A stretch of 64,000 nt of DNA from a virus. Numbering within the stretch: position 1 is the first letter of the stretch; the number at the start of each line of letters is the position of its first letter. The translations under genes and the position numbers were made by a program. Below the pieces are notes generated by a model, which saw only the letters and a list, made by a program, of their open reading frames with translations, was not told the DNA's origin and did no database searches. Positions 1 to 64,000 of the stretch are shown piece after piece. The stretch is from the IMG/VR virus record IMGVR_UViG_3300045988_060114; one strand, 5' to 3'.

Positions 1-951
1 GTCTTTATCATTTAGTTCAGGTACAACGTATTTGGCTGCTGCTGATTCTAAATTAACGAATGATTCGGCTTTGCTTAAAAAAATATCAATGCCTTGTATA
101 AGATTTGATATTTTATCAAGGTTATCTATGTTTGCGCTAATAGTCCAAGTTGCTATTGCTGGTCCAATCGACCAAAATCTCTTGTTATAAGGGTCAACAC
201 TAACAGAAGCTAAAGTTGCACTATTCCAGTCAAGTTTAAAAATATTGGAAATGCTGTAGTAAGTTCCATCGTATAATCTGATGGCTGCTACTCCAAACAC
301 AAAATACTTTTGCCATTGTTTTCCTTTGTCGGACAAAGTCTTATTAATTACAGCGTCAAACATGTTGAAAACTTTTGAGACTTGGTTTACATTCATTCCA
401 GTTATCTTTCTACCAGAAGAACTGCTTTCATAAGTAACATAGTCCCAAAATTCATCACCTAGCGAGATTTCTGCTGAACCACCTTGATAATCAAATTCTT
501 TAAAACCGATTTTGATTCCATAGTTAAAGTTATCTCTATCAAATAGCTGATAATTATCGTCAATCCAATATAAGTATTTGATAGATATTTCTCCAACAAA
601 ATTAACTATATTGCCTACTGCTGTGACGGCATTGACGTGGAATCCGTTCAAGTCGATAGGGTTCTTGGTTCCGTCTCCACCTTTTTCCATCCAGTACCAA
701 GTATCATCTGATTTTCGGATGATGTAGTGGGAGTGAATCGCTTCATCGTGTGTTACCTTATGCACCAGTTCAATGGTATCTCCTACATCCAGCGTGATGT
801 TCGGTTCAGCTACTACTGGCTGGTGGATAGGGTGGAGTGCCCCATCCTCATTGATGAGGTTGAGGCAGGTTGCCAACTCACCATCCTGACAATTATAGTC
901 GGATGGTGAGTGTGTCAAGCCTTGAAATATTACATCTTGTCTTGTTGCCAT
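1..951 (-). CDS. hypothetical protein, 5' part only (continues past left edge of window)
   Basis: Manual translation of the minus strand from ATG at 951 (MATRQDVIFQGLTHSPSDYNCQDGELATC...) stays open to position 1. It is absent from the ORF track because no stop lies in the window. The start overlaps the stop of the upstream ORF (930). Confidence 0.6.
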   Translation of the reverse strand, partial: MATRQDVIFQGLTHSPSDYNCQDGELATCLNLINEDGALHPIHQPVVAEPNITLDVGDTIELVHKVTHDEAIHSHYIIRKSDDTWYWMEKGGDGTKNPIDLNGFHVNAVTAVGNIVNFVGEISIKYLYWIDDNYQLFDRDNFNYGIKIGFKEFDYQGGSAEISLGDEFWDYVTYESSSSGRKITGMNVNQVSKVFNMFDAVINKTLSDKGKQWQKYFVFGVAAIRLYDGTYYSISNIFKLDWNSATLASVSVDPYNKRFWSIGPAIATWTISANIDNLDKISNLIQGIDIFLSKAESFVNLESAAAKYVVPELNDKD

Positions 952-1373
952 GTGCTTAAATTTGAGTTTGGTCGCATGATTTCGTAATAAGGTTCTCCTT
1001 TTTGTGACTTGCGTGGGATGCAAGTAAGGCGAACCATTCTGTTGAGTGGAAGGTTGTACTCATCAAGGATGGCGGTGATGGAAGGGTAGTCACTTCTGAA
1101 TCCTACCTTCTTATACTTCTGATTGAATTGAAGCTGAGTGAAGTGGGTGCTGGATTTGCGAAGGACTTCCCAGTCTTCACGCATGCAGAATGCGTATGTA
1201 CCTCGGTCAGACAATCTGAATACGAAGACAGAATGGTCTGTGCGCTCTTTCTGAATGATGTGGTCATAGATACCCTTGGAGAGCGTGACCGAGTTGGCTC
1301 TTCCGTCCAGTACCACAAAATCGTTGCGGTGTCGGAAACCATTGATTTTATCTATTAAATACTTGAATTTCAT
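930..1373 (-). CDS. hypothetical protein (147 aa)
   Basis: Long ORF in a co-oriented, tightly packed minus-strand gene chain. No recognisable motif. Confidence 0.6.
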   Translation of the reverse strand: MKFKYLIDKINGFRHRNDFVVLDGRANSVTLSKGIYDHIIQKERTDHSVFVFRLSDRGTYAFCMREDWEVLRKSSTHFTQLQFNQKYKKVGFRSDYPSITAILDEYNLPLNRMVRLTCIPRKSQKGEPYYEIMRPNSNLSTWQQDKM

Positions 1374-1393
1374 TTTGCAAATATACTATGAAT

Positions 1394-1669
1394 TTATGAA
1401 ATGCTTATTTTATCTGTTAATGATTCACGTCTTTTTCTGTTGACGGCTTGCATCAGGCGGACGGTTCTCTTTGCATTCTCGCTACGGAGACAACCGCAAG
1501 AACGTGTGAATCCTGAGAGCAGGGCAGAACTGAGAATTCTCTTTCCTCTACCACAATCACACTTGCATATCCAATATACTCCGTTCCTTGCTCCCTTTTC
1601 AGAAGGGGCACGGCGGCAGACAACCAGTCTGCCAAACCTTTGCCCAGTGAGGTCTTTAATCTTTGCCAT
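1394..1669 (-). CDS. Cys-rich zinc-ribbon protein (LTGQRFGRL...WICKCDCG...SCGC pattern)
   Basis: 91-aa ORF with CxCxC...CxC cysteine clusters after a GQRFGRL motif, a pattern common in small phage proteins. It abuts the next ORF. Confidence 0.6.
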   Translation of the reverse strand: MAKIKDLTGQRFGRLVVCRRAPSEKGARNGVYWICKCDCGRGKRILSSALLSGFTRSCGCLRSENAKRTVRLMQAVNRKRRESLTDKISIS

Positions 1670-1965
1670 TACTTTTCTGCCAGTTTCTTAGCCTCTTCTA
1701 CTGATACTGGCTTTCCGCTAAGAGGAATACGGAAGTCGAACTTTGAACGGAAACTATAATAACCTACGAAATCGAAGCTCTGTTTCATACGCTCGTCTGT
1801 GGTGATGTACTTCTTGTAAGCCTTCACCTCCTTCTCAGAGCGGTAGATGGTAGAGTTGACGAAATAGGAACTGGTTCCCTTGTTGGCGATAACTGCAATA
1901 AAGAACTGCTTGCCAAGGAATTTTTCCTTGATACGCTGGATAATTGAGATTTTCTTTGTATTCAT
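1669..1965 (-). CDS. hypothetical protein (98 aa)
   Basis: ORF whose stop overlaps the start of 1394..1669. Confidence 0.55.
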   Translation of the reverse strand: MNTKKISIIQRIKEKFLGKQFFIAVIANKGTSSYFVNSTIYRSEKEVKAYKKYITTDERMKQSFDFVGYYSFRSKFDFRIPLSGKPVSVEEAKKLAEK

Positions 1966-2019
1966 ATATTAAATTTGATTAATTATTAAGAAGAATGCAG
2001 ATAGGCTGCACTCTTATAA

Positions 2020-2211
2020 CTATTCGATTCCACAATATACGATACCATCTTCTTTGTTGATTCCTCGGAAGTGTTCGCATCGCTGGCAAGCAAGGCTACC
2101 TACCATCAGGTTTTCCTTTGTGTACTTGCCTTTAATGCCGAATGGGCAGGGAGTGGTGTACTCGAAGTGCCCACCGACAAACTCATTGAGGTTATATTTT
2201 GGGTATTTCAT
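2020..2211 (-). CDS. small Cys4 protein (start trimmed to MKYPKYNLNEF)
   Basis: The internal ATG at 2211 forms an ATGA overlap with the stop of 2208..2780. Contains CP...CQRC...C. Confidence 0.5.
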   Translation of the reverse strand: MKYPKYNLNEFVGGHFEYTTPCPFGIKGKYTKENLMVGSLACQRCEHFRGINKEDGIVYCGIE

Positions 2212-2780
2212 TGGATATATTGGTATAATTGAAGATATTTGTAGAAATTTCTTGTGATAAAAAATGTACTGCTTTCTGCTCTTCCACAAGATTTCGGCTC
2301 AGGGCAGAATCCTCTATATACACATTGAGGAACGCAAGCGGACGCAAGCAAAGGTTCAATGCGGGCTAACTTATCAAGTACCTTATACCACACCTCTCTT
2401 GTCTCCTTTGATGCCTTACTGCATAATCTCAGTTTGGAGATATTGATAATCTCCTGAGCGTTGAGGGATAGCTGCAAGTTGACCAAATCATCCTGACGCA
2501 TATCGTGACGTGACACCTTGGAGCCAGTAATATCTGGTCGTGATGTGGAGACGAATGGCTGAGCATGAACATGGCGAACAAAATGGTTGCTCACCCAGTA
2601 TGGTATGCCATACATTTTAATATCGAACTCCAATTCTCTGAGCGGTGAATGCTCGCTGAGAATCATCTGTTTCTTGAACTCATCGCTAGGCTCATGTCCC
2701 AGCGGTTCTTTACCTTGTGTGAACCGAGCAGCATCCACTACACGCTGCCAGTCCGTTACTCTTTTAATTTCTAATTTCAT
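2208..2780 (-). CDS. ThyX-like (flavin-dependent thymidylate synthase fold) protein, short form
   Basis: HFVRHVHAQPFVSTSRP resembles the ThyX RHRx7-8SxR signature. At 190 aa it is shorter than canonical ThyX. Confidence 0.4.
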   Translation of the reverse strand: MKLEIKRVTDWQRVVDAARFTQGKEPLGHEPSDEFKKQMILSEHSPLRELEFDIKMYGIPYWVSNHFVRHVHAQPFVSTSRPDITGSKVSRHDMRQDDLVNLQLSLNAQEIINISKLRLCSKASKETREVWYKVLDKLARIEPLLASACVPQCVYRGFCPEPKSCGRAESSTFFITRNFYKYLQLYQYIQ

Positions 2781-2782
2781 AA

Positions 2783-2905
2783 CTAATGATTATTATAACC
2801 TAACAAACATGATAAAATATACTCAGCATCTTGTCTGTTCCAAGCAAAAACAAAATGCTCTTTCCCTTTTTTGTCTTTTATAAGATATACTCCTCTTAGT
2901 CTCAT
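2783..2905 (-). CDS. small hypothetical protein (40 aa, below ORF-track cutoff)
   Basis: Manual translation MRLRGVYLIKDKKGKEHFVFAWNRQDAEYILSCLLGYNNH. Its ATG forms an ATGA overlap with the stop of 2902..3129, and it fills an otherwise empty gap. Confidence 0.4.
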   Translation of the reverse strand: MRLRGVYLIKDKKGKEHFVFAWNRQDAEYILSCLLGYNNH

Positions 2906-3129
2906 ACCCATATTTCTAAACCTTTAATATTCTTTTCAACAGGTTCATCCTTCCATGTTAGAGAGTGACCTATTAATTGCTTTATTCGTCCTTTGGGCAG
3001 TTCACACCAATAGTCAACTGCGTCCATTTCCCAATAAGGCTTACCATCGCCAATGTCTTCACGATAAGGCTTTTGAGCAAAGACGAACTCTTTTCCATCT
3101 GGATTACAACAAAGAAATGCCATATTCAA
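2902..3129 (-). CDS. hypothetical protein (75 aa)
   Basis: ORF in an overlap-coupled chain. Confidence 0.55.
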   Translation of the reverse strand: MNMAFLCCNPDGKEFVFAQKPYREDIGDGKPYWEMDAVDYWCELPKGRIKQLIGHSLTWKDEPVEKNIKGLEIWV

Positions 3130-3347
3130 TCTCCCACTTCTATTTTATATTCCAACTCATCAGTCAAATCGCTTATTAGCTTAACGGCATCCTTTAAAGC
3201 ATCATACATGTTATCTCCTTCTGATACAAGTTCATCAAGAGTGCTACTCTCACTCATATCCTCTGGAAAATCATTTGGCTTCCAAGTGATTCTTTCATTT
3301 TTCTTCTCAAACTCTCTAGCCTTTTCTAAAAGTTTTTCTCTTGTCAT
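3126..3347 (-). CDS. hypothetical acidic protein (73 aa)
   Basis: ORF with 4-nt overlaps to both neighbours. Confidence 0.55.
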   Translation of the reverse strand: MTREKLLEKAREFEKKNERITWKPNDFPEDMSESSTLDELVSEGDNMYDALKDAVKLISDLTDELEYKIEVGD

Positions 3348-3682
3348 ACTTCTAATTCCTTTAAAATCAATTTTACTTGTTCACATATAGGTGCATCCCA
3401 ACCTTCATCGAACTCTTCGCCATCAGAAGATGTATGATGTTTATTAACATAATCAAAGATAGCGTTATGAAAGAAGTCATCATCTGTTCCGTAATCGTCT
3501 TCATTATAAAAGCCTTCGTGACTTAGGAGTTCTTCACATTCCTTGTGCATACAGATTGCAGACCTATATTCAGTATTAAACTGCCTGGTATATTTGGTTC
3601 CTGCTTCTATCGTACAACCACACATATAACATTTGTGAGGTTTGCGTGCCTTACGTTCTGTATCTATCCAATTCATAATCAT
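3344..3682 (-). CDS. Cys/His-rich putative zinc-binding protein (112 aa)
   Basis: HKCYMCGC...CMHKEC cluster. Overlap-coupled. Confidence 0.6.
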   Translation of the reverse strand: MIMNWIDTERKARKPHKCYMCGCTIEAGTKYTRQFNTEYRSAICMHKECEELLSHEGFYNEDDYGTDDDFFHNAIFDYVNKHHTSSDGEEFDEGWDAPICEQVKLILKELEV

Positions 3683-4047
3683 TTATCTTTTGGGTCAACG
3701 AATGGTAGCCAGTACTCTACATTAGGAATATTCCATCCATTGTAGTCTTTGGCAATCTTTTTATCTACTATATGTCCAAAGCATATTTCTCCATCTGTAG
3801 TGAGGACAACAGCTTCTTTATCTACTGGTGGAAGTCTATCCTTGACAGAAACCCATATAGGTGAAACTAGCTTTGGTTTACGATTTTGTAGAGTAGCAAT
3901 ATATTCAAAGGTAGGAAAAAATACAGGATATTTCTGCCAATTGTCTTCTTCTATTGCCTTGTTAATTGTTTCTTCTTTTGAGTTTGCTTCAACCATAACA
4001 AACTTAGGGTTAGACGATTTGAAAGAATCAACTCTATATATTGCCAT
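3679..4047 (-). CDS. DUF551-like phage protein
   Basis: WVSVKDRLPPVDKEAVVL...EYWLPF resembles the DUF551 'W.sv.d.LP' pattern seen in prophages. Confidence 0.5.
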   Translation of the reverse strand: MAIYRVDSFKSSNPKFVMVEANSKEETINKAIEEDNWQKYPVFFPTFEYIATLQNRKPKLVSPIWVSVKDRLPPVDKEAVVLTTDGEICFGHIVDKKIAKDYNGWNIPNVEYWLPFVDPKDK

Positions 4048-4059
4048 TGCTTAATCCTC

Positions 4060-4347
4060 CTATAAATATCTTATCATTGTTTCATAATCTTGTAAACATT
4101 CAGAAGGAATACTTTTAAAATATTCTTCTATTACAGACTTAGCATCATCACCCATATCTTTCAACATGGTAACGAGTGCTTCTTTTTTATCAGTATCATA
4201 CATAACCTTAAACATTTCTGTTATAAGACTTATATGAGATTCATCACCTACTCTATCACGGAATGTTTCAATCATGAAATCATATAATTCTTTATTAGAC
4301 AGCTTGCACATCAATCTATCCAAGTCTATTGTTACATATACGCTCAT
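4060..4347 (-). CDS. hypothetical protein (95 aa)
   Basis: ORF in the chain. Confidence 0.55.
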   Translation of the reverse strand: MSVYVTIDLDRLMCKLSNKELYDFMIETFRDRVGDESHISLITEMFKVMYDTDKKEALVTMLKDMGDDAKSVIEEYFKSIPSECLQDYETMIRYL

Positions 4348-4487
4348 TGCTTACTCTCCAACTCTTTAAGTGCATCCTCGATATTGCCCATAGCCTTCCA
4401 AAGAAGGTTATGCTGAGTAGCACCACCTTTGTTATACTCATCAAGTTGATTATATGCTTGACTTAACAATTCCTTAGCTTTATTCAT
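4344..4487 (-). CDS. small hypothetical protein (47 aa)
   Basis: Manual translation MNKAKELLSQAYNQLDEYNKGGATQHNLLWKAMGNIEDALKELESKQ. Its stop forms an ATGA overlap with the start of 4060..4347. Confidence 0.4.
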   Translation of the reverse strand: MNKAKELLSQAYNQLDEYNKGGATQHNLLWKAMGNIEDALKELESKQ

Positions 4488-4572
4488 TTTAATTCTCCTT
4501 TTATTTTATTTTGACACGTCATTTGCTGTATGCAAAATGGTAATATTGCCACAAAATTTAATACGTATTAAT

Positions 4573-4692
4573 ATGTCAAAAACAAAATCAACACCACTTT
4601 GCCGTAGTGCAAAAACAGGTCGTTTTGTTACAGAAAAGTATGCTGACACACATAAGGCTACTACTGTGAAGGAAACTCGCAAGAAGGGTTAA
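4573..4692 (+). CDS. small basic protein (39 aa) with a TGRFVTEKYA...TTVKE motif
   Basis: Manual translation MSKTKSTPLCRSAKTGRFVTEKYADTHKATTVKETRKKG. I recall this motif from a widespread family of tiny bacterial/phage proteins. It lies on the opposite strand to its neighbours and converges on 4661..5047. Confidence 0.3.
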   Translation: MSKTKSTPLCRSAKTGRFVTEKYADTHKATTVKETRKKG

Positions 4693-5047
4693 GTGCATCA
4701 TTCACCTTATTGGTGATGAATCCAATTAGGTAGGCATAGGCTTCGTCACTTTCGTGGCATAGGCAGATGCCTACCTTTTCCATTATGAAGCACACACAAT
4801 GGAATATCTCATGTGCCAATGTCCCTTTGTCGTTTGCATCAGAAACCCATAAGGCAACCTGACCACTACTAAGCAAGGCTGACCGTCCAATACTTCCTTC
4901 GTCAATATCCTTCCCTATTTCGTTATATGCTTCATTCGCATCATCATTGCTCAGATACTCTTCCAACGATGACTTCAATTCTTCTTTCTCACCTACCACG
5001 AAAAGCATATCTATGTTATAGATGTCTATTGATATTACTTTGTTCAT
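4661..5047 (-). CDS. small HExxH (zincin-like) protein, paralog of 45264..45659
   Basis: TLAHEIFHCVCFIMEKVGI...ESDEAYAYLIGF. Same architecture as IGHELLHVVAHICEQDGI...EEPCYMMGSL in 45264..45659. Confidence 0.6.
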   Translation of the reverse strand: MNKVISIDIYNIDMLFVVGEKEELKSSLEEYLSNDDANEAYNEIGKDIDEGSIGRSALLSSGQVALWVSDANDKGTLAHEIFHCVCFIMEKVGICLCHESDEAYAYLIGFITNKVNDALNPSCEFPSQ

Positions 5048-5050
5048 TGC

Positions 5051-5173
5051 TTATCCTCCTTTTCTGTTTCTTTCTATATGCTTTAGTTGTGCAATACTTA
5101 TATTGCCATATCGTTTATACATACCTTTGAGATATGCAATATAGGCAGCTAATGTTATTTTATCAGCATCCAT
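5051..5173 (-). CDS. small hypothetical protein (40 aa)
   Basis: Manual codon-by-codon translation MDADKITLAAYIAYLKGMYKRYGNISIAQLKHIERNRKGG. It ends 3 nt before the next start. Confidence 0.35.
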   Translation of the reverse strand: MDADKITLAAYIAYLKGMYKRYGNISIAQLKHIERNRKGG

Positions 5174-5222
5174 ATTCTCTTCTTTTTACCTCTCCCTGCT
5201 GTCAAGGAGAGGGTGATTGGTA

Positions 5223-5438
5223 CTAAAGCTCATCAAACTCTTTCTGCCACTTCTTCTTAGTTTCTAAAAGAAGTTTCTTGAATTTAGCTTTGAACTCTTC
5301 ATCACACTCTGATAATTCCCAAATACTGTCCGCAAGTTTGCTACGGTGTGATTTTGAAGACATATTTAATAGTTCATCTATTTTAGGAAGCAAACCCTTT
5401 GCTAAGAAGTTTGCTCTTTCTAATTTATCTATATTCAT
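5223..5438 (-). CDS. hypothetical coiled-coil protein (71 aa)
   Basis: ORF rich in K/E/L. Confidence 0.55.
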   Translation of the reverse strand: MNIDKLERANFLAKGLLPKIDELLNMSSKSHRSKLADSIWELSECDEEFKAKFKKLLLETKKKWQKEFDEL

Positions 5439-5523
5439 ATTACTATTTTTTATATCCTTTGCAAGATGGTTAAATGAGAAGCAAGCGATGATAAAATAAA
5501 GTGCTTAATTTTAAAAATATCAT

Positions 5524-5561
5524 TTTGTTTGCTTGCTTCTCGAAAATTATTGTTATCTTTG
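5524..5561 (+). promoter_or_regulatory. Bacteroides-type promoter (TTTG -33 / TATCTTTG -7)
   Basis: TTTG at 5524-5531 and TATCTTTG at 5554-5561, about 30 nt upstream of the ATG at 5591. Confidence 0.5.
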
Positions 5562-5590
5562 TACCGCTTAATTTTAAAAATATAAACGAT

Positions 5591-5770
5591 ATGAAAAATT
5601 TTATTGAATTAAAAGACAGTGATGATAAATCTGTCTTGGTTAATGTGAATCAGATTGTAGCTATCCAGAATACAGAGGAAGGCATCATTATGCACATGGT
5701 TGGTGGATATGATGTATTTCCTAAGTATGATAACTGGCTACAACTAAAACACATGATTGAAGAGAGTTAA
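5591..5770 (+). CDS. hypothetical protein (59 aa; start trimmed to MKNFIELK)
   Basis: The track ORF 5501..5770 begins inside the promoter, so the internal ATG at 5591 downstream of the -7 box is preferred. Confidence 0.5.
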   Translation: MKNFIELKDSDDKSVLVNVNQIVAIQNTEEGIIMHMVGGYDVFPKYDNWLQLKHMIEES

Positions 5771-5988
5771 TTGTAAAGGTACTCTTCCAAGACTTTATCA
5801 AGCAAATCAATCCCTGCTATAGTCTTATAGTGTTGCTTGACTACCCAAATTCTATCTCTCCATTGGCGAAGAGGTGAATCGTAAACCCATTTAAATCGTG
5901 CTACGTTGGTGCTTGTTAAAGAATTGCTATTATATAGTTTCTTCTTTAGCCACTTACGTAGCATCTTTTTTATTATGTTCTGTATCAT
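5767..5988 (-). CDS. hypothetical basic protein (73 aa)
   Basis: ORF. Confidence 0.5.
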   Translation of the reverse strand: MIQNIIKKMLRKWLKKKLYNSNSLTSTNVARFKWVYDSPLRQWRDRIWVVKQHYKTIAGIDLLDKVLEEYLYN

Positions 5989-5999
5989 ATAACTACTAT

Positions 6000-6140
6000 T
6001 TATGCCCGAAGGCGGTAAATTTTTCTGTCTTGACGAGTTATTATCTCACATTCATTTCCTATACGATTCCAATAACCGCATTGGTAACATTTTCTTCCGT
6101 AGAAAGGGCAATGGTGGTTTACTTGTGTTGCTATACTCAT
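6000..6140 (-). CDS. small Cys-rich protein (start trimmed to MSIATQVNHHCPFYGRKCYQCGYW)
   Basis: CP...CxxC...C pattern. The internal ATG at 6140 lies just after the stop of 6143..6529. Confidence 0.45.
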   Translation of the reverse strand: MSIATQVNHHCPFYGRKCYQCGYWNRIGNECEIITRQDRKIYRLRA

Positions 6141-6142
6141 AC

Positions 6143-6529
6143 CTACACCTCCATTTCTGAGTTCAGTCCTAGACCGAAGAGAAGGTGCTGGAGTTGATGA
6201 ACCCACTTAACATCGGGCAAAGTTTCTTCTCCACAAATGAAGACAGAGAAATCTTCTTCAGCAGGATAATAGTACAAGTCAGGAAATACATCATCTTTGC
6301 TATATACATGCCATTCAAATCCATCTTCATCCTTGTGGCATTCTGCAAACTCCCATCCGTTCTTCTCTAGGATGGCTGGTGTGAGGCCAATCGGTTCTAG
6401 GTCACTATTCTTACAAGCAACATCAACACCATCAATCTCTACTCTTGGATAGGAAGCTCCAATCCATGTTACCTTTCTTGGTTGATTATCAACCATAAAG
6501 ATGTCACCAACTAAATATTTCTGTGCCAT
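6143..6529 (-). CDS. hypothetical protein (128 aa)
   Basis: ORF. Confidence 0.6.
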   Translation of the reverse strand: MAQKYLVGDIFMVDNQPRKVTWIGASYPRVEIDGVDVACKNSDLEPIGLTPAILEKNGWEFAECHKDEDGFEWHVYSKDDVFPDLYYYPAEEDFSVFICGEETLPDVKWVHQLQHLLFGLGLNSEMEV

Positions 6530-6534
6530 ACGCT

Positions 6535-6684
6535 TTACTTTTTAAGTTTCTTATATCTTTTATACCAATCTGGTGAGAAATAACCACATAGATATGCTGC
6601 TATAACGCCACATATTAAAAAATGAACCACCAAAAATATCCATAGAGCAAGTGCTAGGATGTCGTTTTTTACTTCGCCTGTCAT
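6535..6684 (-). CDS. small membrane protein (49 aa)
   Basis: Manual translation MTGEVKNDILALALWIFLVVHFLICGVIAAYLCGYFSPDWYKRYKKLKK. One long hydrophobic stretch. Confidence 0.4.
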   Translation of the reverse strand: MTGEVKNDILALALWIFLVVHFLICGVIAAYLCGYFSPDWYKRYKKLKK

Positions 6685-6689
6685 ACGCT

Positions 6690-6890
6690 TTAATTTCTCA
6701 TGATGTGACACTTAACAACCTTGTTTGCTAGATGAGGTTGCGAATTATTGAAATTCTCTATAAACTGACGTTCCATCTGTTCAGGGAAGATGGGCTTGGT
6801 GGGCTTTGGGATGGTGATGGTAGCTTGGATTTTGCTACCATCACTCAACGTCATTAAGCATCTTCTTGATATTTCTTCTATTCCAAACAT
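6690..6890 (-). CDS. hypothetical protein (66 aa)
   Basis: ORF. Confidence 0.5.
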   Translation of the reverse strand: MFGIEEISRRCLMTLSDGSKIQATITIPKPTKPIFPEQMERQFIENFNNSQPHLANKVVKCHIMRN

Positions 6891-6902
6891 ATTGCTGTCC
6901 TC

Positions 6903-7508
6903 CTAATATAAGCATCCGTGAAGGTACGGACGAGATTCGTTATACTGCATTTTCAACTTGATGTGCTCAACTAGGTCTATGCCTTCTATGTGGGCTAGGG
7001 CGAAGACCTGAACCAGAATATCCTGCAAGCGCAAGGTGTTCATCCATGCTGGTGAGCAGGAGAAAGGGAAGTAGGTCATGCGAGTGATGATGAGGTACAT
7101 GGCATCAGGAAGGGAATAGGTTCCGTGCTCGAACTCTACCTTGTGATACTCCTCTGTCTTTTTGAGTTCAATATCATTCATCAGGCATATTATCTTCTGA
7201 GAGTTGTAGAATCCTAAAAGCGACATGATGCGGATGGCGATGTCTGCAAACTCAGATTGTACGGTTCCTTCCAAGGATTCCTCGTAGGCTTGCTCCTCAG
7301 ATACTCCCAGCCACTTGTTGTAGTCTTCAATGCTTCCGTTGCGGCTGTGGCGTTGGGCTTGGATGGTCTCGCTCATTTCTGTGATGATGAGCATTAACTC
7401 TTGGTTGATGTCCAAATCAGGCTTTAACAAGCCTTTGACTTTGGCATTATCGTATGCCTTGGTCATAAACTGCTTTAGCAGTTGTTGTGTTAATGGTGTT
7501 GTTTCCAT
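6903..7508 (-). CDS. MazG-like all-alpha NTP pyrophosphohydrolase
   Basis: ITEMSETIQAQR (ExxE) and EFADIAIRIMSLLG (ExxD) match the MazG/dimeric-dUTPase metal-binding pattern. Confidence 0.55.
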   Translation of the reverse strand: METTPLTQQLLKQFMTKAYDNAKVKGLLKPDLDINQELMLIITEMSETIQAQRHSRNGSIEDYNKWLGVSEEQAYEESLEGTVQSEFADIAIRIMSLLGFYNSQKIICLMNDIELKKTEEYHKVEFEHGTYSLPDAMYLIITRMTYFPFSCSPAWMNTLRLQDILVQVFALAHIEGIDLVEHIKLKMQYNESRPYLHGCLY

Positions 7509-7521
7509 ATTGTTTTTGAAT

Positions 7522-7737
7522 TTATTGTTTTCTGATAGTGAATGCCATATCGTTGAGGGTTCTGCACCAGTTTACCTTGCCTTCTGCGCATAATTCATTG
7601 ATGGCTTGATAAGGCTGATGGCATCCTCTGTTGATAATTTCGGCTGTGAGTACGTGAGGTGGCACGATGTGTGCAGCTTCACGCTCTGCCTGAATCTCAG
7701 CGATGATGGCTAGGATTTTTTCTTTCTCTGTCTTCAT
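7522..7737 (-). CDS. hypothetical protein (71 aa)
   Basis: ORF. Confidence 0.5.
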   Translation of the reverse strand: MKTEKEKILAIIAEIQAEREAAHIVPPHVLTAEIINRGCHQPYQAINELCAEGKVNWCRTLNDMAFTIRKQ

Positions 7738-7984
7738 GAGGTGAAGGTAAGAATGAAACTTGGGTGACTAAAGACTGATACATAAGAATTTCCTTGTTTC
7801 CGTTTATGTCCATGCAGCACCATTTTCCATCTATCATGGTTCCGATGATAGGCTTGTCTTTGTACCACATGATAAGGGTCTTGCCTTCAAAGAGAAGGCG
7901 GTGGGCTTTGCTTACTCGCTTGCCTACCTTGATATATCCGAATATGTTCATGTTAGAAGAGGGATAACTGACCAGTCTTGTCAT
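7697..7984 (-). CDS. hypothetical protein (95 aa)
   Basis: ORF overlapping both neighbours. Confidence 0.5.
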   Translation of the reverse strand: MTRLVSYPSSNMNIFGYIKVGKRVSKAHRLLFEGKTLIMWYKDKPIIGTMIDGKWCCMDINGNKEILMYQSLVTQVSFLPSPHEDRERKNPSHHR

Positions 7985-8285
7985 GGTAGTGATTCCCTGA
8001 AGGGAATATCAGTTCCTCGAACATGGCGGTCAGGCAGTTGGTTACTATTGAGTTTCCTGCCAGTGCATAGAGTTTGCTTTTGCAGATGATGAGTTGACCA
8101 GACTTCTCCTTGCTCAGGAGTTTGTCTATGTCAGCTTCGTGGACTCCCATCAGTCGGAAACAATCTCTTGGAGTGTACTTCCTGATTTGGATGGAGTATC
8201 GCTTTCCGTTGGGAGCGGTGTGAATGATTTCTTTGTTCATGATGGTTACGAATGTCATTGATGATGAATCTATTGTGGTTAGCAT
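7953..8285 (-). CDS. C5-cytosine DNA methyltransferase, C-terminal fragment (motifs IX-X)
   Basis: RKYTPRDCFRLMGV (motif IX) and ALAGNSIVTNCL (motif X). The frame stays open about 24 codons upstream of the ATG. Confidence 0.75.
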   Translation of the reverse strand: MLTTIDSSSMTFVTIMNKEIIHTAPNGKRYSIQIRKYTPRDCFRLMGVHEADIDKLLSKEKSGQLIICKSKLYALAGNSIVTNCLTAMFEELIFPSGNHYHDKTGQLSLF

Positions 8286-8672
8286 GGTAGGGGCGATGCC
8301 TTGATATACTTGCTGATTATATAAGTCTAAGACTTGCCCCCCCCATATCAGGTTTCACCTTCCCCGATAGAAGCAGGGATTTCATTCTCTTACCTCCTGT
8401 TATCATATCTCCTTTACGATTAAAAATAGTGGGATGCAGTTACCTCCGTGACCCATAGCTGAATTGAGAGTAGGAGAGATTCCCTTGGTGGAATAGACTC
8501 TGGTCTGCTGCTCTATTCTGCCTTTTGTTTGGAGGTTTGCTAGCTTTATAATTTTGTCGCACATTATAATTTCTTGATGATTAAGACTCCACCCTTTGGA
8601 TAATGACCAGTGTCTAGCATATTCATTACGCTGGTCATAGAAAAACTAGAGGTGACAGCAACAGAGCAGCCA
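8286..8672 (-). other. non-coding spacer splitting the C5-MTase inside its target-recognition region (intron candidate)
   Basis: No ORF joins the two halves. It contains hairpins such as ATGACCAG-N20-CTGGTCAT (minus-strand sense). Confidence 0.4.
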
Positions 8673-9467
8673 TCAGCAGTTTTCGGTATTGAAATCTTCG
8701 GGGTAGAGTTTTTCGATTGATTCATTGATGTCTGCTTTACAGAGATACTTTTCTAGAAGTGGCTGAGACATGAAATATTCAGGAGATACATCGTCTTCCA
8801 AGACGTCCTCAACCGTAGTCTCTAACTTGATAGGCGAAGGGAAGTGATACTCAGGGTTCGGTTCGTCTTCTGTGCGTAGGATGGAAATGACAAAGATGCG
8901 CTCACGATTTTGAGGGATTCCGTAATCTTTGGCATTCAGAACCTTGTAGAAGGAGGTGTAACCGAAGTAGTCGAGGTCTTTCAGATATTGGAAGAAGTAC
9001 TTTCTCATTGACTTTGATAGAAGACCTTTCACGTTTTCGAGCATCACATATTTAGGATGCTTGGCTTCCAACATTCTCCTTTCTTGGAAAATAAGAGAAG
9101 AACGTGTGCCGCTACCTTCCTCTGCTCCCTTGCGAAGTCCTGCGTTTGAAAAGTCTTGGCAAGGAGAAGACCAACTGATGAAATCGAAGTCGGGAACCTC
9201 ATTCCAATCAAGAAGGGCGATGTTTCCGTAGTTTGGGATTTCTCTGCCATGAAGAAGTCTATAGGCTTGGATGGCGGAAGGTTCAATCTCGGAGTAGCCC
9301 ACTACCTTGAAGTCGAACTCAGGATGCTTTTCTTTGAGGTATTTGAAGGCTAGGCTCTGGCTGCCATACCCAGCGAATGCTTCAAAGACTCTGAGGGGAT
9401 GCTGCTTGTTGTACTTACTAATTTGTATCATTGTGGTAAACGGTTTCGTAGATGTTACGGATTCCAC
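8673..9467 (-). CDS. C5-cytosine DNA methyltransferase, N-terminal fragment (motifs I-VIII)
   Basis: FAGYGSQ (motif I), SSPCQDFSNAG (motif IV, PC), ENVKGL (motif VI), QNRERIF (motif VIII). Confidence 0.85.
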   Translation of the reverse strand: MESVTSTKPFTTMIQISKYNKQHPLRVFEAFAGYGSQSLAFKYLKEKHPEFDFKVVGYSEIEPSAIQAYRLLHGREIPNYGNIALLDWNEVPDFDFISWSSPCQDFSNAGLRKGAEEGSGTRSSLIFQERRMLEAKHPKYVMLENVKGLLSKSMRKYFFQYLKDLDYFGYTSFYKVLNAKDYGIPQNRERIFVISILRTEDEPNPEYHFPSPIKLETTVEDVLEDDVSPEYFMSQPLLEKYLCKADINESIEKLYPEDFNTENC

Positions 9468-10024
9468 TGGATGCCCAAATGTTCCATTGTTCCGTTGTCA
9501 CGATATATCTCCAATGGGATTCTACATGAACTTTGTGGGTCGTTCTTTAGGACTTCAATCATTCCGCATATTCGCTTGCGAAGTTTATTGTCCTGTGCTT
9601 CTTCTGTAAGATTCTGCAATTCGGCTTTTGTTCTAGCGATGAGCTGACTCATTTCAGAAGGCTTTTCATTTATGGCTGCTGGCGGTGGTGTTGCTCCGAT
9701 AAGTTCGTCTTCCCATCCTCGCTGGTTAAGGAAGGTTTGGAAGTTCTTTCTGTACTGCTTGTCGGGTTGGGATATTACATAGAGAGGAATATACTCTATA
9801 GCTGCCTTGCGGTCTTTCTGGCTCATAGAGTTCCACTTCTTTTCGAGTTTGGCTTTGCAGCCAACCTTCTTTTCGTAAAGGTTCCATGCTCGTTCAAAGG
9901 TATATTCGTCTTTGACTTGCTTTGGTGGAGCGGTTACCTTGTAGCCATTCTCTTCTAGAAGCTGGATGGCTTCGTTTAGTTTGGCTATGAAATCCTTTCC
10001 GTTCATGATAATTACATCATTCAT
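9455..10024 (-). CDS. hypothetical protein (189 aa)
   Basis: ORF, overlap-coupled. Confidence 0.6.
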   Translation of the reverse strand: MNDVIIMNGKDFIAKLNEAIQLLEENGYKVTAPPKQVKDEYTFERAWNLYEKKVGCKAKLEKKWNSMSQKDRKAAIEYIPLYVISQPDKQYRKNFQTFLNQRGWEDELIGATPPPAAINEKPSEMSQLIARTKAELQNLTEEAQDNKLRKRICGMIEVLKNDPQSSCRIPLEIYRDNGTMEHLGIQWNP

Positions 10025-10440
10025 AGTTCACCATTTAAATAATTGTCGATTGCTTGGATAAATTCATCTATAGAGCGGACGATGATATACTTGCCACCAT
10101 GTCGTTCTACTTCGTATTGGAATACCTTCTGTTCGGGTTCCTGCTGTCCTTTGGGTGTCTTGTTTTCTATGCAGAGGAAACCGTACTGAGAGGTGCGCTT
10201 CAGGAGCAGCATATCAGATACTCCTGCCTTCATGCCTTCTTCTTTGAGCCATGCGGCTTGTTGAGAAGTTCGCTTGCCACCGTTAGGAACGGCAAAGAAG
10301 ACACCTTCAAGGTCAGGATATACCCCACGGATATACCTGACCTCTGCGGCTTGCAAGTTGTGCTCATCATAAGATGAACGCTTGCGTATCTTCTTGCCTT
10401 CCTGCTGTAGCTTTGCCTTGATTTCAGCGTAGCTTGCCAT
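10021..10440 (-). CDS. VRR-NUC family nuclease
   Basis: GVSDMLLL...CIENKTPKG...Q fits the VRR-NUC D...ExK core. Confidence 0.7.
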   Translation of the reverse strand: MASYAEIKAKLQQEGKKIRKRSSYDEHNLQAAEVRYIRGVYPDLEGVFFAVPNGGKRTSQQAAWLKEEGMKAGVSDMLLLKRTSQYGFLCIENKTPKGQQEPEQKVFQYEVERHGGKYIIVRSIDEFIQAIDNYLNGEL

Positions 10441-11219
10441 TACCAGTCTGTTGAGAAAAGGTCGTTGAGAGAATCTTCACCCATCAGGCGAATGGCTTCG
10501 TTGGCATGGTCAGATGATAAAAAATATATCTGTGCAGTATTAGTGCTCGTTACATATTTAACCGTATATCCCGAACCTTTCTTTACGATAACGTATTTGG
10601 ATTCTGTTTCATCATCGAAATTTGGTTCCCAATCTAATTTGGAATTGATATACTTGGCAATATTCTGCAACTTGTTAAATGCAATCATGCGCTTTGCCTG
10701 AGCAATAGATGTGCAGTTGTCGAAGTCGTTGTAATTTGAAGAAGTCATTACCCATGATGAAACCTTGTTACTTTCATCAAGGTAGTACGCATCCTTGTTA
10801 TAGAACAAATCCTTGCAAATATCATCATAAGTGATAGGCTTGCCTTCCTTATCATCAGGAGTCTTCTTCTCTTCTCCTTCAATCTTCTTGCGAATCATCG
10901 GCTTGCCATCCTCGCTGATGAAGACTTGAAGGTTGTCTGGAATAGGAAGTTCTACGGCAGTACCATCCGTCGGGATAGTGCATTTGGTGAGACTCGCCTT
11001 TCCGTTATTGATGTTGGTAACGTCCTGATTACTGATGCCTTCTGCATGAATATCAGGAGTCTCTTCCTCGGCATTCTCTGCCATCTTCTTGGCAATCATA
11101 TCTACTCCTTTGCCAAGGAGTGCTCCGAAAAGCATTGATGCAAACTCTGGTAACTCTGGGTTGTTGTTGCGCTGACGGTTACGTCTGTTGTTGCGCTTGT
11201 CGTTTCTACGTGTCATACT
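10440..11219 (-). CDS. hypothetical protein (start trimmed to MTRRNDKRNNRR)
   Basis: The internal ATG at 11219 abuts the stop of 11218..11655. Basic N-terminus. Confidence 0.55.
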   Translation of the reverse strand, partial: SMTRRNDKRNNRRNRQRNNNPELPEFASMLFGALLGKGVDMIAKKMAENAEEETPDIHAEGISNQDVTNINNGKASLTKCTIPTDGTAVELPIPDNLQVFISEDGKPMIRKKIEGEEKKTPDDKEGKPITYDDICKDLFYNKDAYYLDESNKVSSWVMTSSNYNDFDNCTSIAQAKRMIAFNKLQNIAKYINSKLDWEPNFDDETESKYVIVKKGSGYTVKYVTSTNTAQIYFLSSDHANEAIRLMGEDSLNDLFSTDW

Positions 11220-11655
11220 AACTATAATTTTGTAAAATGTTATTAAACTCGTCTTCTGTAATACCATTAGCCATGAGAATGGTTAGGATGGTATCAAGAC
11301 ATCTACTATATACTTCATTGAAGGCTGGCTCATCCATCTTGGCGAAGGAGATAGACTTGGCTCTTTCTAGGAACTTCTGTCCGTTGAGGTCGTAGAGCGG
11401 TTCGCTGAATCCTGATGTTATCAGAAGCTGCTCACGGAATGTGTCTATTGAGCGGAGATTGATGCGCTGCTGCTCTGTGAGACTATCCCATGCTGCTCTG
11501 ATAAGGGCGAAGAACTTACGATGGAACTTTACGTTGCGTGGTCGGACGATATTCGCCTTGACGATGGAACCAACCTTTATCTTTTTCATTTCCTCGTAAT
11601 CATCATCCGTGTATGGGCGAAGACCAGTGGAGGTTCTTACTAGATGGATTTCCAT
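11218..11655 (-). CDS. hypothetical phage protein (possibly DUF1367-like)
   Basis: RPRNVKFHRKFFALIRAAW motif recalled from lambdoid DUF1367 proteins. Weak assignment. Confidence 0.5.
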   Translation of the reverse strand: MEIHLVRTSTGLRPYTDDDYEEMKKIKVGSIVKANIVRPRNVKFHRKFFALIRAAWDSLTEQQRINLRSIDTFREQLLITSGFSEPLYDLNGQKFLERAKSISFAKMDEPAFNEVYSRCLDTILTILMANGITEDEFNNILQNYS

Positions 11656-11672
11656 ACCTTATATATTAATGT

Positions 11673-12152
11673 TTAGAATGGGAGACCACTTTTCTGCTGA
11701 CCACCTGCATATTGAGCATTTTGCTGAATAGGTTGACCGCTTGCATTAACCTGAGGAGGAAAAGTCTGCATCTGCTGCTGAATAGGTGCTGGCTGCGGTG
11801 GATAGTTGGCTGCTTGCTGCTGAGGAACCTGACCTATTTGGCTCTGCATCATCTGACCCTGCTGCTGGGCATTTGGTCGCTCCACCTTCCAGCAGTCCAA
11901 CTGGTTGAACCAACGTCCGTCTCTAGACTGATGTGCCTTCAATCCGATGTTTGCGGTGATGATTTCACCAATCTGAATGCCGAACTGCTGAATCTTGTCA
12001 GAACCGTAAACTTGGATAACGGCTCTTGAAGGGTACTGCTGATTCAGTTCCTCAATAACATACTCTTGGGAACTCCATTGGGTTCCGTTTTGGGAAGTTC
12101 CCATTTGAACTTGCCCTGCTGCAATAATCTTGCCTGTAAACTTTACATTCAT
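11673..12152 (-). CDS. ssb: single-stranded DNA-binding protein
   Basis: N-terminal OB-fold-like region, long Q/P-rich linker and C-terminal ...GLPF tip typical of SSB. Confidence 0.75.
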   Translation of the reverse strand: MNVKFTGKIIAAGQVQMGTSQNGTQWSSQEYVIEELNQQYPSRAVIQVYGSDKIQQFGIQIGEIITANIGLKAHQSRDGRWFNQLDCWKVERPNAQQQGQMMQSQIGQVPQQQAANYPPQPAPIQQQMQTFPPQVNASGQPIQQNAQYAGGQQKSGLPF

Positions 12153-12160
12153 ATTGTTAC

Positions 12161-13084
12161 TTAATTAAGTTTGATTCTTATTGACGGCTTGGAGATACTG
12201 ACTTTTGTTAATTTCTCGTAAGCATTTGGATATTTCTCTTTGAAGAGTTTCATGTCGAGCGTTCTCTTAGTGGTGCTATCAACATAAGAGTAAGAACCGA
12301 TATTGGTCTTGATGGATTTCTGTTTGTTGGCTTCCATCATCTTCATCATCTGCTCCTTCAAATCATCCTGCTTAATCTTTAGGGCATCCATACGAGCGGA
12401 AACTAGTCTGTACTCCTGCTCTAGTGCTGAAAACTGCTCAGGAACCTCTACCTTATATTGATAGTCGGTATCATCAGCGAGATAAGCGTTGATTAAATCG
12501 TCAATCTGGTAATCAGCTACCCTAGGTAGTGGCTGGAACTTGCTCTGTCCGTTCTTGAACCACATACAAACAATCTCCTTCACCTTCAAGTCTGGATTTT
12601 GCTCCTCGAACCATTTGGCATAGATGGAAAGTTGGAGCGATACATTGTCGTAGTGGAGGGTGGCTGTGGTCTTGTAATCTACCAGATAGATGTTTCCTTC
12701 CTTGTCGGCAAAGATTCCATCAATGGCAGAAGCGAAGTTCTCGCCATCTGTAACAAGATACTCGGATGCTACATAGTGTAAATCGTATGCGACTAACATA
12801 CTATGGAAGGCAAGAAGCTCTTCCGTAGGGTTCGGGTATTGTTTGAGGTCTGCATCGAAGATGGAACAGAAGGTTTCAAACGTATTGTGGATAAGACCTC
12901 CTCGCTCTGCTGCCTTCATCAATACCGATTCAGGAATGTTCTTGTAGGTGTCGGGGAATGCTTTCTTGATGAGCGTTCCAGTTACACCTTTCAGTTCCTT
13001 CTTGCCAATGAAGTACTGATGAGACTCCTCAATGAATGTGACCTTTGGCACATTCAGGGTTATTTTCTTTGTTTCTGCTGTCAT
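12161..13084 (-). CDS. PD-(D/E)XK (RecB/Cas4-like) recombination exonuclease
   Basis: IDGIFADKEGNIYLVDYKT (D...D/E-x-K). Adjacent to an annealase gene. Confidence 0.7.
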   Translation of the reverse strand: MTAETKKITLNVPKVTFIEESHQYFIGKKELKGVTGTLIKKAFPDTYKNIPESVLMKAAERGGLIHNTFETFCSIFDADLKQYPNPTEELLAFHSMLVAYDLHYVASEYLVTDGENFASAIDGIFADKEGNIYLVDYKTTATLHYDNVSLQLSIYAKWFEEQNPDLKVKEIVCMWFKNGQSKFQPLPRVADYQIDDLINAYLADDTDYQYKVEVPEQFSALEQEYRLVSARMDALKIKQDDLKEQMMKMMEANKQKSIKTNIGSYSYVDSTTKRTLDMKLFKEKYPNAYEKLTKVSISKPSIRIKLN

Positions 13085-13085
13085 A

Positions 13086-13781
13086 TTATTGTAATCCTAA
13101 TTCTTTCTTCTTAGCTGATACTGCTTGCATGAACTGAGGGCTGGCGGTGAGCGGCTTGTATGTCTGAACAACCCATACCAGATTATCCTTGTTGACACAT
13201 CTGCTAAGGTATGCCAATCCTTCGTTCAAGTCATTGGTGTGATACTGGGGTGTTGCTGGCTGCTGGGCGGCTTGTGCTGTCTGAGCGGTTGGATGCTGAG
13301 TCTGTGTCTGCTGCTGCGCTGCTCTACTATCCTGAGCACCATACTTACTATCAATGTCTATGATGTCCTTTCCTGCCTCGAAATAAACGTCTGCTGCTAC
13401 ACCAAGTGCCTTCATTGCAACCGACAAGGCATCTGTGAGTGCCATCTTGTAGCATTCATCAGATACGTATGCACCCTTGCTTTCCATTGATACTTCTGAC
13501 GAACCTCCTGTTCCTTGGATGGCATCTGACCATTCTCCGTTCACCTTGATAAAGAGGTCGATGTTGCAATAGGCTTTTACCTCACTTCCGAAAGTCTCTG
13601 TCCACTGCTTGGTGATTACGTACTTCCAACCGATTCCGCACACACCAAACTGCTCTGTCATAGCCTTGATGCGCCACATTGGGTTGATGTCGTGTTTTCC
13701 TCTAAGTCTTCCTGACTGAATTTGTCTGAGTGCCTGTTGAGGAACGACTTTGAGTTTGTTGTAATAATCTAAATTACCCAT
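13086..13781 (-). CDS. Rad52/Sak-like single-strand annealing protein
   Basis: GIGW...GGSS...YKMALTDALSVAMKALGVAADVY followed by a Q-rich tail. Pairs with the exonuclease and SSB. Confidence 0.65.
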   Translation of the reverse strand: MGNLDYYNKLKVVPQQALRQIQSGRLRGKHDINPMWRIKAMTEQFGVCGIGWKYVITKQWTETFGSEVKAYCNIDLFIKVNGEWSDAIQGTGGSSEVSMESKGAYVSDECYKMALTDALSVAMKALGVAADVYFEAGKDIIDIDSKYGAQDSRAAQQQTQTQHPTAQTAQAAQQPATPQYHTNDLNEGLAYLSRCVNKDNLVWVVQTYKPLTASPQFMQAVSAKKKELGLQ

Positions 13782-13802
13782 ATCTTTTATGTATTTAAGT
13801 TG

Positions 13803-13919
13803 TTATTGATACTTCCATTCATAGTGGCTACATCGGTAGCCACCATCTGGGTTACGTTTCGGATTGTCACACATGGTCAAGAAGAGACAATCGTGACAAC
13901 TGCTTGCTTTATATCTCAT
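13803..13919 (-). CDS. small Cys/His protein (38 aa)
   Basis: Manual translation MRYKASSCHDCLFLTMCDNPKRNPDGGYRCSHYEWKYQ. Directly upstream of the annealase gene. Confidence 0.35.
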   Translation of the reverse strand: MRYKASSCHDCLFLTMCDNPKRNPDGGYRCSHYEWKYQ

Positions 13920-13944
13920 ATTGTATAGTTTAAATGTTCAAATT

Positions 13945-13975
13945 AAAAACCCCACGATTCTCACGAATGGTGGGG
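13945..13975 (-). terminator. rho-independent terminator (minus strand)
   Basis: Minus-strand CCCCACCATTC-GTGA-GAATCGTGGGG hairpin (10 of 11 pairs) followed by TTTTT. Confidence 0.6.
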
Positions 13976-14541
13976 GCGAGTGTTCGTTATTTTAATATAA
14001 CCTGAGCGGTCGCTACCGTCTCACAATGTAATTTGTATGGTAAATTTCAACATGTCAATATTTGCAATTTCCTTTAGAAAAGGAGGGGCTGCTAAATGTA
14101 ATGAGAAAACAGCCACCTCCGTGGAGCGACATCTATACAATCTTGCCGGATGCTGACTCGCTCCTTGGTTCTCTTCTGCATTTATGGAGGCTTAGAACTC
14201 CCAGCACTAGTAATCGCACATATTGTGATATATTTACTTTATGAATCAGAACTATTTATCAACTATTAAAAAAAGAAATTCAACTTGCTGGCTGCATTAG
14301 AACCGATTTGTAGTTGTGCGCTTCTACCTTTCTGCTACCTTATCTTTAAGGGTCACGGCATGAGGTCTGCATCTTCACAAGTGAACTCCAAGCGTTCCAA
14401 ATTCCACCCAGTGGGTGTATGTATTAGCTTGCCACTTCCACGTCTAAGCATCATCTGTGGTTAATGATGCTCCTTTTGGGTACGTGTACCTCTCTAGGAA
14501 GGTTTATCCTATCCGATATAAAGCCTTGGAATCGGGCTATA

Positions 14542-14619
14542 TGGGGCGCAAGGTGGGACTCGAACCAACGACCTCGAAGGGGATGAACCTTCATACTCTA
14601 CCAACTGAGTTACTTGCGC
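14542..14619 (-). tRNA. tRNA-like gene, anticodon CAU (Met or Ile2), non-canonical anticodon arm, CCA encoded
   Basis: Reverse complement is GCGCAAG-TA-ACTC-AGTTGGTA-GAGT-A-TGAAGG-TTCATCC-CCTTCG-AGGTC-GTTGG-TTCGAGT-CCCAC-CTTGCGC-C-CCA. It has perfect 7-bp acceptor and 4-bp D stems and a canonical T-loop. It also has a 6-bp anticodon stem (or an extra nucleotide at position 26), a pyrimidine at position 37 and one T-stem mismatch. Confidence 0.6.
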
Positions 14620-14923
14620 TGGCTAATCAACAATTTATACTAACTTAAAAACATGAGTAAAAAATGACTATATTTATCACTTGTGGAGACTGGGAGTAGC
14701 AAACTCCAAAAAACCTCTGCTATTTACGAATGAAAATTCGATGGCTGAAACATTACAAGACTTAACAAATTAATAATTTAATACTAAATTCAACTTGTGA
14801 GGTTCAATCTCCTTATATCTACTTGCCTACCTCCTTGAAGTAGGAGCGCATTTCCTTTATTAAGAGGACAAACATGGCTATAGATGCCACGAACATAATA
14901 TCTGCGAACATAAGTTTATCTGT

Positions 14924-15265
14924 TTAATGGGTTACACAATAGGCTGCTGCCTCTGATTCTATCTCTGCCATGCTCTTGCTGCGGTTCTGCATCATCCAGT
15001 CTTCCAACTCACTCTTCTTGAAGTAGAGTAGGTTGATATTTGGCTTGTAGCAGGGGAGTATGTGCTTTCTGACGTTTTCCCTTACTCCTCGAACCGTCAT
15101 GCCTAGTATGATTGCAGCTTCCTTGATGTTGAGCACATTTTTTGCTGCTATCAGCGAATACTGCTCGATGCGGTCTAGCTGCTCCTTAATCTCTGGGTCT
15201 ATCATATCAGTCGAATTTGAGGGTTTGTTGACTGGCACTAGCTGCCTTGGCTGGCTCTGTTCCAC
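14924..15265 (-). CDS. excisionase/AlpA-like helix-turn-helix DNA-binding protein
   Basis: LNIKEAAIILGMTVRGVRENVRKHILPCYK...YFKKSELEDWM resembles the MerR-like excisionase HTH. Confidence 0.55.
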   Translation of the reverse strand: MEQSQPRQLVPVNKPSNSTDMIDPEIKEQLDRIEQYSLIAAKNVLNIKEAAIILGMTVRGVRENVRKHILPCYKPNINLLYFKKSELEDWMMQNRSKSMAEIESEAAAYCVTH

Positions 15266-16079
15266 CAGTGCCCTTATCGCTGGGAGTGTTCTCCTGCTCT
15301 ATTAAGGGGAGAATGCCCTTCGCTTTGAGTGATTCATATAGGAAGATTCTTCCTTTCGTTGTCCACTCGGTGTTGTACTTCACATCGTGCCGACCATCAC
15401 TTCTTAGTATATCTACCGCTCTGCTGTGAACGTAACCACCAGTGAGGAACTTTCCGTACAATATCCACTGACCTCGAACCTTATGCTGAATCTTCATCGT
15501 TTCCAGTTCCTTATTCAGCTTCATGGCACTCATTCCGTAGTCTTGTGCTATCTGGGTGACGGTCATGGTGGCATTACTCTGCAAGATTTTATCGTAGTAG
15601 CTGACCTTCGGCAGCATTTCGGTAATCTTGTTGCCCAGTTCCATGTTCTCTTTGCTGATAGTGACGATGGTTGCTTGCTGCTGCTTGTTCTCCAAAGCTA
15701 GCTGCTGTTTCTCCTCCTCAGCCTTGACCAGAGATTTGAGGGCTTCGAGATAGTTCTGAGGGACGGATGGCATTTGATGCTGCTCCTCCAGTTCCTTCCA
15801 TCGTTTAATCAACTTGGCTCTCGCTTCATCGTTGAACTTGGTGGCGATGTAGAGACACTCTTCCTTGTTGAGGGAGTAGTAAGGTCTCATCTTGTGACCT
15901 CCGTTGTTTATCTCAACCTCTTCCTGCATCAGGGAAAAATTTCCCCCTTGCACTTTTTGCCATGCTGGCTCCATCTTTCGGATGGCTTTCATCACATCAT
16001 TGTGTGGCTTGCCAGTAATCTCTGCAATCTGTAGTGATGTCATTCTGTCACCATCTACAATAGTTGAAATTTCATTCAT
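15207..16079 (-). CDS. phage antirepressor (Rha-like N-terminus, KilAC/ANT-like C-terminus)
   Basis: TSLQIAEITGKPHNDVMKAIRKM (Rha-type) and YYDKILQSNATMTVTQIAQDYGMSAMKLNK (KilAC-type). Confidence 0.7.
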   Translation of the reverse strand: MNEISTIVDGDRMTSLQIAEITGKPHNDVMKAIRKMEPAWQKVQGGNFSLMQEEVEINNGGHKMRPYYSLNKEECLYIATKFNDEARAKLIKRWKELEEQHQMPSVPQNYLEALKSLVKAEEEKQQLALENKQQQATIVTISKENMELGNKITEMLPKVSYYDKILQSNATMTVTQIAQDYGMSAMKLNKELETMKIQHKVRGQWILYGKFLTGGYVHSRAVDILRSDGRHDVKYNTEWTTKGRIFLYESLKAKGILPLIEQENTPSDKGTGGTEPAKAASASQQTLKFD

Positions 16080-16100
16080 AGGATTCCTCCTTCTTTATTA

Positions 16101-16298
16101 TTAGTAGAACACTACCTTATCGTCTTCTATACCTCCGAACTCATTCAAGGCATCCTGCCTGATGCTTTCGGCTTGCCTGCTCTGACTTCTAAAACCTAGA
16201 GCGTTGTAGATTGTTTGCTTTCTGCAACCATACCGCTCAGCAAGTTTTTTTCGTCCTTCAGGCGAAACTTTGATAATTTTTATCTTTTTTACTTGCAT
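16101..16298 (-). CDS. small HTH protein (Cro-like side of the switch)
   Basis: KLAERYGCRKQTIYNALGF. Divergent from the CI-like gene. Confidence 0.5.
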   Translation of the reverse strand: MQVKKIKIIKVSPEGRKKLAERYGCRKQTIYNALGFRSQSRQAESIRQDALNEFGGIEDDKVVFY

Positions 16299-16358
16299 AT
16301 CTTAATTTTTTGTTGTAATTTTGCTTTTAATATATAGCAACTTACTTGTTTACGGTTG

Positions 16359-16390
16359 CAAAGGTACTCTTTTCCGAGTAAACTACCAAA
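16359..16390 (-). promoter_or_regulatory. Bacteroides-type promoter (TTTG-N20-TACCTTTG) for 16101..16298
   Basis: Reverse complement of caaaggta at 16359-16366 and of caaa at 16387-16390. Confidence 0.45.
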
Positions 16391-16432
16391 CAATTTCTCG
16401 AAAAAGATTAGTCCTTTAAGATTAATTAGTTA

Positions 16433-16855
16433 ATGTTTATAAATGTAAATTGTATGGAAACAACTATTTATCAGAGAGTTAAGCTAGTTTTAGAGGATAA
16501 ATCTATTTCCGTTAACGCTCTCTCTAAACAGATTAATGTAGCGCAAGCTACCCTGAATCCTCAGTTAAGAGGTGATAGAACTTTAGCAGCCAATATCGTA
16601 GCGAAGATACTGGATGCCTTTCCTGATGTGTCTGCTGAGTGGTTGATGCGTGGTGTTGGTACTATGTATAGTAATCAAGATGCGGATGATTCATCTTATA
16701 TGGTGGCTGAGACTCCTCATCGTGAAGAACCTAAGATAGAAGAGTCTCATCAGGATGATTCTGTCTGGAAGGCAAAGTACGAGGAGTTGGAGAAACGCTA
16801 CGACCAGCTACTATCTATCTTAGGTGGTGGCATGAGAAAAGCAAATGTCGGTTAA
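16433..16855 (+). CDS. XRE/CI-like HTH repressor (alternative start 16454)
   Basis: VNALSKQINVAQATLNPQLRGDRTLAANIVAKILDAFPDVSAEWLMRGVG. Divergent arrangement with the small HTH gene. Confidence 0.7.
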   Translation: MFINVNCMETTIYQRVKLVLEDKSISVNALSKQINVAQATLNPQLRGDRTLAANIVAKILDAFPDVSAEWLMRGVGTMYSNQDADDSSYMVAETPHREEPKIEESHQDDSVWKAKYEELEKRYDQLLSILGGGMRKANVG

Positions 16856-16860
16856 CATTA

Positions 16861-17289
16861 ATGTTTAATTATAAAAATGTGGTAGATATGAAACTGATTA
16901 TAACAAATTTATATACGTTGTTCATTTTAGCGGTGTGTGATGCGATAGTCCTCTTGTCTGTGAAGTGGGCTATTAACATTGATGTTATTTATATAGTGTT
17001 GTTGATGATAGGAACATTACCATTTATGGTGGTATCTAACTTATTTGATAAGTCGATAACGTTCTTCCCATATTATTTCATCAGATTAAGACAGGTTGAT
17101 GTTTATAGTTCCTTTTTCCTATATATGCTTGGCTTTGCTTTCGGAACGTTCTATTTATGGCATACGTTTTGGCAGCATGATGGTCATTGGATATTAGGAT
17201 GTATCTTTGGTACAATACTGAACTGGATATTGGTGGCTATGAAAGGAAATGATTTGGTGTTGGTTCATAAAAGAATGGGGGTGATGTGA
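16861..17289 (+). CDS. polytopic membrane protein (about 4 TM)
   Basis: Multiple long hydrophobic segments. Immediately downstream of the repressor. Confidence 0.55.
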   Translation: MFNYKNVVDMKLIITNLYTLFILAVCDAIVLLSVKWAINIDVIYIVLLMIGTLPFMVVSNLFDKSITFFPYYFIRLRQVDVYSSFFLYMLGFAFGTFYLWHTFWQHDGHWILGCIFGTILNWILVAMKGNDLVLVHKRMGVM

Positions 17290-17732
17290 TGGAAGTATTT
17301 ATAGGTATAATGTTGCTTTTGGCTATTATTGCTGTAATATTTATCCAGAGAATAATAAGTGTGAATCGTGAGTTAAGCGATAAGAAAGCAAAGGAAATGA
17401 TGGAAAGGCTGAGGAAAGATTGCTCTGAGCACCATTCAATATGTGTTACTATTGATGGGTGTAAAATTATGCTAAGAGAAGACTTCATAAAGAAGGAATG
17501 GAATAAGACTGGAGAAGGAGGAATGCCTATCCGTGGTCAATATGAACCAGCAGCGCATTTTTTGAGACGTGTTGACGAATATCGCAAAATGAAGGCTGAG
17601 CAGAAAAGACGTTATGATGAGGAGATGGCACGAAAGAAACAGAGTATCTTAGGTAGATGCGAAAAGGCTCCTTTATCAAAGTCCGAGTATGAAGCTGACG
17701 AAATATTAAAGAACTACAATGGAAAATTGTAA
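17286..17732 (+). CDS. N-terminally anchored membrane protein with a charged C-terminal domain
   Basis: MMEVFIGIMLLLAIIAVIFI followed by K/E/R-rich sequence. 4-nt overlap with the upstream ORF. Confidence 0.55.
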   Translation: MMEVFIGIMLLLAIIAVIFIQRIISVNRELSDKKAKEMMERLRKDCSEHHSICVTIDGCKIMLREDFIKKEWNKTGEGGMPIRGQYEPAAHFLRRVDEYRKMKAEQKRRYDEEMARKKQSILGRCEKAPLSKSEYEADEILKNYNGKL

Positions 17733-17770
17733 CTTTCAGTACTCGTGTTATTGATTTAAATGTGTGAGAT

Positions 17771-18214
17771 ATGAAAAGATTATTTTTATTATTGCTGACA
17801 CTCTTTATGATAATTGGAGTGCAGGCACAGAGACCGAGTGTTAAGGAACAAATGGAGATTAAGCAGAATTACATGAATTTCTGTAAGGACTTGAATCAAC
17901 AGTTGCCAATACAGGTGGATGATTACACAAGGTTCTATGCTGTAAGTTTCGTTAATTGGACTCTGACTGCGTATTATCAGCTTGATGTAGATTCTGATGA
18001 TTTTTCAGAGAATGAACTGATAGAACTTCATGGCGAGTTGCGTTCTGCATTCAAGGAGTCTGCTAGAAGAATGTTCGCTAGTGGCAATTATGATTTGAAA
18101 CGTGATGAATGGAAATGGTTTATGAGGGGCACAGGAATGAAGTTTAGGGCAAATTATAAAGATGCTTACGACAGACCGATGCTTAATATTACTTTAGATT
18201 ATTCTGATTTCTAA
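17771..18214 (+). CDS. secreted protein (signal peptide)
   Basis: MKRLFLLLLTLFMIIGVQAQ is a signal-peptide-like N-terminus. Confidence 0.6.
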   Translation: MKRLFLLLLTLFMIIGVQAQRPSVKEQMEIKQNYMNFCKDLNQQLPIQVDDYTRFYAVSFVNWTLTAYYQLDVDSDDFSENELIELHGELRSAFKESARRMFASGNYDLKRDEWKWFMRGTGMKFRANYKDAYDRPMLNITLDYSDF

Positions 18215-18266
18215 TCATCTAAATTTCCTAACTAGGAAAAAATATTTTCCCAACTAGAAAAGAAAA

Positions 18267-18668
18267 ATGGCAGATGTAACTAACGAACAGAAGCTGTATG
18301 TGCTGCTGAAATATAAGAAAGAGCGAACAAAGAAGGAAGAGAAGATTCTTTCTATATTAAATGAGAAAGCAAATCTAGGCTCTTCTGATTTAGAGGAAGC
18401 GGACAAAGAATGCTGCAATCAAAAATGGCTGAGTCCAATTCACGTAGTAGAAGAATTGGGGTATACAACAAAGTACTCCCATAGAATAGAACTATCTGAG
18501 TCTGGTAAATCTCAGATAGAAAAGTTCTGGAGAGAATCTAAGTATAACCCTGAAAATGTTTGGAAATCTAGAGTTGTCAAATGGTCTTCTGTTGTCACAG
18601 CTATAATCACGTTAATATATTTCCTAGCGTGGTTATGCCAATTAGTACAAAAGCCAGTAGAACAATGA
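18267..18668 (+). CDS. C-terminally anchored membrane protein
   Basis: Soluble N-terminal part followed by VVTAIITLIYFLAWLCQLV. Confidence 0.55.
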   Translation: MADVTNEQKLYVLLKYKKERTKKEEKILSILNEKANLGSSDLEEADKECCNQKWLSPIHVVEELGYTTKYSHRIELSESGKSQIEKFWRESKYNPENVWKSRVVKWSSVVTAIITLIYFLAWLCQLVQKPVEQ

Positions 18669-18797
18669 TGATGTTCAATAATATCTTTATATATCTTATG
18701 TCTTCTTTCATAAGCCAATAATTTAAAAGTTTATGAGGCAAAATTACGCTTTTCTCCTGAGAATCAGAAACAAATTACATAGTTTAACTTTTAATCT

Positions 18798-18834
18798 TTG
18801 CAAAGTTTGCAGCAAACGTTGCAAACCTTGCAAA
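18798..18834. repeat. array of TTGCAAA-type sites, including the palindrome CTTTGCAAAG
   Basis: TTGCAAA at 18798, 18819 and 18828, plus TTGCA/GCAAA at 18807-18816. Confidence 0.7.
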
Positions 18835-18845
18835 GACTAAGAGTT

Positions 18846-18876
18846 GGTACGGAGAGGGTACGGAGTTGGTACGGAG
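18846..18876. repeat. 3 x GGTACGGAG direct repeats at 11-bp phasing
   Basis: Copies at 18846-18854, 18857-18865 and 18868-18876, abutting the integrase stop codon. Confidence 0.8.
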
Positions 18877-18881
18877 CGGGT

Positions 18882-20045
18882 CTAGTCCTTGTCGAAGAAC
18901 TTATCAATGAGTCCCATTGCATCATTCTTCTTCTTATCTATAATCTTGGCATAAATCTCGGTGGTGGCGATTCTTGTATGCCCCATCAACTTACTGGTGG
19001 TGTAGATGTCTGCACCCAGTGTAAGCATCATGGTTCCAAAGGTGTGCCTTGCAGTATGGAAGGTAATGTCCTTCTTGATACCAGCGTTCGCTGCCCAAAC
19101 CTTGATATGAGTGAGAACCGTCTGTTCGCATCCCGTACCATTGAAGATGAACTCGTTTCCGCCCTGCTCAGGCAACCATTCTATAGCCTTGCCTGACAGA
19201 TTGTATGAAACCATCTTGTTGGTCTTCTTCTGTATAATAGATAGATGCCATGACTTAGTTCCATCCTCATTGGTTACTTCCCTGATGTCTGACCATTTCA
19301 GTCTCCTGATGTCGGAGATACGCAAACCACAAAAGCAGGAGAACATGAATGCCTGCTTGATAACTGGAACCTTGCATTCTGTTTCAGCCAGTTTCTTCAC
19401 CTCCTCAATATCCAAGAAAACCCTGCTGGTTTCGGGTTTCTTCGGCTTCTCTCGCTTATCCACCTCGCTGAATGGATTCTTGTATATCATCCCACCTTTC
19501 ACGGCTCTGCTGAGCATTTCATTGAGGTGATTGCAATACATAATCTTGGTGTAGCTGGAAAGCGGCTCTCCATTGCTCTTCTTGGTGTTGTTCAGGAACT
19601 CAATGAATCCCACACAATACTTCTTGTCAATACTGGATAGCTTGATATTATCTCCCTTGTAGGCGATGAGTTGCTTTCGGGCGCATTCTATCTGCGCTGC
19701 AATTCTGCTTGGAGACTGCGATGTCTTCATCTTATAAGTCTTGAAGTTGTCTATCCAGTCCATGAGCTTCATCTTGCTCTTGACGGACATGATACCTGAA
19801 ATGCTGTTCTTGATGTCCAGTACTCTCTGAGCCTTGATAACATTGGCGGTAGCCATTGTTTCTGCATTCTTTCTTCTTGCCTCTGCCTTACCTCTACCCA
19901 CCTCTGGTACGATGTAGAGTTTCAGAAACTCATAGGTTCTCTTGCCATCCTTGTAGATGTCTAGATAGACACTCTTGTTTCCGTTGGCAAGTTCCTTGAA
20001 TCTGATAGTGACAGGTTCTTTTTCGATTGTTTTCTTCCTTCCCAT
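18882..20045 (-). CDS. int: tyrosine recombinase / phage integrase (start trimmed to MGRKKTIEKEPV)
   Basis: C-terminal HTARHTFGTMMLTLGADIYTTSKLMGHTRIATTEIYAKI (R..H-x-x-R...H...Y) plus CGLRISD. Bacteroides-type SAM-like N-terminal domain. Confidence 0.9.
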   Translation of the reverse strand: MGRKKTIEKEPVTIRFKELANGNKSVYLDIYKDGKRTYEFLKLYIVPEVGRGKAEARRKNAETMATANVIKAQRVLDIKNSISGIMSVKSKMKLMDWIDNFKTYKMKTSQSPSRIAAQIECARKQLIAYKGDNIKLSSIDKKYCVGFIEFLNNTKKSNGEPLSSYTKIMYCNHLNEMLSRAVKGGMIYKNPFSEVDKREKPKKPETSRVFLDIEEVKKLAETECKVPVIKQAFMFSCFCGLRISDIRRLKWSDIREVTNEDGTKSWHLSIIQKKTNKMVSYNLSGKAIEWLPEQGGNEFIFNGTGCEQTVLTHIKVWAANAGIKKDITFHTARHTFGTMMLTLGADIYTTSKLMGHTRIATTEIYAKIIDKKKNDAMGLIDKFFDKD

Positions 20046-20070
20046 AAGCCTTTCTTTTATAAATCTGCTG

Positions 20071-20078
20071 CAAAGATA
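20071..20078 (-). promoter_or_regulatory. candidate -7 box (TATCTTTG) for int
   Basis: Reverse complement of caaagata, about 25 nt upstream of the ATG at 20045. Confidence 0.4.
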
Positions 20079-20090
20079 AGCATTTTTTTT

Positions 20091-20510
20091 GTTACTCGCA
20101 AGTTTTGGGTAACAAAATAGTAACAAAACTAACACGTATCTGATGTATAGGTAATGTATATCTAGCTTTCGGAAAATTAATTTTCCGAAAAGGCAAAGTG
20201 CTGATAACTAAAAGTTTAGATATACATTTGATATACATTAGGTAACAGATGGGTTAAGGTGTGCTATTTACTATCTTTATTATTCCAATATGGTTTATTC
20301 TGTCAGTTAAATATCTGATTTGTAGGTGGTTGTGAGTTTCTTTGTTTTTAGCGAGTAACAAAATAGCAACAATGAAGTGTTAATCTTTGCAAAGTAACTA
20401 ACTTGCCCACAACAAAGATAAGAATTAAATCTTATTCACAATTAATTTTCAAAAAGACTTTAACTTAGATTAACATTGTGTTATTTCGTATATCTAATGT
20501 ATATCTATTT
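20091..20510. repeat. repeat-rich non-coding region upstream of int (attP/arm-site candidate)
   Basis: AATGTATATCTA at 20153-20164 and 20496-20507, and inverted at 20217-20228. Perfect 20-nt palindrome TCGGAAAATTAATTTTCCGA at 20169-20188. GTAACAAAATAG(T/C)AACAA at 20109-20126 and 20355-20372. GTTACTCGC (20091) is inverted relative to GCGAGTAAC (20351). The 16-mer TTAATCTTTGCAAAGT at 20380-20395 is also present at 18791-18806. Confidence 0.6.
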
Positions 20511-20552
20511 CCCTAAAAATCCAATTTCATTTACATTCAACACTTTTTAGCA

Positions 20553-20584
20553 TTTGGTGGTTTCAGAAAAAGCTTCTATCTTTG
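20553..20584 (+). promoter_or_regulatory. Bacteroides-type promoter TTTG-N20-TATCTTTG
   Basis: TTTG at 20553-20556 and TATCTTTG at 20577-20584. Confidence 0.5.
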
Positions 20585-20589
20585 CATCG

Positions 20590-20697
20590 TCAAAGTTGCG
20601 ATTGACACATACAGATTTGTCCTCCTTTAAGGCTTTAAGCCTACGAGATATGGAATCCCTTGGTTAGCGCAACATGACCTTGGGATTCCTCTTTTTT
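20590..20697 (+). ncRNA. candidate small RNA of about 100 nt (promoter to terminator, no credible ORF)
   Basis: Bounded by the promoter above and the terminator hairpin below. The only in-frame peptides are trivial (MESLG). Confidence 0.35.
20652..20697 (+). terminator. rho-independent terminator
   Basis: GGAATCCC(TT)GG-N14-CC(TT)GGGATTCC hairpin at 20652-20689, followed by TCTTTTTT. Confidence 0.55.
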
Positions 20698-21045
20698 ATC
20701 CCAGAGTTTTTGACAAGACATACGAGGTTCAATCCGTGCAGTCCTCTTCGGAGTTATCGACCGATATATAAAACTGCTCAGTCTAGTAGAATATATCCAT
20801 GTAGGTAAACCCTGCTCTGTCCCATCCATTGACAACAGGTGCCCATCTGCCGAAAGGCACTACCCCTACATAGATGAATCAAACAAAGTGGGTAACTTTG
20901 TTCTATGTAGGCTTTGGTAGGGAATAATCTACTGCTTATAGTAGTTGATAATTAAATAAAGATTTTCCTTGCTGCTGCCCTCTCCCTTTGGGGATGGGTA
21001 AAGAATGGATAGTATATATAGTTGAACAAGTAAAAATTTTGGCTT

Positions 21046-21426
21046 ATGGAACTGGATATGTTGATTAGAGATGCCCTGAGCGATGCCAAGTGGTTAATTG
21101 CGAAGGGTGGGACGGATAGGGCAGAAGTCCTGAATCGTGTGATGGGTAAGATTGATGATGTCCTGAAAGAACTGGATGGGGCAGACCTCATTGACCTCAA
21201 CAAGGTATGGCATCAAACGAAAGATGTTATGCCGACAAGTGCTTATGGCGGCAATCATGGTGGCTTGCTGTGTGTGCATCAGTTCAAGCCTAATTTCTAT
21301 CCTCACATTACTCATGAAGAGTACTGCCCTGAGTTTGAGGAGTACCTTAAAGCGAGTCCGTATGACTGGTGGTGTAGAACTGGTGATTTGTTGAAGAAGG
21401 AACATCGTGAACTTTATTGGAGATAG
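21046..21426 (+). CDS. hypothetical protein (126 aa)
   Basis: First ORF of a small plus-strand operon. Confidence 0.55.
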   Translation: MELDMLIRDALSDAKWLIAKGGTDRAEVLNRVMGKIDDVLKELDGADLIDLNKVWHQTKDVMPTSAYGGNHGGLLCVHQFKPNFYPHITHEEYCPEFEEYLKASPYDWWCRTGDLLKKEHRELYWR

Positions 21427-21448
21427 ATATTAATTTAAATTTAAGATT

Positions 21449-21820
21449 ATGAGTGAATTATATTGGTTAGGTGTTTTGGGCAACTTACATGCTTGTGGTG
21501 AAGTTGTTGTTTTTTTATCTATTTTAGTGTTACTTGGTTTTGGTATCTGGACGATTACGTTCGGTTCTGATTATGAAGAACCTTTTAAAATGATAAAAAG
21601 AAAGGTTAAGTGTTCTATATATGCTTTGGTTTTTGGTGCAACTATTTGTGTATTCATCCCTTCCACAAAGAGTCTGCTTATCATTTATGGAGTAGGTGGC
21701 ACTATTGATTATCTCAAAGAAAACAAGGATGCTAATAAGATTCCTGATAAGTGCATTAAGGCTCTTGACAAGTATCTTGATGATGCGTTGAAGGAAGATA
21801 AAAATAAGGAAAATAATTAA
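21449..21820 (+). CDS. membrane protein (2-3 TM)
   Basis: VVVFLSILVLLGFGIWTITF and IYALVFGATICVFIP hydrophobic segments. Confidence 0.55.
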   Translation: MSELYWLGVLGNLHACGEVVVFLSILVLLGFGIWTITFGSDYEEPFKMIKRKVKCSIYALVFGATICVFIPSTKSLLIIYGVGGTIDYLKENKDANKIPDKCIKALDKYLDDALKEDKNKENN

Positions 21821-21836
21821 TTTAAATTGTTTAATT

Positions 21837-22328
21837 ATGGGTGAAAATTTATGTAGTATGCCAAAATATATTGGCACGAAAGTAGTTCAGGCAAAGCCTA
21901 TGCCTTTAAAAGATGCACAGTATGTGCTAGGTAGAGAAATTAAGCCCGCAACCGATGAGGAAGATGGTTATCTTGTAGTTTATAATGATGGTTATCGCTC
22001 ATGGTCTCCTAAGAGTGTATTTGAAGAAGCTTACCATGTGCTTAGTGCTATGAACTTCGGTAATGCAATTAGTGTTTTGAAGTCTGGTTTTCCTGTAAGA
22101 AGAGCAAATTGGAGCGGAAACAAATTCCTTTACTTTGTTCCATCGGCAAGCTATTCTGCTATGACAGATATAGCAAAGTCTATAGCTGATGAAGATGGAA
22201 TGGTTCTTTACAAACCGTATATTGCCATTCGGTGCGAAGATGGCAGTGTCGGTTTCTATACTCCAACTCAATGCGATGTCTTAGCTGAGGACTGGGAGGT
22301 TGTAGAAGAAAAGTTCTATGGTAAGTAA
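21837..22328 (+). CDS. DUF2829-domain protein (family of the anti-Thoeris sponge Tad2) with an N-terminal extension
   Basis: AISVLKSGFPVRRANWSGNKFLYF...YIAIRCEDGSVGFYTPTQCDVLAEDWEVV matches the DUF2829 pattern (G..vrR..W ... p...D.lAeDWe). Confidence 0.65.
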   Translation: MGENLCSMPKYIGTKVVQAKPMPLKDAQYVLGREIKPATDEEDGYLVVYNDGYRSWSPKSVFEEAYHVLSAMNFGNAISVLKSGFPVRRANWSGNKFLYFVPSASYSAMTDIAKSIADEDGMVLYKPYIAIRCEDGSVGFYTPTQCDVLAEDWEVVEEKFYGK

Positions 22329-22596
22329 ATCTGCTGAATACTACAGAAATCATCCAGCAGCTAGGGAGCGGAAAAAGCGTTATGATACTCGCTTCGAGTC
22401 TTCCCCTGCTCAGAAGGCTAAGCGTAGGGAATTGGCTCGGCATAACGCTGCTCACGATAAAAAGTATGGGGCAGTTTCTCGCAAGGGTATGGACGCTAGC
22501 CACACGAAATCAGGAATTAGGTATAAGCCATCATCGGTGAATCGAGGTTCCAAGACGGATATGGCTGGGGATAGAAGAGCGAGAGGTGGTCGCTGA
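22318..22596 (+). CDS. hypothetical highly basic protein (92 aa)
   Basis: ORF overlapping the upstream stop. Confidence 0.5.
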   Translation: MVSKSAEYYRNHPAARERKKRYDTRFESSPAQKAKRRELARHNAAHDKKYGAVSRKGMDASHTKSGIRYKPSSVNRGSKTDMAGDRRARGGR

Positions 22597-22609
22597 TAGT
22601 GAATAAAAG

Positions 22610-22640
22610 AATAGGGAGTGCTCACGCATTCCCTATTTTG
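22610..22640 (+). terminator. rho-independent terminator (possibly bidirectional)
   Basis: AATAGGGAGTGC-TCAC-GCATTCCCTATT (14-bp stem with one G-U) followed by TTTG. Lies between convergent genes. Confidence 0.6.
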
Positions 22641-22722
22641 TTATCCTAACAATCTTAAAACCTATAAACTAAAAAAAACTATGAAAAAAACAATCGTTCT
22701 TCTTAATTATGATAAATTCAAT

Positions 22723-23031
22723 TTAACCTTCCTCTTCTGACATCTGTCTTAACTTCTCGGTGAGTGCATTGTGAACCTCACGCTTATCGTCAAGAGTGAC
22801 GGTCTGTAACTTAGGACAATTAAACTCCAGTATCTTGATAAAGGTTGATACCTTATCCTTAGGCTCGCACTTATACCAAGCTTCCATGAAATCATCCCAA
22901 GCCTCTCTGGAAAAATCGGCACAGAGTTCACGAAACTCCTTCTTGATAGGAGATTCATATCCCTTCTGCTTTCCTCCTGTTTTTGCTCGACCTTTCTCGA
23001 ACTGACCTCTAGAATTTCTTTCTGTTGCCAT
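22723..23031 (-). CDS. hypothetical protein (102 aa) with a basic N-terminus (SRGQFEKGRAKTGGKQKG)
   Basis: ORF driven by composite promoter P1. Confidence 0.6.
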   Translation of the reverse strand: MATERNSRGQFEKGRAKTGGKQKGYESPIKKEFRELCADFSREAWDDFMEAWYKCEPKDKVSTFIKILEFNCPKLQTVTLDDKREVHNALTEKLRQMSEEEG

Positions 23032-23054
23032 ATTTTTTCTGTCTATTAATGCCG

Positions 23055-23097
23055 CAAAGGTACTAATTATTATTTATATTCGAGTTTTATCCGTTAA
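23055..23097 (-). promoter_or_regulatory. phage composite promoter P1: TTAACGGATAAA-N23-TACCTTTG
   Basis: Minus-strand 12-mer at 23086-23097 and -7 box at 23055-23062, with an exact 23-nt gap. Confidence 0.65.
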
Positions 23098-23120
23098 TAA
23101 TTGAATCAGAAGCACGAGTA

Positions 23121-23163
23121 TTAACGGATAAAATATGATTTTCGGCTAGTATTATTAACTTTG
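23121..23163 (+). promoter_or_regulatory. phage composite promoter P2: TTAACGGATAAA-N23-TAACTTTG
   Basis: 12-mer at 23121-23132 and -7 box at 23156-23163, with a 23-nt gap. The ATG at 23194 is 30 nt downstream. Confidence 0.65.
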
Positions 23164-23193
23164 CCACATTATTAATAATTAAAATACATATAT

Positions 23194-23862
23194 ATGTTAG
23201 GAGCGTTAATTGGGGCAGGTCTTGGACTTGCAAGCAGTATCGCTGGTGGTGTAGCTAACCGCAAGGCGAGACGTAAGCAGGAGCAGATGATAGCCCAGCA
23301 ACAGAAAGAAAATCAGGCATGGTATGATAGAAAGTATAATGAAGACCCTACCAAACGTGCCGATACCGTTCGATTGCTCACTCAAATGCAGGAGCAAATC
23401 AAGAACAGAAACAAGGCTGCGAAGGGTAGACAAGCGGTGATGGGTGGTACAGAAGACTCCACTACTGCTGTGAAGGAGGCGAACAACAAGACTCTTGCTG
23501 ATACCACCTCACAGATTGTAGCTGCAAATGATGCCCGAAAGGATAACATCGAGCAGCAGTATATGAACAGAAAGAACCAGTTACAGAACCAGCAGATGGG
23601 TATTGAAGCTGAGAAGGCTGCTGATACTGCCAATGCGGTTGCTGGTGTGGCTGGTACTGCTGCCAATATCGCTGCAACTATTGATAGTGGTGTTGGAGCA
23701 AAGAAGGCTCCGAACATGAATGTGACTCAGGAGCAGTTGGATGGTATCGCCAAGAATCCAAATGATGTTCTTGGCTTGAAGGCTAAAACTACTAGGTTGC
23801 CATCGCAAGGTGAACTGAATAGCCTTGGAGTGAAATTGCAAGAACAGAAAGTTAAAGCATAG
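23194..23862 (+). CDS. glycine-zipper / coiled-coil protein (222 aa)
   Basis: MLGALIGAGLGLASSIAGGVA N-terminus, then Q/K/A-rich sequence. Confidence 0.65.
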   Translation: MLGALIGAGLGLASSIAGGVANRKARRKQEQMIAQQQKENQAWYDRKYNEDPTKRADTVRLLTQMQEQIKNRNKAAKGRQAVMGGTEDSTTAVKEANNKTLADTTSQIVAANDARKDNIEQQYMNRKNQLQNQQMGIEAEKAADTANAVAGVAGTAANIAATIDSGVGAKKAPNMNVTQEQLDGIAKNPNDVLGLKAKTTRLPSQGELNSLGVKLQEQKVKA

Positions 23863-23865
23863 CCT

Positions 23866-25035
23866 ATGAAAGCATCAGATATGTTACGACACAATAATGG
23901 CTTGAAGACTACACAGAGTGTTCTCAACAAGCAGCAGAGTGGTGTGGATGCGGCACAGAAGGTGGCACAGACTCAGGCTCCAGTCTTCACCCAGCAGCAA
24001 CTTGATGCGGCTGGCAAGAAGGTTGACCAGATGAATGCTGCCACTCCTCAGAATGAAACACCTACGATGAAGGCGGCTAGAGAGAAGACTATCGCTACTC
24101 AACAAGCCATCGCCAATGGTGTAGATGTGAATCAGGGTGCGCCAAGTGATGAGGAGGATAAACCATCTGTACCTATCGTGAAGAAGGAGGAACCGAAACC
24201 TCAGCCCAAGCAGCTATCTTACGCTGATATGTATAAGATGCTGAATCCTGAGCATCAGGAGACGGCTGAGCAGAGGGCTAACAGAGAGAAGAAAGAACGT
24301 ACCAAGGCTCGTATCGCTGCCTTGGGTGATGGTCTCCGTGCGCTATCCAATATCTACTTCGCTACCAAAGGTGCAAAGGTGGTACACAATCCTGAGTCGG
24401 ATATGACTAAGGCGGTGAATAAACGCAAGGCATTTATGGATGAGCAGAGGGAAAAGAATCGGGCATCATGGCTGGCTGGGTATCAGAGGGCACTTGCTCT
24501 TGATGAGGAAGCGAGAAAGAATAACCTGACTCTAGCTGAGCAGATGAGGTATCACGATATGCAGAACGACCTCAACAAGGTGAAGGCTGAACAAGGGCAG
24601 CAGAGAATTGACCAAGGAAACAGAAGACTTGACTTGTCGAAAATGAAGTATGATACTGATGCTGATTACAAAAAGTCTATATTGGCTATCAAGAAGGCTC
24701 TGGCTGATGGGCAAATCTCTCATTGGCAAGCACAGGAGGCTATCCAGCGTATCAATGCTGAGACTGGTCGAACCCGTGCCAACAAGTCGGGTAGTAGCAG
24801 TTCAAGAAAGGGTTCTTACTCTGGAGAGGTTGATGAGTATATGGATTTGATGGAGAAAGACCCTGAGGGTATGGCTGAGGCTGCAAAGGAAGTAAAGAAA
24901 ATGGGCTACTCTCCTAAGACGGCAGCAGGAAAGAAGGCTCAGAAGATTGCTTATCAGCGTAAGCATGGTAAGACTAAACAGAACCATACATCATCCAACA
25001 ATGGTGGAAAGAAGAAGACTGGTGTAAACTGGTAA
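23866..25035 (+). CDS. Q/K-rich coiled-coil protein (389 aa)
   Basis: ORF with low-complexity charged sequence. Confidence 0.65.
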   Translation: MKASDMLRHNNGLKTTQSVLNKQQSGVDAAQKVAQTQAPVFTQQQLDAAGKKVDQMNAATPQNETPTMKAAREKTIATQQAIANGVDVNQGAPSDEEDKPSVPIVKKEEPKPQPKQLSYADMYKMLNPEHQETAEQRANREKKERTKARIAALGDGLRALSNIYFATKGAKVVHNPESDMTKAVNKRKAFMDEQREKNRASWLAGYQRALALDEEARKNNLTLAEQMRYHDMQNDLNKVKAEQGQQRIDQGNRRLDLSKMKYDTDADYKKSILAIKKALADGQISHWQAQEAIQRINAETGRTRANKSGSSSSRKGSYSGEVDEYMDLMEKDPEGMAEAAKEVKKMGYSPKTAAGKKAQKIAYQRKHGKTKQNHTSSNNGGKKKTGVNW

Positions 25036-25065
25036 CAGAATTGGTAACAAACAAATATATATATT

Positions 25066-28000
25066 ATGGCAGAAAGACCATTATACACTTTATACAAGAA
25101 TCTGAAAGCACAGAACTATGATGTGCCTGATGATTACAATAAGTTTGAGAGCGCCCTGACCAGAGAAGGAAAGGGCGGTGCAGATAACAGACACGCTATC
25201 TATGAGAACTTGAAGGCTCAGAACTTTGATGTTCCTGATACTTATGAGCGTTTCTATTCTGCACTTTTTGAACCTCGTAGTAAGACTTCATCTAGAGCGA
25301 AGGGCGGTAGTGTTCCTTTGAGTGCTGCTGACCGTGCTCGTTTCAATGCTAGAACTGCGGAAATCTTGTCTAGTGCTAATAATGCGGTAAGACAAGCAAA
25401 GCGAAACATTCAGACCAAACTGGGGCAAGCAAAGAAGTTTGATGGTGGCAGGGTTACTCAACGTCTAAAGAATCCTTTGCAGAATCAGAATGTACAGAAG
25501 AATGAGTTCAACTATAATGCCACAACTGGCAAGACTGGAACCTATACAACATCTGATGGAGTGGAGTTCGATAACGAGTATGATGCTACCCAGTATCAGA
25601 ATAAGTTGGACGAGCAGGGGCAGCAGTATATCAATGCTGTAAATGCTGGTGAGATACCGTCTGCTTTAGATGTGCGTGACCAGAATGGCAACTACGACTT
25701 GCAGGAGAATATTGGTAAGAATGGAACCTATCTCACTGAGGAGGGTGCTCAAAAGCAGTTTGATAAGAAACTGGCTGATGCCTATGCTCGCAAGAAGGAG
25801 ATAGAAGCTGCTATAGCGGAAGACAATCGTCAGCATGGCAATCCTCTGCTCTCTTATGGTGCTAGTATTGGTTCAAGTAACGGAAGAAATGCTGAGCAGA
25901 GTGACTATAGAAATAAGTTGGCAACCTCTCTATCTCTTGTTACTCAGCAGATTGGTGCGCTTGAAGCGGTGAAACAATACCCTACAAGTAGCTGGGGTGA
26001 GGATGCCTTGAAGGCTCTTGACAATACTGCCTTTACTGCCAAGACTTGGGATTTCGGTCTGACTGATTTTGCTACCATGGGGCAGATGGAACGTATCAAG
26101 ACAAAGATGGATAACAACATTCCTCTCTCTGGTTCTGATAAGATGCTCTTGAAGAGTAAACTGGGTGCGGATGCTGCTGCGGCTCTCGAAGATGAGAAGA
26201 TGGGTAATATCTATCGCTGGACGAAGATTGCAGGGCAGAGTCTCCCATTTATGGCTGACTTCTTCCTGACTGGTGGCTATGGTGGTATTACCAAGGGCAT
26301 CAGTCGTGGAGCCTTGAAGATTGCTGCTAAGTCTGGAATGGGCAAGGTGAGTGCTGCAATTTTGAAGAACACTGGTATCGTGGCTGGCGATGTAATCGGC
26401 TCGTATGCGATGGCTGGAACTGAACAGGCATTGAAGACTGGTGCAGACATCATGCAGCGACATCTAGGTAATCTGTATCAGGATGAGAAGGGCGATTATA
26501 AGTTCGGTACATTTGACGAAAACGGAAACCTCCTGCATGAAGGTGGTGAGTCTATGGGTACTGCTCTCTATAAGGGGCTGACCTCTGCCATGGTGGAGAA
26601 CTACACAGAGAAGTTGTTTGGTCACAACTATGGTATCAAGAAGGGTGCTGTCAACTTCATGGAGAAACATGGTATGAATGCTTCTGCTGAGTTCTTCAAG
26701 AATATCGGCAAGAGTGGTTGGTACACCAATTCTAAGAAGTGGATGGAGAAGTTTGGCATCAATGGTTTCGCTGAGGAAGTGATGGAGGAGGAAATTGGTA
26801 TTCCTCTTCATGCACTGCTGGATGGTGATAGTAAGGTGAGCGACCTTCTTGATGCTAGACAACAACTTGACATTATTGGTGGTATGGCTATCTCTGTTGG
26901 TTCTATGTATGCGATGGGTGCTGGCTCCCGACCAGTGAAGGGTGTGTACAATCGTGCTCAGTACTACCGATTCAGACACAAGTTGAACGTGGCTGATAGT
27001 GATGCACAGAACCTTATTGGCGATAACTGGGCAGACATCAAGGATAAGATTGACAATGCAACCAACGAGCAGATGGGTAGTGTACTAGCTGGCATTCTCC
27101 GTCAGAGAGATACAATGACCAAGGAACAGATTAATGCTGCTGTTAACTATGGTGTGAACCTGATGAAGATGCGTGGCTACAATATTGCCAAGACTTCTGA
27201 AATGAATGCAAGGGAGATTACCAATGAGCCTACAACTCCTGAGGAACAGCATCAAACGGATATTGATAACGCTTACTCTGAGGGGCATGATGCTGATGAT
27301 GCAGACAAACATGATATTCAGATTCAGCAGGAAGACCAGATGAAGACTCTTGCAGCAGCATTGGGTATCTCTGAGCAGCAGCTATCTGTTATGAGTGATG
27401 AGGAGTTGGAATCCTTAACTGGAAAGGATGATAAACTTGACCAAGCTATCTATGACTACCAGTTGTCTTCTGCTCGCTACCAAGGTGTGGTTGATGATGC
27501 ACAAGACAAGGTTGACCTTGCTGCTCATCAGGCAGAACAACGTGTTGATATGTACACAGACCAGAGCCGTGGCTCAGTCCGTAACGCTACCATTAAGGCA
27601 TCTGGAGGACTGGAAGACTATGGTGTCTATATTATCAGTGGCAATATCGCTACTCATGATGATGGTACTATTGATGTAAGCAATAGTGATGATATGATTC
27701 TCTATTATGACCCGACAACGAATAGTGTAGAACACGCTGATGCATTGATGTTCGCTGAACTGGGTGAGGAACTGCCTGCTGATGATGTGAAGGCTCAGGC
27801 GGTAGCTGATGCAAAAGAGGTTGCTATCAAAGAAGTGGCTGGCATCATTGACGGAACAGTTGATGTTGGCTCCCAGTTCTTGGTGACTGATGCTGACGGA
27901 ACGGAACATACTTATGAGGTGCTTGCTGATTATGGTGATGGTACTGCTGCTATTTCTATTGATGGTAATGTGGTAGAGAATCCATATTCGCTTGCCGATT

Positions 28001-31000
28001 TGCAACAGATGAAAGACTTGGAAGACAAGAAGAGATTGGAAACTGCTAAGGCTCAGCGTGAGCAGATAGAGAAGGAACGTGCTGAGCAGCAGAATCAGGA
28101 GACAGAACAGACTCAACCTTCATTTGATTTCAATCAGATTCTTAATGACAATGGAAATGTTGTCATTGTTGATGTGCTGGATAAGGATGGCAATACTAAA
28201 TATCCTGACTCTAGATTGTTCCTTATTCGTGATACTGGTGCCAAGGCTAAGGTAGTTGAGTTGAAGAGTGATGGCACTATTGTTCCTCATGCTGTGAGCA
28301 AGAAGAATGTGAGCATAATTACTTCAATGTCGCTTGATGAGTACAAGCAGGCTATGGCTGAATCCTCAATGATAGAGGATAATAGTGGAGAGAATAGAGG
28401 TGAGATAGAGGTGGAGACTCCGACAATAGAGGGCGAGACTGCTGCTCCTGCTGAGGAGACTGCTGCTCCTGAATCTGCTGAGACTCCTGCAACTGAACAG
28501 ACTCCTGCTGCTCCTTCCATTACTCTTGAAGATGGAACCATCGTGCCTATGCTGGAGGATGGCAATCCTGACTTCACGAAGCTGACTGCCGCACAGACTG
28601 CTGAGTTGTATGACTCCCAGTTTGGTGAGGATGCAGATAGTATCGTATCTGGATATGTGTCTGATGCAAAGAAGGCACTCGACAAGGCTAGCAACATGAC
28701 CGTGAAGGGTAAGACTTTCGTGGAACAGAAGGCTGCAAAGGATGCAAAGGAGAAGGCTATTGCTGATGCTCAGGCGGCTTATGACTCTGCTATCGCTATC
28801 CGTGATGCTTACAATGAGCGACAACTTGCCAAGGTGGAAGATACTGCTGAGGGTAGAAAGGAACTCATTGAGAAGGCAAGAAGAAAGTTTGCTCGCTTGA
28901 AGAGTGCAGTGAAGAATGATGCTGAGGCTGTAGCACAACTATATAAGGAGACTGTAGGCAGCTTGCTACATCGTCTGTATGATGGCACTGGCATTGACGT
29001 GACAGATACGATTCCGCTTACTGCTGAGGAGTATGTGGCTAGTAATCTCGGTGCTCACTCTCTCAACTATGAGGGTACTGAGACAAGCAAAGGTGTTAAG
29101 CAAGAGACTGGATTGAGTAGAGAAGACTTTGCCAAGACCCAGTTGCTCGCTGCTGATGGCAAGGGTACTACTATTGACAACCTCGTACATAGCTTGTGGG
29201 AGAATCGTCCATCTAACCTTGATTCACTCGACACTCAGAATATTCGCAATGCCTTGCTCAGCATAATCACTAGCGGTTTCAAGGCATCGGAAGCAAGAAA
29301 TTACATTGAAAATCTCCGTATCGCTCAGGCTGAGAATATCCTTGAAGAGCAGAAGAAGGCGGCTGATAACGCTGCATTCGCTGAGGAGAAGACTGGGGAA
29401 GAGAACTCTGATGAGGAGAATGATGAGGAGAATGAGAAGATAAATGAGCAGACAAATGAGAATATAAATGCTCCTGAGGTTCCTGAGGATGCAACGGATG
29501 ATACTCCTTTAGGCGCACAGCGTGATGAATCAGACCTTCCTTTCTCTGCTAAGGAGAATGGCAAGCAGCAGACAACTGCCGAGCGTGCTGCTGATGTAGA
29601 GAAGAATAAGGTGGATGATATGAAGGTCGTTGACAATATCGTGGGTGAAAAGACTCGAAAGGCTTTCGAGAGACTGGCTAAGATGATGGGTGCTGCCATT
29701 CAGTGGCAGTACTCTGACAAGTTGGGTAACGGCTGGATTCAGGAGACCAAGGATGCTGATGGCAACGTTCATCGTACCATCTTCATTACTCTTGACTCTT
29801 CTATCACGGAAGGTGCTCAGTTTATCTTCGGTCATGAAATGACTCACCAAATCAAGAATCTGAACCCTGCTGCATACAATGAGTTGACTCAGCTTGTGCT
29901 TGATACCTATGGCTCTGATGCCTTCGACAAGGCGGTAGGTGAGACCATGCAAAGATATTCTGATGCTGGATTCTCTGGACGTGCTAGAGATTACTATGCT
30001 GAGGAGGTTGTTGCTGATGCGGTAGGTGAAATGATTCGTGACCTCAACTTGGCTCATACTCTCGCTATGAAGATGTCTCATCCTCTACTCGCTGCTATCC
30101 ATGAGATATTGCAGAAGATTAAGTTGGCATTCTTTGGCACTGAGTATAGCGATGTGACCAAGAACATCATCCGCTCCATTGAACAAGCCTACGTGAAGAC
30201 TGCCAATGGGGAGGTGACAAACTCCGAGACTGGTGAAGATGTTTCCTTCTCTCTCCGTCAAAAGCCTGAACCTAAGAAGAAGGGCATCGGCTACAAGGTG
30301 TTCGTATTGAAGGATGGCAAACTCTATCCACCTATGGTAGCGAACCCTAATGGTGCTGCTACTCCAGTTGGTGTGTGGCTCGATGCTGATGCGGCTCCTA
30401 TTGCAGGAGAAAGCAAGACTGGAAGACCTCAGGTTAAGCAGGGCGGCAAGGGAACACAAGGCGGTAGCGGTAAGTTAGCCTATAGACCAGGCTGGCATCT
30501 TGGTGTAGTGCCTTATGCTATCCAGTTTAACCGCAAGGATGCTGAGGGCAACAAGACTCTCTTCCCTAAGAACTTTGTCTTCGCTGAGGTGGAGTATGCT
30601 GCTGACGTTGATTATCAGGAGGAAGCTCGCCAAGAGGGTATCAATCCATCGGGCAAGTATCAGCATTCACTCGCTGGCTTGAAACATCTGCCTACTGATG
30701 GTTTCTATATGTATCGTACAAACCCGAACCCTGAGACTGACCCTTGGGTGATTACTGGTGCGATGAAGGTGAACCGTATCTTGACCAGAGCAGAGCAAGC
30801 GGAACTTGTGAAGAATGCTGGTCGTGAACCTCAGCAGATTCAGGAGGGCGATATTGTTACTGATGATGTTGTGAACAGCATCAATCAGGAGATAGCTGAT
30901 GCTCCTAAGTTCTCGTTAAAGGTATATCATGGTAGCGGTGCTGACTTTACAGAGTTTGACTTCGACCACATGGGTGAGGGTGCTGGCTCCCAAGTATTCG

Positions 31001-34000
31001 GTTGGGGTGGCTACGTTACTTCATCGGAAGAGATAGGAAAAAGCTATGCTAATCTTTCAAGAGATTATGGCAGCAGAAACATATATAAGGGCGATATTCC
31101 GTTGACCAAGTTGGAAAAGGCTGCTTTGAGTTCATTCATTGAGAACAACAAGAATCATGAAGGGACATTCAAGGAAGGTGTTGCTGGTTCTATCGAGCGA
31201 CAAAAGGCATTGATTGCTAAGCATCCGAACAATCCTCTTTCTAATAGTATCAAGAAGAGAATTGAAGTATTGGAGGGTGCTATGCCTAAACTGGATAGTA
31301 TCTCTTGGGATGATTTCGTTCCAAGTGGAAAGAACCTCTATGAGGTAGATATTCCTGAGGATAATGGCAGTAACTATCTGGAATGGGAGAAGAAACCATC
31401 TGATGAGGTTGCAACAAAGATAATTGAAGGTCTTTATGGCTTGGATGCTAAGACCCTTGATGATATGGCATCAAAGGATATTGTGTTCAGAACTCTGTTG
31501 TATGATTACATCAAGAATGCAGACAAGGAGCAGATGATTCCACTCCTTGTGAAGACTCATGCTCTAACTAGGGAAACTACCTATGACAATGGAAATGTTG
31601 AGGATGATATACGATTTGTGTACAATCGTTTATCTAGATGGATGGGCAGTCAAAAGGCTGCAAGCCAGTTCCTATCTTCTCTTGGTTTTACTGGCATCAA
31701 GTACCCTGCTGGAACAATCATGGGCGGTGTTGAAGGAGACGAAATCAACTATGTTATCTTCAAACCTGAGGATATGAAGATTACAGAACATACCAAGTTC
31801 TCCATCAAGACCTATCATGGCTCCCAAGCATCATTTGACAAGTTCGACCACTCCTTTATGGGTAGCGGTGAAGGTGCTCAGGCTTACGGCTGGGGTACTT
31901 ATGTGAGCGAAGTGGAAGGTATCGCCAAGGCTTATGCCAAGGCAAATGCAAAAAAGAATGCGCCTTCAAGACTGATGTATCAAGGTAAGCCTATGACGTA
32001 TAAAACTCCATCAATTATCTATCAAGTTGCCCTTGATATGGATAAGTTTAATATTTCCGCAAAAGAGGCTATATCAAAGATGATAGATGCTGATGAGAAG
32101 AAACTTGCATCCGTTGGCGACACCCCATTTGCGAAGATGAAAGCCAAACAAGTTCAAGATGAGTTGAAAGTTTTGAAAGATTTGAATCCTTCTGACTTCA
32201 AGATTAATGAGGACTATGATACTGTCGCACAGGATTTGATAGATACAAAGTCTGGTCTTGATTTATTGGAGGATGAGTTGAAAGATGCAAAATCCTATGT
32301 AGATTTGTACCAATCAAGACTTGATGAGGCTAAGGAAGAACTTTCAAAGGCAAAGGAAAGTGGCACTGGTTTAGGTGTTGATATGTATGAATCTGATGTT
32401 GAGTATTATAGCGAACAGGTTAAAAGATATAAGCAGAGTATAAAAACTAAGGAAAGTGACATCAAAGATGTAAAAACTAAGGTTGACGCTTTGCAGAAGA
32501 AGTTGGATTCCATGGAGAAACCACGCAACCTCTACTCTGTTGATATTCCTGATGATACTGGTCGCAACTACATCGGCTGGGATGAGCCTTTAGGTGCTGC
32601 TAAGATTATGCGTCTGCCAAAGGTATTCAAGGCTGATGGCTGGGAGTACAAGAAGGTTGGTATGTATGATACTTACAAGATTGATGGTAACGAACATGAG
32701 GTTTGGCTTGAACCAACTTTGACTACTGGCAAGGAACTTTATAGAGATTTGACGAATGCCCTAGGTAGCGACAAGGCTGCAAGCGAATTTCTCTCCAAGG
32801 CTGGCTTTGTCGGTGTGAAGGTTATCGCTCAGCGTAATACTGGCGGCAACAAGGAAGGCAAGATGAACTATGTTATCTTTGATGAGAACAATGCTCAGAT
32901 TACCAGTCATACCAAGTTCTCGTTGAAGAAAGATGGCTTGACTCCTGAGATAGCAAATACTCCTGTAAATATTGTTGATGCTGATGAGGAACATGGCTTT
33001 AAGAACTATGCTGAGGCAAGAGAATGGGCTAAGAAGAATATTGTTAGAACTTACAATGATGAAGAAACTGGTGGCAAGGGTGAGATTAATATCAGTAATA
33101 CTGCTGTTGGTAAGTATTTGTCTGAAAAGGCAGTTAAGAAGAGTGCAAACAAAGATGTACACATGAGCGTTTTGAAGGTCTTGCCTTCTATACTTCGTGA
33201 GAGTGTAGATGCTATTCAGCATGTTGACCGTAACAAGGTAGGAAATGAACGTAGTGAGGATTTTGGTGTCAATCCTGATGTTATGATACATCGTTGTTAT
33301 GGTGCGGTGAATATAGGCGATAAGGTCTATGGTGTAAAGATTACTTTGAAAGAGAATGTAAGAACACACGAAAAAACAAAGCTATATAGCTATGAAGCAA
33401 CAAAAATAGAGCTGCTGGACGGTCAAAGTGGAGACGTAGCTATGACCTCTCCCCGCAATTCCAACAACTCTATTACGGTTGCAAAGATAATAAAAGGTTT
33501 TGAAACTACCAAGAAAAATGGCGAAAAGTTTTCATTGAAGGATGAAAAAACTCTTGCAGGAGTGCATAACATTACTGAGGAGAAACTGAGAAAGGCTTTG
33601 AAGCTGGGTGGATTTGCCAATCCTTCTTTGGCTGTGATTGATACCAACAAGACTGCTCACGACAACTTTGGAGAGATTTCCTTCATCGCTCCTTCTGCCC
33701 TTTTGGATAAGCGTACTGGCAATACTGGCGGTACTTGGATAACTGATGCCTACACTCAACGTTATCCTTCCGTAGAGCGAGAAATGAGTGAAAAAGGGTA
33801 TCGGAAGTTTGAAGACTGGGTTGATAGCCTTGATTACCCAAGTGTAGCTAAGGCTGAGATTGAGAGACAGGCAAAGGATGCCCTGAGCGACAATAATGCT
33901 CCTGCTTGGGAGTTGATGTACTTGAAGGAAAAGGGTATTGATATTAAGGAGTATGATTCTAGAATTGATTATCGCTGGAAAGAGATTATCAGTGACCATC

Positions 34001-37000
34001 CTACTGCTGAGGATATTCTGAATAGTATGAAGACTGACCCTGAACTGAATAAAAAGGTTACAAGTCTGGCTAAGCATGCCATCATCCATCCTACTTGGGA
34101 AAAGGTTTCTTTGGAGGTAAGAAGAAAGATGTATAAGGAGACTGGCGTTAAGGCTAGCCCTATCAATCCACAAGTAAGAAAACAGACTAAGGAAATCTTT
34201 GAGCGTGACTATGCGCCAACCTTGCTTAACAAGGACGGCAGTCCAAGAAAAAAAGATGTGAAGAAGGTTGTTGGGGATATTGTGAAGGAGCACAACGATA
34301 CCAAGAAGTATAACTTCTATCTGTCTAAGGTGAAGGCTAGTAATTACGTCAACAAGAATGGTCTTTATGATGATTACATCAGATGGCAGGAGAACAAACT
34401 GGATGAGTTCGGAACGAAGAACCGTATCTTCCGTGGCTATACTAAGGATGGTTCCCGAAAGTATGTGCCTGAGACTCTTGAAAATGTTTCAAAGGCTATG
34501 AGGGAAGAAGCAGATGGGCAGACCAATGGAAGTGAATATACCTCGTTTGGTAGCTTTATCGCAAAGTTGGCTAGTCGTGTTGATTCTACAGACGAAATGC
34601 GTGCCAACAAGGATAAGTTGTCTTCTAATAAGGATAAGGAAGAGTTTTACGAGAAATGGAATGGGGTTTATTATGACCTTGCCAAGTTCTTGTATAATGA
34701 TGTGTTTTATGGCGAGCAGAGACTTCACGATATTGTATTGCAGTCTGACCCTAAGAAGTATGCCAAGAAAGAATATGGCATTACCCTTACTCCTACCTTT
34801 ATGAAGAAACTGGATGCCTTGAAGAATGCAGTACAGACAGAGTTGAAGAGTGCGTACTTTGAGACTAAGTACAACAGACCTCTACGCCTTAATGAGTTTG
34901 CTGCTGCTGTGGTTCCTGATAACTTGGGCGAAGATGTGCGCAAGGGTATAGAGAATGCTGGCTTACCAATGTATGACTACGACCCGAATAAGGAAGGTGA
35001 CCGCAGTCGTGCCTTCAATGAAGCTATAAATAGCAGCGACAATATCCGATTCTCTCTTGCTGGCGAGCGTGGTGCGGCTGCTGCTGACAAGGCAGAGGAG
35101 CGTACTGCTCGTATGGATAATCTCTCTGTGGCTCGCAAGATGGAAGAGGAGAAGAAGGATGCCAAGGCAATCAAGATGGCTACTGGTTGGGAGCGTGGTG
35201 CTGATGGCAAGTGGAGATACGAAATGCCTGATGCCAAGATAAAGGACACGATGGACGTAGGCGGTGGGCACATCGTTAAGCGTTACGAGGATGATATGCT
35301 CTGGAATGGTGGTAAACTATCTAATGTGATTGATGCACCTGAATTATTTAAGGCTTATCCCCAGTTGAAAGATGTGCGTATTGATACGGATGCCATTATG
35401 AACGATATGCCTTCAAATGGTGAATATAATTCAAAGACCAACACCATTACCATTCATGCTGATGAGTTGAAATATATGAATGGCATATTGAATCACGAGA
35501 TTCAGCACGTTATTCAGGATATTGAAGGCTTTGCCAAGGGCGGTAGTCCTAGATTGGTTAGAGGTGAGGTCAAGAAGAGGTTTGATGAGGTCACCAAACA
35601 GATTAAGCAGCTACGTGCAGAAGGTAAGGAAGATGAAGCAAAGACTCTGATTGAGAAGAACAGAGGTCTTTATAATGCTTATCAGAAGAATGATGATTTC
35701 AATAGTTACAAGTCTCTTGCTGGCGAGGTGGAAGCTCGTAACGTATCTGCCCGATTGAACATGACTCCTGAGGAGAGAAGAAAGACTCTCGCTGAATCTA
35801 CTGAGGACGTGGCTCGTAAAGACCAGATTTTCTTGGGCGTGGGCGATGTGTCCTTCTCTCTACGTGATATGGCTGACGGAAAGGAGAGTGGGGCGGCTGA
35901 TATGGCTGAGGATTTGAAGAGTCTGAACACTCCTGATGAGGTGGATGATGCTATCAAGACTGCCATTGATGATATGCCGAGCGGTTGGCAGATGGCTAAC
36001 AAGAAGATGATTCATATTGCTCAGGCTCTGGGCGAGAACCGCAAGGCAGAGATTTCTGGCGAGGAACCTAAGTTCTCCCTGAAGGCTGGCACTCTCATTA
36101 AGGCTGGAACCTACTTTAGTGGTGGCGGTCTTGTTGAGGAAGGCTTGAAGGGTATCATCGACCCAGTGGTGGCAGTGGAGTATGACGAGAAGATAAGCGG
36201 TGTATATCGCAACAACTTCGGGCAGCACATTGTTACTGCTGATGTTCGTGATGTAGACCCTAAGGAGTTGGTGAAGCAGATAGATGGTGAGGTGGAGTAC
36301 TTCCATGCCAGCCCAGTCTGCAAGAACTACTCTCAGGCAAAGAGTAACCACGCAGAGGTGGAACTTGACAAGGAGACTGCTGCTAGTACTGCCGAGTTTA
36401 TCAATGCCGTTAAGCCAAAGGTGGTGACTATTGAGAACGTGAAGGGGTATAAGGATTCGGAAGCGATGAAGACTATTACCGATGCTCTGGATGCCAACGG
36501 CTATACTTGGGATGCAGATGTGTATAACGCTGCTGACTATGGCGGCTACACAAACCGAGAGAGATTGATTGTCCGTGCGGTTCGTGATGGCAAACTTCCT
36601 GCCAAGCCAAAGAAGATGGCACGCAAGAGTGGATGGTATGAAGCTGTGGCTGATATTATCCCGACCCTGACCGAGAAGAAGAATGGCGTGGCTCCTTGGA
36701 TGGATATTCGCTTGAAGGCTGATGGCATTGACTGGAGAAACATTGACAAGCCATTATATGTGATGGGTAGTGCCTATGCTGACGGAAAGATTCCTCATGC
36801 CTTCGCTGACGAACTGCTGCCAACACTCCGAACCAAGAGCGGTGATGTAATTGTGATGCCTGATGGTAAGGTATATCGTGCCATGGGCAGAGTGCTCGCT
36901 AGAGTATCAGGAGTGAGCGATGATTACAAGATGCCATTCTCCGAGAATCTGAGCCATACCATCATCGGCAACGGAATACCTACCCAGTTGACCGAGCATG

Positions 37001-40000
37001 TTATTGCTCCTCTGCTTACTGGCTCTGACCCTAAGTTTAGCATCCGTACCTATCATGGTACTGGTGCTAGCTTCGACAAGTTCGATTTTAGCCACATGGG
37101 TGAAGGCGAAGGTTCACAAGCATTTGGCTGGGGTGGTTATGTTACTAACTCTAAGGAAATTGCTGAGGACTACACAAGACGTGCCAAAATGAGAAAAAAT
37201 AATGGCGGCTTTGAATTTGTGACAGATTTGTCTGACAGCAACAAAGATATGGTAAGACACTATATCTATAAATATAAAGATGTAGATAAGGGATTGGATG
37301 CTATGAGAAAAGACCTTTCTTCTGCTCTAGAAATGTTCCCTGATGATGATAATTTGAAGGAACTTAGCGATATTCTTGCAAAGAAGAATGAGGAAATAGC
37401 TGTTCCTGATGATATTGCTTATCTTTACGATGTGGATATTCCTGATGATAATGGAGATTATCTTGACTGGGAGAATAAATTGAAAAAATCTCATTTGAAC
37501 AAGGTAAATAAGGAGTTGGTTAGAATTGGCAAGGAACCTATTGAGGCCATTTATCCAAGTCGTGTTGATGGTAAGGTAAGAGGTCAAGACCTATACGATG
37601 AACTTTCCTCTATGCTTGGTTCTAAAGAAGCAGCTAGTAAGTTGTTAAGTGATGCTGGCTTTGTTGGTATTAAATACCCTGCTGGAACCATCTTTGGAGG
37701 TGCAAAGAAAGATGATTACAACTACGTGATATTCGATGAGAACAATGCCAATATCGTGGGTAATACCAGATTCTCCTTGCGCTATGACCAGTTTGAGCAT
37801 GACCTGAACCAGTGGAAGAAGGATAACAACCTGCCAAAGGATGCACAGCGACCAACCATCCCACAACGCAACGCTGGTGAGAGTGCCGTTGACTTCCTGA
37901 AGAGAGTGGACGAGTATCGCAAACAGATGGCTCTGTGGAAGACTGCTCCAACCTACGAGCAGCATCTTTTGAGTGATGATACTGCCCTTGGAGAGTTTAA
38001 CCGAGAGTTGCAGCGTGGTTCTGTACTCAAACGTATCGCCTTCCAAGATAGTATGCTGGCTATCCGCAAGGCTCAGGAAGCTATCATGAAGGAAGTGGGT
38101 GTTGACCGCCTGAATATGGCTGAGGATGCCTATACTGCCGAGAACAGAAGTCACGGCAAAGGAAAGAACGAGTTTGAGGAGTACAACAATGAGTTCTTGC
38201 AGCCATTGAGAAAGGCTTATCATCAGATGAAGAAGATACTGGGTGACAGCTATGATAATGTCCGTATCTACATGATGGCTAAGCATGGCTTGGAGCGTGA
38301 TGCTCAGATGGCTTTCAAGAAGTCACTGGATGCAGACTTTGAGGACGTGGCTCAGAGAAGTGCGGCATACAGGGCTTACAAGGGCGATATGAACCGTATT
38401 ACCAATGATAGCGATTTGGAGTTTGGCAGAGTGGATTTCAATACTTGGAGACAGAGAGATAACGCACTTAGAACGAAATACTCTCCTTCCTATATGGACT
38501 ATCGCTATGATGAGAATGGTATCGCCTACGATTACTCAGGCTTATCGGCTCTCTTCGGTGGCTCAGACTTTGAGGAAGCTGCCCACAAACTGGTAAGGGA
38601 TATTGAGAGTAGTCATGTAGCTGAGGTGCAAGACCTCTGGAATGCTACGAATGCGGCTACAAAGAAGATTCTCCGTGATGGCTATAAGGCTGGCATGATG
38701 AGCAAAGATACTTATCTGTATGTGCGTGATATGTATAGCCATTATATTCCTCTCCGTGGATGGGATGGCACTACTGCCGACCAAGTATGGGACTATGTAG
38801 GTGGTGGCAAGGGTGCGTTCAATCAGACATTGAAGACCGCACACGGACGTACCTCTATAGCTGATGACCCTATCGCTTACATCGAGAATATGGCAGAGAG
38901 TGGAATCCTGCTGAACAACAAGAACTGGGTGAAGCAACACCTGATGCTCTTGGCTCAGAATCATCCAACCTCTCTTCTCACCCTGAGCAAGGCTTGGTAC
39001 GTGAAGAGTACGGATGCCAACGGCAACGAGGAGTGGATTCCTGCTACACCTCAGATTACTTCTCAGATGAATAGCAATCAGGTGAAGGCTACCATTGATG
39101 CTTTCGAGCAGAAGATGGAGAATATGGCTCAGACTGGCGATGCTACCCAGCAGCGAGAAGGCTTGAACATAGCCTATCCTCAGACTCATAGCGAGGAGAG
39201 AGAACATGAGGTAAGAGTGATGAAGGATGGCGAGGAGTATGTTATCTATGTGAATGGTGACCCGCAGTTGGCTCAGGCGATGAACAATACTAGAGCACAC
39301 CGAGTGAGAGAGATTCAGAGCGGCAAACTGGATAGGGCTGCTGCTTGGTTGGGCAGAAAGATGGCTGCTGCCTATACCAGTCTTTCACCTCTCTTCATTC
39401 CTTCCAACTACTTCCGAGACCTGACCATGACGCTGGCATCTACCGCTATTCGTGAGGATGGCAGATACAACTATCTGCTAAGAAAGAATCTTGCTACCTC
39501 TTGGAATCTCGGTTTCATGCTGAGAGACTATCAGAACGGCAAGTTGAGAGATAAGGTAAACAACGGAAACGCTACTCCAAAGGAACAGATGTTCTATGAC
39601 TTCATGATGAATGGTGGCGAAACTGGCTTTGTCTCTTCGCTTGATGTGGAAGACTTGAAGAAGAAATTCAAGAATGACTTGAAGGATTTGGATAGATGGA
39701 AGGCGAACCCAGTAAAGGTAGGGCACACCATCATGGATAGTATCGAGTTCCTGAACAGAATGATTGAGGATAGTAACCGATTTGCGGTTTACATGACCTC
39801 TATTCAGTATGGACGTTCTATTGATGAGGCTGTGAATGATGCCAAGGACGTAACATTGAACTTCAACCGCAAGGGTACTGGCGAATATGGCTGGCAGATG
39901 ATTAGAAACCTCTATCTCTTCATCAACCCAGCAGTACAGAGTTTACAGACATTGGGTGCGCTTGCCAAACATCATCCGTTCAAGTTCACGGCTGTTACTG

Positions 40001-41361
40001 CATCGTGGTTGGCGAGTGGTGTGCTGGTTCCTATCGTCAACGCTGCCCTGATGAGTCTGTTGGGCGGTGATGATGATAAGGATAAGTACTGGCAGTTCAC
40101 CAAGTGGGATAGACGAAACAACCTGATTATGTGGGTTCCGTTTACTCATGAGTATGTGAAGATTCCGCTTGCTCAGGAGTTCCGTGCCTTCTATGGAGTA
40201 GGCGATATGATTGCATCCAAGATGATGGGTGGAGAGTTGGCTGAGGAAAGTTGGAGCCAGTATGCAGAAGACTTGCTCGGTCAGGTGGTGGATATGCTTC
40301 CGCTCGACCCTACTGGCTATGATGGCAATATTGCGGTCAGTCTGATGCCGAATGCTATTCGCCCAGTTTTTGAGTTGGCTTTCAATGTTGACTTCACTGG
40401 CAAGCCATTATTCAAGGAGACAGAGTATAACAAGTATGACCCGAACTTTACCAAGGCATACGTGGGCACTCCTGATTGGTTGGTACGTGCATCCAAGATG
40501 GTTAACTCAATCGGAAACGACTATCCTGATGTGCAGCAGAATAGCATTGATGCTTTCGGTGACCCAAGGTACAATCTGAATAACCCTGCCGTGGTTGACC
40601 ATGTATTGTCTTCTTACCTCGGTGGTGCTTACACCATGGGCAGTCAGGTGCTCGGTTTGCTTACCAAGTCACTCAATGACCGGAAGGAAATCAAGGTGGC
40701 TGATATTCCATTGGTAAGCAAGTTTGTCAGCAACCCTGATGATAGACCAGTCAGCAAAAAGCAGGGAGATGAGTTCTGGGATAAGAAGGAATACTACGAC
40801 CGTGCTTCCAACACAATTAGCAAGTTGAAGAAACAAGCTAAGATTGATGGAGATTATTCCCAGCTTGAACGTTTCTATGGCTCTGAGGAATACAAGACTT
40901 ACAAGTTGTATGAGAAAGATGTAAAAGATTACAAGGAGGCAAGAAAAAAGGAACGTGCTGAGGAGAGCGGTGATGAGTACAGACCACACCAACTTAATGC
41001 TGAGGACATCTATAATAATCATGCTACCCCTATGGATGAGTTTGAGGATATGAAACTGAAACAACTCTTTGAAAAGTTAAACTCATTTAAGACTAGATAT
41101 GATGCTATTGTAGATAATGCCCCAAATGAGAGCGATGGCTACTACAACACCAACAAGACAGCCATTGATGCCATTGACGAGATTTCCCTTGATAAGCAGG
41201 AGATTTCCGAATTGAAGAAAGGTTTCTTGGATGATGGTAAGGATGCCTACAACGCTGAGGACATGAAGCAGATTCGTGACCTGAGAAAGAAGATTCTTGC
41301 CGTGCTGGAGAAGGCTAACAAGGTGGTTGTGGCTAACCAGAAGGCGAAGACTGATAAGTAA
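25066..41361 (+). CDS. giant multidomain polyvalent protein (5,431 aa)
   Basis: Single uninterrupted 16,296-nt ORF. HEMTH at 29833-29847 and HEIQH at 35494-35508. C5-MTase motifs at 36115-37020. Three paralogous YHG[ST] modules. Hydrophobic helices near 39979-40068. Followed by a strong terminator. Confidence 0.9.
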   Translation: MAERPLYTLYKNLKAQNYDVPDDYNKFESALTREGKGGADNRHAIYENLKAQNFDVPDTYERFYSALFEPRSKTSSRAKGGSVPLSAADRARFNARTAEILSSANNAVRQAKRNIQTKLGQAKKFDGGRVTQRLKNPLQNQNVQKNEFNYNATTGKTGTYTTSDGVEFDNEYDATQYQNKLDEQGQQYINAVNAGEIPSALDVRDQNGNYDLQENIGKNGTYLTEEGAQKQFDKKLADAYARKKEIEAAIAEDNRQHGNPLLSYGASIGSSNGRNAEQSDYRNKLATSLSLVTQQIGALEAVKQYPTSSWGEDALKALDNTAFTAKTWDFGLTDFATMGQMERIKTKMDNNIPLSGSDKMLLKSKLGADAAAALEDEKMGNIYRWTKIAGQSLPFMADFFLTGGYGGITKGISRGALKIAAKSGMGKVSAAILKNTGIVAGDVIGSYAMAGTEQALKTGADIMQRHLGNLYQDEKGDYKFGTFDENGNLLHEGGESMGTALYKGLTSAMVENYTEKLFGHNYGIKKGAVNFMEKHGMNASAEFFKNIGKSGWYTNSKKWMEKFGINGFAEEVMEEEIGIPLHALLDGDSKVSDLLDARQQLDIIGGMAISVGSMYAMGAGSRPVKGVYNRAQYYRFRHKLNVADSDAQNLIGDNWADIKDKIDNATNEQMGSVLAGILRQRDTMTKEQINAAVNYGVNLMKMRGYNIAKTSEMNAREITNEPTTPEEQHQTDIDNAYSEGHDADDADKHDIQIQQEDQMKTLAAALGISEQQLSVMSDEELESLTGKDDKLDQAIYDYQLSSARYQGVVDDAQDKVDLAAHQAEQRVDMYTDQSRGSVRNATIKASGGLEDYGVYIISGNIATHDDGTIDVSNSDDMILYYDPTTNSVEHADALMFAELGEELPADDVKAQAVADAKEVAIKEVAGIIDGTVDVGSQFLVTDADGTEHTYEVLADYGDGTAAISIDGNVVENPYSLADLQQMKDLEDKKRLETAKAQREQIEKERAEQQNQETEQTQPSFDFNQILNDNGNVVIVDVLDKDGNTKYPDSRLFLIRDTGAKAKVVELKSDGTIVPHAVSKKNVSIITSMSLDEYKQAMAESSMIEDNSGENRGEIEVETPTIEGETAAPAEETAAPESAETPATEQTPAAPSITLEDGTIVPMLEDGNPDFTKLTAAQTAELYDSQFGEDADSIVSGYVSDAKKALDKASNMTVKGKTFVEQKAAKDAKEKAIADAQAAYDSAIAIRDAYNERQLAKVEDTAEGRKELIEKARRKFARLKSAVKNDAEAVAQLYKETVGSLLHRLYDGTGIDVTDTIPLTAEEYVASNLGAHSLNYEGTETSKGVKQETGLSREDFAKTQLLAADGKGTTIDNLVHSLWENRPSNLDSLDTQNIRNALLSIITSGFKASEARNYIENLRIAQAENILEEQKKAADNAAFAEEKTGEENSDEENDEENEKINEQTNENINAPEVPEDATDDTPLGAQRDESDLPFSAKENGKQQTTAERAADVEKNKVDDMKVVDNIVGEKTRKAFERLAKMMGAAIQWQYSDKLGNGWIQETKDADGNVHRTIFITLDSSITEGAQFIFGHEMTHQIKNLNPAAYNELTQLVLDTYGSDAFDKAVGETMQRYSDAGFSGRARDYYAEEVVADAVGEMIRDLNLAHTLAMKMSHPLLAAIHEILQKIKLAFFGTEYSDVTKNIIRSIEQAYVKTANGEVTNSETGEDVSFSLRQKPEPKKKGIGYKVFVLKDGKLYPPMVANPNGAATPVGVWLDADAAPIAGESKTGRPQVKQGGKGTQGGSGKLAYRPGWHLGVVPYAIQFNRKDAEGNKTLFPKNFVFAEVEYAADVDYQEEARQEGINPSGKYQHSLAGLKHLPTDGFYMYRTNPNPETDPWVITGAMKVNRILTRAEQAELVKNAGREPQQIQEGDIVTDDVVNSINQEIADAPKFSLKVYHGSGADFTEFDFDHMGEGAGSQVFGWGGYVTSSEEIGKSYANLSRDYGSRNIYKGDIPLTKLEKAALSSFIENNKNHEGTFKEGVAGSIERQKALIAKHPNNPLSNSIKKRIEVLEGAMPKLDSISWDDFVPSGKNLYEVDIPEDNGSNYLEWEKKPSDEVATKIIEGLYGLDAKTLDDMASKDIVFRTLLYDYIKNADKEQMIPLLVKTHALTRETTYDNGNVEDDIRFVYNRLSRWMGSQKAASQFLSSLGFTGIKYPAGTIMGGVEGDEINYVIFKPEDMKITEHTKFSIKTYHGSQASFDKFDHSFMGSGEGAQAYGWGTYVSEVEGIAKAYAKANAKKNAPSRLMYQGKPMTYKTPSIIYQVALDMDKFNISAKEAISKMIDADEKKLASVGDTPFAKMKAKQVQDELKVLKDLNPSDFKINEDYDTVAQDLIDTKSGLDLLEDELKDAKSYVDLYQSRLDEAKEELSKAKESGTGLGVDMYESDVEYYSEQVKRYKQSIKTKESDIKDVKTKVDALQKKLDSMEKPRNLYSVDIPDDTGRNYIGWDEPLGAAKIMRLPKVFKADGWEYKKVGMYDTYKIDGNEHEVWLEPTLTTGKELYRDLTNALGSDKAASEFLSKAGFVGVKVIAQRNTGGNKEGKMNYVIFDENNAQITSHTKFSLKKDGLTPEIANTPVNIVDADEEHGFKNYAEAREWAKKNIVRTYNDEETGGKGEINISNTAVGKYLSEKAVKKSANKDVHMSVLKVLPSILRESVDAIQHVDRNKVGNERSEDFGVNPDVMIHRCYGAVNIGDKVYGVKITLKENVRTHEKTKLYSYEATKIELLDGQSGDVAMTSPRNSNNSITVAKIIKGFETTKKNGEKFSLKDEKTLAGVHNITEEKLRKALKLGGFANPSLAVIDTNKTAHDNFGEISFIAPSALLDKRTGNTGGTWITDAYTQRYPSVEREMSEKGYRKFEDWVDSLDYPSVAKAEIERQAKDALSDNNAPAWELMYLKEKGIDIKEYDSRIDYRWKEIISDHPTAEDILNSMKTDPELNKKVTSLAKHAIIHPTWEKVSLEVRRKMYKETGVKASPINPQVRKQTKEIFERDYAPTLLNKDGSPRKKDVKKVVGDIVKEHNDTKKYNFYLSKVKASNYVNKNGLYDDYIRWQENKLDEFGTKNRIFRGYTKDGSRKYVPETLENVSKAMREEADGQTNGSEYTSFGSFIAKLASRVDSTDEMRANKDKLSSNKDKEEFYEKWNGVYYDLAKFLYNDVFYGEQRLHDIVLQSDPKKYAKKEYGITLTPTFMKKLDALKNAVQTELKSAYFETKYNRPLRLNEFAAAVVPDNLGEDVRKGIENAGLPMYDYDPNKEGDRSRAFNEAINSSDNIRFSLAGERGAAAADKAEERTARMDNLSVARKMEEEKKDAKAIKMATGWERGADGKWRYEMPDAKIKDTMDVGGGHIVKRYEDDMLWNGGKLSNVIDAPELFKAYPQLKDVRIDTDAIMNDMPSNGEYNSKTNTITIHADELKYMNGILNHEIQHVIQDIEGFAKGGSPRLVRGEVKKRFDEVTKQIKQLRAEGKEDEAKTLIEKNRGLYNAYQKNDDFNSYKSLAGEVEARNVSARLNMTPEERRKTLAESTEDVARKDQIFLGVGDVSFSLRDMADGKESGAADMAEDLKSLNTPDEVDDAIKTAIDDMPSGWQMANKKMIHIAQALGENRKAEISGEEPKFSLKAGTLIKAGTYFSGGGLVEEGLKGIIDPVVAVEYDEKISGVYRNNFGQHIVTADVRDVDPKELVKQIDGEVEYFHASPVCKNYSQAKSNHAEVELDKETAASTAEFINAVKPKVVTIENVKGYKDSEAMKTITDALDANGYTWDADVYNAADYGGYTNRERLIVRAVRDGKLPAKPKKMARKSGWYEAVADIIPTLTEKKNGVAPWMDIRLKADGIDWRNIDKPLYVMGSAYADGKIPHAFADELLPTLRTKSGDVIVMPDGKVYRAMGRVLARVSGVSDDYKMPFSENLSHTIIGNGIPTQLTEHVIAPLLTGSDPKFSIRTYHGTGASFDKFDFSHMGEGEGSQAFGWGGYVTNSKEIAEDYTRRAKMRKNNGGFEFVTDLSDSNKDMVRHYIYKYKDVDKGLDAMRKDLSSALEMFPDDDNLKELSDILAKKNEEIAVPDDIAYLYDVDIPDDNGDYLDWENKLKKSHLNKVNKELVRIGKEPIEAIYPSRVDGKVRGQDLYDELSSMLGSKEAASKLLSDAGFVGIKYPAGTIFGGAKKDDYNYVIFDENNANIVGNTRFSLRYDQFEHDLNQWKKDNNLPKDAQRPTIPQRNAGESAVDFLKRVDEYRKQMALWKTAPTYEQHLLSDDTALGEFNRELQRGSVLKRIAFQDSMLAIRKAQEAIMKEVGVDRLNMAEDAYTAENRSHGKGKNEFEEYNNEFLQPLRKAYHQMKKILGDSYDNVRIYMMAKHGLERDAQMAFKKSLDADFEDVAQRSAAYRAYKGDMNRITNDSDLEFGRVDFNTWRQRDNALRTKYSPSYMDYRYDENGIAYDYSGLSALFGGSDFEEAAHKLVRDIESSHVAEVQDLWNATNAATKKILRDGYKAGMMSKDTYLYVRDMYSHYIPLRGWDGTTADQVWDYVGGGKGAFNQTLKTAHGRTSIADDPIAYIENMAESGILLNNKNWVKQHLMLLAQNHPTSLLTLSKAWYVKSTDANGNEEWIPATPQITSQMNSNQVKATIDAFEQKMENMAQTGDATQQREGLNIAYPQTHSEEREHEVRVMKDGEEYVIYVNGDPQLAQAMNNTRAHRVREIQSGKLDRAAAWLGRKMAAAYTSLSPLFIPSNYFRDLTMTLASTAIREDGRYNYLLRKNLATSWNLGFMLRDYQNGKLRDKVNNGNATPKEQMFYDFMMNGGETGFVSSLDVEDLKKKFKNDLKDLDRWKANPVKVGHTIMDSIEFLNRMIEDSNRFAVYMTSIQYGRSIDEAVNDAKDVTLNFNRKGTGEYGWQMIRNLYLFINPAVQSLQTLGALAKHHPFKFTAVTASWLASGVLVPIVNAALMSLLGGDDDKDKYWQFTKWDRRNNLIMWVPFTHEYVKIPLAQEFRAFYGVGDMIASKMMGGELAEESWSQYAEDLLGQVVDMLPLDPTGYDGNIAVSLMPNAIRPVFELAFNVDFTGKPLFKETEYNKYDPNFTKAYVGTPDWLVRASKMVNSIGNDYPDVQQNSIDAFGDPRYNLNNPAVVDHVLSSYLGGAYTMGSQVLGLLTKSLNDRKEIKVADIPLVSKFVSNPDDRPVSKKQGDEFWDKKEYYDRASNTISKLKKQAKIDGDYSQLERFYGSEEYKTYKLYEKDVKDYKEARKKERAEESGDEYRPHQLNAEDIYNNHATPMDEFEDMKLKQLFEKLNSFKTRYDAIVDNAPNESDGYYNTNKTAIDAIDEISLDKQEISELKKGFLDDGKDAYNAEDMKQIRDLRKKILAVLEKANKVVVANQKAKTDK
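29554..30246 (+). other. domain of giant ORF: zincin-like metallopeptidase module 1
   Basis: ITEGAQFIFGHEMTHQIKNL (HExxH), bracketed by FSAK (29542) and FSLR (30247). Confidence 0.6.
30907..31794 (+). other. domain of giant ORF: HGS module copy 1 (weak ART-like signature)
   Basis: KFSLKVYHGSGADFTEFDFDHMGEGAGSQVFGWGGYV ... LYEVDIPEDNGSNYLEWE ... GFTGIKYPAG ... INYVIF. Confidence 0.5.
31795..32913 (+). other. domain of giant ORF: HGS module copy 2 (with a coiled-coil insertion)
   Basis: KFSIKTYHGSQASFDKFDHSFMGSGEGAQAYGWGTYV ... LYSVDIPDDTGRNYIGWD ... GFVGVKV ... MNYVIF. Confidence 0.5.
35062..35853 (+). other. domain of giant ORF: zincin-like module 2
   Basis: ATGWERGADGKWRYEMPD ... NGILNHEIQHVIQDIEGFAKGG ... 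LAGEVEARNV, bracketed by FSLA (35050) and FSLR (35854). Confidence 0.55.
36085..37032 (+). other. domain of giant ORF: C5-cytosine DNA methyltransferase
   Basis: YFSGGGL (motif I), HASPVCKNYS (motif IV variant, P-V-C), TIENVKG (VI), TNRERLIV (VIII), IIGNGIP (X). Confidence 0.75.
37033..37767 (+). other. domain of giant ORF: HGT module copy 3
   Basis: KFSIRTYHGTGASFDKFDFSHMGEGEGSQAFGWGGYV ... LYDVDIPDDNGDYLDWE ... GFVGIKYPAG ... YNYVIF. Confidence 0.5.
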
Positions 41362-41373
41362 TATATATATGAC

Positions 41374-41415
41374 TATCCCCTGAAAGTGTTAGGCTTTCGG
41401 GGGATATTTACTTTC
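41374..41415 (+). terminator. rho-independent terminator after the giant ORF
   Basis: TATCCCCTGAAAG-N7-CTTTCGGGGGATA (13 bp with one G-U) followed by TTTACTTTC. Confidence 0.65.
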
Positions 41416-41616
41416 AATCTGAAACTTTTTACCTCTATTTCTTGTGTAAAACTGTTAATCTGTAAGTATTTATAAAGTTTAACTATTAAAAATATCCTAA
41501 ATTATTATGTTTCCATTATTTCTTTTTATATTTGCAGCATCTAAGAATATCTGAATCTCAGGTGATTACATCAGCAAAAGATTATCCAATCATTATAAAC
41601 TTAAAAATGAAGGCTT

Positions 41617-42096
41617 ATGAAAAAAGATAAAGACGAAGACCTACGAGTCAAGAAATTAATTGGAGAGATTACGAAACTTCTCCCAGAACGTAGCAAGATT
41701 AAGACGGATTTGCTCTATTTTAAGTATGCGCCTATACTCGTCATGCTTATGCGATGGTATGGTGTATCTCAGTTCTATGACAACAAGATGGAGATAACGC
41801 TATGGTATGAAGAGAACGAGGAACCTGTCTGGTTCTTCTACTTCATCACTTACATTCTATACCCGATTTCCCTTTGGAAAGGTCAGGTATTGCACAGATT
41901 GTGTGTAGAGTGGCGCATCCCGATACTCTATATTGCAGGAGTAAATGTGATACATATCATGTACGACTCTGTTGTTATCACAAATCAGATGTACTATTGT
42001 GATATGTTCCTGATTACACTCATTTTAATTATATATGCTTATGTCGCAATTAGTAAATTACAGCATCATCGAAGCTGGACTTCGTGCTCTCGCTGA
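41617..42096 (+). CDS. polytopic membrane protein (159 aa)
   Basis: Several hydrophobic segments (VWFFYFITYILYPISLW, ILYIAGVNVIHIMY, FLITLILIIYAYVAI). Confidence 0.5.
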   Translation: MKKDKDEDLRVKKLIGEITKLLPERSKIKTDLLYFKYAPILVMLMRWYGVSQFYDNKMEITLWYEENEEPVWFFYFITYILYPISLWKGQVLHRLCVEWRIPILYIAGVNVIHIMYDSVVITNQMYYCDMFLITLILIIYAYVAISKLQHHRSWTSCSR

Positions 42097-42412
42097 TAAG
42101 GCTCACGAATCAGCAGTAGCCCAAGCGGAAGGCAAGCCTATCCCTTGCGGTTTATCAGAGAATGATATGGAACTGGTGGCACTCCTTACTGCCATGATGA
42201 ATGACACCCAAGCCAACAAGGGCTGGTGTGCCAACGAAATGGGGAAGTCTATATCTTCCTTTGAAAAGTATGTTCATGATGGTAAGATACCAGAAGGCAT
42301 CCATGACCAGTTTGGGCATGAAAAGAAGTGGAATAAGTCGCTCATCCGATACTTTGCCAACAAGAAGGCTTTCTTCCGCAAGCTATCACGAAAATATGGC
42401 TTGAACCTCTAG
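42035..42412 (+). CDS. hypothetical protein (125 aa)
   Basis: ORF overlapping the end of 41617..42096. Exact start uncertain. Confidence 0.5.
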   Translation: MLMSQLVNYSIIEAGLRALADKAHESAVAQAEGKPIPCGLSENDMELVALLTAMMNDTQANKGWCANEMGKSISSFEKYVHDGKIPEGIHDQFGHEKKWNKSLIRYFANKKAFFRKLSRKYGLNL

Positions 42413-42524
42413 CAGTCGCTACACATTATATATATAGGAGAGACCCAATCGCCCCCTCCTGTATATTTACGACCTTTTCCGTAACCATAAAACTTTGCTA
42501 GTCACACACTTATACAATCTTTTA

Positions 42525-42563
42525 CGAGTTTATCAATCTCTATTCATATTATTCGTATCTTTG
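42525..42563 (+). promoter_or_regulatory. second-class phage promoter: CGAGTTTAT-N22/23-TATCTTTG
   Basis: CGAGTTTA at 42525-42532 and the -7 box at 42556-42563, with a 23-nt gap. Same 9-mer and spacing as at 62880. Confidence 0.5.
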
Positions 42564-42628
42564 TGCTCGTAACGTTACAAAGTGAGAATCATAATTTAGT
42601 GTTTAACAAAAAAAGATTTCAGGATAAT

Positions 42629-43576
42629 ATGGAAAGTAAAACGTATGTATTCGGAAACGAAGGCTCAACATCTAGCAATGGGATGCTCGGTCTTCTTGCG
42701 CCTCTGCTCCAGAAGCAGGGTGTTGACCCAAATGTCCTCCTTGCCATGAAGGGTAACAATGGTTTCGGTGGCGAAGGTGGATGGTTCATGTGGGTAATCT
42801 TCCTTTTCTTCCTCATGGGTTGGGGAGGTAACGGCTGGGGAGGTTTCGGCAATAATGGTCGTGGAGGTCTCGCAAACGAGATTAACAATGACTATGGTCG
42901 TGGTCTCCTGATGGATGCCATCGGTGGAAATCGCAATGCGCTCAGTAACCTTGCCACCCAGTTGAACTGCACCGAAGGTCAGATTCAGAGTGCCATTTCT
43001 GCTTTGACCTCTCAGGTACAGAGTGTAGGTAATCAGGTTGGTATGAGCGGTATGCAGACCATCAATGCCTTGCAGCAGGGTAATATGCAGATTGCTCAGC
43101 AGATTGCCAACTGCTGCTGCGAGAACCGCTTGGCTATCTGCCAGCAGACTGGAACCTTGCAGAATGCCATCAACAATGTAGCTACTGGTCAGGAGCGTGG
43201 TTTCGCCAACGTAGCTTACGAGACTCAGAGACAGACTTGTGACTTGCACAACGCTATCAAGGAGAGTACTCAGACCATCGTTGACGGTCAGAAGCAAGCT
43301 GAAATGAGAGAGTTACAGAACAAGATTGATGCTCTTCGTGAAGAGAATAGCACCTTCAAGTCTTCTGCAATGACCTCTCAGATTGTTGGTCAGGCTGTGG
43401 CTCCTATCAATCAGGTATTGGCTGGTTTGCAGAACGAGGTGGCTGGCATCAAGTGCAAGTTGCCTGAGACCGTGACTACTCCTTACAGCCCATTTACTGC
43501 GGTTCCCAACTGCGTGGCTTATCAGGCTGGTTTGTATGGACTGAATGCTGCAAACAATGCAGGATTCTGGGGTTAA
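42629..43576 (+). CDS. Gly-rich membrane/coiled-coil protein (start trimmed to MESKTYVFG)
   Basis: The track start 42563 lies inside the -7 box. Contains the WFMWVIFLFFLMGW TM segment, GNGWGGFGNNGRGG, and Q/N-rich helices. Confidence 0.6.
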   Translation: MESKTYVFGNEGSTSSNGMLGLLAPLLQKQGVDPNVLLAMKGNNGFGGEGGWFMWVIFLFFLMGWGGNGWGGFGNNGRGGLANEINNDYGRGLLMDAIGGNRNALSNLATQLNCTEGQIQSAISALTSQVQSVGNQVGMSGMQTINALQQGNMQIAQQIANCCCENRLAICQQTGTLQNAINNVATGQERGFANVAYETQRQTCDLHNAIKESTQTIVDGQKQAEMRELQNKIDALREENSTFKSSAMTSQIVGQAVAPINQVLAGLQNEVAGIKCKLPETVTTPYSPFTAVPNCVAYQAGLYGLNAANNAGFWG

Positions 43577-43594
43577 TAAGGAAAGGAGGCTGCT

Positions 43595-43939
43595 ATGTTT
43601 TGGTTAAGACCATTTACAAGGGTGAATCGTAATGGTTCGGCAGCTATCGCTTCTACGGGCGTGGTGGTGAATACCGCCAATGTGGTGTTCACCTTTAAAA
43701 ACCACGCCTTCCTGAATGCCAGCTACAGAGGAACGATTTTCGTGAACCTGATGCAGGCTATTCCGACTGGAACGACTGGTACGCTGCCTATCCTTTTCGA
43801 GACCAACGGAGCGACACAGGCTGTGACCAAGTATAATGGCGCACCATTGACGGTTGCAGACGTGCAGGGAACTGGTGTTTATCAGTTTTGGTACGAGAGA
43901 GATACTAACACCCTACAGATGATGTCGGGTATTGTTTAA
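43595..43939 (+). CDS. hypothetical structural-operon protein (114 aa)
   Basis: ORF. Confidence 0.6.
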   Translation: MFWLRPFTRVNRNGSAAIASTGVVVNTANVVFTFKNHAFLNASYRGTIFVNLMQAIPTGTTGTLPILFETNGATQAVTKYNGAPLTVADVQGTGVYQFWYERDTNTLQMMSGIV

Positions 43940-43966
43940 CAAGAATAGATAATAGGAGATTATATT

Positions 43967-44467
43967 ATGTTTCAAGGTTTAAGAACTAATTCTTTATTCT
44001 ATGTGCTCGATAAGGGTGAAAACCCGAACTTGCGAATCGGTCAGGTGGTTTCAGTAAGCAATCCTCAGACGAAATACCCTACCTTTAATAACGGCTTTAC
44101 TCCTCAGCCTATGGAGACCGTAGTGGACGTGAAGGTGAAGCTGGGTGACGAGGAAGTGGATTTCAAGCAACTGCCAGCAAACGGACAGATAGCTAACGAC
44201 AAGAACCTTGTTGTTAGCGACAACAAGGATGCCATGAGTGCAGAGGTGGATGCCATGCTGAGACAATCCAAGGCGATACTGGAGAGCGTAGATTACAACA
44301 AGAGGGTAGTAGAATCTTGTGAGGGAATGCTACAGCAACTCAACCCCCAGATAGCCAAGGAGAAGGAACAGACCGAGAAAATCAATAAACTGGAAGGTAA
44401 GGTTTCAGGTATTGAGGGAAAGATTGACAAGATGATGGGATGGCTCCAGCAGACCATGAGCAAGTAA
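43967..44467 (+). CDS. hypothetical protein (166 aa)
   Basis: ORF. Confidence 0.6.
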   Translation: MFQGLRTNSLFYVLDKGENPNLRIGQVVSVSNPQTKYPTFNNGFTPQPMETVVDVKVKLGDEEVDFKQLPANGQIANDKNLVVSDNKDAMSAEVDAMLRQSKAILESVDYNKRVVESCEGMLQQLNPQIAKEKEQTEKINKLEGKVSGIEGKIDKMMGWLQQTMSK

Positions 44468-44498
44468 TCTCCTATCTATCTATTCATTTTAATATCTT

Positions 44499-44786
44499 AT
44501 GATTATGGTAATGATTGAGATTACAGAAGATAAGTTCGATGATTTGTATGACAACATCGAATCCATGCTTGGTTTTGGCAGCAAGGCTATGTCTTGTCTG
44601 AAAAAGATGAAGCAGGAGCGTATGGGTGAGCGTATGCCTGATTATCGTGACGATTGGAGAAGAGAGCGTGAGGAACGTGAAGAGCGTGAGAACAGACGTA
44701 GATTCAACAACGTGAACGATGATTGGAACTACCCGAACCGCTATGGTGAAAGAGGTGGTGGCGGCTACAATGGTGGCGGTCGCTAG
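44499..44786 (+). CDS. R/E-rich, Gly-tailed small protein (95 aa)
   Basis: ORF with RREREEREERENRRR low complexity. Confidence 0.5.
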   Translation: MIMVMIEITEDKFDDLYDNIESMLGFGSKAMSCLKKMKQERMGERMPDYRDDWRREREEREERENRRRFNNVNDDWNYPNRYGERGGGGYNGGGR

Positions 44787-44802
44787 TGTTTAACTTGGGA
44801 GT

Positions 44803-45282
44803 TTGGGTAGTGACATTTATGTCGGAACCAGACTCCCTTTAATATTCAGCAATATGGGAAAATGCAGAATGCCATTGGATATGTATGACCTCAAACCTGA
44901 GGGAATGGTTTCTTATCTCAGATACAATGGCTATCATTTCAGCAAGAAGATGTGCGAGTGGGCGGTGAGCCTGATGTACAAGTATGACCCTTCCTCCAAG
45001 CGTGATGTAAGTGTTTCGTTTTGGGATAAGGAGAAGGTGGATGCCTTGCTGCTTGGTCAGGGAATTGAGGTAAAGAATAAGATAGGCTACGACCATGTAT
45101 ATGTGGCGAATATGGCGAGGGCAGACTTCTACAAGTCTTCCATCAAGGATGAGGAGCAGCTAGCCCAGTTTATCAAGGATATGGTGGATGATGCCGACCA
45201 GAAGGATGGCTTTATCTTCAACCGATTCTATGCCGACTGCTGCCATAATGGTGTGCCTATTCCTTGGGAAGATGTGTTATGA
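44803..45282 (+). CDS. hypothetical protein (159 aa; start uncertain)
   Basis: ORF. Confidence 0.55.
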   Translation: MGSDIYVGTRLPLIFSNMGKCRMPLDMYDLKPEGMVSYLRYNGYHFSKKMCEWAVSLMYKYDPSSKRDVSVSFWDKEKVDALLLGQGIEVKNKIGYDHVYVANMARADFYKSSIKDEEQLAQFIKDMVDDADQKDGFIFNRFYADCCHNGVPIPWEDVL

Positions 45283-45659
45283 TGAGAAGAGTGATTAAAC
45301 TCCCGAAGTACGATTGGAGCATAGTATGTTTCATAGGTTATCAGCAACCTGATGCCGATGAGATATGCCATGCTCTTTCGGATATTGGCTGCAACGGAAA
45401 TCCTTTGTCGGAAGCCTATAAACATCTGTCTTTATCGAGTGGAGATAGGGGACTTACCTATTCCAACCTAGCTGAAAGAAGGAGTGTGCTTGCCATTGGT
45501 GAGTGTGAATCTGATGGCAGCATCATCAATACAATAGGTCATGAGCTTCTTCATGTTGTAGCGCATATCTGTGAGCAGGATGGAATTGATATGCTGAGCG
45601 AGGAACCATGTTATATGATGGGGAGTTTGTGCGAGAAGTTCTTTGATGTTTACTATTAA
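45264..45659 (+). CDS. small HExxH (zincin-like) protein, paralog of 4661..5047
   Basis: TIGHELLHVVAHICEQDGIDMLSEEPCYMMGSL. Confidence 0.6.
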   Translation: MGRCVMMRRVIKLPKYDWSIVCFIGYQQPDADEICHALSDIGCNGNPLSEAYKHLSLSSGDRGLTYSNLAERRSVLAIGECESDGSIINTIGHELLHVVAHICEQDGIDMLSEEPCYMMGSLCEKFFDVYY

Positions 45660-45706
45660 TATTTGATACATTGAAGTTACCTTTTCTATACAAGAATAGG
45701 GTGAGT

Positions 45707-45733
45707 TTATCCTCACCCTATTTAATGTTTGCA
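45707..45733. terminator. bidirectional terminator hairpin
   Basis: TAGGGTGAG-TTTATC-CTCACCCTA followed by TTT. Lies between convergent genes. Confidence 0.6.
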
Positions 45734-45735
45734 TA

Positions 45736-46791
45736 TTAATCTAAGTCATCAAATCCAATAAACAATTCTTCATTAACTCTGGGATATACTTTATTTAAAG
45801 TATTTTTAAATTTAACCCAATCATAATCTGATGCAACAACTAAAGCATGAATCGAGAAAAGATATTCTTTAAGTTTTGGAAGACCTTCATCACGGCTAAG
45901 AAATTGATGGAATTTCTTAGAACGATTACCATTGGCATTTTTTGGATTTAACCTTTCCAATTCTGGCATGATAGGAGCAATTCTGTCATAAACAATATCT
46001 CTTATCCATTGACCTATTACTCCAGGTCTTTTTGAAGTATCTTGCCAACTCCATCCTCTCATTTTGTAGATGTCCTCAAAGAATCTATCGTCAAAGGTTT
46101 TTACCCATTTCGCAGCTTCCTGCTGCAAGAAATTATTCAAGAACTTTTGAAGTTCATCCTTTGCTCTATCCTTTGCTTTATCATATCCTGTTGCTGCATC
46201 AACCAAAGCTATAATACCAACTCTAGCAAATGCACGCATAAGAATTTCACATTGTGCAGCAATAATCTCTTGTCTTGAAGATAAAGTTATATGCTTACGA
46301 GCTTCAAGAAAAGCATCACAAATATCAGCCAAAGCATCTGCCTTATAACCATTAATTACAGCATTTCCATCTGTACATTTTATAGGGTCTAGTTGGCCTC
46401 CATCTAAATACCTGTCAATGAATGGTTTAAGTGTTTTTTGAGTAAGGTATCTGGTCAGTCTTGTTCCTGATGGATTAACTTCGTTTTCATCAATCATCTT
46501 TAATGACCTTTGCATTTCAGAACCAGAAATTACTCTAGTTCCATCTTCTAAAACATAACATGGTATTTTGAGACCATTCAAATCTAATTCACCACGATAT
46601 TTTACAGTTCTATCCTTATAGTAAAGGTCACAAACCTGAACATCTAATATCTTCGCTATTTTTTGCATTGTTGTTTTTGATGTCGTTCCATTTACTATTT
46701 TACTAACTGCAACGTCAGTCATACCAAGTTTATCAGCCAATTCTTTTTGACTCATACCCTTCTCCTTTAATAATTCTTTAATTCTATTCAT
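45736..46791 (-). CDS. XRE-type HTH fused to a P63C domain
   Basis: N-terminal MSQKELADKLGMTDVAVSKIVNG. The C-terminal DAATGYDKAKDRAKDELQKFLNNFLQQEAAKWVKTFDDRFFEDIYKMRGW is typical of P63C. Confidence 0.7.
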   Translation of the reverse strand: MNRIKELLKEKGMSQKELADKLGMTDVAVSKIVNGTTSKTTMQKIAKILDVQVCDLYYKDRTVKYRGELDLNGLKIPCYVLEDGTRVISGSEMQRSLKMIDENEVNPSGTRLTRYLTQKTLKPFIDRYLDGGQLDPIKCTDGNAVINGYKADALADICDAFLEARKHITLSSRQEIIAAQCEILMRAFARVGIIALVDAATGYDKAKDRAKDELQKFLNNFLQQEAAKWVKTFDDRFFEDIYKMRGWSWQDTSKRPGVIGQWIRDIVYDRIAPIMPELERLNPKNANGNRSKKFHQFLSRDEGLPKLKEYLFSIHALVVASDYDWVKFKNTLNKVYPRVNEELFIGFDDLD

Positions 46792-46879
46792 ATTATAGAT
46801 AATTTAATTTTTGATGCAAATATACTGCAAATATTTTAATTTTCATACTTTATATTAAAATTTTAAATTAAATTAACCA

Positions 46880-46915
46880 TAAACAAATAAAGGGTGAATC
46901 ATTTGACTCACCCTT
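46880..46915 (-). terminator. rho-independent terminator (minus strand)
   Basis: AAGGGTGA-N10-TCACCCTT stem at 46890-46915. On the minus strand it is followed by a T-rich tract. Confidence 0.5.
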
Positions 46916-46933
46916 CTTCTTTATCTATATGGT

Positions 46934-47131
46934 TTACTCCCCAAACTTTGGCTCCTCATACACCAAGTTGTGCTCATCTACGTAAGCCTTAGCTTCTTGG
47001 TATGTGTCAAACTCTACTGCGGTGGCATTAACTGCTGGGAATACCTCAGCATTATCACCTTCTTCTGTGAGAGGGAACACCATCTTGGTTCCCTCATGTA
47101 CTACCTTATACTTCTTTGTTAACTTATTCAT
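46934..47131 (-). CDS. hypothetical protein (65 aa)
   Basis: ORF at the end of the fibre operon. Confidence 0.5.
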   Translation of the reverse strand: MNKLTKKYKVVHEGTKMVFPLTEEGDNAEVFPAVNATAVEFDTYQEAKAYVDEHNLVYEEPKFGE

Positions 47132-47171
47132 ATCTTGTTTCCTTTCTTTTTAATGTTAAACTTACAATATC

Positions 47172-48182
47172 TTATGCAGAAATAATTGAGACAGTGTAAC
47201 CCTTGGACTGCAATGTTGATACAGCTGCATCAGATGCAGAAGTGCGGTTTCCTGCAACCGAGATAGTTTTGTACCATGTTGAATCATTTAATTTGAAGCC
47301 AACCTGACACTGTGCTTGGTCTTGCAACATCTTATCAATGTTGGTTACACTTGCATTTCCTTCGATTGCAATGATTTTAGCAGTAGATAGACGATTACTC
47401 CATGTAAATACTGAACCTTTGCCTGTACCAAATGAAGCAAATCGGCAGGAAGCAGGAAGAGTTGCAAGGTCTCCAATCAGTTTACTGTACTTAAAGTTCA
47501 TTTCAGTACACTTTGACAGAGTACTTAATTCACTTATGTTTCCAGTCAGAGGTATTTTAGCATTATACAAATTCAGATAGGTCAAAGCGGTTAATGTCTT
47601 CAATTCACTGATATTACCACTTATTTGAGTATTATACAAACTCAGATTAGTCAAAGCGGTTAATGTCTTTAAATCACCAATATTACCGCTTACTTGAGTG
47701 TTAGCCAAACTCAGATTAGTCAAAGCGGTTAATGTCTTTAAATCACCAATATTACCGCTTACTTGAGTGTTAGCCAAATTCAAGTCGGTCAGAGCAGCAG
47801 AGTATTTTAAATCTGAAATATTTAATTTTATATTATTCCCATATACGTCAGATGCTTCTCCTTGATAAGAACTTGTTATAGCGGTTAAACTATATTTGTT
47901 TAATATAGCAATTTCAATATCTTTATCACCATTTACCCAAACACTGTTAATTCCAGCGTTTAAAGTAATTCTCTTACCTTTATTTTCTGAAAGTGTTTTG
48001 TCGGTGAAATATCCATCACTTACAATTTCCAAAGTTACAGGTTTATTACTCCCCAGTGAAAAACCTTGCGTATGGTCAGTAGGGTTTTGTACCTTTAGAA
48101 TTTTCATACGCATTTCACCCAATCTCAGTAGCTCTGAATTATTAGAGCTACCATTAAGTTTTGTTACCAAACATTTGTTCAT
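47172..48182 (-). CDS. leucine-rich-repeat (BspA-like, 23-residue LRR) tail-associated protein
   Basis: LTALTNLSLANTQVSGNIGDLKT repeated, with degenerate flanking LRRs. Confidence 0.75.
   Translation of the reverse strand: MNKCLVTKLNGSSNNSELLRLGEMRMKILKVQNPTDHTQGFSLGSNKPVTLEIVSDGYFTDKTLSENKGKRITLNAGINSVWVNGDKDIEIAILNKYSLTAITSSYQGEASDVYGNNIKLNISDLKYSAALTDLNLANTQVSGNIGDLKTLTALTNLSLANTQVSGNIGDLKTLTALTNLSLYNTQISGNISELKTLTALTYLNLYNAKIPLTGNISELSTLSKCTEMNFKYSKLIGDLATLPASCRFASFGTGKGSVFTWSNRLSTAKIIAIEGNASVTNIDKMLQDQAQCQVGFKLNDSTWYKTISVAGNRTSASDAAVSTLQSKGYTVSIISA
47581..47787 (-). repeat. 3 x 69-bp tandem repeats (coding LRR units); copies 2 and 3 nearly identical
   Basis: Units start at 47581, 47650 and 47719. 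Copies 2 and 3 are identical over about the first 58 nt. Confidence 0.85.
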
Positions 48183-48205
48183 AATTTATAATATTTATAT
48201 TGTTA

Positions 48206-51200
48206 TTAATTGTTTCTTGTATAGCTATATACTTTATCCATGTTGGCAGTATTCTGCTCTATCCATTTCTGCACTCTATATATATTATCACAGTGTTTAA
48301 ATTCACTGATAGGAGAATAGGCACTAACAGTATGTGGAGTATTTGCAGATAAAGCAGATGTTGCTTTTATACACTTGTACTTGAAATAACCCATCTGTTC
48401 ATTAAGACCAAATGAAACTACATCACCTACGTTGTATGCATGTGCTGCATCGAATGTCTCTGATGTATCTGTCTGAGGATTTCCACTATCATCAAAAACA
48501 GATTCCCAATATTCACTTCGCACAATGCTATCTTCAATACATGGAGAATCAGACCATTTCTTGTATTCCTCTTTGAAGAAGTCTGTACCAATACGCATAC
48601 ACCAATCTTGGAGATGAGAGAAAATGTTATCAGCAGATGCAATGCCTAAATCTGCAAGATACTTGTAGCGAGCATTAAGTTCTGTGGTATAATACTTCAC
48701 GATATATCCGTTAGGCATGTAAGTAGAAGTACTTAAATGATTACTAAGTACATCTGTTATCTGATTACCTTTGAAATGACCACCAAATGACACATCACAA
48801 TCATAGATACCTACCCACCATTTTACTCCATCATAAGTGAACCATTGCCAGTTTTTGGAGAAGCCATCAGCGTTTTTAATCAGGTCTGATACTATGATAT
48901 AATCAATAAGATTTTCTGCGTCATAGTACTTTTCAAACACTGCCTTGAATGCTTTCAAATCCTCCTCTGTTTTGCTCGATGACTCATAAGTAGATGCAGC
49001 AGTCTTAATGATATTAATAGTATTTGCGAAGTCTTGAATATACTTTTTGACCTTGGCAGTAATTTGCAAGTTCTTTTTAATCTTTGAAGAAATGGCAGTG
49101 CCATCAGGAAGTTGTCCTGCTGTTATCCAAGTATTTACTTCATCTTCGCCTGCAATCTCCTCTTGCTTAATATCTGCATCATATTTATTACCACCTATGG
49201 CATAGAGATTTTTAGGATTGCGTACCTCAAATCCATTATCACCAGTACCCCATACTATAGTACCATTCCAAAGAATGTTATAATTTATAGTGCCATCAAG
49301 ATGAACATGTTCTGCGGTTGATTTATCCATGTGGTAATTATCACGATGTTTCTTTAACTGAAATGAGAAGATACCATAGAACTCTCCATTAAGATATACT
49401 GCAACTGGGAAGCCATCAGGAAAACAACGTGCTCCTGTATCTGTAAGGAGTTCATAATCTCCTACATACGGATTGCCAAGGCTCTTTGTTGTAGTTCCTA
49501 TTTTTGACATATTAAGTAATGCCTTCTTCCAAGGTCTATCATACATATTTCCCCTTGTACGTACAATCTGGTCATATAACTTGTAAGACACAGCACAAAC
49601 ACCACGGAAGAAGTCAGTATAATATGCCTTCATGTGAAAACTGTCTTGTGGAACCCAATTTCCAATTCTTACCTTTGGAGTATCATCACCAACCCATTCA
49701 TCGTCACAAAAATCAATAGCTACATTCTTTTTTACAAACGACATAGACGAGTTTCCTTGTGCATTAAGGATAGCATGTTTCTTGAAATAATTACCTTGCA
49801 TATCCCAAAACTCCAAGAATGCCTTCTTGTTCTGAGTCTTGGTGGTAGGCATGGAATCAATATTAGAGACATTAATGATAGCAAAGCGAGGCTCTGGTAT
49901 CTGGATGAAACTGCTTTCACTCCAATCAATAGGCGTTTTAACATCAAAACCATTTGCTTTCAAAGCATCTTGGATATTGTTCACACTATTACCTTGGAGA
50001 TTGAGATTTGACACATCAAGGTTTGTAATTTCCATATCGTGCTCATGCTTTTTTCCATCAGCATCACGATATGACATGACTTTATCCTCTCCATCAGTTG
50101 TAATTTCCGTTCTACCCTCAGGGTCTTCAATATGCTCAAACTCTGTAGGAATAGTCTCAGACTTGGCATTATGAATATAGTGACTACCATCATTATAAGT
50201 AGCAGAAAGAACCCTTCCATCTGCATCTTTCTCTACTGCAAGATATTCAGGATTCTCATGCAAAGAGAAAACGTCAAGAAGTTCTTTGAGGTTGGTATCT
50301 ATTGTACCTACCTTCTCCTGCAACGATGCAAGGTCTGATTGAAGCTGAGAGATAACTTGCTTCAAGGCATTGACAGCATGGATTTCACCAATGATTTCTC
50401 CGTCTCTTCTAAGACCAAGAACTACCTTATCATCAGTATCAAGCCAAGCAGCAAAGTATTCCTCATTCTGAATGACATGATACATTTCATTGAGAGGATA
50501 ATATGGCTCACCAGATTCTCTGTAGAAACCAAACAGAACCTTATCATTAGAATCCACTATAGCTTTAAGGAACTCTTCGTTCTCAATTACTCTAAAGCAT
50601 TCCTTTACTTCATCTTCAATGAGAGACTTGCCTTCCTCTTTATCTACCTTACCTTCCTGCAATGCTGTGATGCTTGCAGATAATTCTCCCTTGACAGCAT
50701 TAATAGCTTCAAGAACATCTGTCTTATCCTGCTGGCACTGGTTAATAATTTCCTGCAATTTGGCTCTGATTGGTGCAGGAATACCCTTGCCCCACTCAAT
50801 GGAACCATCAAGCTGAATGCCTAATAAGAAGTGGTCTTCTGCATCTACTATTGCCTTGATGAACTCAGGAGACTCAATTTCACGGAATGGAAGGGAAAAC
50901 TGGGAGACTACCTTGTCCTTTGAATCACCGAACTCATGGGCAATATTATCCTTGTCGAACTTCTTATCAAGTTCTGTAGCTACCTCTGACTTCTCTGCCT
51001 TGGCTTCAATGATAGCATCTTGCGCCTTGTTTTTAGCAGCAAGTTCATCAATGGCTCCTTGGGCAGTGATTGCGGTCATACCACTAGTCTCATTATTATA
51101 AGAGACAGCATTGGCTGTAGATGCTCCACCTGAGACGGTGATGTCTTTGATAGCATCCTCCAACTGATGTGTTTTTTCACCTATCTGTTGCAAGTTCTCT

Positions 51201-51289
51201 TGGTCTCCATCAAGAAACACTTGCTTAGCAGAGGCAATCTTACCCTTCTTGGTTTTGGCTAGAAGCTCGTCTGTTAAATTTATACTCAT
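48206..51289 (-). CDS. large tail fibre/spike protein with a CotH-like C-terminal region
   Basis: N-terminal coiled coil. Five repeats of an E[FY].KAIVD..DK[VL]L.G...DG motif. AILNAQGNSSMSFVKKNVAIDF resembles the CotH RGNSS..F.KKS motif. Confidence 0.65.
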   Translation of the reverse strand: MSINLTDELLAKTKKGKIASAKQVFLDGDQENLQQIGEKTHQLEDAIKDITVSGGASTANAVSYNNETSGMTAITAQGAIDELAAKNKAQDAIIEAKAEKSEVATELDKKFDKDNIAHEFGDSKDKVVSQFSLPFREIESPEFIKAIVDAEDHFLLGIQLDGSIEWGKGIPAPIRAKLQEIINQCQQDKTDVLEAINAVKGELSASITALQEGKVDKEEGKSLIEDEVKECFRVIENEEFLKAIVDSNDKVLFGFYRESGEPYYPLNEMYHVIQNEEYFAAWLDTDDKVVLGLRRDGEIIGEIHAVNALKQVISQLQSDLASLQEKVGTIDTNLKELLDVFSLHENPEYLAVEKDADGRVLSATYNDGSHYIHNAKSETIPTEFEHIEDPEGRTEITTDGEDKVMSYRDADGKKHEHDMEITNLDVSNLNLQGNSVNNIQDALKANGFDVKTPIDWSESSFIQIPEPRFAIINVSNIDSMPTTKTQNKKAFLEFWDMQGNYFKKHAILNAQGNSSMSFVKKNVAIDFCDDEWVGDDTPKVRIGNWVPQDSFHMKAYYTDFFRGVCAVSYKLYDQIVRTRGNMYDRPWKKALLNMSKIGTTTKSLGNPYVGDYELLTDTGARCFPDGFPVAVYLNGEFYGIFSFQLKKHRDNYHMDKSTAEHVHLDGTINYNILWNGTIVWGTGDNGFEVRNPKNLYAIGGNKYDADIKQEEIAGEDEVNTWITAGQLPDGTAISSKIKKNLQITAKVKKYIQDFANTINIIKTAASTYESSSKTEEDLKAFKAVFEKYYDAENLIDYIIVSDLIKNADGFSKNWQWFTYDGVKWWVGIYDCDVSFGGHFKGNQITDVLSNHLSTSTYMPNGYIVKYYTTELNARYKYLADLGIASADNIFSHLQDWCMRIGTDFFKEEYKKWSDSPCIEDSIVRSEYWESVFDDSGNPQTDTSETFDAAHAYNVGDVVSFGLNEQMGYFKYKCIKATSALSANTPHTVSAYSPISEFKHCDNIYRVQKWIEQNTANMDKVYSYTRNN

Positions 51290-51309
51290 ATTATATAATC
51301 TTTATACGT

Positions 51310-52470
51310 TTATGATATTACTAAATTCCATGTAGCTGCGGTGAGAGGATTGGCTGTTCTGTATGCCTTGAAACTGCCTAGATTATTTGTGATAGTCTGA
51401 GGAGCAGCAAGAGTTACATCGAATCCTGCACTGGTTACACGGGTGATTGAGAGATAACTAGGTACTACTAGCCAGATGTAATCATTATCCTTGGTAGTTA
51501 CTTTTGGGTTGAATGATTCTCCTGTAGCTGATACCTTGTTGAGCGTATTGAGGATTTCTGCGGTCATGGTGGATGCTGGGTTCCCTCCAAAGTAGCAGAT
51601 ATAGCGAGTCTGTGATGTACTCTTGCCAGTTCTGCCTTTCTTGGTTACTGCAAACTTGAAGATTTCTCTTGCTCCTTCGATTGGGGTGGATAGGGTTCCA
51701 CCTGATGATGGAGTGGTTGAGATATTCTTTGCGGCATTGTCGTTAATCTGCTTACTGATGATGGAAGTATCAGGTACAAGGGGCTTGTTGTCGCTTGAAA
51801 CAGAATAGCGAACCTCTGTCTGCATCGTACCTACATTCGGGGTGATGGTGAAGCCTAAGATGATTGGATATACCGTATCATTCAGCTTGGCTAGATTCTC
51901 GTCAACGTTCTGAATCATTTCTACAAGTTCATCAGGAAGACCAGTTGCAGATTCTATAGTCTTACGAAGTTCAGGGTCTAGTTTGTCCTTTTTCAACGTA
52001 CCATCTGCAATCTTATCGTTGGTGATAGACTTTCTTGCAATCTTTTCTGTTGTTACAGACTCGTTGGCAAAATGCTTTGATTCCAAGGATTTCTCACGAA
52101 CCACTCTACCATCAACTGACTGGTCACCAAGTTTCTGGTTAGTGACAGCCTTTTCCTCAACCTTCTCGGTAGTTACGGCTCCATTCTGAATCTTTTCTGT
52201 GATAACAGCATCGTTCTGAATCTTGTCGTAAGAAACCGAATCCTGAGATAGTTTGGAATTATCTACAGAGTGTTCAGCCAACTTCTCTGTAGTAACGGCT
52301 TTGTCGGCAATCTGCGTAGTTCCGAGTTGGTCTGTCTTGTTAACCTTCTCGTCAAGAAGCTCCTTGGTGGATTTGCCTGAACCTTCATCCTTGATATATC
52401 TAGTATATGTCAAGGTCTCATCGGCAGTTCCGCTTACGAGCGTGTTGTTGTATATTACTTCTTTTGCCAT
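51310..52470 (-). CDS. tail fibre protein with 11-residue repeats
   Basis: DKAVTTEKLAEHSVDNSKLSQDSVSYDKIQNDAVITEKIQNGAVTTEKVEEKAVTNQKL... is a fibre-repeat pattern. Confidence 0.7.
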   Translation of the reverse strand: MAKEVIYNNTLVSGTADETLTYTRYIKDEGSGKSTKELLDEKVNKTDQLGTTQIADKAVTTEKLAEHSVDNSKLSQDSVSYDKIQNDAVITEKIQNGAVTTEKVEEKAVTNQKLGDQSVDGRVVREKSLESKHFANESVTTEKIARKSITNDKIADGTLKKDKLDPELRKTIESATGLPDELVEMIQNVDENLAKLNDTVYPIILGFTITPNVGTMQTEVRYSVSSDNKPLVPDTSIISKQINDNAAKNISTTPSSGGTLSTPIEGAREIFKFAVTKKGRTGKSTSQTRYICYFGGNPASTMTAEILNTLNKVSATGESFNPKVTTKDNDYIWLVVPSYLSITRVTSAGFDVTLAAPQTITNNLGSFKAYRTANPLTAATWNLVIS

Positions 52471-52471
52471 A

Positions 52472-53386
52472 TTATTTTAATTTAGCGTTATATGTATACT
52501 CTCCTGCTTTCAACTCATCTGTCCAATAAAAGTATATGTCTCCTACCTTGGTGGAGTAGAGGGATGCGATGAGTCCTGACTGATAGAACTCTACTGGCAC
52601 ACGGCTGGCAAACCAGATGTATGGTTTTTCTTTGGTGGTGGTGATGGTTATAGACTTACCTACTATGTCACCAACTACCTTGGCAAGGTCTTCCATGTTG
52701 AACTGGCACATATTCTTGGCAGCGGTGGCTCCATAATAATAGATGTTATCATCGCCATTTGCCATGATGCTTACGTAGCCTGATACGGCTGGAATCTCTA
52801 TCTTGCCATCCTTGTAGGTTTCTCTTGTGATGTCGGTTCCGTCCATGACTACCTTCACCAAACCGAGATTGAAACCTTCGGCTGGAGTCAGCGTTGCTTC
52901 ATACTTCTCGCCCAGCTTCAATGTAGCAGGAGTAGAGGAGAGGGTAACATCATCCAATGAGTAGACAAAGGTGCAGTCAGACTGGTTTTTGGTGACCATA
53001 TAGTATCGAAGGTCGAACATTCCAACCGTCTCGCCTTGGAAGACTCCACAAGGAACCTTCACCCTATTGTTGGTCTCAATAATCTGCAAGATGTTTCGCT
53101 CCACACTCTTCATGGCATAACCATCGTAGTTCCATGATACGGCTACATTGTAGTTGCCGATGTCTAGGGTGGATGGGATATTGCACACCAGTACATTATG
53201 CTCTATGCCACCGATGGACGTGGGAACGATGATGGAATCATCGAAACAGCATTGCAGTTCCACCTTGATGTCGGACGCCTGAGTCATATCGAAGTCAACC
53301 AAGCGGTTGAACTCCTTAGACATATCCATCTTTCTGACCAAGATGTGGAGTTTGAAAGCGTTGCCTTGTACAATTTTATAAATCAT
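52472..53386 (-). CDS. structural protein, probably Ig-like/fibre-associated (304 aa)
   Basis: First ORF downstream of composite promoter P3. Beta-rich sequence. Confidence 0.6.
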   Translation of the reverse strand: MIYKIVQGNAFKLHILVRKMDMSKEFNRLVDFDMTQASDIKVELQCCFDDSIIVPTSIGGIEHNVLVCNIPSTLDIGNYNVAVSWNYDGYAMKSVERNILQIIETNNRVKVPCGVFQGETVGMFDLRYYMVTKNQSDCTFVYSLDDVTLSSTPATLKLGEKYEATLTPAEGFNLGLVKVVMDGTDITRETYKDGKIEIPAVSGYVSIMANGDDNIYYYGATAAKNMCQFNMEDLAKVVGDIVGKSITITTTKEKPYIWFASRVPVEFYQSGLIASLYSTKVGDIYFYWTDELKAGEYTYNAKLK

Positions 53387-53412
53387 ATTTGATACACATT
53401 ATTAATAATACG

Positions 53413-53455
53413 CAAAGATAGACAGAATTTTCTCTACCTATCCTTTATCCGTTAA
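53413..53455 (-). promoter_or_regulatory. phage composite promoter P3: TTAACGGATAAA-N23-TATCTTTG
   Basis: Minus-strand 12-mer at 53444-53455 and -7 box at 53413-53420, with a 23-nt gap. Confidence 0.65.
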
Positions 53456-53473
53456 CACTTGAATAGAAAAACT

Positions 53474-53779
53474 TTAGATTAAGCCTTTCCAGCGTAGGAA
53501 TTTGCGTTTTCGGCTGAGTTTTCCCTTCTTACTCTTGCAGTTGGTATGATAGACACAATCACGGAAGAGGTCTCTAACCTTCATGTCTTTATCTACCAGC
53601 TTTGTCTTCTTGAACGCTTCAAAATAGGAGCGGTTCATAATCATCAAGTTGCCCTTCTGCGTAGGGAGGACATAGAAGATGTCACCGTGGTTCTTCTTTG
53701 CTGCGAGGTCTGCCTTAGCCGTAGCTTGGCGGTACATGATTTCGCACTTGATGCGCTTGATAATGTTTTTTACTTTCAT
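53474..53779 (-). CDS. small basic protein (101 aa)
   Basis: ORF downstream of terL. Confidence 0.5.
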   Translation of the reverse strand: MKVKNIIKRIKCEIMYRQATAKADLAAKKNHGDIFYVLPTQKGNLMIMNRSYFEAFKKTKLVDKDMKVRDLFRDCVYHTNCKSKKGKLSRKRKFLRWKGLI

Positions 53780-53803
53780 AATGGTAATTATTAATTATTG
53801 ATA

Positions 53804-55984
53804 TTATATGATGGTTGCTGCCGAAACAGAAACCTTTCTTCTCATTACTCTTGCCTGATATTGAATCATCTTTGGCATTTCCATTTCATTGAAACAGATG
53901 TGAAGTCCGATGGCTCTGGTCATGAGCAAATCATCGTGCTTTCCGTCGATGGCTCCGTATGCTCCGTTCTTCTTACGCTCGTAGGTAAGGAACTCATTCA
54001 GGCATCGTTGGTCACGCTCAACGTATAGATGCTCTCTGACTACCTGAACCAAAACAGAGATAACCATTGGCTTGGTTGCCACATTGGTATGGAATCCGTA
54101 CTTGCGTGGAAGACCTTCCTTGATGTCAGCTTCGCTCTGCTTGCGTGCATAGAGATTATCGTACTCATCCTTTATTTGATTCAGGATGAACTCAGACTGG
54201 TCACCACCTTCCAAGATGTGCTCCTTGTCTTTCGTCTCCAAGGTGTTGGATTCAATCACCAATAGGGCATTGTCGTAGTACTTGGCTATCTGAGCTGCCT
54301 TCCATGCCAGCAAGTCCATATCTATGTGCCCGTACCATTGGGCTACCACGTATGGTTTGCCGCCTTCTATCATCCAATATCGGTCGAAGACACAGATAAC
54401 AGACCAGTCTGCCTTACTACCTCTACCGCCAATATCCACGACAACCAGATAGCGGTTTGTGACCTTGCAATCGTCAAAGTACTCTGGCTTGCTCCATATC
54501 CACAACTGCCCAGTCTTGTCTTCTGTGAATCGAACATTCTGTAGGCACTTCTTGCCCTTATATCCGTCTCCATACACATCACCGATGAACTTAGGTGCTC
54601 GGCAACCTTTCTTGAACTGGTCAACCTTCTCTTCTGCAAATACCTTGGCTCCTGAGTGCTTAAAGGCCTCTACTGGGTCAGAAGGGAATCCGCTAGCCAT
54701 ATCGCCATGGTCAGTGAACTTCTTGCGCTCCATGATATACCAGTTGAGAGCTTCCAAAGGTGCTCCCATCTGCCACAACTTCCAAAGGTAGGTAACTGGC
54801 TCCTCACGATTAGACATCGTGTTGGTGTTGTTGCGGTTGTCGTACAACCATTTTGCGAACTCCTCTTTCTGTTTCTTACTCTCGAAGTCAAGATGGTATA
54901 GGTCGTAAATCTCGAACCAAGGTACGAAGAACGGCTCAAATACCGATTCTCCTGCTTCTGCTGCCAACCACTCCTGATGGAAGAAGTTTCCAGTACCATT
55001 TGCGGTTGATTCATATACTATCATCGTGTATGGTCTGTAGAGTACACCATTGGTCGCATTCTGTACAACTTCCTCAGGAGACTTGCCTTCCGTCTTCTCC
55101 CACAATCCCACCTCGGAACAATGGATAAGGTTGTAGTCTTCACCATTGGCAGAAGTTGGTTTCTGCATGGAACCCACCTTGATTTTGCAGAATCTCTGAG
55201 GAACCTTCTTGACGTTACCTGATGTTCCGAATCCTACAAACTTAGGCTCGTTCTCGGTATATGCTTCTCCCATTTCATGCAGGAACTTGACTGGGAACAT
55301 CTTCAATGCTTCATCAAACATTCCTCGGATGGTTTCTGCGGTGTCCTTGACCTGAGCCACGATGAGCGAATTGAGTCCCTTCTGCCACATGAGTTGCAGC
55401 CAAAGGAAGTACATCTGAATAACCGTTGAACCTCCCCATTGTCGGGCTTTCAGCAGGATGAGACGGATAGGGCGATTCTTCTTTCTACGCTCCTCCAGCC
55501 ACCTGAGCAATCTACGCTGCGGTCTTCTGAGCACAAAGCGGAAGGGGAGACCTCCACCTTTCGGCTTGATATAAATGAATACGGCAAAGAAAAAGAATGG
55601 GTCATGTTTCATTCTGATGCGAGTAAACTGCTCCACCAGTTGTTCCATTTCCTCCTCCTCGTTGTACGGCTCGTCTATATCTTTGTGCAGTTCCTCGATT
55701 ACTGCCTTGCAGCTACCCAATTCAATGAGCATCTTCACGAGCGGAATCTTCTTCATTGATATAGGAAGGTTCTGTTTCTGAATCGGGTAATCGGGCAGGA
55801 AGAGCTGGAACCGCTTATCTCCACAACCTTCACCCTTGACGGGATTGAAGGGCGTGTTGATTTCCTTGATGCGTTTCTCGTTCTCCTGAAGGATGGATTT
55901 ATAGTGCTTGGCTAGTGCATCGGTTACTGGCGGCTTGGTGGCGGTTACTTGTCTTGGCATAGCGGTGCGTTTAGATAACCCCAC
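53804..55984 (-). CDS. terL: terminase large subunit
   Basis: LLKARQWGGSTVIQMY (Walker-A-like ATPase motif) and VVVDIGGRGSKADWSVICVFD (RNase-H-like nuclease). Confidence 0.85.
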   Translation of the reverse strand: MGLSKRTAMPRQVTATKPPVTDALAKHYKSILQENEKRIKEINTPFNPVKGEGCGDKRFQLFLPDYPIQKQNLPISMKKIPLVKMLIELGSCKAVIEELHKDIDEPYNEEEEMEQLVEQFTRIRMKHDPFFFFAVFIYIKPKGGGLPFRFVLRRPQRRLLRWLEERRKKNRPIRLILLKARQWGGSTVIQMYFLWLQLMWQKGLNSLIVAQVKDTAETIRGMFDEALKMFPVKFLHEMGEAYTENEPKFVGFGTSGNVKKVPQRFCKIKVGSMQKPTSANGEDYNLIHCSEVGLWEKTEGKSPEEVVQNATNGVLYRPYTMIVYESTANGTGNFFHQEWLAAEAGESVFEPFFVPWFEIYDLYHLDFESKKQKEEFAKWLYDNRNNTNTMSNREEPVTYLWKLWQMGAPLEALNWYIMERKKFTDHGDMASGFPSDPVEAFKHSGAKVFAEEKVDQFKKGCRAPKFIGDVYGDGYKGKKCLQNVRFTEDKTGQLWIWSKPEYFDDCKVTNRYLVVVDIGGRGSKADWSVICVFDRYWMIEGGKPYVVAQWYGHIDMDLLAWKAAQIAKYYDNALLVIESNTLETKDKEHILEGGDQSEFILNQIKDEYDNLYARKQSEADIKEGLPRKYGFHTNVATKPMVISVLVQVVREHLYVERDQRCLNEFLTYERKKNGAYGAIDGKHDDLLMTRAIGLHICFNEMEMPKMIQYQARVMRRKVSVSAATII

Positions 55985-56424
55985 AACAGACCAAGTACAT
56001 AGCAGTAGATGTGGACTCCAACTGCCATGCAGGGAATGAAGATTCCGATACTGATATAGATTAAGATAATTGTATTGTACCTTATCTTATTATTAACGTA
56101 AGGGGCAATAAAGCCCATGTAGGCATAGATAAAACCGCTGAGACCAATGATTGGTACGGAGGATTGGTAAGGATAGCTGATAGCGATGAGATAGAATGCG
56201 ACCATGTGACCGATGCCACAAGGTATGGCTCGATAACACTGATGGAAAACATATAAGTTGATGGCGGCATGGAAGACGTTCTGATGAAAGAACGGATAAC
56301 TGATGCGCTGCCAAAGAGTGCAGCCATCTGACAAGCCCATGCCGTCATAGCCCATAAAAGTGATACACATTATTATAATGTACCCTGCATAAAGCGCAAT
56401 CTTCTCTTTCGCTCCTCGTAGCAT
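55945..56424 (-). CDS. rhomboid-family intramembrane serine protease (minimal core; alternative start 56370)
   Basis: FFHQNVFHAAINL (H..(x)..HxxxN), IIGLSGFIYAYMGF (GxSGxxxxxxG) and GVHIYCYVLGLLWG (H...GxxxG). These align with E. coli GlpG HILFN, GLSGVVYALMGY and HIAGLAVGLAMA. Confidence 0.75.
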   Translation of the reverse strand: MLRGAKEKIALYAGYIIIMCITFMGYDGMGLSDGCTLWQRISYPFFHQNVFHAAINLYVFHQCYRAIPCGIGHMVAFYLIAISYPYQSSVPIIGLSGFIYAYMGFIAPYVNNKIRYNTIILIYISIGIFIPCMAVGVHIYCYVLGLLWGYLNAPLCQDK

Positions 56425-56828
56425 CTTTTCTTCTCCTCCTTTCTCACCCTATAAAGTATGACGTGCATGGTTTGCGGAGTAAGATAGAAGCTGGGTGCTG
56501 GCTCGTAGCATACACGTTTGATAATATCCATCTTGGATAAGTGTGGATATTGCTTTCTATAATTCTTGAATCTTCTGAAAATCTCCTGATACATTGCCCT
56601 TCTGGTTGGTATCATATAATCAATGGATTTTCCCAACAATAAGTCTAATATGACTATATAAGCACGGTCTTCTGAGACCCAAAATCTACAGCTCGGAGAC
56701 TGGGATAGTTTTTCCTCAATCTCTGAGAGTGTTATATTGTCTCCTGTCGTAAGTATCTCACGATAAGCCCTCAATATATCAGCATCACGTTCTTCTTTAA
56801 AATCACATCGTGAATCCTTATATTTCAT
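56373..56828 (-). CDS. hypothetical protein, first gene of the packaging operon (possible small terminase; start trimmed to MKYKDSR)
   Basis: The ATG at 56828 lies 11 nt downstream of a minus-strand TATATTTG box (56840-56847). Function inferred from position only. Confidence 0.5.
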   Translation of the reverse strand: MKYKDSRCDFKEERDADILRAYREILTTGDNITLSEIEEKLSQSPSCRFWVSEDRAYIVILDLLLGKSIDYMIPTRRAMYQEIFRRFKNYRKQYPHLSKMDIIKRVCYEPAPSFYLTPQTMHVILYRVRKEEKKRCYEERKRRLRFMQGTL

Positions 56829-56839
56829 ATCTGACCCTG

Positions 56840-56847
56840 CAAATATA
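56840..56847 (-). promoter_or_regulatory. -7 box TATATTTG for the packaging operon
   Basis: Reverse complement of caaatata. Confidence 0.45.
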
Positions 56848-56886
56848 CAAAAAATAATTGAATTAGTCGTATTAGAATAACGATAA

Positions 56887-56929
56887 TTAACGGATAAAGT
56901 AGAAATTAGCCGAAAAAGCATTAATTTTG
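56887..56929 (+). promoter_or_regulatory. phage composite promoter P4: TTAACGGATAAA-N23-TAATTTTG
   Basis: 12-mer at 56887-56898 and -7 box at 56922-56929, with a 23-nt gap. Confidence 0.65.
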
Positions 56930-56960
56930 GGCATTGATTTATAAATTAATACATATATAT

Positions 56961-57776
56961 ATGCCAGATAATACAAATATTGAACAGAATGCTGGTGCTG
57001 CCAAGCAGCAGGAAACAAAGACCAAGAGAGACTTGGCTTTGGAGCGTTTGAAGACCCGACACCCCGACACAGAGTATGCGGATGATGAAGCTATGTATGG
57101 CGCAATCAATGATGATTATGATGCAGACCAGAAGGCTTTGCAGGGTTATAAGGATAATGAGAAGGCGATGGGTGACTGGTTGGGCAGTGACCCTGAGGCA
57201 GCTACCTTCCTACAAGCAATGAAGGCAGGTAAGAGTCCTTACGCTGAGTTGATTCGTACACATGGCGAGGATGCCATTGACTACTACTCTGACCCTGACA
57301 ATGCGGATGAGATTGCATCGGCTCAGTCGGAGTTCTTGCAGAATGCTGCCAACGGCAAGAAATTGCAGGAGGAGTATGACAAGAACATGCCATCCAGCTA
57401 TGAAGTATTCGACAAGTTGGAGGAGAAATATGGCGAGGAAGCGGTGAATGAAGCCATCGACCAATGCTTTCAGACTATGCGTAATGTGGTGACTGGCAAG
57501 TTTACAGAGGAAATGATTACTGCTTTCATCAAGGCTAAGAACCATGATACCGATGTGGCTGATGCAGCCCATGAAGGTGAGGTTCGTGGCAAGAACAGCA
57601 AGCACGTCAAGAACTTGCAGCTACGCAAGAAGGGTGATGGTACTGCCGACCTTGATTCTGCCAATGCGGAGACCAAACAGACAGATAACCAGCCAAACCT
57701 TGGTGCGCTTGGTAGGGCATCACGTAGGGGAAATATCTGGGAGCGTGGCAATGAGAAGAGAACACGCATTCGATAA
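56961..57776 (+). CDS. acidic alpha-helical protein, scaffold-like (start trimmed to MPDNTNIEQ)
   Basis: The track start 56934 is only 4 nt from the -7 box, whereas the ATG at 56961 is 31 nt downstream as at the other promoters. Lies upstream of the capsid gene. Confidence 0.55.
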   Translation: MPDNTNIEQNAGAAKQQETKTKRDLALERLKTRHPDTEYADDEAMYGAINDDYDADQKALQGYKDNEKAMGDWLGSDPEAATFLQAMKAGKSPYAELIRTHGEDAIDYYSDPDNADEIASAQSEFLQNAANGKKLQEEYDKNMPSSYEVFDKLEEKYGEEAVNEAIDQCFQTMRNVVTGKFTEEMITAFIKAKNHDTDVADAAHEGEVRGKNSKHVKNLQLRKKGDGTADLDSANAETKQTDNQPNLGALGRASRRGNIWERGNEKRTRIR

Positions 57777-57821
57777 GGTGAAAAGATAATATATAATGTT
57801 TAATTAATATTTTGGATAACA

Positions 57822-59363
57822 ATGAAGAAAAGTAACAAATTTAATCGGCTGCTTTCTATCTTTATGATGGTTATGGCAGTTATTTTTGGAGTGAATGGTC
57901 AGGTTATCATGGCTGAGGCGGCTCTGCCTGATGGCGGTAGTACCGAGAGTGGTCACGCTGCGGAGGCTGGTGGTGCTACTGCTGCCGATGATGCTGGCAA
58001 TGGCGGTGCTGCTCGTCAGGATGATGGTATTGCTACCGAAACCAAGGGTCGTGAGCATTATAACGAGAATGGCACGGAGTTCTATGAGAACGACATCAAC
58101 GATAAGATTACCAAGATTCGTCCGATGGCTACGCCAGTTGACCAGATTTCACGCTATGCTACAACTAAGTCTGCTGGCTCGTTTGTAGTTGAGTATTGGA
58201 GTATTGGTACACGTCCTATCAAGACTACCGTCAAGGAGACTACATTGGAAAGTACTGGTACATCTATGGTATTGAAGGTAGAAGACCCTGAAATGTTTAC
58301 GCTGGATGATACCATCCGAGTGGTAGGTGTTAAGGCGATTACCAACTACAAGAATCAGGCTTATGCAGACCTTACCGATGAACCTACTCCTGATTTGGAA
58401 CTTTGTGTGTGCGGTAAGGATAATGAGGGTTATCCTATTGTGTTTGCGGTAAATGGCAAATTGGTTAAGAAGCAGCCTATTGGTATTCCAGCCTTACAGA
58501 AGGGTCAGAAACTTATCCGTATGGCTAAGAGTTGCGGTGAGTTGGACGTACAGACGGGTCGTTTCAACAACCTTCCTGATTCTGATGTTCAGTACTGCCA
58601 GAACTTCATGATTCAGGTTGAGGAGAGCACCTTCAATAAGATTGCTGCTAAGCGAGTAGATTGGGACTTCTCTGACATCGAGGAGGATAGTATCTACGAT
58701 ATGCGTCTTGCTATGGAGGGTACTTATCTCTTCGGTGATATGGCTTGTATCAAGCATACTACCAAAAACAACTCTACTCAGTGGTTTACAAAGGGTATCT
58801 GGTGGATGGCTGGTAAGGACATTGAGGTAGGTCATGTTGCTACTGCTGACGATATAAAGAAGGGCTATGGTAAGAATGAGCGAGTGATTACAGACTTGGA
58901 GTTGGTTGACATTTCCAAGGACTTGTTTGTTGGTACTGGTATCGGCAACAAGCGCAAGGTGATTATCGCTGGCTCTGCCTTTGTGAGTGCATTCAGTAAG
59001 ATTGACTCTGACAAGTTCCGCTTGAAGGACACCGTAGAGGTTTGGGACTTGAAGTTCAAGAGTTGGGAGACCGACTTCGGTGAGGTGCTGATGATTCACT
59101 CTGAGTTGTTTGACCTCTTCGATATGAGTGACTGCGGCTTTGCCCTTGACCCTGAGTTCTTGGTTAAGCGAGTACACTTGTCTTGGACACGTAACGTGCT
59201 CGACTTGAAGAAGGCTGGCATCCGTAACACCGATGCAGTAGTTATTCAGGAGGTAGCTTGTCTGTACTTGAAGTACCCTAAGGCACACGCTCGTATGCGC
59301 CTTGCTGCGGTTCCTGCAACAGAAAGTGCAACTGATACAGAAGAGACCAAGGCTGCTGCCTAA
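57822..59363 (+). CDS. putative major capsid protein (alternative start 57909)
   Basis: Large ORF between the scaffold-like gene and a strong terminator. The hydrophobic N-terminus of the long form is atypical. Confidence 0.55.
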   Translation: MKKSNKFNRLLSIFMMVMAVIFGVNGQVIMAEAALPDGGSTESGHAAEAGGATAADDAGNGGAARQDDGIATETKGREHYNENGTEFYENDINDKITKIRPMATPVDQISRYATTKSAGSFVVEYWSIGTRPIKTTVKETTLESTGTSMVLKVEDPEMFTLDDTIRVVGVKAITNYKNQAYADLTDEPTPDLELCVCGKDNEGYPIVFAVNGKLVKKQPIGIPALQKGQKLIRMAKSCGELDVQTGRFNNLPDSDVQYCQNFMIQVEESTFNKIAAKRVDWDFSDIEEDSIYDMRLAMEGTYLFGDMACIKHTTKNNSTQWFTKGIWWMAGKDIEVGHVATADDIKKGYGKNERVITDLELVDISKDLFVGTGIGNKRKVIIAGSAFVSAFSKIDSDKFRLKDTVEVWDLKFKSWETDFGEVLMIHSELFDLFDMSDCGFALDPEFLVKRVHLSWTRNVLDLKKAGIRNTDAVVIQEVACLYLKYPKAHARMRLAAVPATESATDTEETKAAA

Positions 59364-59398
59364 AAGCAAGTAGATTTGTAAATTATTCATTAAATAGT

Positions 59399-59431
59399 GA
59401 GGGGTGTGGGCACTAGCCCCATCCCTTTTTT
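59399..59431 (+). terminator. rho-independent terminator after the capsid gene
   Basis: GC-rich imperfect hairpin GGGGTGTGGGC-ACTA-GCCCCATCCC followed by TTTTTT. Confidence 0.55.
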
Positions 59432-59459
59432 AGTAACACATATATAATAAGGTATAATC

Positions 59460-59867
59460 ATGTTTAAGAAATATCAAGCTGGTTCGGATTTAGCATTCAG
59501 CGTTATGGTAGGTAACGAGCGAATGCGTATTGTTTTTGAGGGTAAGACCATGGGAAGTAGTATCTATATGACAAGAGACCCTAAGGTACAGAAGGCTATC
59601 GAGTCTCATTATTGGTTCAACGACAAATTCTTCTTGGTGGAGAGTATTGACGAGAAGAAGGAAGCTGCGGAAGCCAAGAAGAAGGCTGCTGCCAAGGCAA
59701 AGAAGAAGGTGGCTGACGAGAAGAAGACTCACATTGTGACAGATGTTGAGGATGCCAAGGAATATCTGGCAGAGACCTTCGGTGTGAGTCGTTCCAAGAT
59801 GAAGACCAAGGACGATATTTTGGCGATTGCCAAAGAGAAGGGTGTTGAACTAGAAGGATTGGAATAA
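59460..59867 (+). CDS. hypothetical protein with an AKK-rich linker and an HeH/SAP-like C-terminus
   Basis: EAAEAKKKAAAKAKKKVADEKK followed by DAKEYLAETFGVSRSKMKTKDDILAIAKEKGV. Confidence 0.5.
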   Translation: MFKKYQAGSDLAFSVMVGNERMRIVFEGKTMGSSIYMTRDPKVQKAIESHYWFNDKFFLVESIDEKKEAAEAKKKAAAKAKKKVADEKKTHIVTDVEDAKEYLAETFGVSRSKMKTKDDILAIAKEKGVELEGLE

Positions 59868-60523
59868 TGAGTACGTATGCTGTATCTGAACTGGTGAAAG
59901 AAGTGAAGGTGCTCTTGGACAGGAACCAAGAGACTTCGGGCTTGCTGACTCCTACCGATACTGATACCTTGTCACAAGGCGAGTTGATTCAGAGTAAGAT
60001 AGTAGATGCAGCAAGAATCATATTGAAGGATGCTCCTGCCAGTATGCTGGATGGTAAGACTTTCAATGAATTGAATACTGCTTGGGCTGAATCAAATGGT
60101 GCTTATGTGGGAACCGTCTATCTGCCTTCCGACATGATTAGACTCCTTAACGTGAAGGCTAGTGACTGGAACCGCTCGGCTGAGATAATAACAGAAGAGG
60201 ATGATGCCTACAAGATTCAGTGTAACCGATTCGGAGTAAGGGGAAATCCTGAGCGACCTATCGCTGCACTCATTCATAATAGCGGTAATCGGTACTTGGA
60301 ACTTTTCACAAGCAAGAGTAATACGGCTACCGTATCGCTTACCTATGTGGGTATGCCTTCTATTAGTGAAGGTAATATTGATTTGCCTGAAACATTGAAG
60401 GATTCCATCGTGTATATGGCTGGCTACCTCACTTGCATCAGTCTTGGCGATACCGATACCGCAAGCGGATTGCTTGGGGTGGCTCGGAAGCTGGCACATA
60501 TTGTTGAACCTACAACATCATAA
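59867..60523 (+). CDS. hypothetical head-associated protein (218 aa)
   Basis: ORF with an ATGA-type overlap to the upstream gene. Confidence 0.55.
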   Translation: MSTYAVSELVKEVKVLLDRNQETSGLLTPTDTDTLSQGELIQSKIVDAARIILKDAPASMLDGKTFNELNTAWAESNGAYVGTVYLPSDMIRLLNVKASDWNRSAEIITEEDDAYKIQCNRFGVRGNPERPIAALIHNSGNRYLELFTSKSNTATVSLTYVGMPSISEGNIDLPETLKDSIVYMAGYLTCISLGDTDTASGLLGVARKLAHIVEPTTS

Positions 60524-60526
60524 ATT

Positions 60527-62563
60527 ATGGCAAAGAAGAAAGAAGAAACAAAACTGCTATCGTTGAGCAGGGTGCTTGACAAGGAAGAACTGGATAGCGT
60601 GAAGGCATCCAAGAACCGATTTGACAAGCCATACGAGCGTGCCTTCTCTATCTTGCTGGAGGCTCAGCGATATTACAATAACATGGATAACTTCCGAAAG
60701 CGAAGACTGAGAAACAAGCGATATTGCTATGGAGACCAATGGGGAGATACCATTGAGTTCAAAAGCAAGTGTGGCTTTACTAAGCGTATCAGGGAGGAAG
60801 ACTATATCCGTGAGCAGGGTAGCGAACCATTGAAGAACAACCTTATCCGTAGGTTGGTGAAGAATGTGCTGGGTGTATATCGCTCTCAGAGCAAGGAGCC
60901 AACATGTAACGCAAGAGATAAGGATGAGAAGCGATATGGTGAGACCATGAGCGTGGTGCTGCAATGTAACCGACAACTGAACCGAGAGACGGAACTGGAT
61001 GCACGAACCATGGAAGAGTTCATGATAAGCGGTGCTGCTATCTATAAGAAGAAGTATGGATGGCGAAGAGGTAGGTTGGATTGCTGGACAGACTACGTGA
61101 ACCCGAACAATTTCTTCATAGACAACAATATGAGGGATTTCCGTGGTTGGGACGTGAGTTGTTTGGGTGAGGTGCATGATATTACCATTGGCAACGTACT
61201 GAGAGAGTTTGCCAAGTCTCCTGCTGAGGCTCGTAAGTTGAAGGAGATATACAGACTGGCAGCTAATAGAGATTTTGTGATTGCTGACTGCACTCAGCGA
61301 TTTGGTGAGTTCGACCCTAAGACTATCGACTTTATGAATCCTGCCAATCCTTCGCTCTGCCGAGTGATTGAGGTTTGGCGAAAGGAGAGTAAACCGAGAT
61401 ACCGATGCCATGATTACAACAATGGTGACGATTTCAAGATTGATATTGAGGATAAGGCTGATATTGTAGATGCAGAGAACAGAAACCGAATCAGGAGAGG
61501 TCTGGCTGCTGGCATGCTGGAAGAGGATATTCCTCTGATTGATGCCGAGTGGTTTATGGATGATTACTGGCATTTCTATTATCTTTCTCCTTTCGGTGAT
61601 ATTCTGAGAGAAGGCGAGACCCCTTATGCTCATGGTGAGCATCCATATTGTTTCAAGTTCTATCCATTCATTGATGGCGAGATTCACAGCTTCGTGGAAG
61701 ATGTGATAGACCAGCAGAGATACGTGAACCGACTTATTACGATGTATGACTTCATCATGCGTGCGAGTGCCAAGGGTGTGCTGCTCTGTCCTGAGGATTG
61801 TCTTCCTGATGATATGAGTTGGGATGATTTCTGCGATGAGTGGAGTAGATTTAATGGTGTGGTGAGATACAAGCCAAACAAGAGTGGTCAGGTTCCTCAG
61901 CAAGTTGCCAACAACTCTACGAATATCGGTATCGGTGACTTGCTCAGTTATCAGTTGAAGTTCTTCGAGGATATATCAGGAGTGAATGGTGCGCTGCAAG
62001 GGAAACAAGGAGTATCGGGTACGAGCGGTTCGCTCTATGCACAGCAGACACAGAATGCTACCATGTCGCTGCTTGATATTTTGGAGAGTTTCAGCCAGTT
62101 TATCATTGATGGTGCTTACAAGACCGTTAAGAATATGCAGCAGTACTATGATGTGGCTCGCAACTTCAATATTGTGGGTAGGGCAGGACAGATAGTGCGC
62201 TATGACCCTAAGAAGATTAGAGACGTGGAGTTTGACATCAACATCACGGAAAGTACGGCTACTCCTGTATACAGACAGATGGCAAATGAGTTCCTTATGA
62301 CCTTGTGGCAGAATCAGGCTATCACGCTGGAGCAGTTGCTGCAAGTAGGAGATTTCCCATTTGGAGAGGAGTTGCTGCAATCGGTTGCTTCCAACCAGCA
62401 AGCCATTCAGAATGGTGAGACTCCACAAGGATTCTCTCCTCAGCTTCAAGCCCAAGTGGCTCAGGCATCACAGAGCAATCCGAAGGCTCAGGCGATGTTG
62501 CAGCAGATGATGAGCGGTCAGGGAGTTAGTCCTGACGGACAGAATCCACCATTGGCGGCTTAG
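60527..62563 (+). CDS. putative portal protein (678 aa)
   Basis: Size, position in the head module and Q-rich C-terminal tail. No diagnostic motif recognised. Confidence 0.5.
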   Translation: MAKKKEETKLLSLSRVLDKEELDSVKASKNRFDKPYERAFSILLEAQRYYNNMDNFRKRRLRNKRYCYGDQWGDTIEFKSKCGFTKRIREEDYIREQGSEPLKNNLIRRLVKNVLGVYRSQSKEPTCNARDKDEKRYGETMSVVLQCNRQLNRETELDARTMEEFMISGAAIYKKKYGWRRGRLDCWTDYVNPNNFFIDNNMRDFRGWDVSCLGEVHDITIGNVLREFAKSPAEARKLKEIYRLAANRDFVIADCTQRFGEFDPKTIDFMNPANPSLCRVIEVWRKESKPRYRCHDYNNGDDFKIDIEDKADIVDAENRNRIRRGLAAGMLEEDIPLIDAEWFMDDYWHFYYLSPFGDILREGETPYAHGEHPYCFKFYPFIDGEIHSFVEDVIDQQRYVNRLITMYDFIMRASAKGVLLCPEDCLPDDMSWDDFCDEWSRFNGVVRYKPNKSGQVPQQVANNSTNIGIGDLLSYQLKFFEDISGVNGALQGKQGVSGTSGSLYAQQTQNATMSLLDILESFSQFIIDGAYKTVKNMQQYYDVARNFNIVGRAGQIVRYDPKKIRDVEFDINITESTATPVYRQMANEFLMTLWQNQAITLEQLLQVGDFPFGEELLQSVASNQQAIQNGETPQGFSPQLQAQVAQASQSNPKAQAMLQQMMSGQGVSPDGQNPPLAA

Positions 62564-62595
62564 TTTATAGTTTATAGTTAATAGTTTATAGTTAT
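62561..62595 (+). repeat. 5 x heptamer tandem repeat TAGTTTA (variants TAGTTAA, TAGTTAT)
   Basis: Spans from the portal stop codon to the ATG of the next ORF. Confidence 0.85.
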
Positions 62596-62815
62596 GATTG
62601 CAGACAAACCAAACGACAAGAAATGGTATGGCAATGGGAAACCTGATGCCAGCCAAAGTGGCAATGCCAGCAAGGGTATTGCTACGGAGACCCAAGGGAG
62701 GGAAGACAAGCCCGAACTTTACGAGAATGACGTTATCGGAAAGGTGGCGAAACGGAAGAAAAACGACATCTGGACGAGGGGTAGAGAGAAGAGAACCAGA
62801 TTTAAGGACGAATAA
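62594..62815 (+). CDS. small protein sharing peptide motifs with the capsid N-terminus and the scaffold C-terminus
   Basis: GIATETQGRE..LYENDV matches GIATETKGRE..FYENDI in 57822..59363. NDIWTRGREKRTR matches GNIWERGNEKRTR at the end of 56961..57776. Confidence 0.5.
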   Translation: MIADKPNDKKWYGNGKPDASQSGNASKGIATETQGREDKPELYENDVIGKVAKRKKNDIWTRGREKRTRFKDE

Positions 62816-62879
62816 AGAAAGGAGGTGTTTTTATCGTAACTGTATTTGTCTGATATTCAGATAGCTACAGAAATATCTG

Positions 62880-62918
62880 CGAGTTTATGGTGCTGCGTTT
62901 AAGATATTGGTATCTTTG
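62880..62918 (+). promoter_or_regulatory. second-class phage promoter: CGAGTTTAT-N22/23-TATCTTTG
   Basis: CGAGTTTA at 62880-62887 and the -7 box at 62911-62918, with a 23-nt gap. The ATG at 62948 is 29 nt downstream. Confidence 0.5.
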
Positions 62919-62947
62919 CAACATCATAAACTTTTAATTTTTATATT

Positions 62948-63433
62948 ATGGATTTTGTAGATTTCGTAGAAAAGTATCAGCAGGAGTTGACTCCTGAACA
63001 GATGTTGGCAGTAGCTAAGGCAGTCGGCAAGTATCTCTCATGCAAGTTGAGCGATGTGGAGGAGCATCATCTTTGTGCGATGGTGTATGGAGTGTTGAGT
63101 GAAGAACATTTCGACAAGCACTTTGCCGATGATGCTATCAACAAGATGTGGTATGAGGATGCTGACGGAACTAAGCACATGGCTCCCTTCTTCTCGGATG
63201 ATGAGATAAGAGAAGCCTTTGACAAGCATCAGGATGATATTTCTGATTACACCATTTATGACTTGGCGGTAACTATGAATCTGTTGAGGAGTGACCATCA
63301 TCTGCTGCTGGAGAGATTCAGTAAGGATGCAGATGAAATGAAGGAAATGGTGGTTCTGATGGCTATAGAGTATCTGCAAGACCCTGATTGCTTGCATCCG
63401 ACAAGCAAAATATGGCATACTATTAACGGATAA
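62948..63433 (+). CDS. hypothetical acidic protein (161 aa)
   Basis: ORF. Its last codons overlap the P5 12-mer. Confidence 0.55.
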   Translation: MDFVDFVEKYQQELTPEQMLAVAKAVGKYLSCKLSDVEEHHLCAMVYGVLSEEHFDKHFADDAINKMWYEDADGTKHMAPFFSDDEIREAFDKHQDDISDYTIYDLAVTMNLLRSDHHLLLERFSKDADEMKEMVVLMAIEYLQDPDCLHPTSKIWHTING

Positions 63434-63465
63434 AGTGACTATTTGGGAATCATTTCTTATCTTTG
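63423..63465 (+). promoter_or_regulatory. phage composite promoter P5: TTAACGGATAAA-N23-TATCTTTG (lysis genes)
   Basis: 12-mer at 63423-63434 and -7 box at 63458-63465, with a 23-nt gap. The ATG at 63496 is 30 nt downstream. Confidence 0.65.
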
Positions 63466-63495
63466 CATATTATTAATAATATATAAAGATAAGAT

Positions 63496-63759
63496 ATGAC
63501 TCCAAACGTACGTGAAGGATTGCAATATGGCACAGCTATTGGAATGGTGGTGAGCGGCATCGTCCTTGCCTTCCTATCATTCTTCTTGAACAACTATGTG
63601 ATTTCGGATGGTGTGCTCTGGTACATCAGCCAAGCACTTGTTTACTCTGGAGCAATATTCGGAGTAAACGTTTATTTTAAGACCAAGTTGGGTAATTTCG
63701 AGAGTAAGGTGAAGGACGAACTCGCAAGTATGTTGAAACAAGTAAAGGAAAGTAAATAA
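63496..63759 (+). CDS. holin-like protein (2 TM)
   Basis: GTAIGMVVSGIVLAFLSFFL and VLWYISQALVYSGAIFGVNVYF with a charged C-terminus. Directly upstream of the endolysin. Confidence 0.6.
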   Translation: MTPNVREGLQYGTAIGMVVSGIVLAFLSFFLNNYVISDGVLWYISQALVYSGAIFGVNVYFKTKLGNFESKVKDELASMLKQVKESK

Positions 63760-63760
63760 T

Positions 63761-64000
63761 ATGAAGGTAACAAGAGAACAGATTTTGGATATTATGCCGA
63801 ATGCGAAGGCTAAGGTGGATGCTTTTCTGCCTTATATCAATGGTTATGCTGAGGCTTTCAACATTGATACACCTAAGCGTATGGCTCATTTCTTGGCTCA
63901 GATAGCGCATGAAAGTGGTGAACTGAGATATACCAAGGAACTCGGCAACAAGAACTATTTCCACAAGTATGATGTGGGTAAGTTGAAGAACATGCTCGGC
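63761..64000 (+). CDS. endolysin, GH19/COG3179 'putative chitinase' type (partial; runs off the right edge)
   Basis: Manual translation MKVTREQILDIMPNAKAKVDAFLPYINGYAEAFNIDTPKRMAHFLAQIAHESGELRYTKELG... The FLAQIAHESG motif is characteristic. Confidence 0.7.
   Translation, partial: MKVTREQILDIMPNAKAKVDAFLPYINGYAEAFNIDTPKRMAHFLAQIAHESGELRYTKELGNKNYFHKYDVGKLKNMLG

Follow-up and report, generated by a model that had tools for sequence, protein, structure and literature searches.

The window, i.e., the whole 64,000-nt stretch of viral DNA analysed (IMG/VR virus record IMGVR_UViG_3300045988_060114), encodes a genuine rhomboid-family intramembrane serine protease, an assignment that we consider close to certain; the protein looks catalytically competent by sequence, while its activity is inferred. 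Across a widespread temperate Bacteroidales phage lineage (~60–75 kb) the gene is strictly conserved as part of the core and is not an accessory 'moron' gene. Taking identity, expression, core status and role as a whole, the best explanation is that this is a late, morphogenetic protease of the phage; in the absence of data on cleavage, expression or a mature N-terminus, we give it a probability of about 0.5. The gene and its diagnostic positions are as follows.

55945..56424, minus strand: mini-rhomboid gene, 159 aa, ATG start; six predicted TM helices, N-in/C-in
56271–56269 (H52), 56259–56257 (N56), 56139–56137 (S96) and 56013–56011 (H138), minus strand: key rhomboid codons, along with that of H47; G94-L-S96-G97 and G145 are also key
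TM2 motif: FFH47QNVFH52AAIN56
TM4 motif: G94-L-S96-G97-FIYAYMGF
TM6 motif: H138-IYCYVLG145-LLWG149

An earlier, sequence-only reading of this DNA had noticed three rhomboid signatures and assigned the protein to the rhomboid family on that basis. All three are present, in the order TM2, TM4, TM6, and the assignment is borne out by profile, structure and conservation tests, which agree with each other. The window protein alone scores 19.2 bits against PF01694 (E = 0.0015), below the Pfam cut-off of 22.6 bits, so that membership in PF01694 / MEROPS S54 rests on the family and not on the single sequence: the Rhomboid profile is matched by 19 of 26 close homologues and, at E < 1e-3, by 68 of 87 diverse homologues, the best E-value being 2.1e-11. 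Family-profile searches of the PDB retrieved GlpG rhomboid chains only (1.6e-7 and 1.9e-8), and in the profile match the Ser, His and HxxxN align to the GLSG, the catalytic His and the HxxxN of GlpG.

In the alignment of the 87 diverse members, whose identity to the window protein falls as low as 22%, the only columns invariant throughout are H47, H52, N56, G94, S96 and H138; as read from the alignment, these are the putative rhomboid catalytic and oxyanion residues. This invariance is the sole argument for proteolytic activity, for which there is no biochemistry. Other motif positions are slightly more relaxed, with G or A at position 97 in 81 members and an aromatic residue at position 100 in 85.

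The possibility that the frame is a chance ORF or an unexpressed degenerate remnant could draw on the sub-threshold Pfam score of the single sequence and on the lack of a PHROG family, none being matched by the window protein or by any of the 87 members. It is effectively refuted by purifying selection on the gene (dN/dS 0.08–0.23 versus IMG/VR relatives), by full-length conservation over 665 representative clusters at 50% identity, mostly of 153–183 aa, and by a high-confidence predicted fold. The close relatives alone come from 207 IMG/VR contigs.

An AlphaFold2 model computed from the 87-member alignment reached a pLDDT of 94.3 and a pTM of 0.89; it replaced an earlier, poor model from a shallow alignment (pLDDT 61), for which Foldseek gave only a weak top match to GlpG. 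The helices of the model span residues 3–24, 50–66, 71–82, 96–109, 113–129 and 135–152, with an L1 helix at 37–45. In a Foldseek search against the PDB the top 20 matches were all GlpG or iRhom (probability 1.0, TM ~0.6), followed at rank 21 by Der1, a rhomboid-superfamily pseudoprotease, with a probability of 0.35. The model, a predicted and not a solved structure, thus describes a stripped-down six-TM rhomboid core fold of ~160 aa. Counts of Lys and Arg (8.3 inside versus 1.8 outside) predict the N-in/C-in orientation in 87 of 87 members by the positive-inside rule. A PF01694 search combined with topology prediction had been proposed as a check on the rhomboid assignment; the HMM and structure matches are significant at the family level, and S96 and H138 are predicted to share one membrane face, close to where TM4 and TM6, respectively, end in the periplasm. 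The oxyanion residues His52 and Asn56 are likewise predicted near the periplasmic end of TM2.

The protein resembles GlpG of E. coli and H. influenzae in its six-TM fold, HxxxxHxxxN in TM2, G-x-S-G in TM4, the TM6 His, the aromatic residue four positions past the Ser, and a topology predicted to be N-in/C-in, its active site facing the periplasm. However, it is phage-encoded, lacks the cytoplasmic N-terminal domain, has shorter L1 and interhelix loops, and is ~20–35 residues shorter than the crystallised GlpG cores (159 aa versus chains of 179–196 aa). The phage family also keeps the L1 Arg but not the Trp of the 'WR' motif: R40 occurs in 76 of the 87 members and a Trp two residues earlier in only 12, the window protein itself reading W38-Q-R40, with W and R not adjacent. 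The register of TM6 differs from the AHxxGxxxG of GlpG and follows the pattern H138-x6-G145-x3-[GAS], with G145 in 82 members and G, A or S at position 149 in 78.

The 159-aa ORF proposed earlier at 55945–56424 coincides exactly with a minus-strand frame starting at an ATG. The shorter form then suggested, of 142 aa from an alternative start, has to be corrected, since the next in-frame ATG is codon 19 and would give 141 aa. This start was rejected, the Met not being conserved and TM1 being deleted by it, while the conservation of M1 among homologues supports the 159-aa form. The neighbourhood of the gene comprises the following features.

56373..56828, minus strand: 'up', a 151-aa gene of unknown function (phrog_27246) that opens the operon; it shares its final 52 nt with the start of the rhomboid gene
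53804..55960, minus strand: large terminase gene terL, 718 aa from ATG 55960, phrog_2; ATPase/nuclease region from ~residue 140
56829..56960, no strand: divergent intergenic region, 132 bp, with TAnnTTTG at 56847 (minus) and 56922 (plus)
56961..57776, plus strand: scaffold-like protein, 271 aa, acidic, phrog_22323; its gene opens the divergent head operon

Placement of the rhomboid between the first gene of the operon and terL, with overlapping frames, was part of the sequence-only reading and is upheld by the phrog_27246 and phrog_2 neighbours. The overlap with terL exists as claimed; its reported length of 40 nt does not hold, since that figure is obtained only from the terL GTG at 55984, whereas the ATG at 55960 gives 16 nt. 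The same 16 nt are seen in relatives, and 16 nt rather than 40 nt is most likely the true overlap. At its other end, the 159-aa form overlaps 'up' by 52 nt, in the -1 frame relative to the 151-aa gene, and an overlap of 37–52 nt is conserved. By position alone, 'up' could be the small terminase; it has no Pfam match above threshold, and a PDB profile search for it gave nothing better than E = 1.

The motif TAnnTTTG, a Bacteroidetes-type -7 box, is confined to the divergent intergenic region, where the copy at 56847 precedes 'up' and the copy at 56922 precedes the scaffold-like gene. None lies inside the operon, and no minus-strand copy was found between 56847 and 55244. From this anatomy it may be inferred that the rhomboid would be transcribed from the promoter ahead of the 151-aa first gene and that its translation is probably coupled to 'up' and terL; being so coupled, it would be a late protein made with the head and packaging proteins.

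In one database protein (P0066), 'up' and the rhomboid are fused. This fusion and the conserved overlap raised the idea of a programmed -1 frameshift between the two genes; no canonical slippery heptamer was recognised by eye. The fusion could also be taken, together with the tight placement of the gene between 'up' and terL and the Der1 pseudoprotease at Foldseek rank 21, as a sign that the fold serves as a membrane anchor, a membrane-thinning chaperone or a dock for the procapsid or terminase (cf. iRhom, Derlin), catalysis being dispensable. We consider such a non-proteolytic function very improbable, since it is the catalytic and oxyanion residues that stay invariant in 87 divergent members in which most other positions vary, which is the signature of a working enzyme.

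A survey of phage databases for rhomboid genes adjoining terL had been suggested. In our survey of 93 loci, down to 26% identity and with the distant contexts sampled one by one, every locus with enough flanking sequence kept the order 'up', rhomboid, terL, divergent from scaffold and major capsid protein (MCP). The surveyed loci include three cultured Bacteroides phages as well as distant members at 26–33% identity; BS-TP4 gp8, BKO1-TP3 gp50 and BF1-TP2 gp59 are true family members (26–33% identity) with the same gene order. These isolates were found only at the protein level, a megablast search of the 3.2-kb locus against INPHARED returning no match. BLAST homologues in BS-TP4 exist for only 16 of the ~86 window ORFs; the rhomboid is one of them, and the other 15 are mostly head or packaging genes. 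The lineage is characterised by an SU10-type capsid protein, a P22-type portal and a polyvalent protein of 5000–6000 aa. It is a gut phage lineage with hosts spanning Bacteroides and Segatella/Prevotella, and identities between sub-lineages are 26–33% for the rhomboid, 47–59% for terL and 43–61% for the MCP.

That the rhomboid evolves faster than terL or the MCP would suit variable host targets, and a host-directed protease, made late or from the prophage, has to be considered. It could cut an inner-membrane protein of the host, such as a receptor or transport component, a Sec or Tat component, or a defence sensor or effector anchored in the membrane, to the benefit of replication or for the exclusion of competing phages. 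The predicted active site looks out on the periplasm, like that of cellular rhomboids acting on host membrane proteins, and a 'rhomboid membrane protein' of comparable length (175 aa in DLP3) is encoded by the Stenotrophomonas phages DLP3 and DLP5 in the company of moron-like or host-modifying genes. In DLP3, however, this gene is not beside terL but amid unrelated, mostly hypothetical genes, ~1 kb upstream of genes for cell-envelope sugar modification (PIG-L deacetylase, WcaG, WecE). The rhomboid studied here belongs to the core genes, keeps strict synteny and overlaps its neighbours in a head/packaging operon, not in a variable accessory region, it is kept everywhere although the hosts span two groups, and the lack of a promoter-type motif of its own makes lysogenic expression unlikely. 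A host-directed role is thus unlikely, if still to be reckoned with.

The late expression with terL, as inferred from the operon structure, would also fit a role in lysis timing, where the rhomboid would cut a holin, antiholin or spanin of the phage or free a tethered endolysin, coupling lysis to packaging; several small TM proteins are encoded by these phages. However, no homologue of any small TM protein of the window is detectable in BS-TP4, where the rhomboid is conserved, and therefore these proteins cannot be its conserved partner. In BS-TP4 the rhomboid (22.4 kb) and the endolysin cluster (38.0–41.3 kb) are ~16 kb apart. A scan of ten TM-region ORFs recognised no holin or endolysin family, and the cluster beside a repressor-like gene (16.4–18.7 kb) had no PHROG match. 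We regard lysis timing as improbable. Among the roles that had been put forward earlier, the processing of phage proteins is favoured over those of cutting host targets or timing lysis, by inference only.

The only TM-containing ORFs of the window conserved in BS-TP4 are the rhomboid, the MCP, the giant protein and a glycine-zipper protein. Two of these are candidate substrates.

57822..59363, plus strand: MCP, SU10_MCP / phrog_26635, 513 aa; candidate rhomboid substrate
57822..57920, plus strand: MCP codons 1–33, signal-peptide-like MKKSNKFNR-LLSIFMMVMAVIFGVNGQVIMAEA, then an acidic low-complexity linker
23194..23862, plus strand: Gly-zipper protein, 222 aa, conserved; second candidate substrate

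The first ~30 residues of the MCP, which end in G-x-x-G-V-[ML]-M-A-[DE]-A, resemble a signal peptide or a signal anchor; in the cultured phages the MCP is gp11 of BS-TP4 and gp47 of BKO1-TP3. This hydrophobic segment was found in every lineage examined and is under selection at the protein level (dN 0.15, dS 1.9). At the N-terminus of the Gly-zipper protein, which is gp57 in BKO1-TP3, a hydrophobic glycine-zipper segment precedes a basic cluster (MLGALIGAGLGLASSIAGGVANRKARRK), and the predicted orientation is N-out/C-in. This N-terminus is conserved across the four phages compared, and the gene is directly followed by a 389-aa gene and by the giant gene of 5431 aa. A search of the head module for prohead protease families detected none.

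One could hypothesise, at somewhat less than even odds and by inference, that the rhomboid is a morphogenetic protease that clips N-terminal membrane segments off the precursors of virion proteins. Its site of action would be the producer cell's inner membrane, and its cut would free the precursors from the membrane to join the assembling head; the proteins to be cut may be the MCP and/or the Gly-zipper protein encoded near the giant internal protein. The most specific form of this proposal, in which the head is built from membrane-tethered precursors (an HK97-fold MCP and a Gly-zipper internal protein) and a minimal rhomboid co-translated with the terminase serves as maturation or release protease, is rather doubtful.

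Precedents come from T4, whose proheads form on the membrane and come free once proteolysis has taken place, and from PINK1, which is released to the cytosol when cleaved by the rhomboid PARL. The head-module proteases HK97 gp4, T4 gp21 and lambda gpC, which cut an N-terminal piece from the capsid protein ahead of packaging or in its course, offer a functional analogy only: they are soluble, work inside the prohead and have other folds (herpesvirus-protease-like, ClpP/S49), whereas a membrane-embedded rhomboid could reach only membrane-inserted precursors. AarA of Providencia stuartii is a dedicated rhomboid that trims the N-terminus of the small N-out/C-in protein TatA at A-x-A|A. The Gly-zipper protein resembles such a TatA-type substrate in its N-out/C-in orientation and its Gly/Ala/Ser-rich helix, no substrate having been demonstrated; unlike the protein described here, AarA has seven TMs and belongs to a quorum-sensing or Tat context, not to a phage head/packaging operon.

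Several points bear on the candidate substrates themselves. The flanks of the MCP segment, basic on the N side and acidic on the C side, predict N-in/C-out insertion, which would place the capsid domain in the periplasm with a polarity opposite to that of classical type I/III rhomboid substrates. As a precedent, Rho-1 has been found to cleave the type II protein Star too (PMC2950126). The conserved A-x-A of the MCP fits a textbook signal-peptidase I site just as well, and a conserved internal Met at ~residue 29–30, where one gene caller starts the protein, could yield a cytoplasmic isoform without any need of processing. The Gly-zipper protein, for its part, may never enter the membrane of the producer cell. 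Since the rhomboid and the hydrophobic segment of the MCP occur together in every member examined, there is no informative phyletic variation. Outside the lineage, the MCP has no BLAST-detectable relatives in INPHARED, and the nearest terL relative, MW202692, lacks a rhomboid, and none of its head proteins has a hydrophobic N-terminus; this is a single and very distant case.

Rhomboid proteases are ubiquitous; to our knowledge, very few of the bacterial ones have a known physiological substrate. The family described here is unusually small (~160 aa, below any crystallised core), abundant and fixed beside few candidate substrates, and its cultured carriers BS-TP4, BKO1-TP3 and BF1-TP2 make the question of prokaryotic rhomboid substrates directly testable. 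A core membrane protease of the head/packaging module, together with the signal-peptide-like start of the MCP, points to a membrane-linked step in head assembly; we know of no such step described for HK97-fold phages except portal initiation in T4. If the head is indeed built from membrane-tethered precursors cut by the rhomboid, tailed-phage morphogenesis would have its first intramembrane protease, and rhomboid and substrate would form a natural pair with adjoining genes.

No study of phage rhomboid function was found in the literature searched, and the paper describing the Bacteroides isolates makes no mention of the rhomboid gene. The rhomboid label itself is already in GenBank for some members; annotated phage rhomboids include BS-TP4 gp8, BF1-TP2 gp59 and entries titled 'MAG TPA: GlpG-like protein [Caudoviricetes]'. 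The annotation gaps concern the absence of the family from PHROGs, the many members under the Pfam threshold and the mislabelling of terL, which the GenBank records of BS-TP4, BKO1-TP3 and BF1-TP2 call 'tail spike protein'.

The rhomboid gene is an ORF of 159 aa with an ATG start, and its product carries six membrane helices according to hydropathy and the structure model. The three rhomboid signatures claimed for it in the sequence-only reading were confirmed in the sequence and follow each other in the expected order from the N- to the C-terminus: FFH47-QNVF-H52-AAI-N56, G94-L-S96-G97-FIYAYMGF, and H138-IYCYVL-G145-LLW-G149. The gene and its neighbours are arranged as follows:

53804..55960, minus strand, large terminase (terL)
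55945..56424, minus strand, rhomboid
56373..56828, minus strand, first gene of the operon (151 aa, phrog_27246)
56961..57776, plus strand, scaffold-like gene
57822..59363, plus strand, major capsid protein (MCP)

The first gene starts at ATG 56828 and ends at 56373, its product aligning with phrog_27246 from end to end, and it therefore overlaps the rhomboid ORF by 52 nt. Two starts are possible for terL, GTG 55984 (40-nt overlap with the rhomboid gene) and ATG 55960 (16-nt overlap); since the 16-nt arrangement is found in relatives by both independent gene calls and an ORF survey, ATG 55960 was taken as the start. Thus, the proposed position in the packaging operon between the first gene and terL stands, while the proposed 40-nt overlap with terL gives way to a more likely one of 16 nt. 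A shorter rhomboid starting at codon 19, the next in-frame Met, was rejected because this Met is not conserved, unlike Met1 and the TM1 pattern, which support the 159-aa form.

Taken alone, the window protein matched positions 3-133 of the 143 in the PF01694 profile with 19.2 bits (E = 0.0015), short of the 22.6 required as gathering score. A word-indexed search revealed 65 family clusters at 41–99% identity, and an exhaustive search 665 representative clusters, 281 of them at E < 1e-10, with a length of 150–185 aa for nearly all hits listed. In an alignment of 87 members, sharing 22–86% identity with the window protein, 68 matched PF01694 (best 2.1e-11). In the PDB, the family profile matched nothing but GlpG rhomboids, with 1.9e-8 for the H. 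influenzae and about 4e-6 for the E. coli protein, and HxxxxHxxxN, GLSG, and the catalytic His were in register. An AlphaFold2 model was poor with a shallow alignment (pLDDT 61), while the 87-sequence alignment yielded a pLDDT of 94.3 and a pTM of 0.89; the top 20 Foldseek matches of the latter model were all GlpG or iRhom (probability 1.0, TM about 0.6), followed at rank 21 by Der1 with a probability of 0.35. The rhomboid assignment is therefore significant at the family level, and the fold is supported likewise.

Only H47, H52, N56, G94, S96, and H138 are invariant in the alignment; R40 (76/87), an aromatic residue at position 100 (85/87), and G145 (82/87) are also conserved. Proteolytic activity is inferred, and a non-catalytic role appears highly improbable in view of the invariance of the catalytic residues. 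K+R over the predicted loops amounted to 8.3 inside versus 1.8 outside, inside exceeding outside in all 87 members, which predicts an N-in/C-in protein with Ser96 and His138 each close to the periplasmic end of its helix. None of the outcomes named beforehand as refuting a rhomboid, such as the lack of a significant match or Ser and His on opposite sides of the membrane, was met. The dN/dS relative to IMG/VR relatives was 0.08–0.23, also in the part overlapping no other gene, and we regard it as practically inconceivable that the ORF is an artefact.

The phage protein is about 20–35 residues shorter than crystallised rhomboid cores and, unlike characterised rhomboids, lacks an extramembrane domain; it also departs from them in the L1 WR motif, whose Trp is not conserved, and in the register of the TM6 small-residue motif. 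The last two differences and the single-sequence Pfam threshold are the three exceptions; by every other testable sequence or structure criterion, the protein is a rhomboid family member. Two variants of the rhomboid family, P0107 with 334 aa and P0109 with 231 aa (L101:451-1146), carry tandem peptide repeats (e.g., about 16 copies of GISTADTT) within the periplasmic L1 loop; at the latter locus, the rhomboid gene is followed by a zeta-toxin-like gene, and no terL occurs in the next 450 nt.

Phage rhomboids have been annotated earlier as "GlpG-like protein [Caudoviricetes]", under JGI names, and as gp8 of BS-TP4 and gp59 of BF1-TP2, two cultured Bacteroides phages. Rhomboid genes were also annotated in DLP3/DLP5, but in a different gene context. 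The family is absent from PHROGs, the paper on the isolates BS-TP4, BKO1-TP3, and BF1-TP2 does not mention the gene, and full-text literature searches turned up no work on what phage rhomboids do. In GenBank, BKO1-TP3 gp50, a rhomboid, is named "glycoside hydrolase", and the large terminase of the three isolates (PQ571277.1, PQ571269.1, and PQ571263.1) is named "tail spike protein", while secondary structure-based notes in these records read Terminase and Rhomboid.

A survey of phage databases for rhomboid genes adjacent to terL, as the sequence-only reading had suggested, covered 93 loci, including nine separately sampled distant contigs plus one further locus (L100). Wherever the flank suffices, the order is [MCP <- scaffold-like] | [151-aa gene -> rhomboid -> terL -> small basic protein], with a P22-type portal and a polyvalent protein of 4000–6000 aa nearby in most loci. 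As a rule, the rhomboid gene overlaps or nearly abuts both neighbours. The family represents a rhomboid clade that is minimal, specific to phages, and fixed in a head/packaging operon. The 132-bp divergent intergenic region contains a TAnnTTTG motif in each direction, and no minus-strand copy was found between the start of the first gene and well inside terL; since TAnnTTTG occurs frequently, about once per 1.7 kb on each strand, this pattern only modestly supports a single operon. Late expression together with terL is inferred.

The overlap between the first gene and the rhomboid gene (56373..56424) is unusually long, 37–52 nt in nearly all lineages (loci L001-L094, one lineage excepted), the rhomboid frame being -1 relative to the first gene. 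In one 292-aa database protein (P0066), the two are fused in frame; this fusion may stem from an error in sequencing, be genuine, or hint at frameshifting. In this lineage, terL is extended at its N-terminus by about 140 residues ahead of the known-profile region: phrog_2 matches from residue 140, and tblastn matches in other phages begin at about residue 163.

The window comprises an almost complete genome of a temperate Bacteroidales phage. Its rhomboid has close relatives on 207 IMG/VR contigs of about 35–68 kb and, in integrated form, in the complete Segatella copri HDE04 chromosome (L104, NZ_CP152346.1, 1,472,166-1,478,642) and Prevotella MAG contigs (chromosome and MAG loci also include L102, L106, and L108), so that a temperate Prevotella/Segatella phage is most likely. 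Two matches were binned as Oscillospiraceae or Clostridia MAGs, probably by mis-binning. Distant members (26–33% identity) are carried by BS-TP4, BKO1-TP3, and BF1-TP2. Only 16 of about 86 window ORFs have BLAST-detectable homologues in BS-TP4: the first operon gene, rhomboid, terL, and small basic protein on the packaging side; the scaffold-like protein, MCP, and two head-module proteins on the head side; and the portal, a giant protein with its two upstream genes, and four others. This overlap places the rhomboid in the morphogenetic core, of which it is the fastest-evolving member, rather than among accessory genes.

The function of the rhomboid remains open, narrowed to candidates testable in cultured phages. 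Our preferred reading, with a probability of about 0.45, is that it strips N-terminal membrane segments from phage virion-protein precursors; cleavage would occur in the producer cell's inner membrane, and the freed precursors would become available for head assembly. A scan of all window ORFs for hydrophobic segments left only four conserved in BS-TP4: the rhomboid, the MCP, the giant protein with one such segment in its interior, and a 222-aa glycine-zipper protein. No lysis or TM protein is co-conserved with the rhomboid, which makes a lysis-timing device very doubtful; a host-directed protease is less improbable, yet still unlikely. The candidate substrates and the giant gene are:

57822..57920, plus strand, signal-peptide-like segment of the MCP (first 33 codons of 57822..59363), conserved in every lineage
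23194..23862, plus strand, glycine-zipper protein (222 aa), directly before a 389-aa gene and the giant gene
25066..41361, plus strand, giant protein, a single 5431-aa ORF

The MCP (SU10_MCP / phrog_26635, HK97-fold) opens alike in all lineages: a basic start and about 14 hydrophobic residues lead into G-[AV]-x-x-G-V-[ML]-M-A-[DEQN]-A, after which (N)LPDAG usually stands. Next come a variable, acidic low-complexity linker rich in Gly, Ala, and Thr and the conserved N-arm. Between BS-TP4 and a high-GC relative, dN is 0.15 and dS 1.9 in this segment, indicating selection at the protein level and hence translation. Judged by its sequence, the segment resembles a Sec signal peptide or a signal anchor and includes an A-x-A site; such a start is highly unusual among the capsid proteins of tailed phages. 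In the head module, no family of prohead proteases was detected. The charge distribution predicts N-in/C-out, which would put the capsid domain on the wrong side and give the scissile region a polarity opposite to type I/III substrates. Since Rho-1 cleaves Star, a type II protein (PMC2950126), the polarity does not rule out cleavage, while the location problem stays. The A-x-A motif suits signal peptidase I equally well, and a conserved internal Met could be the source of a signal-less isoform.

The glycine-zipper protein, probably an internal or ejection protein, starts with MG[LI]IGSxxGxxGxIxGG and a basic cluster in the window phage, BS-TP4, BKO1-TP3 (gp57, L098:538-1017), and BF1-TP2 (gp70, L099:529-1077). 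This order predicts the N-out/C-in orientation that classical rhomboid substrates have, and the segment is rich in small helix-destabilising residues. The protein is a better fit to canonical substrate rules than the MCP; there is no evidence of its insertion into the producer-cell membrane. In the BS-TP4 record (PQ571277.1; L096 1-315, L097 end), the terminal direct repeat lies inside this gene, which is therefore split, and only a 79-aa C-terminal part is annotated (gp1).

Homologues of the giant protein in relatives (3900–6000 aa) carry helicase, MuF_C, ddrB-ParB, InPase, Kinase-PolyVal, and LPD38 domains, characterising a "polyvalent protein"; that of BKO1-TP3 is annotated "DarB-like antirestriction". 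At 16433..18668 (plus strand), a repressor-like gene (phrog_4/2328) precedes four small membrane proteins (one multi-TM, two with a TM at the N- and the C-terminus, respectively, and one with a signal peptide). None of the four has a PHROG family match or a BS-TP4 homologue. They may serve as exclusion or moron genes expressed during lysogeny, or form a lysis cassette.
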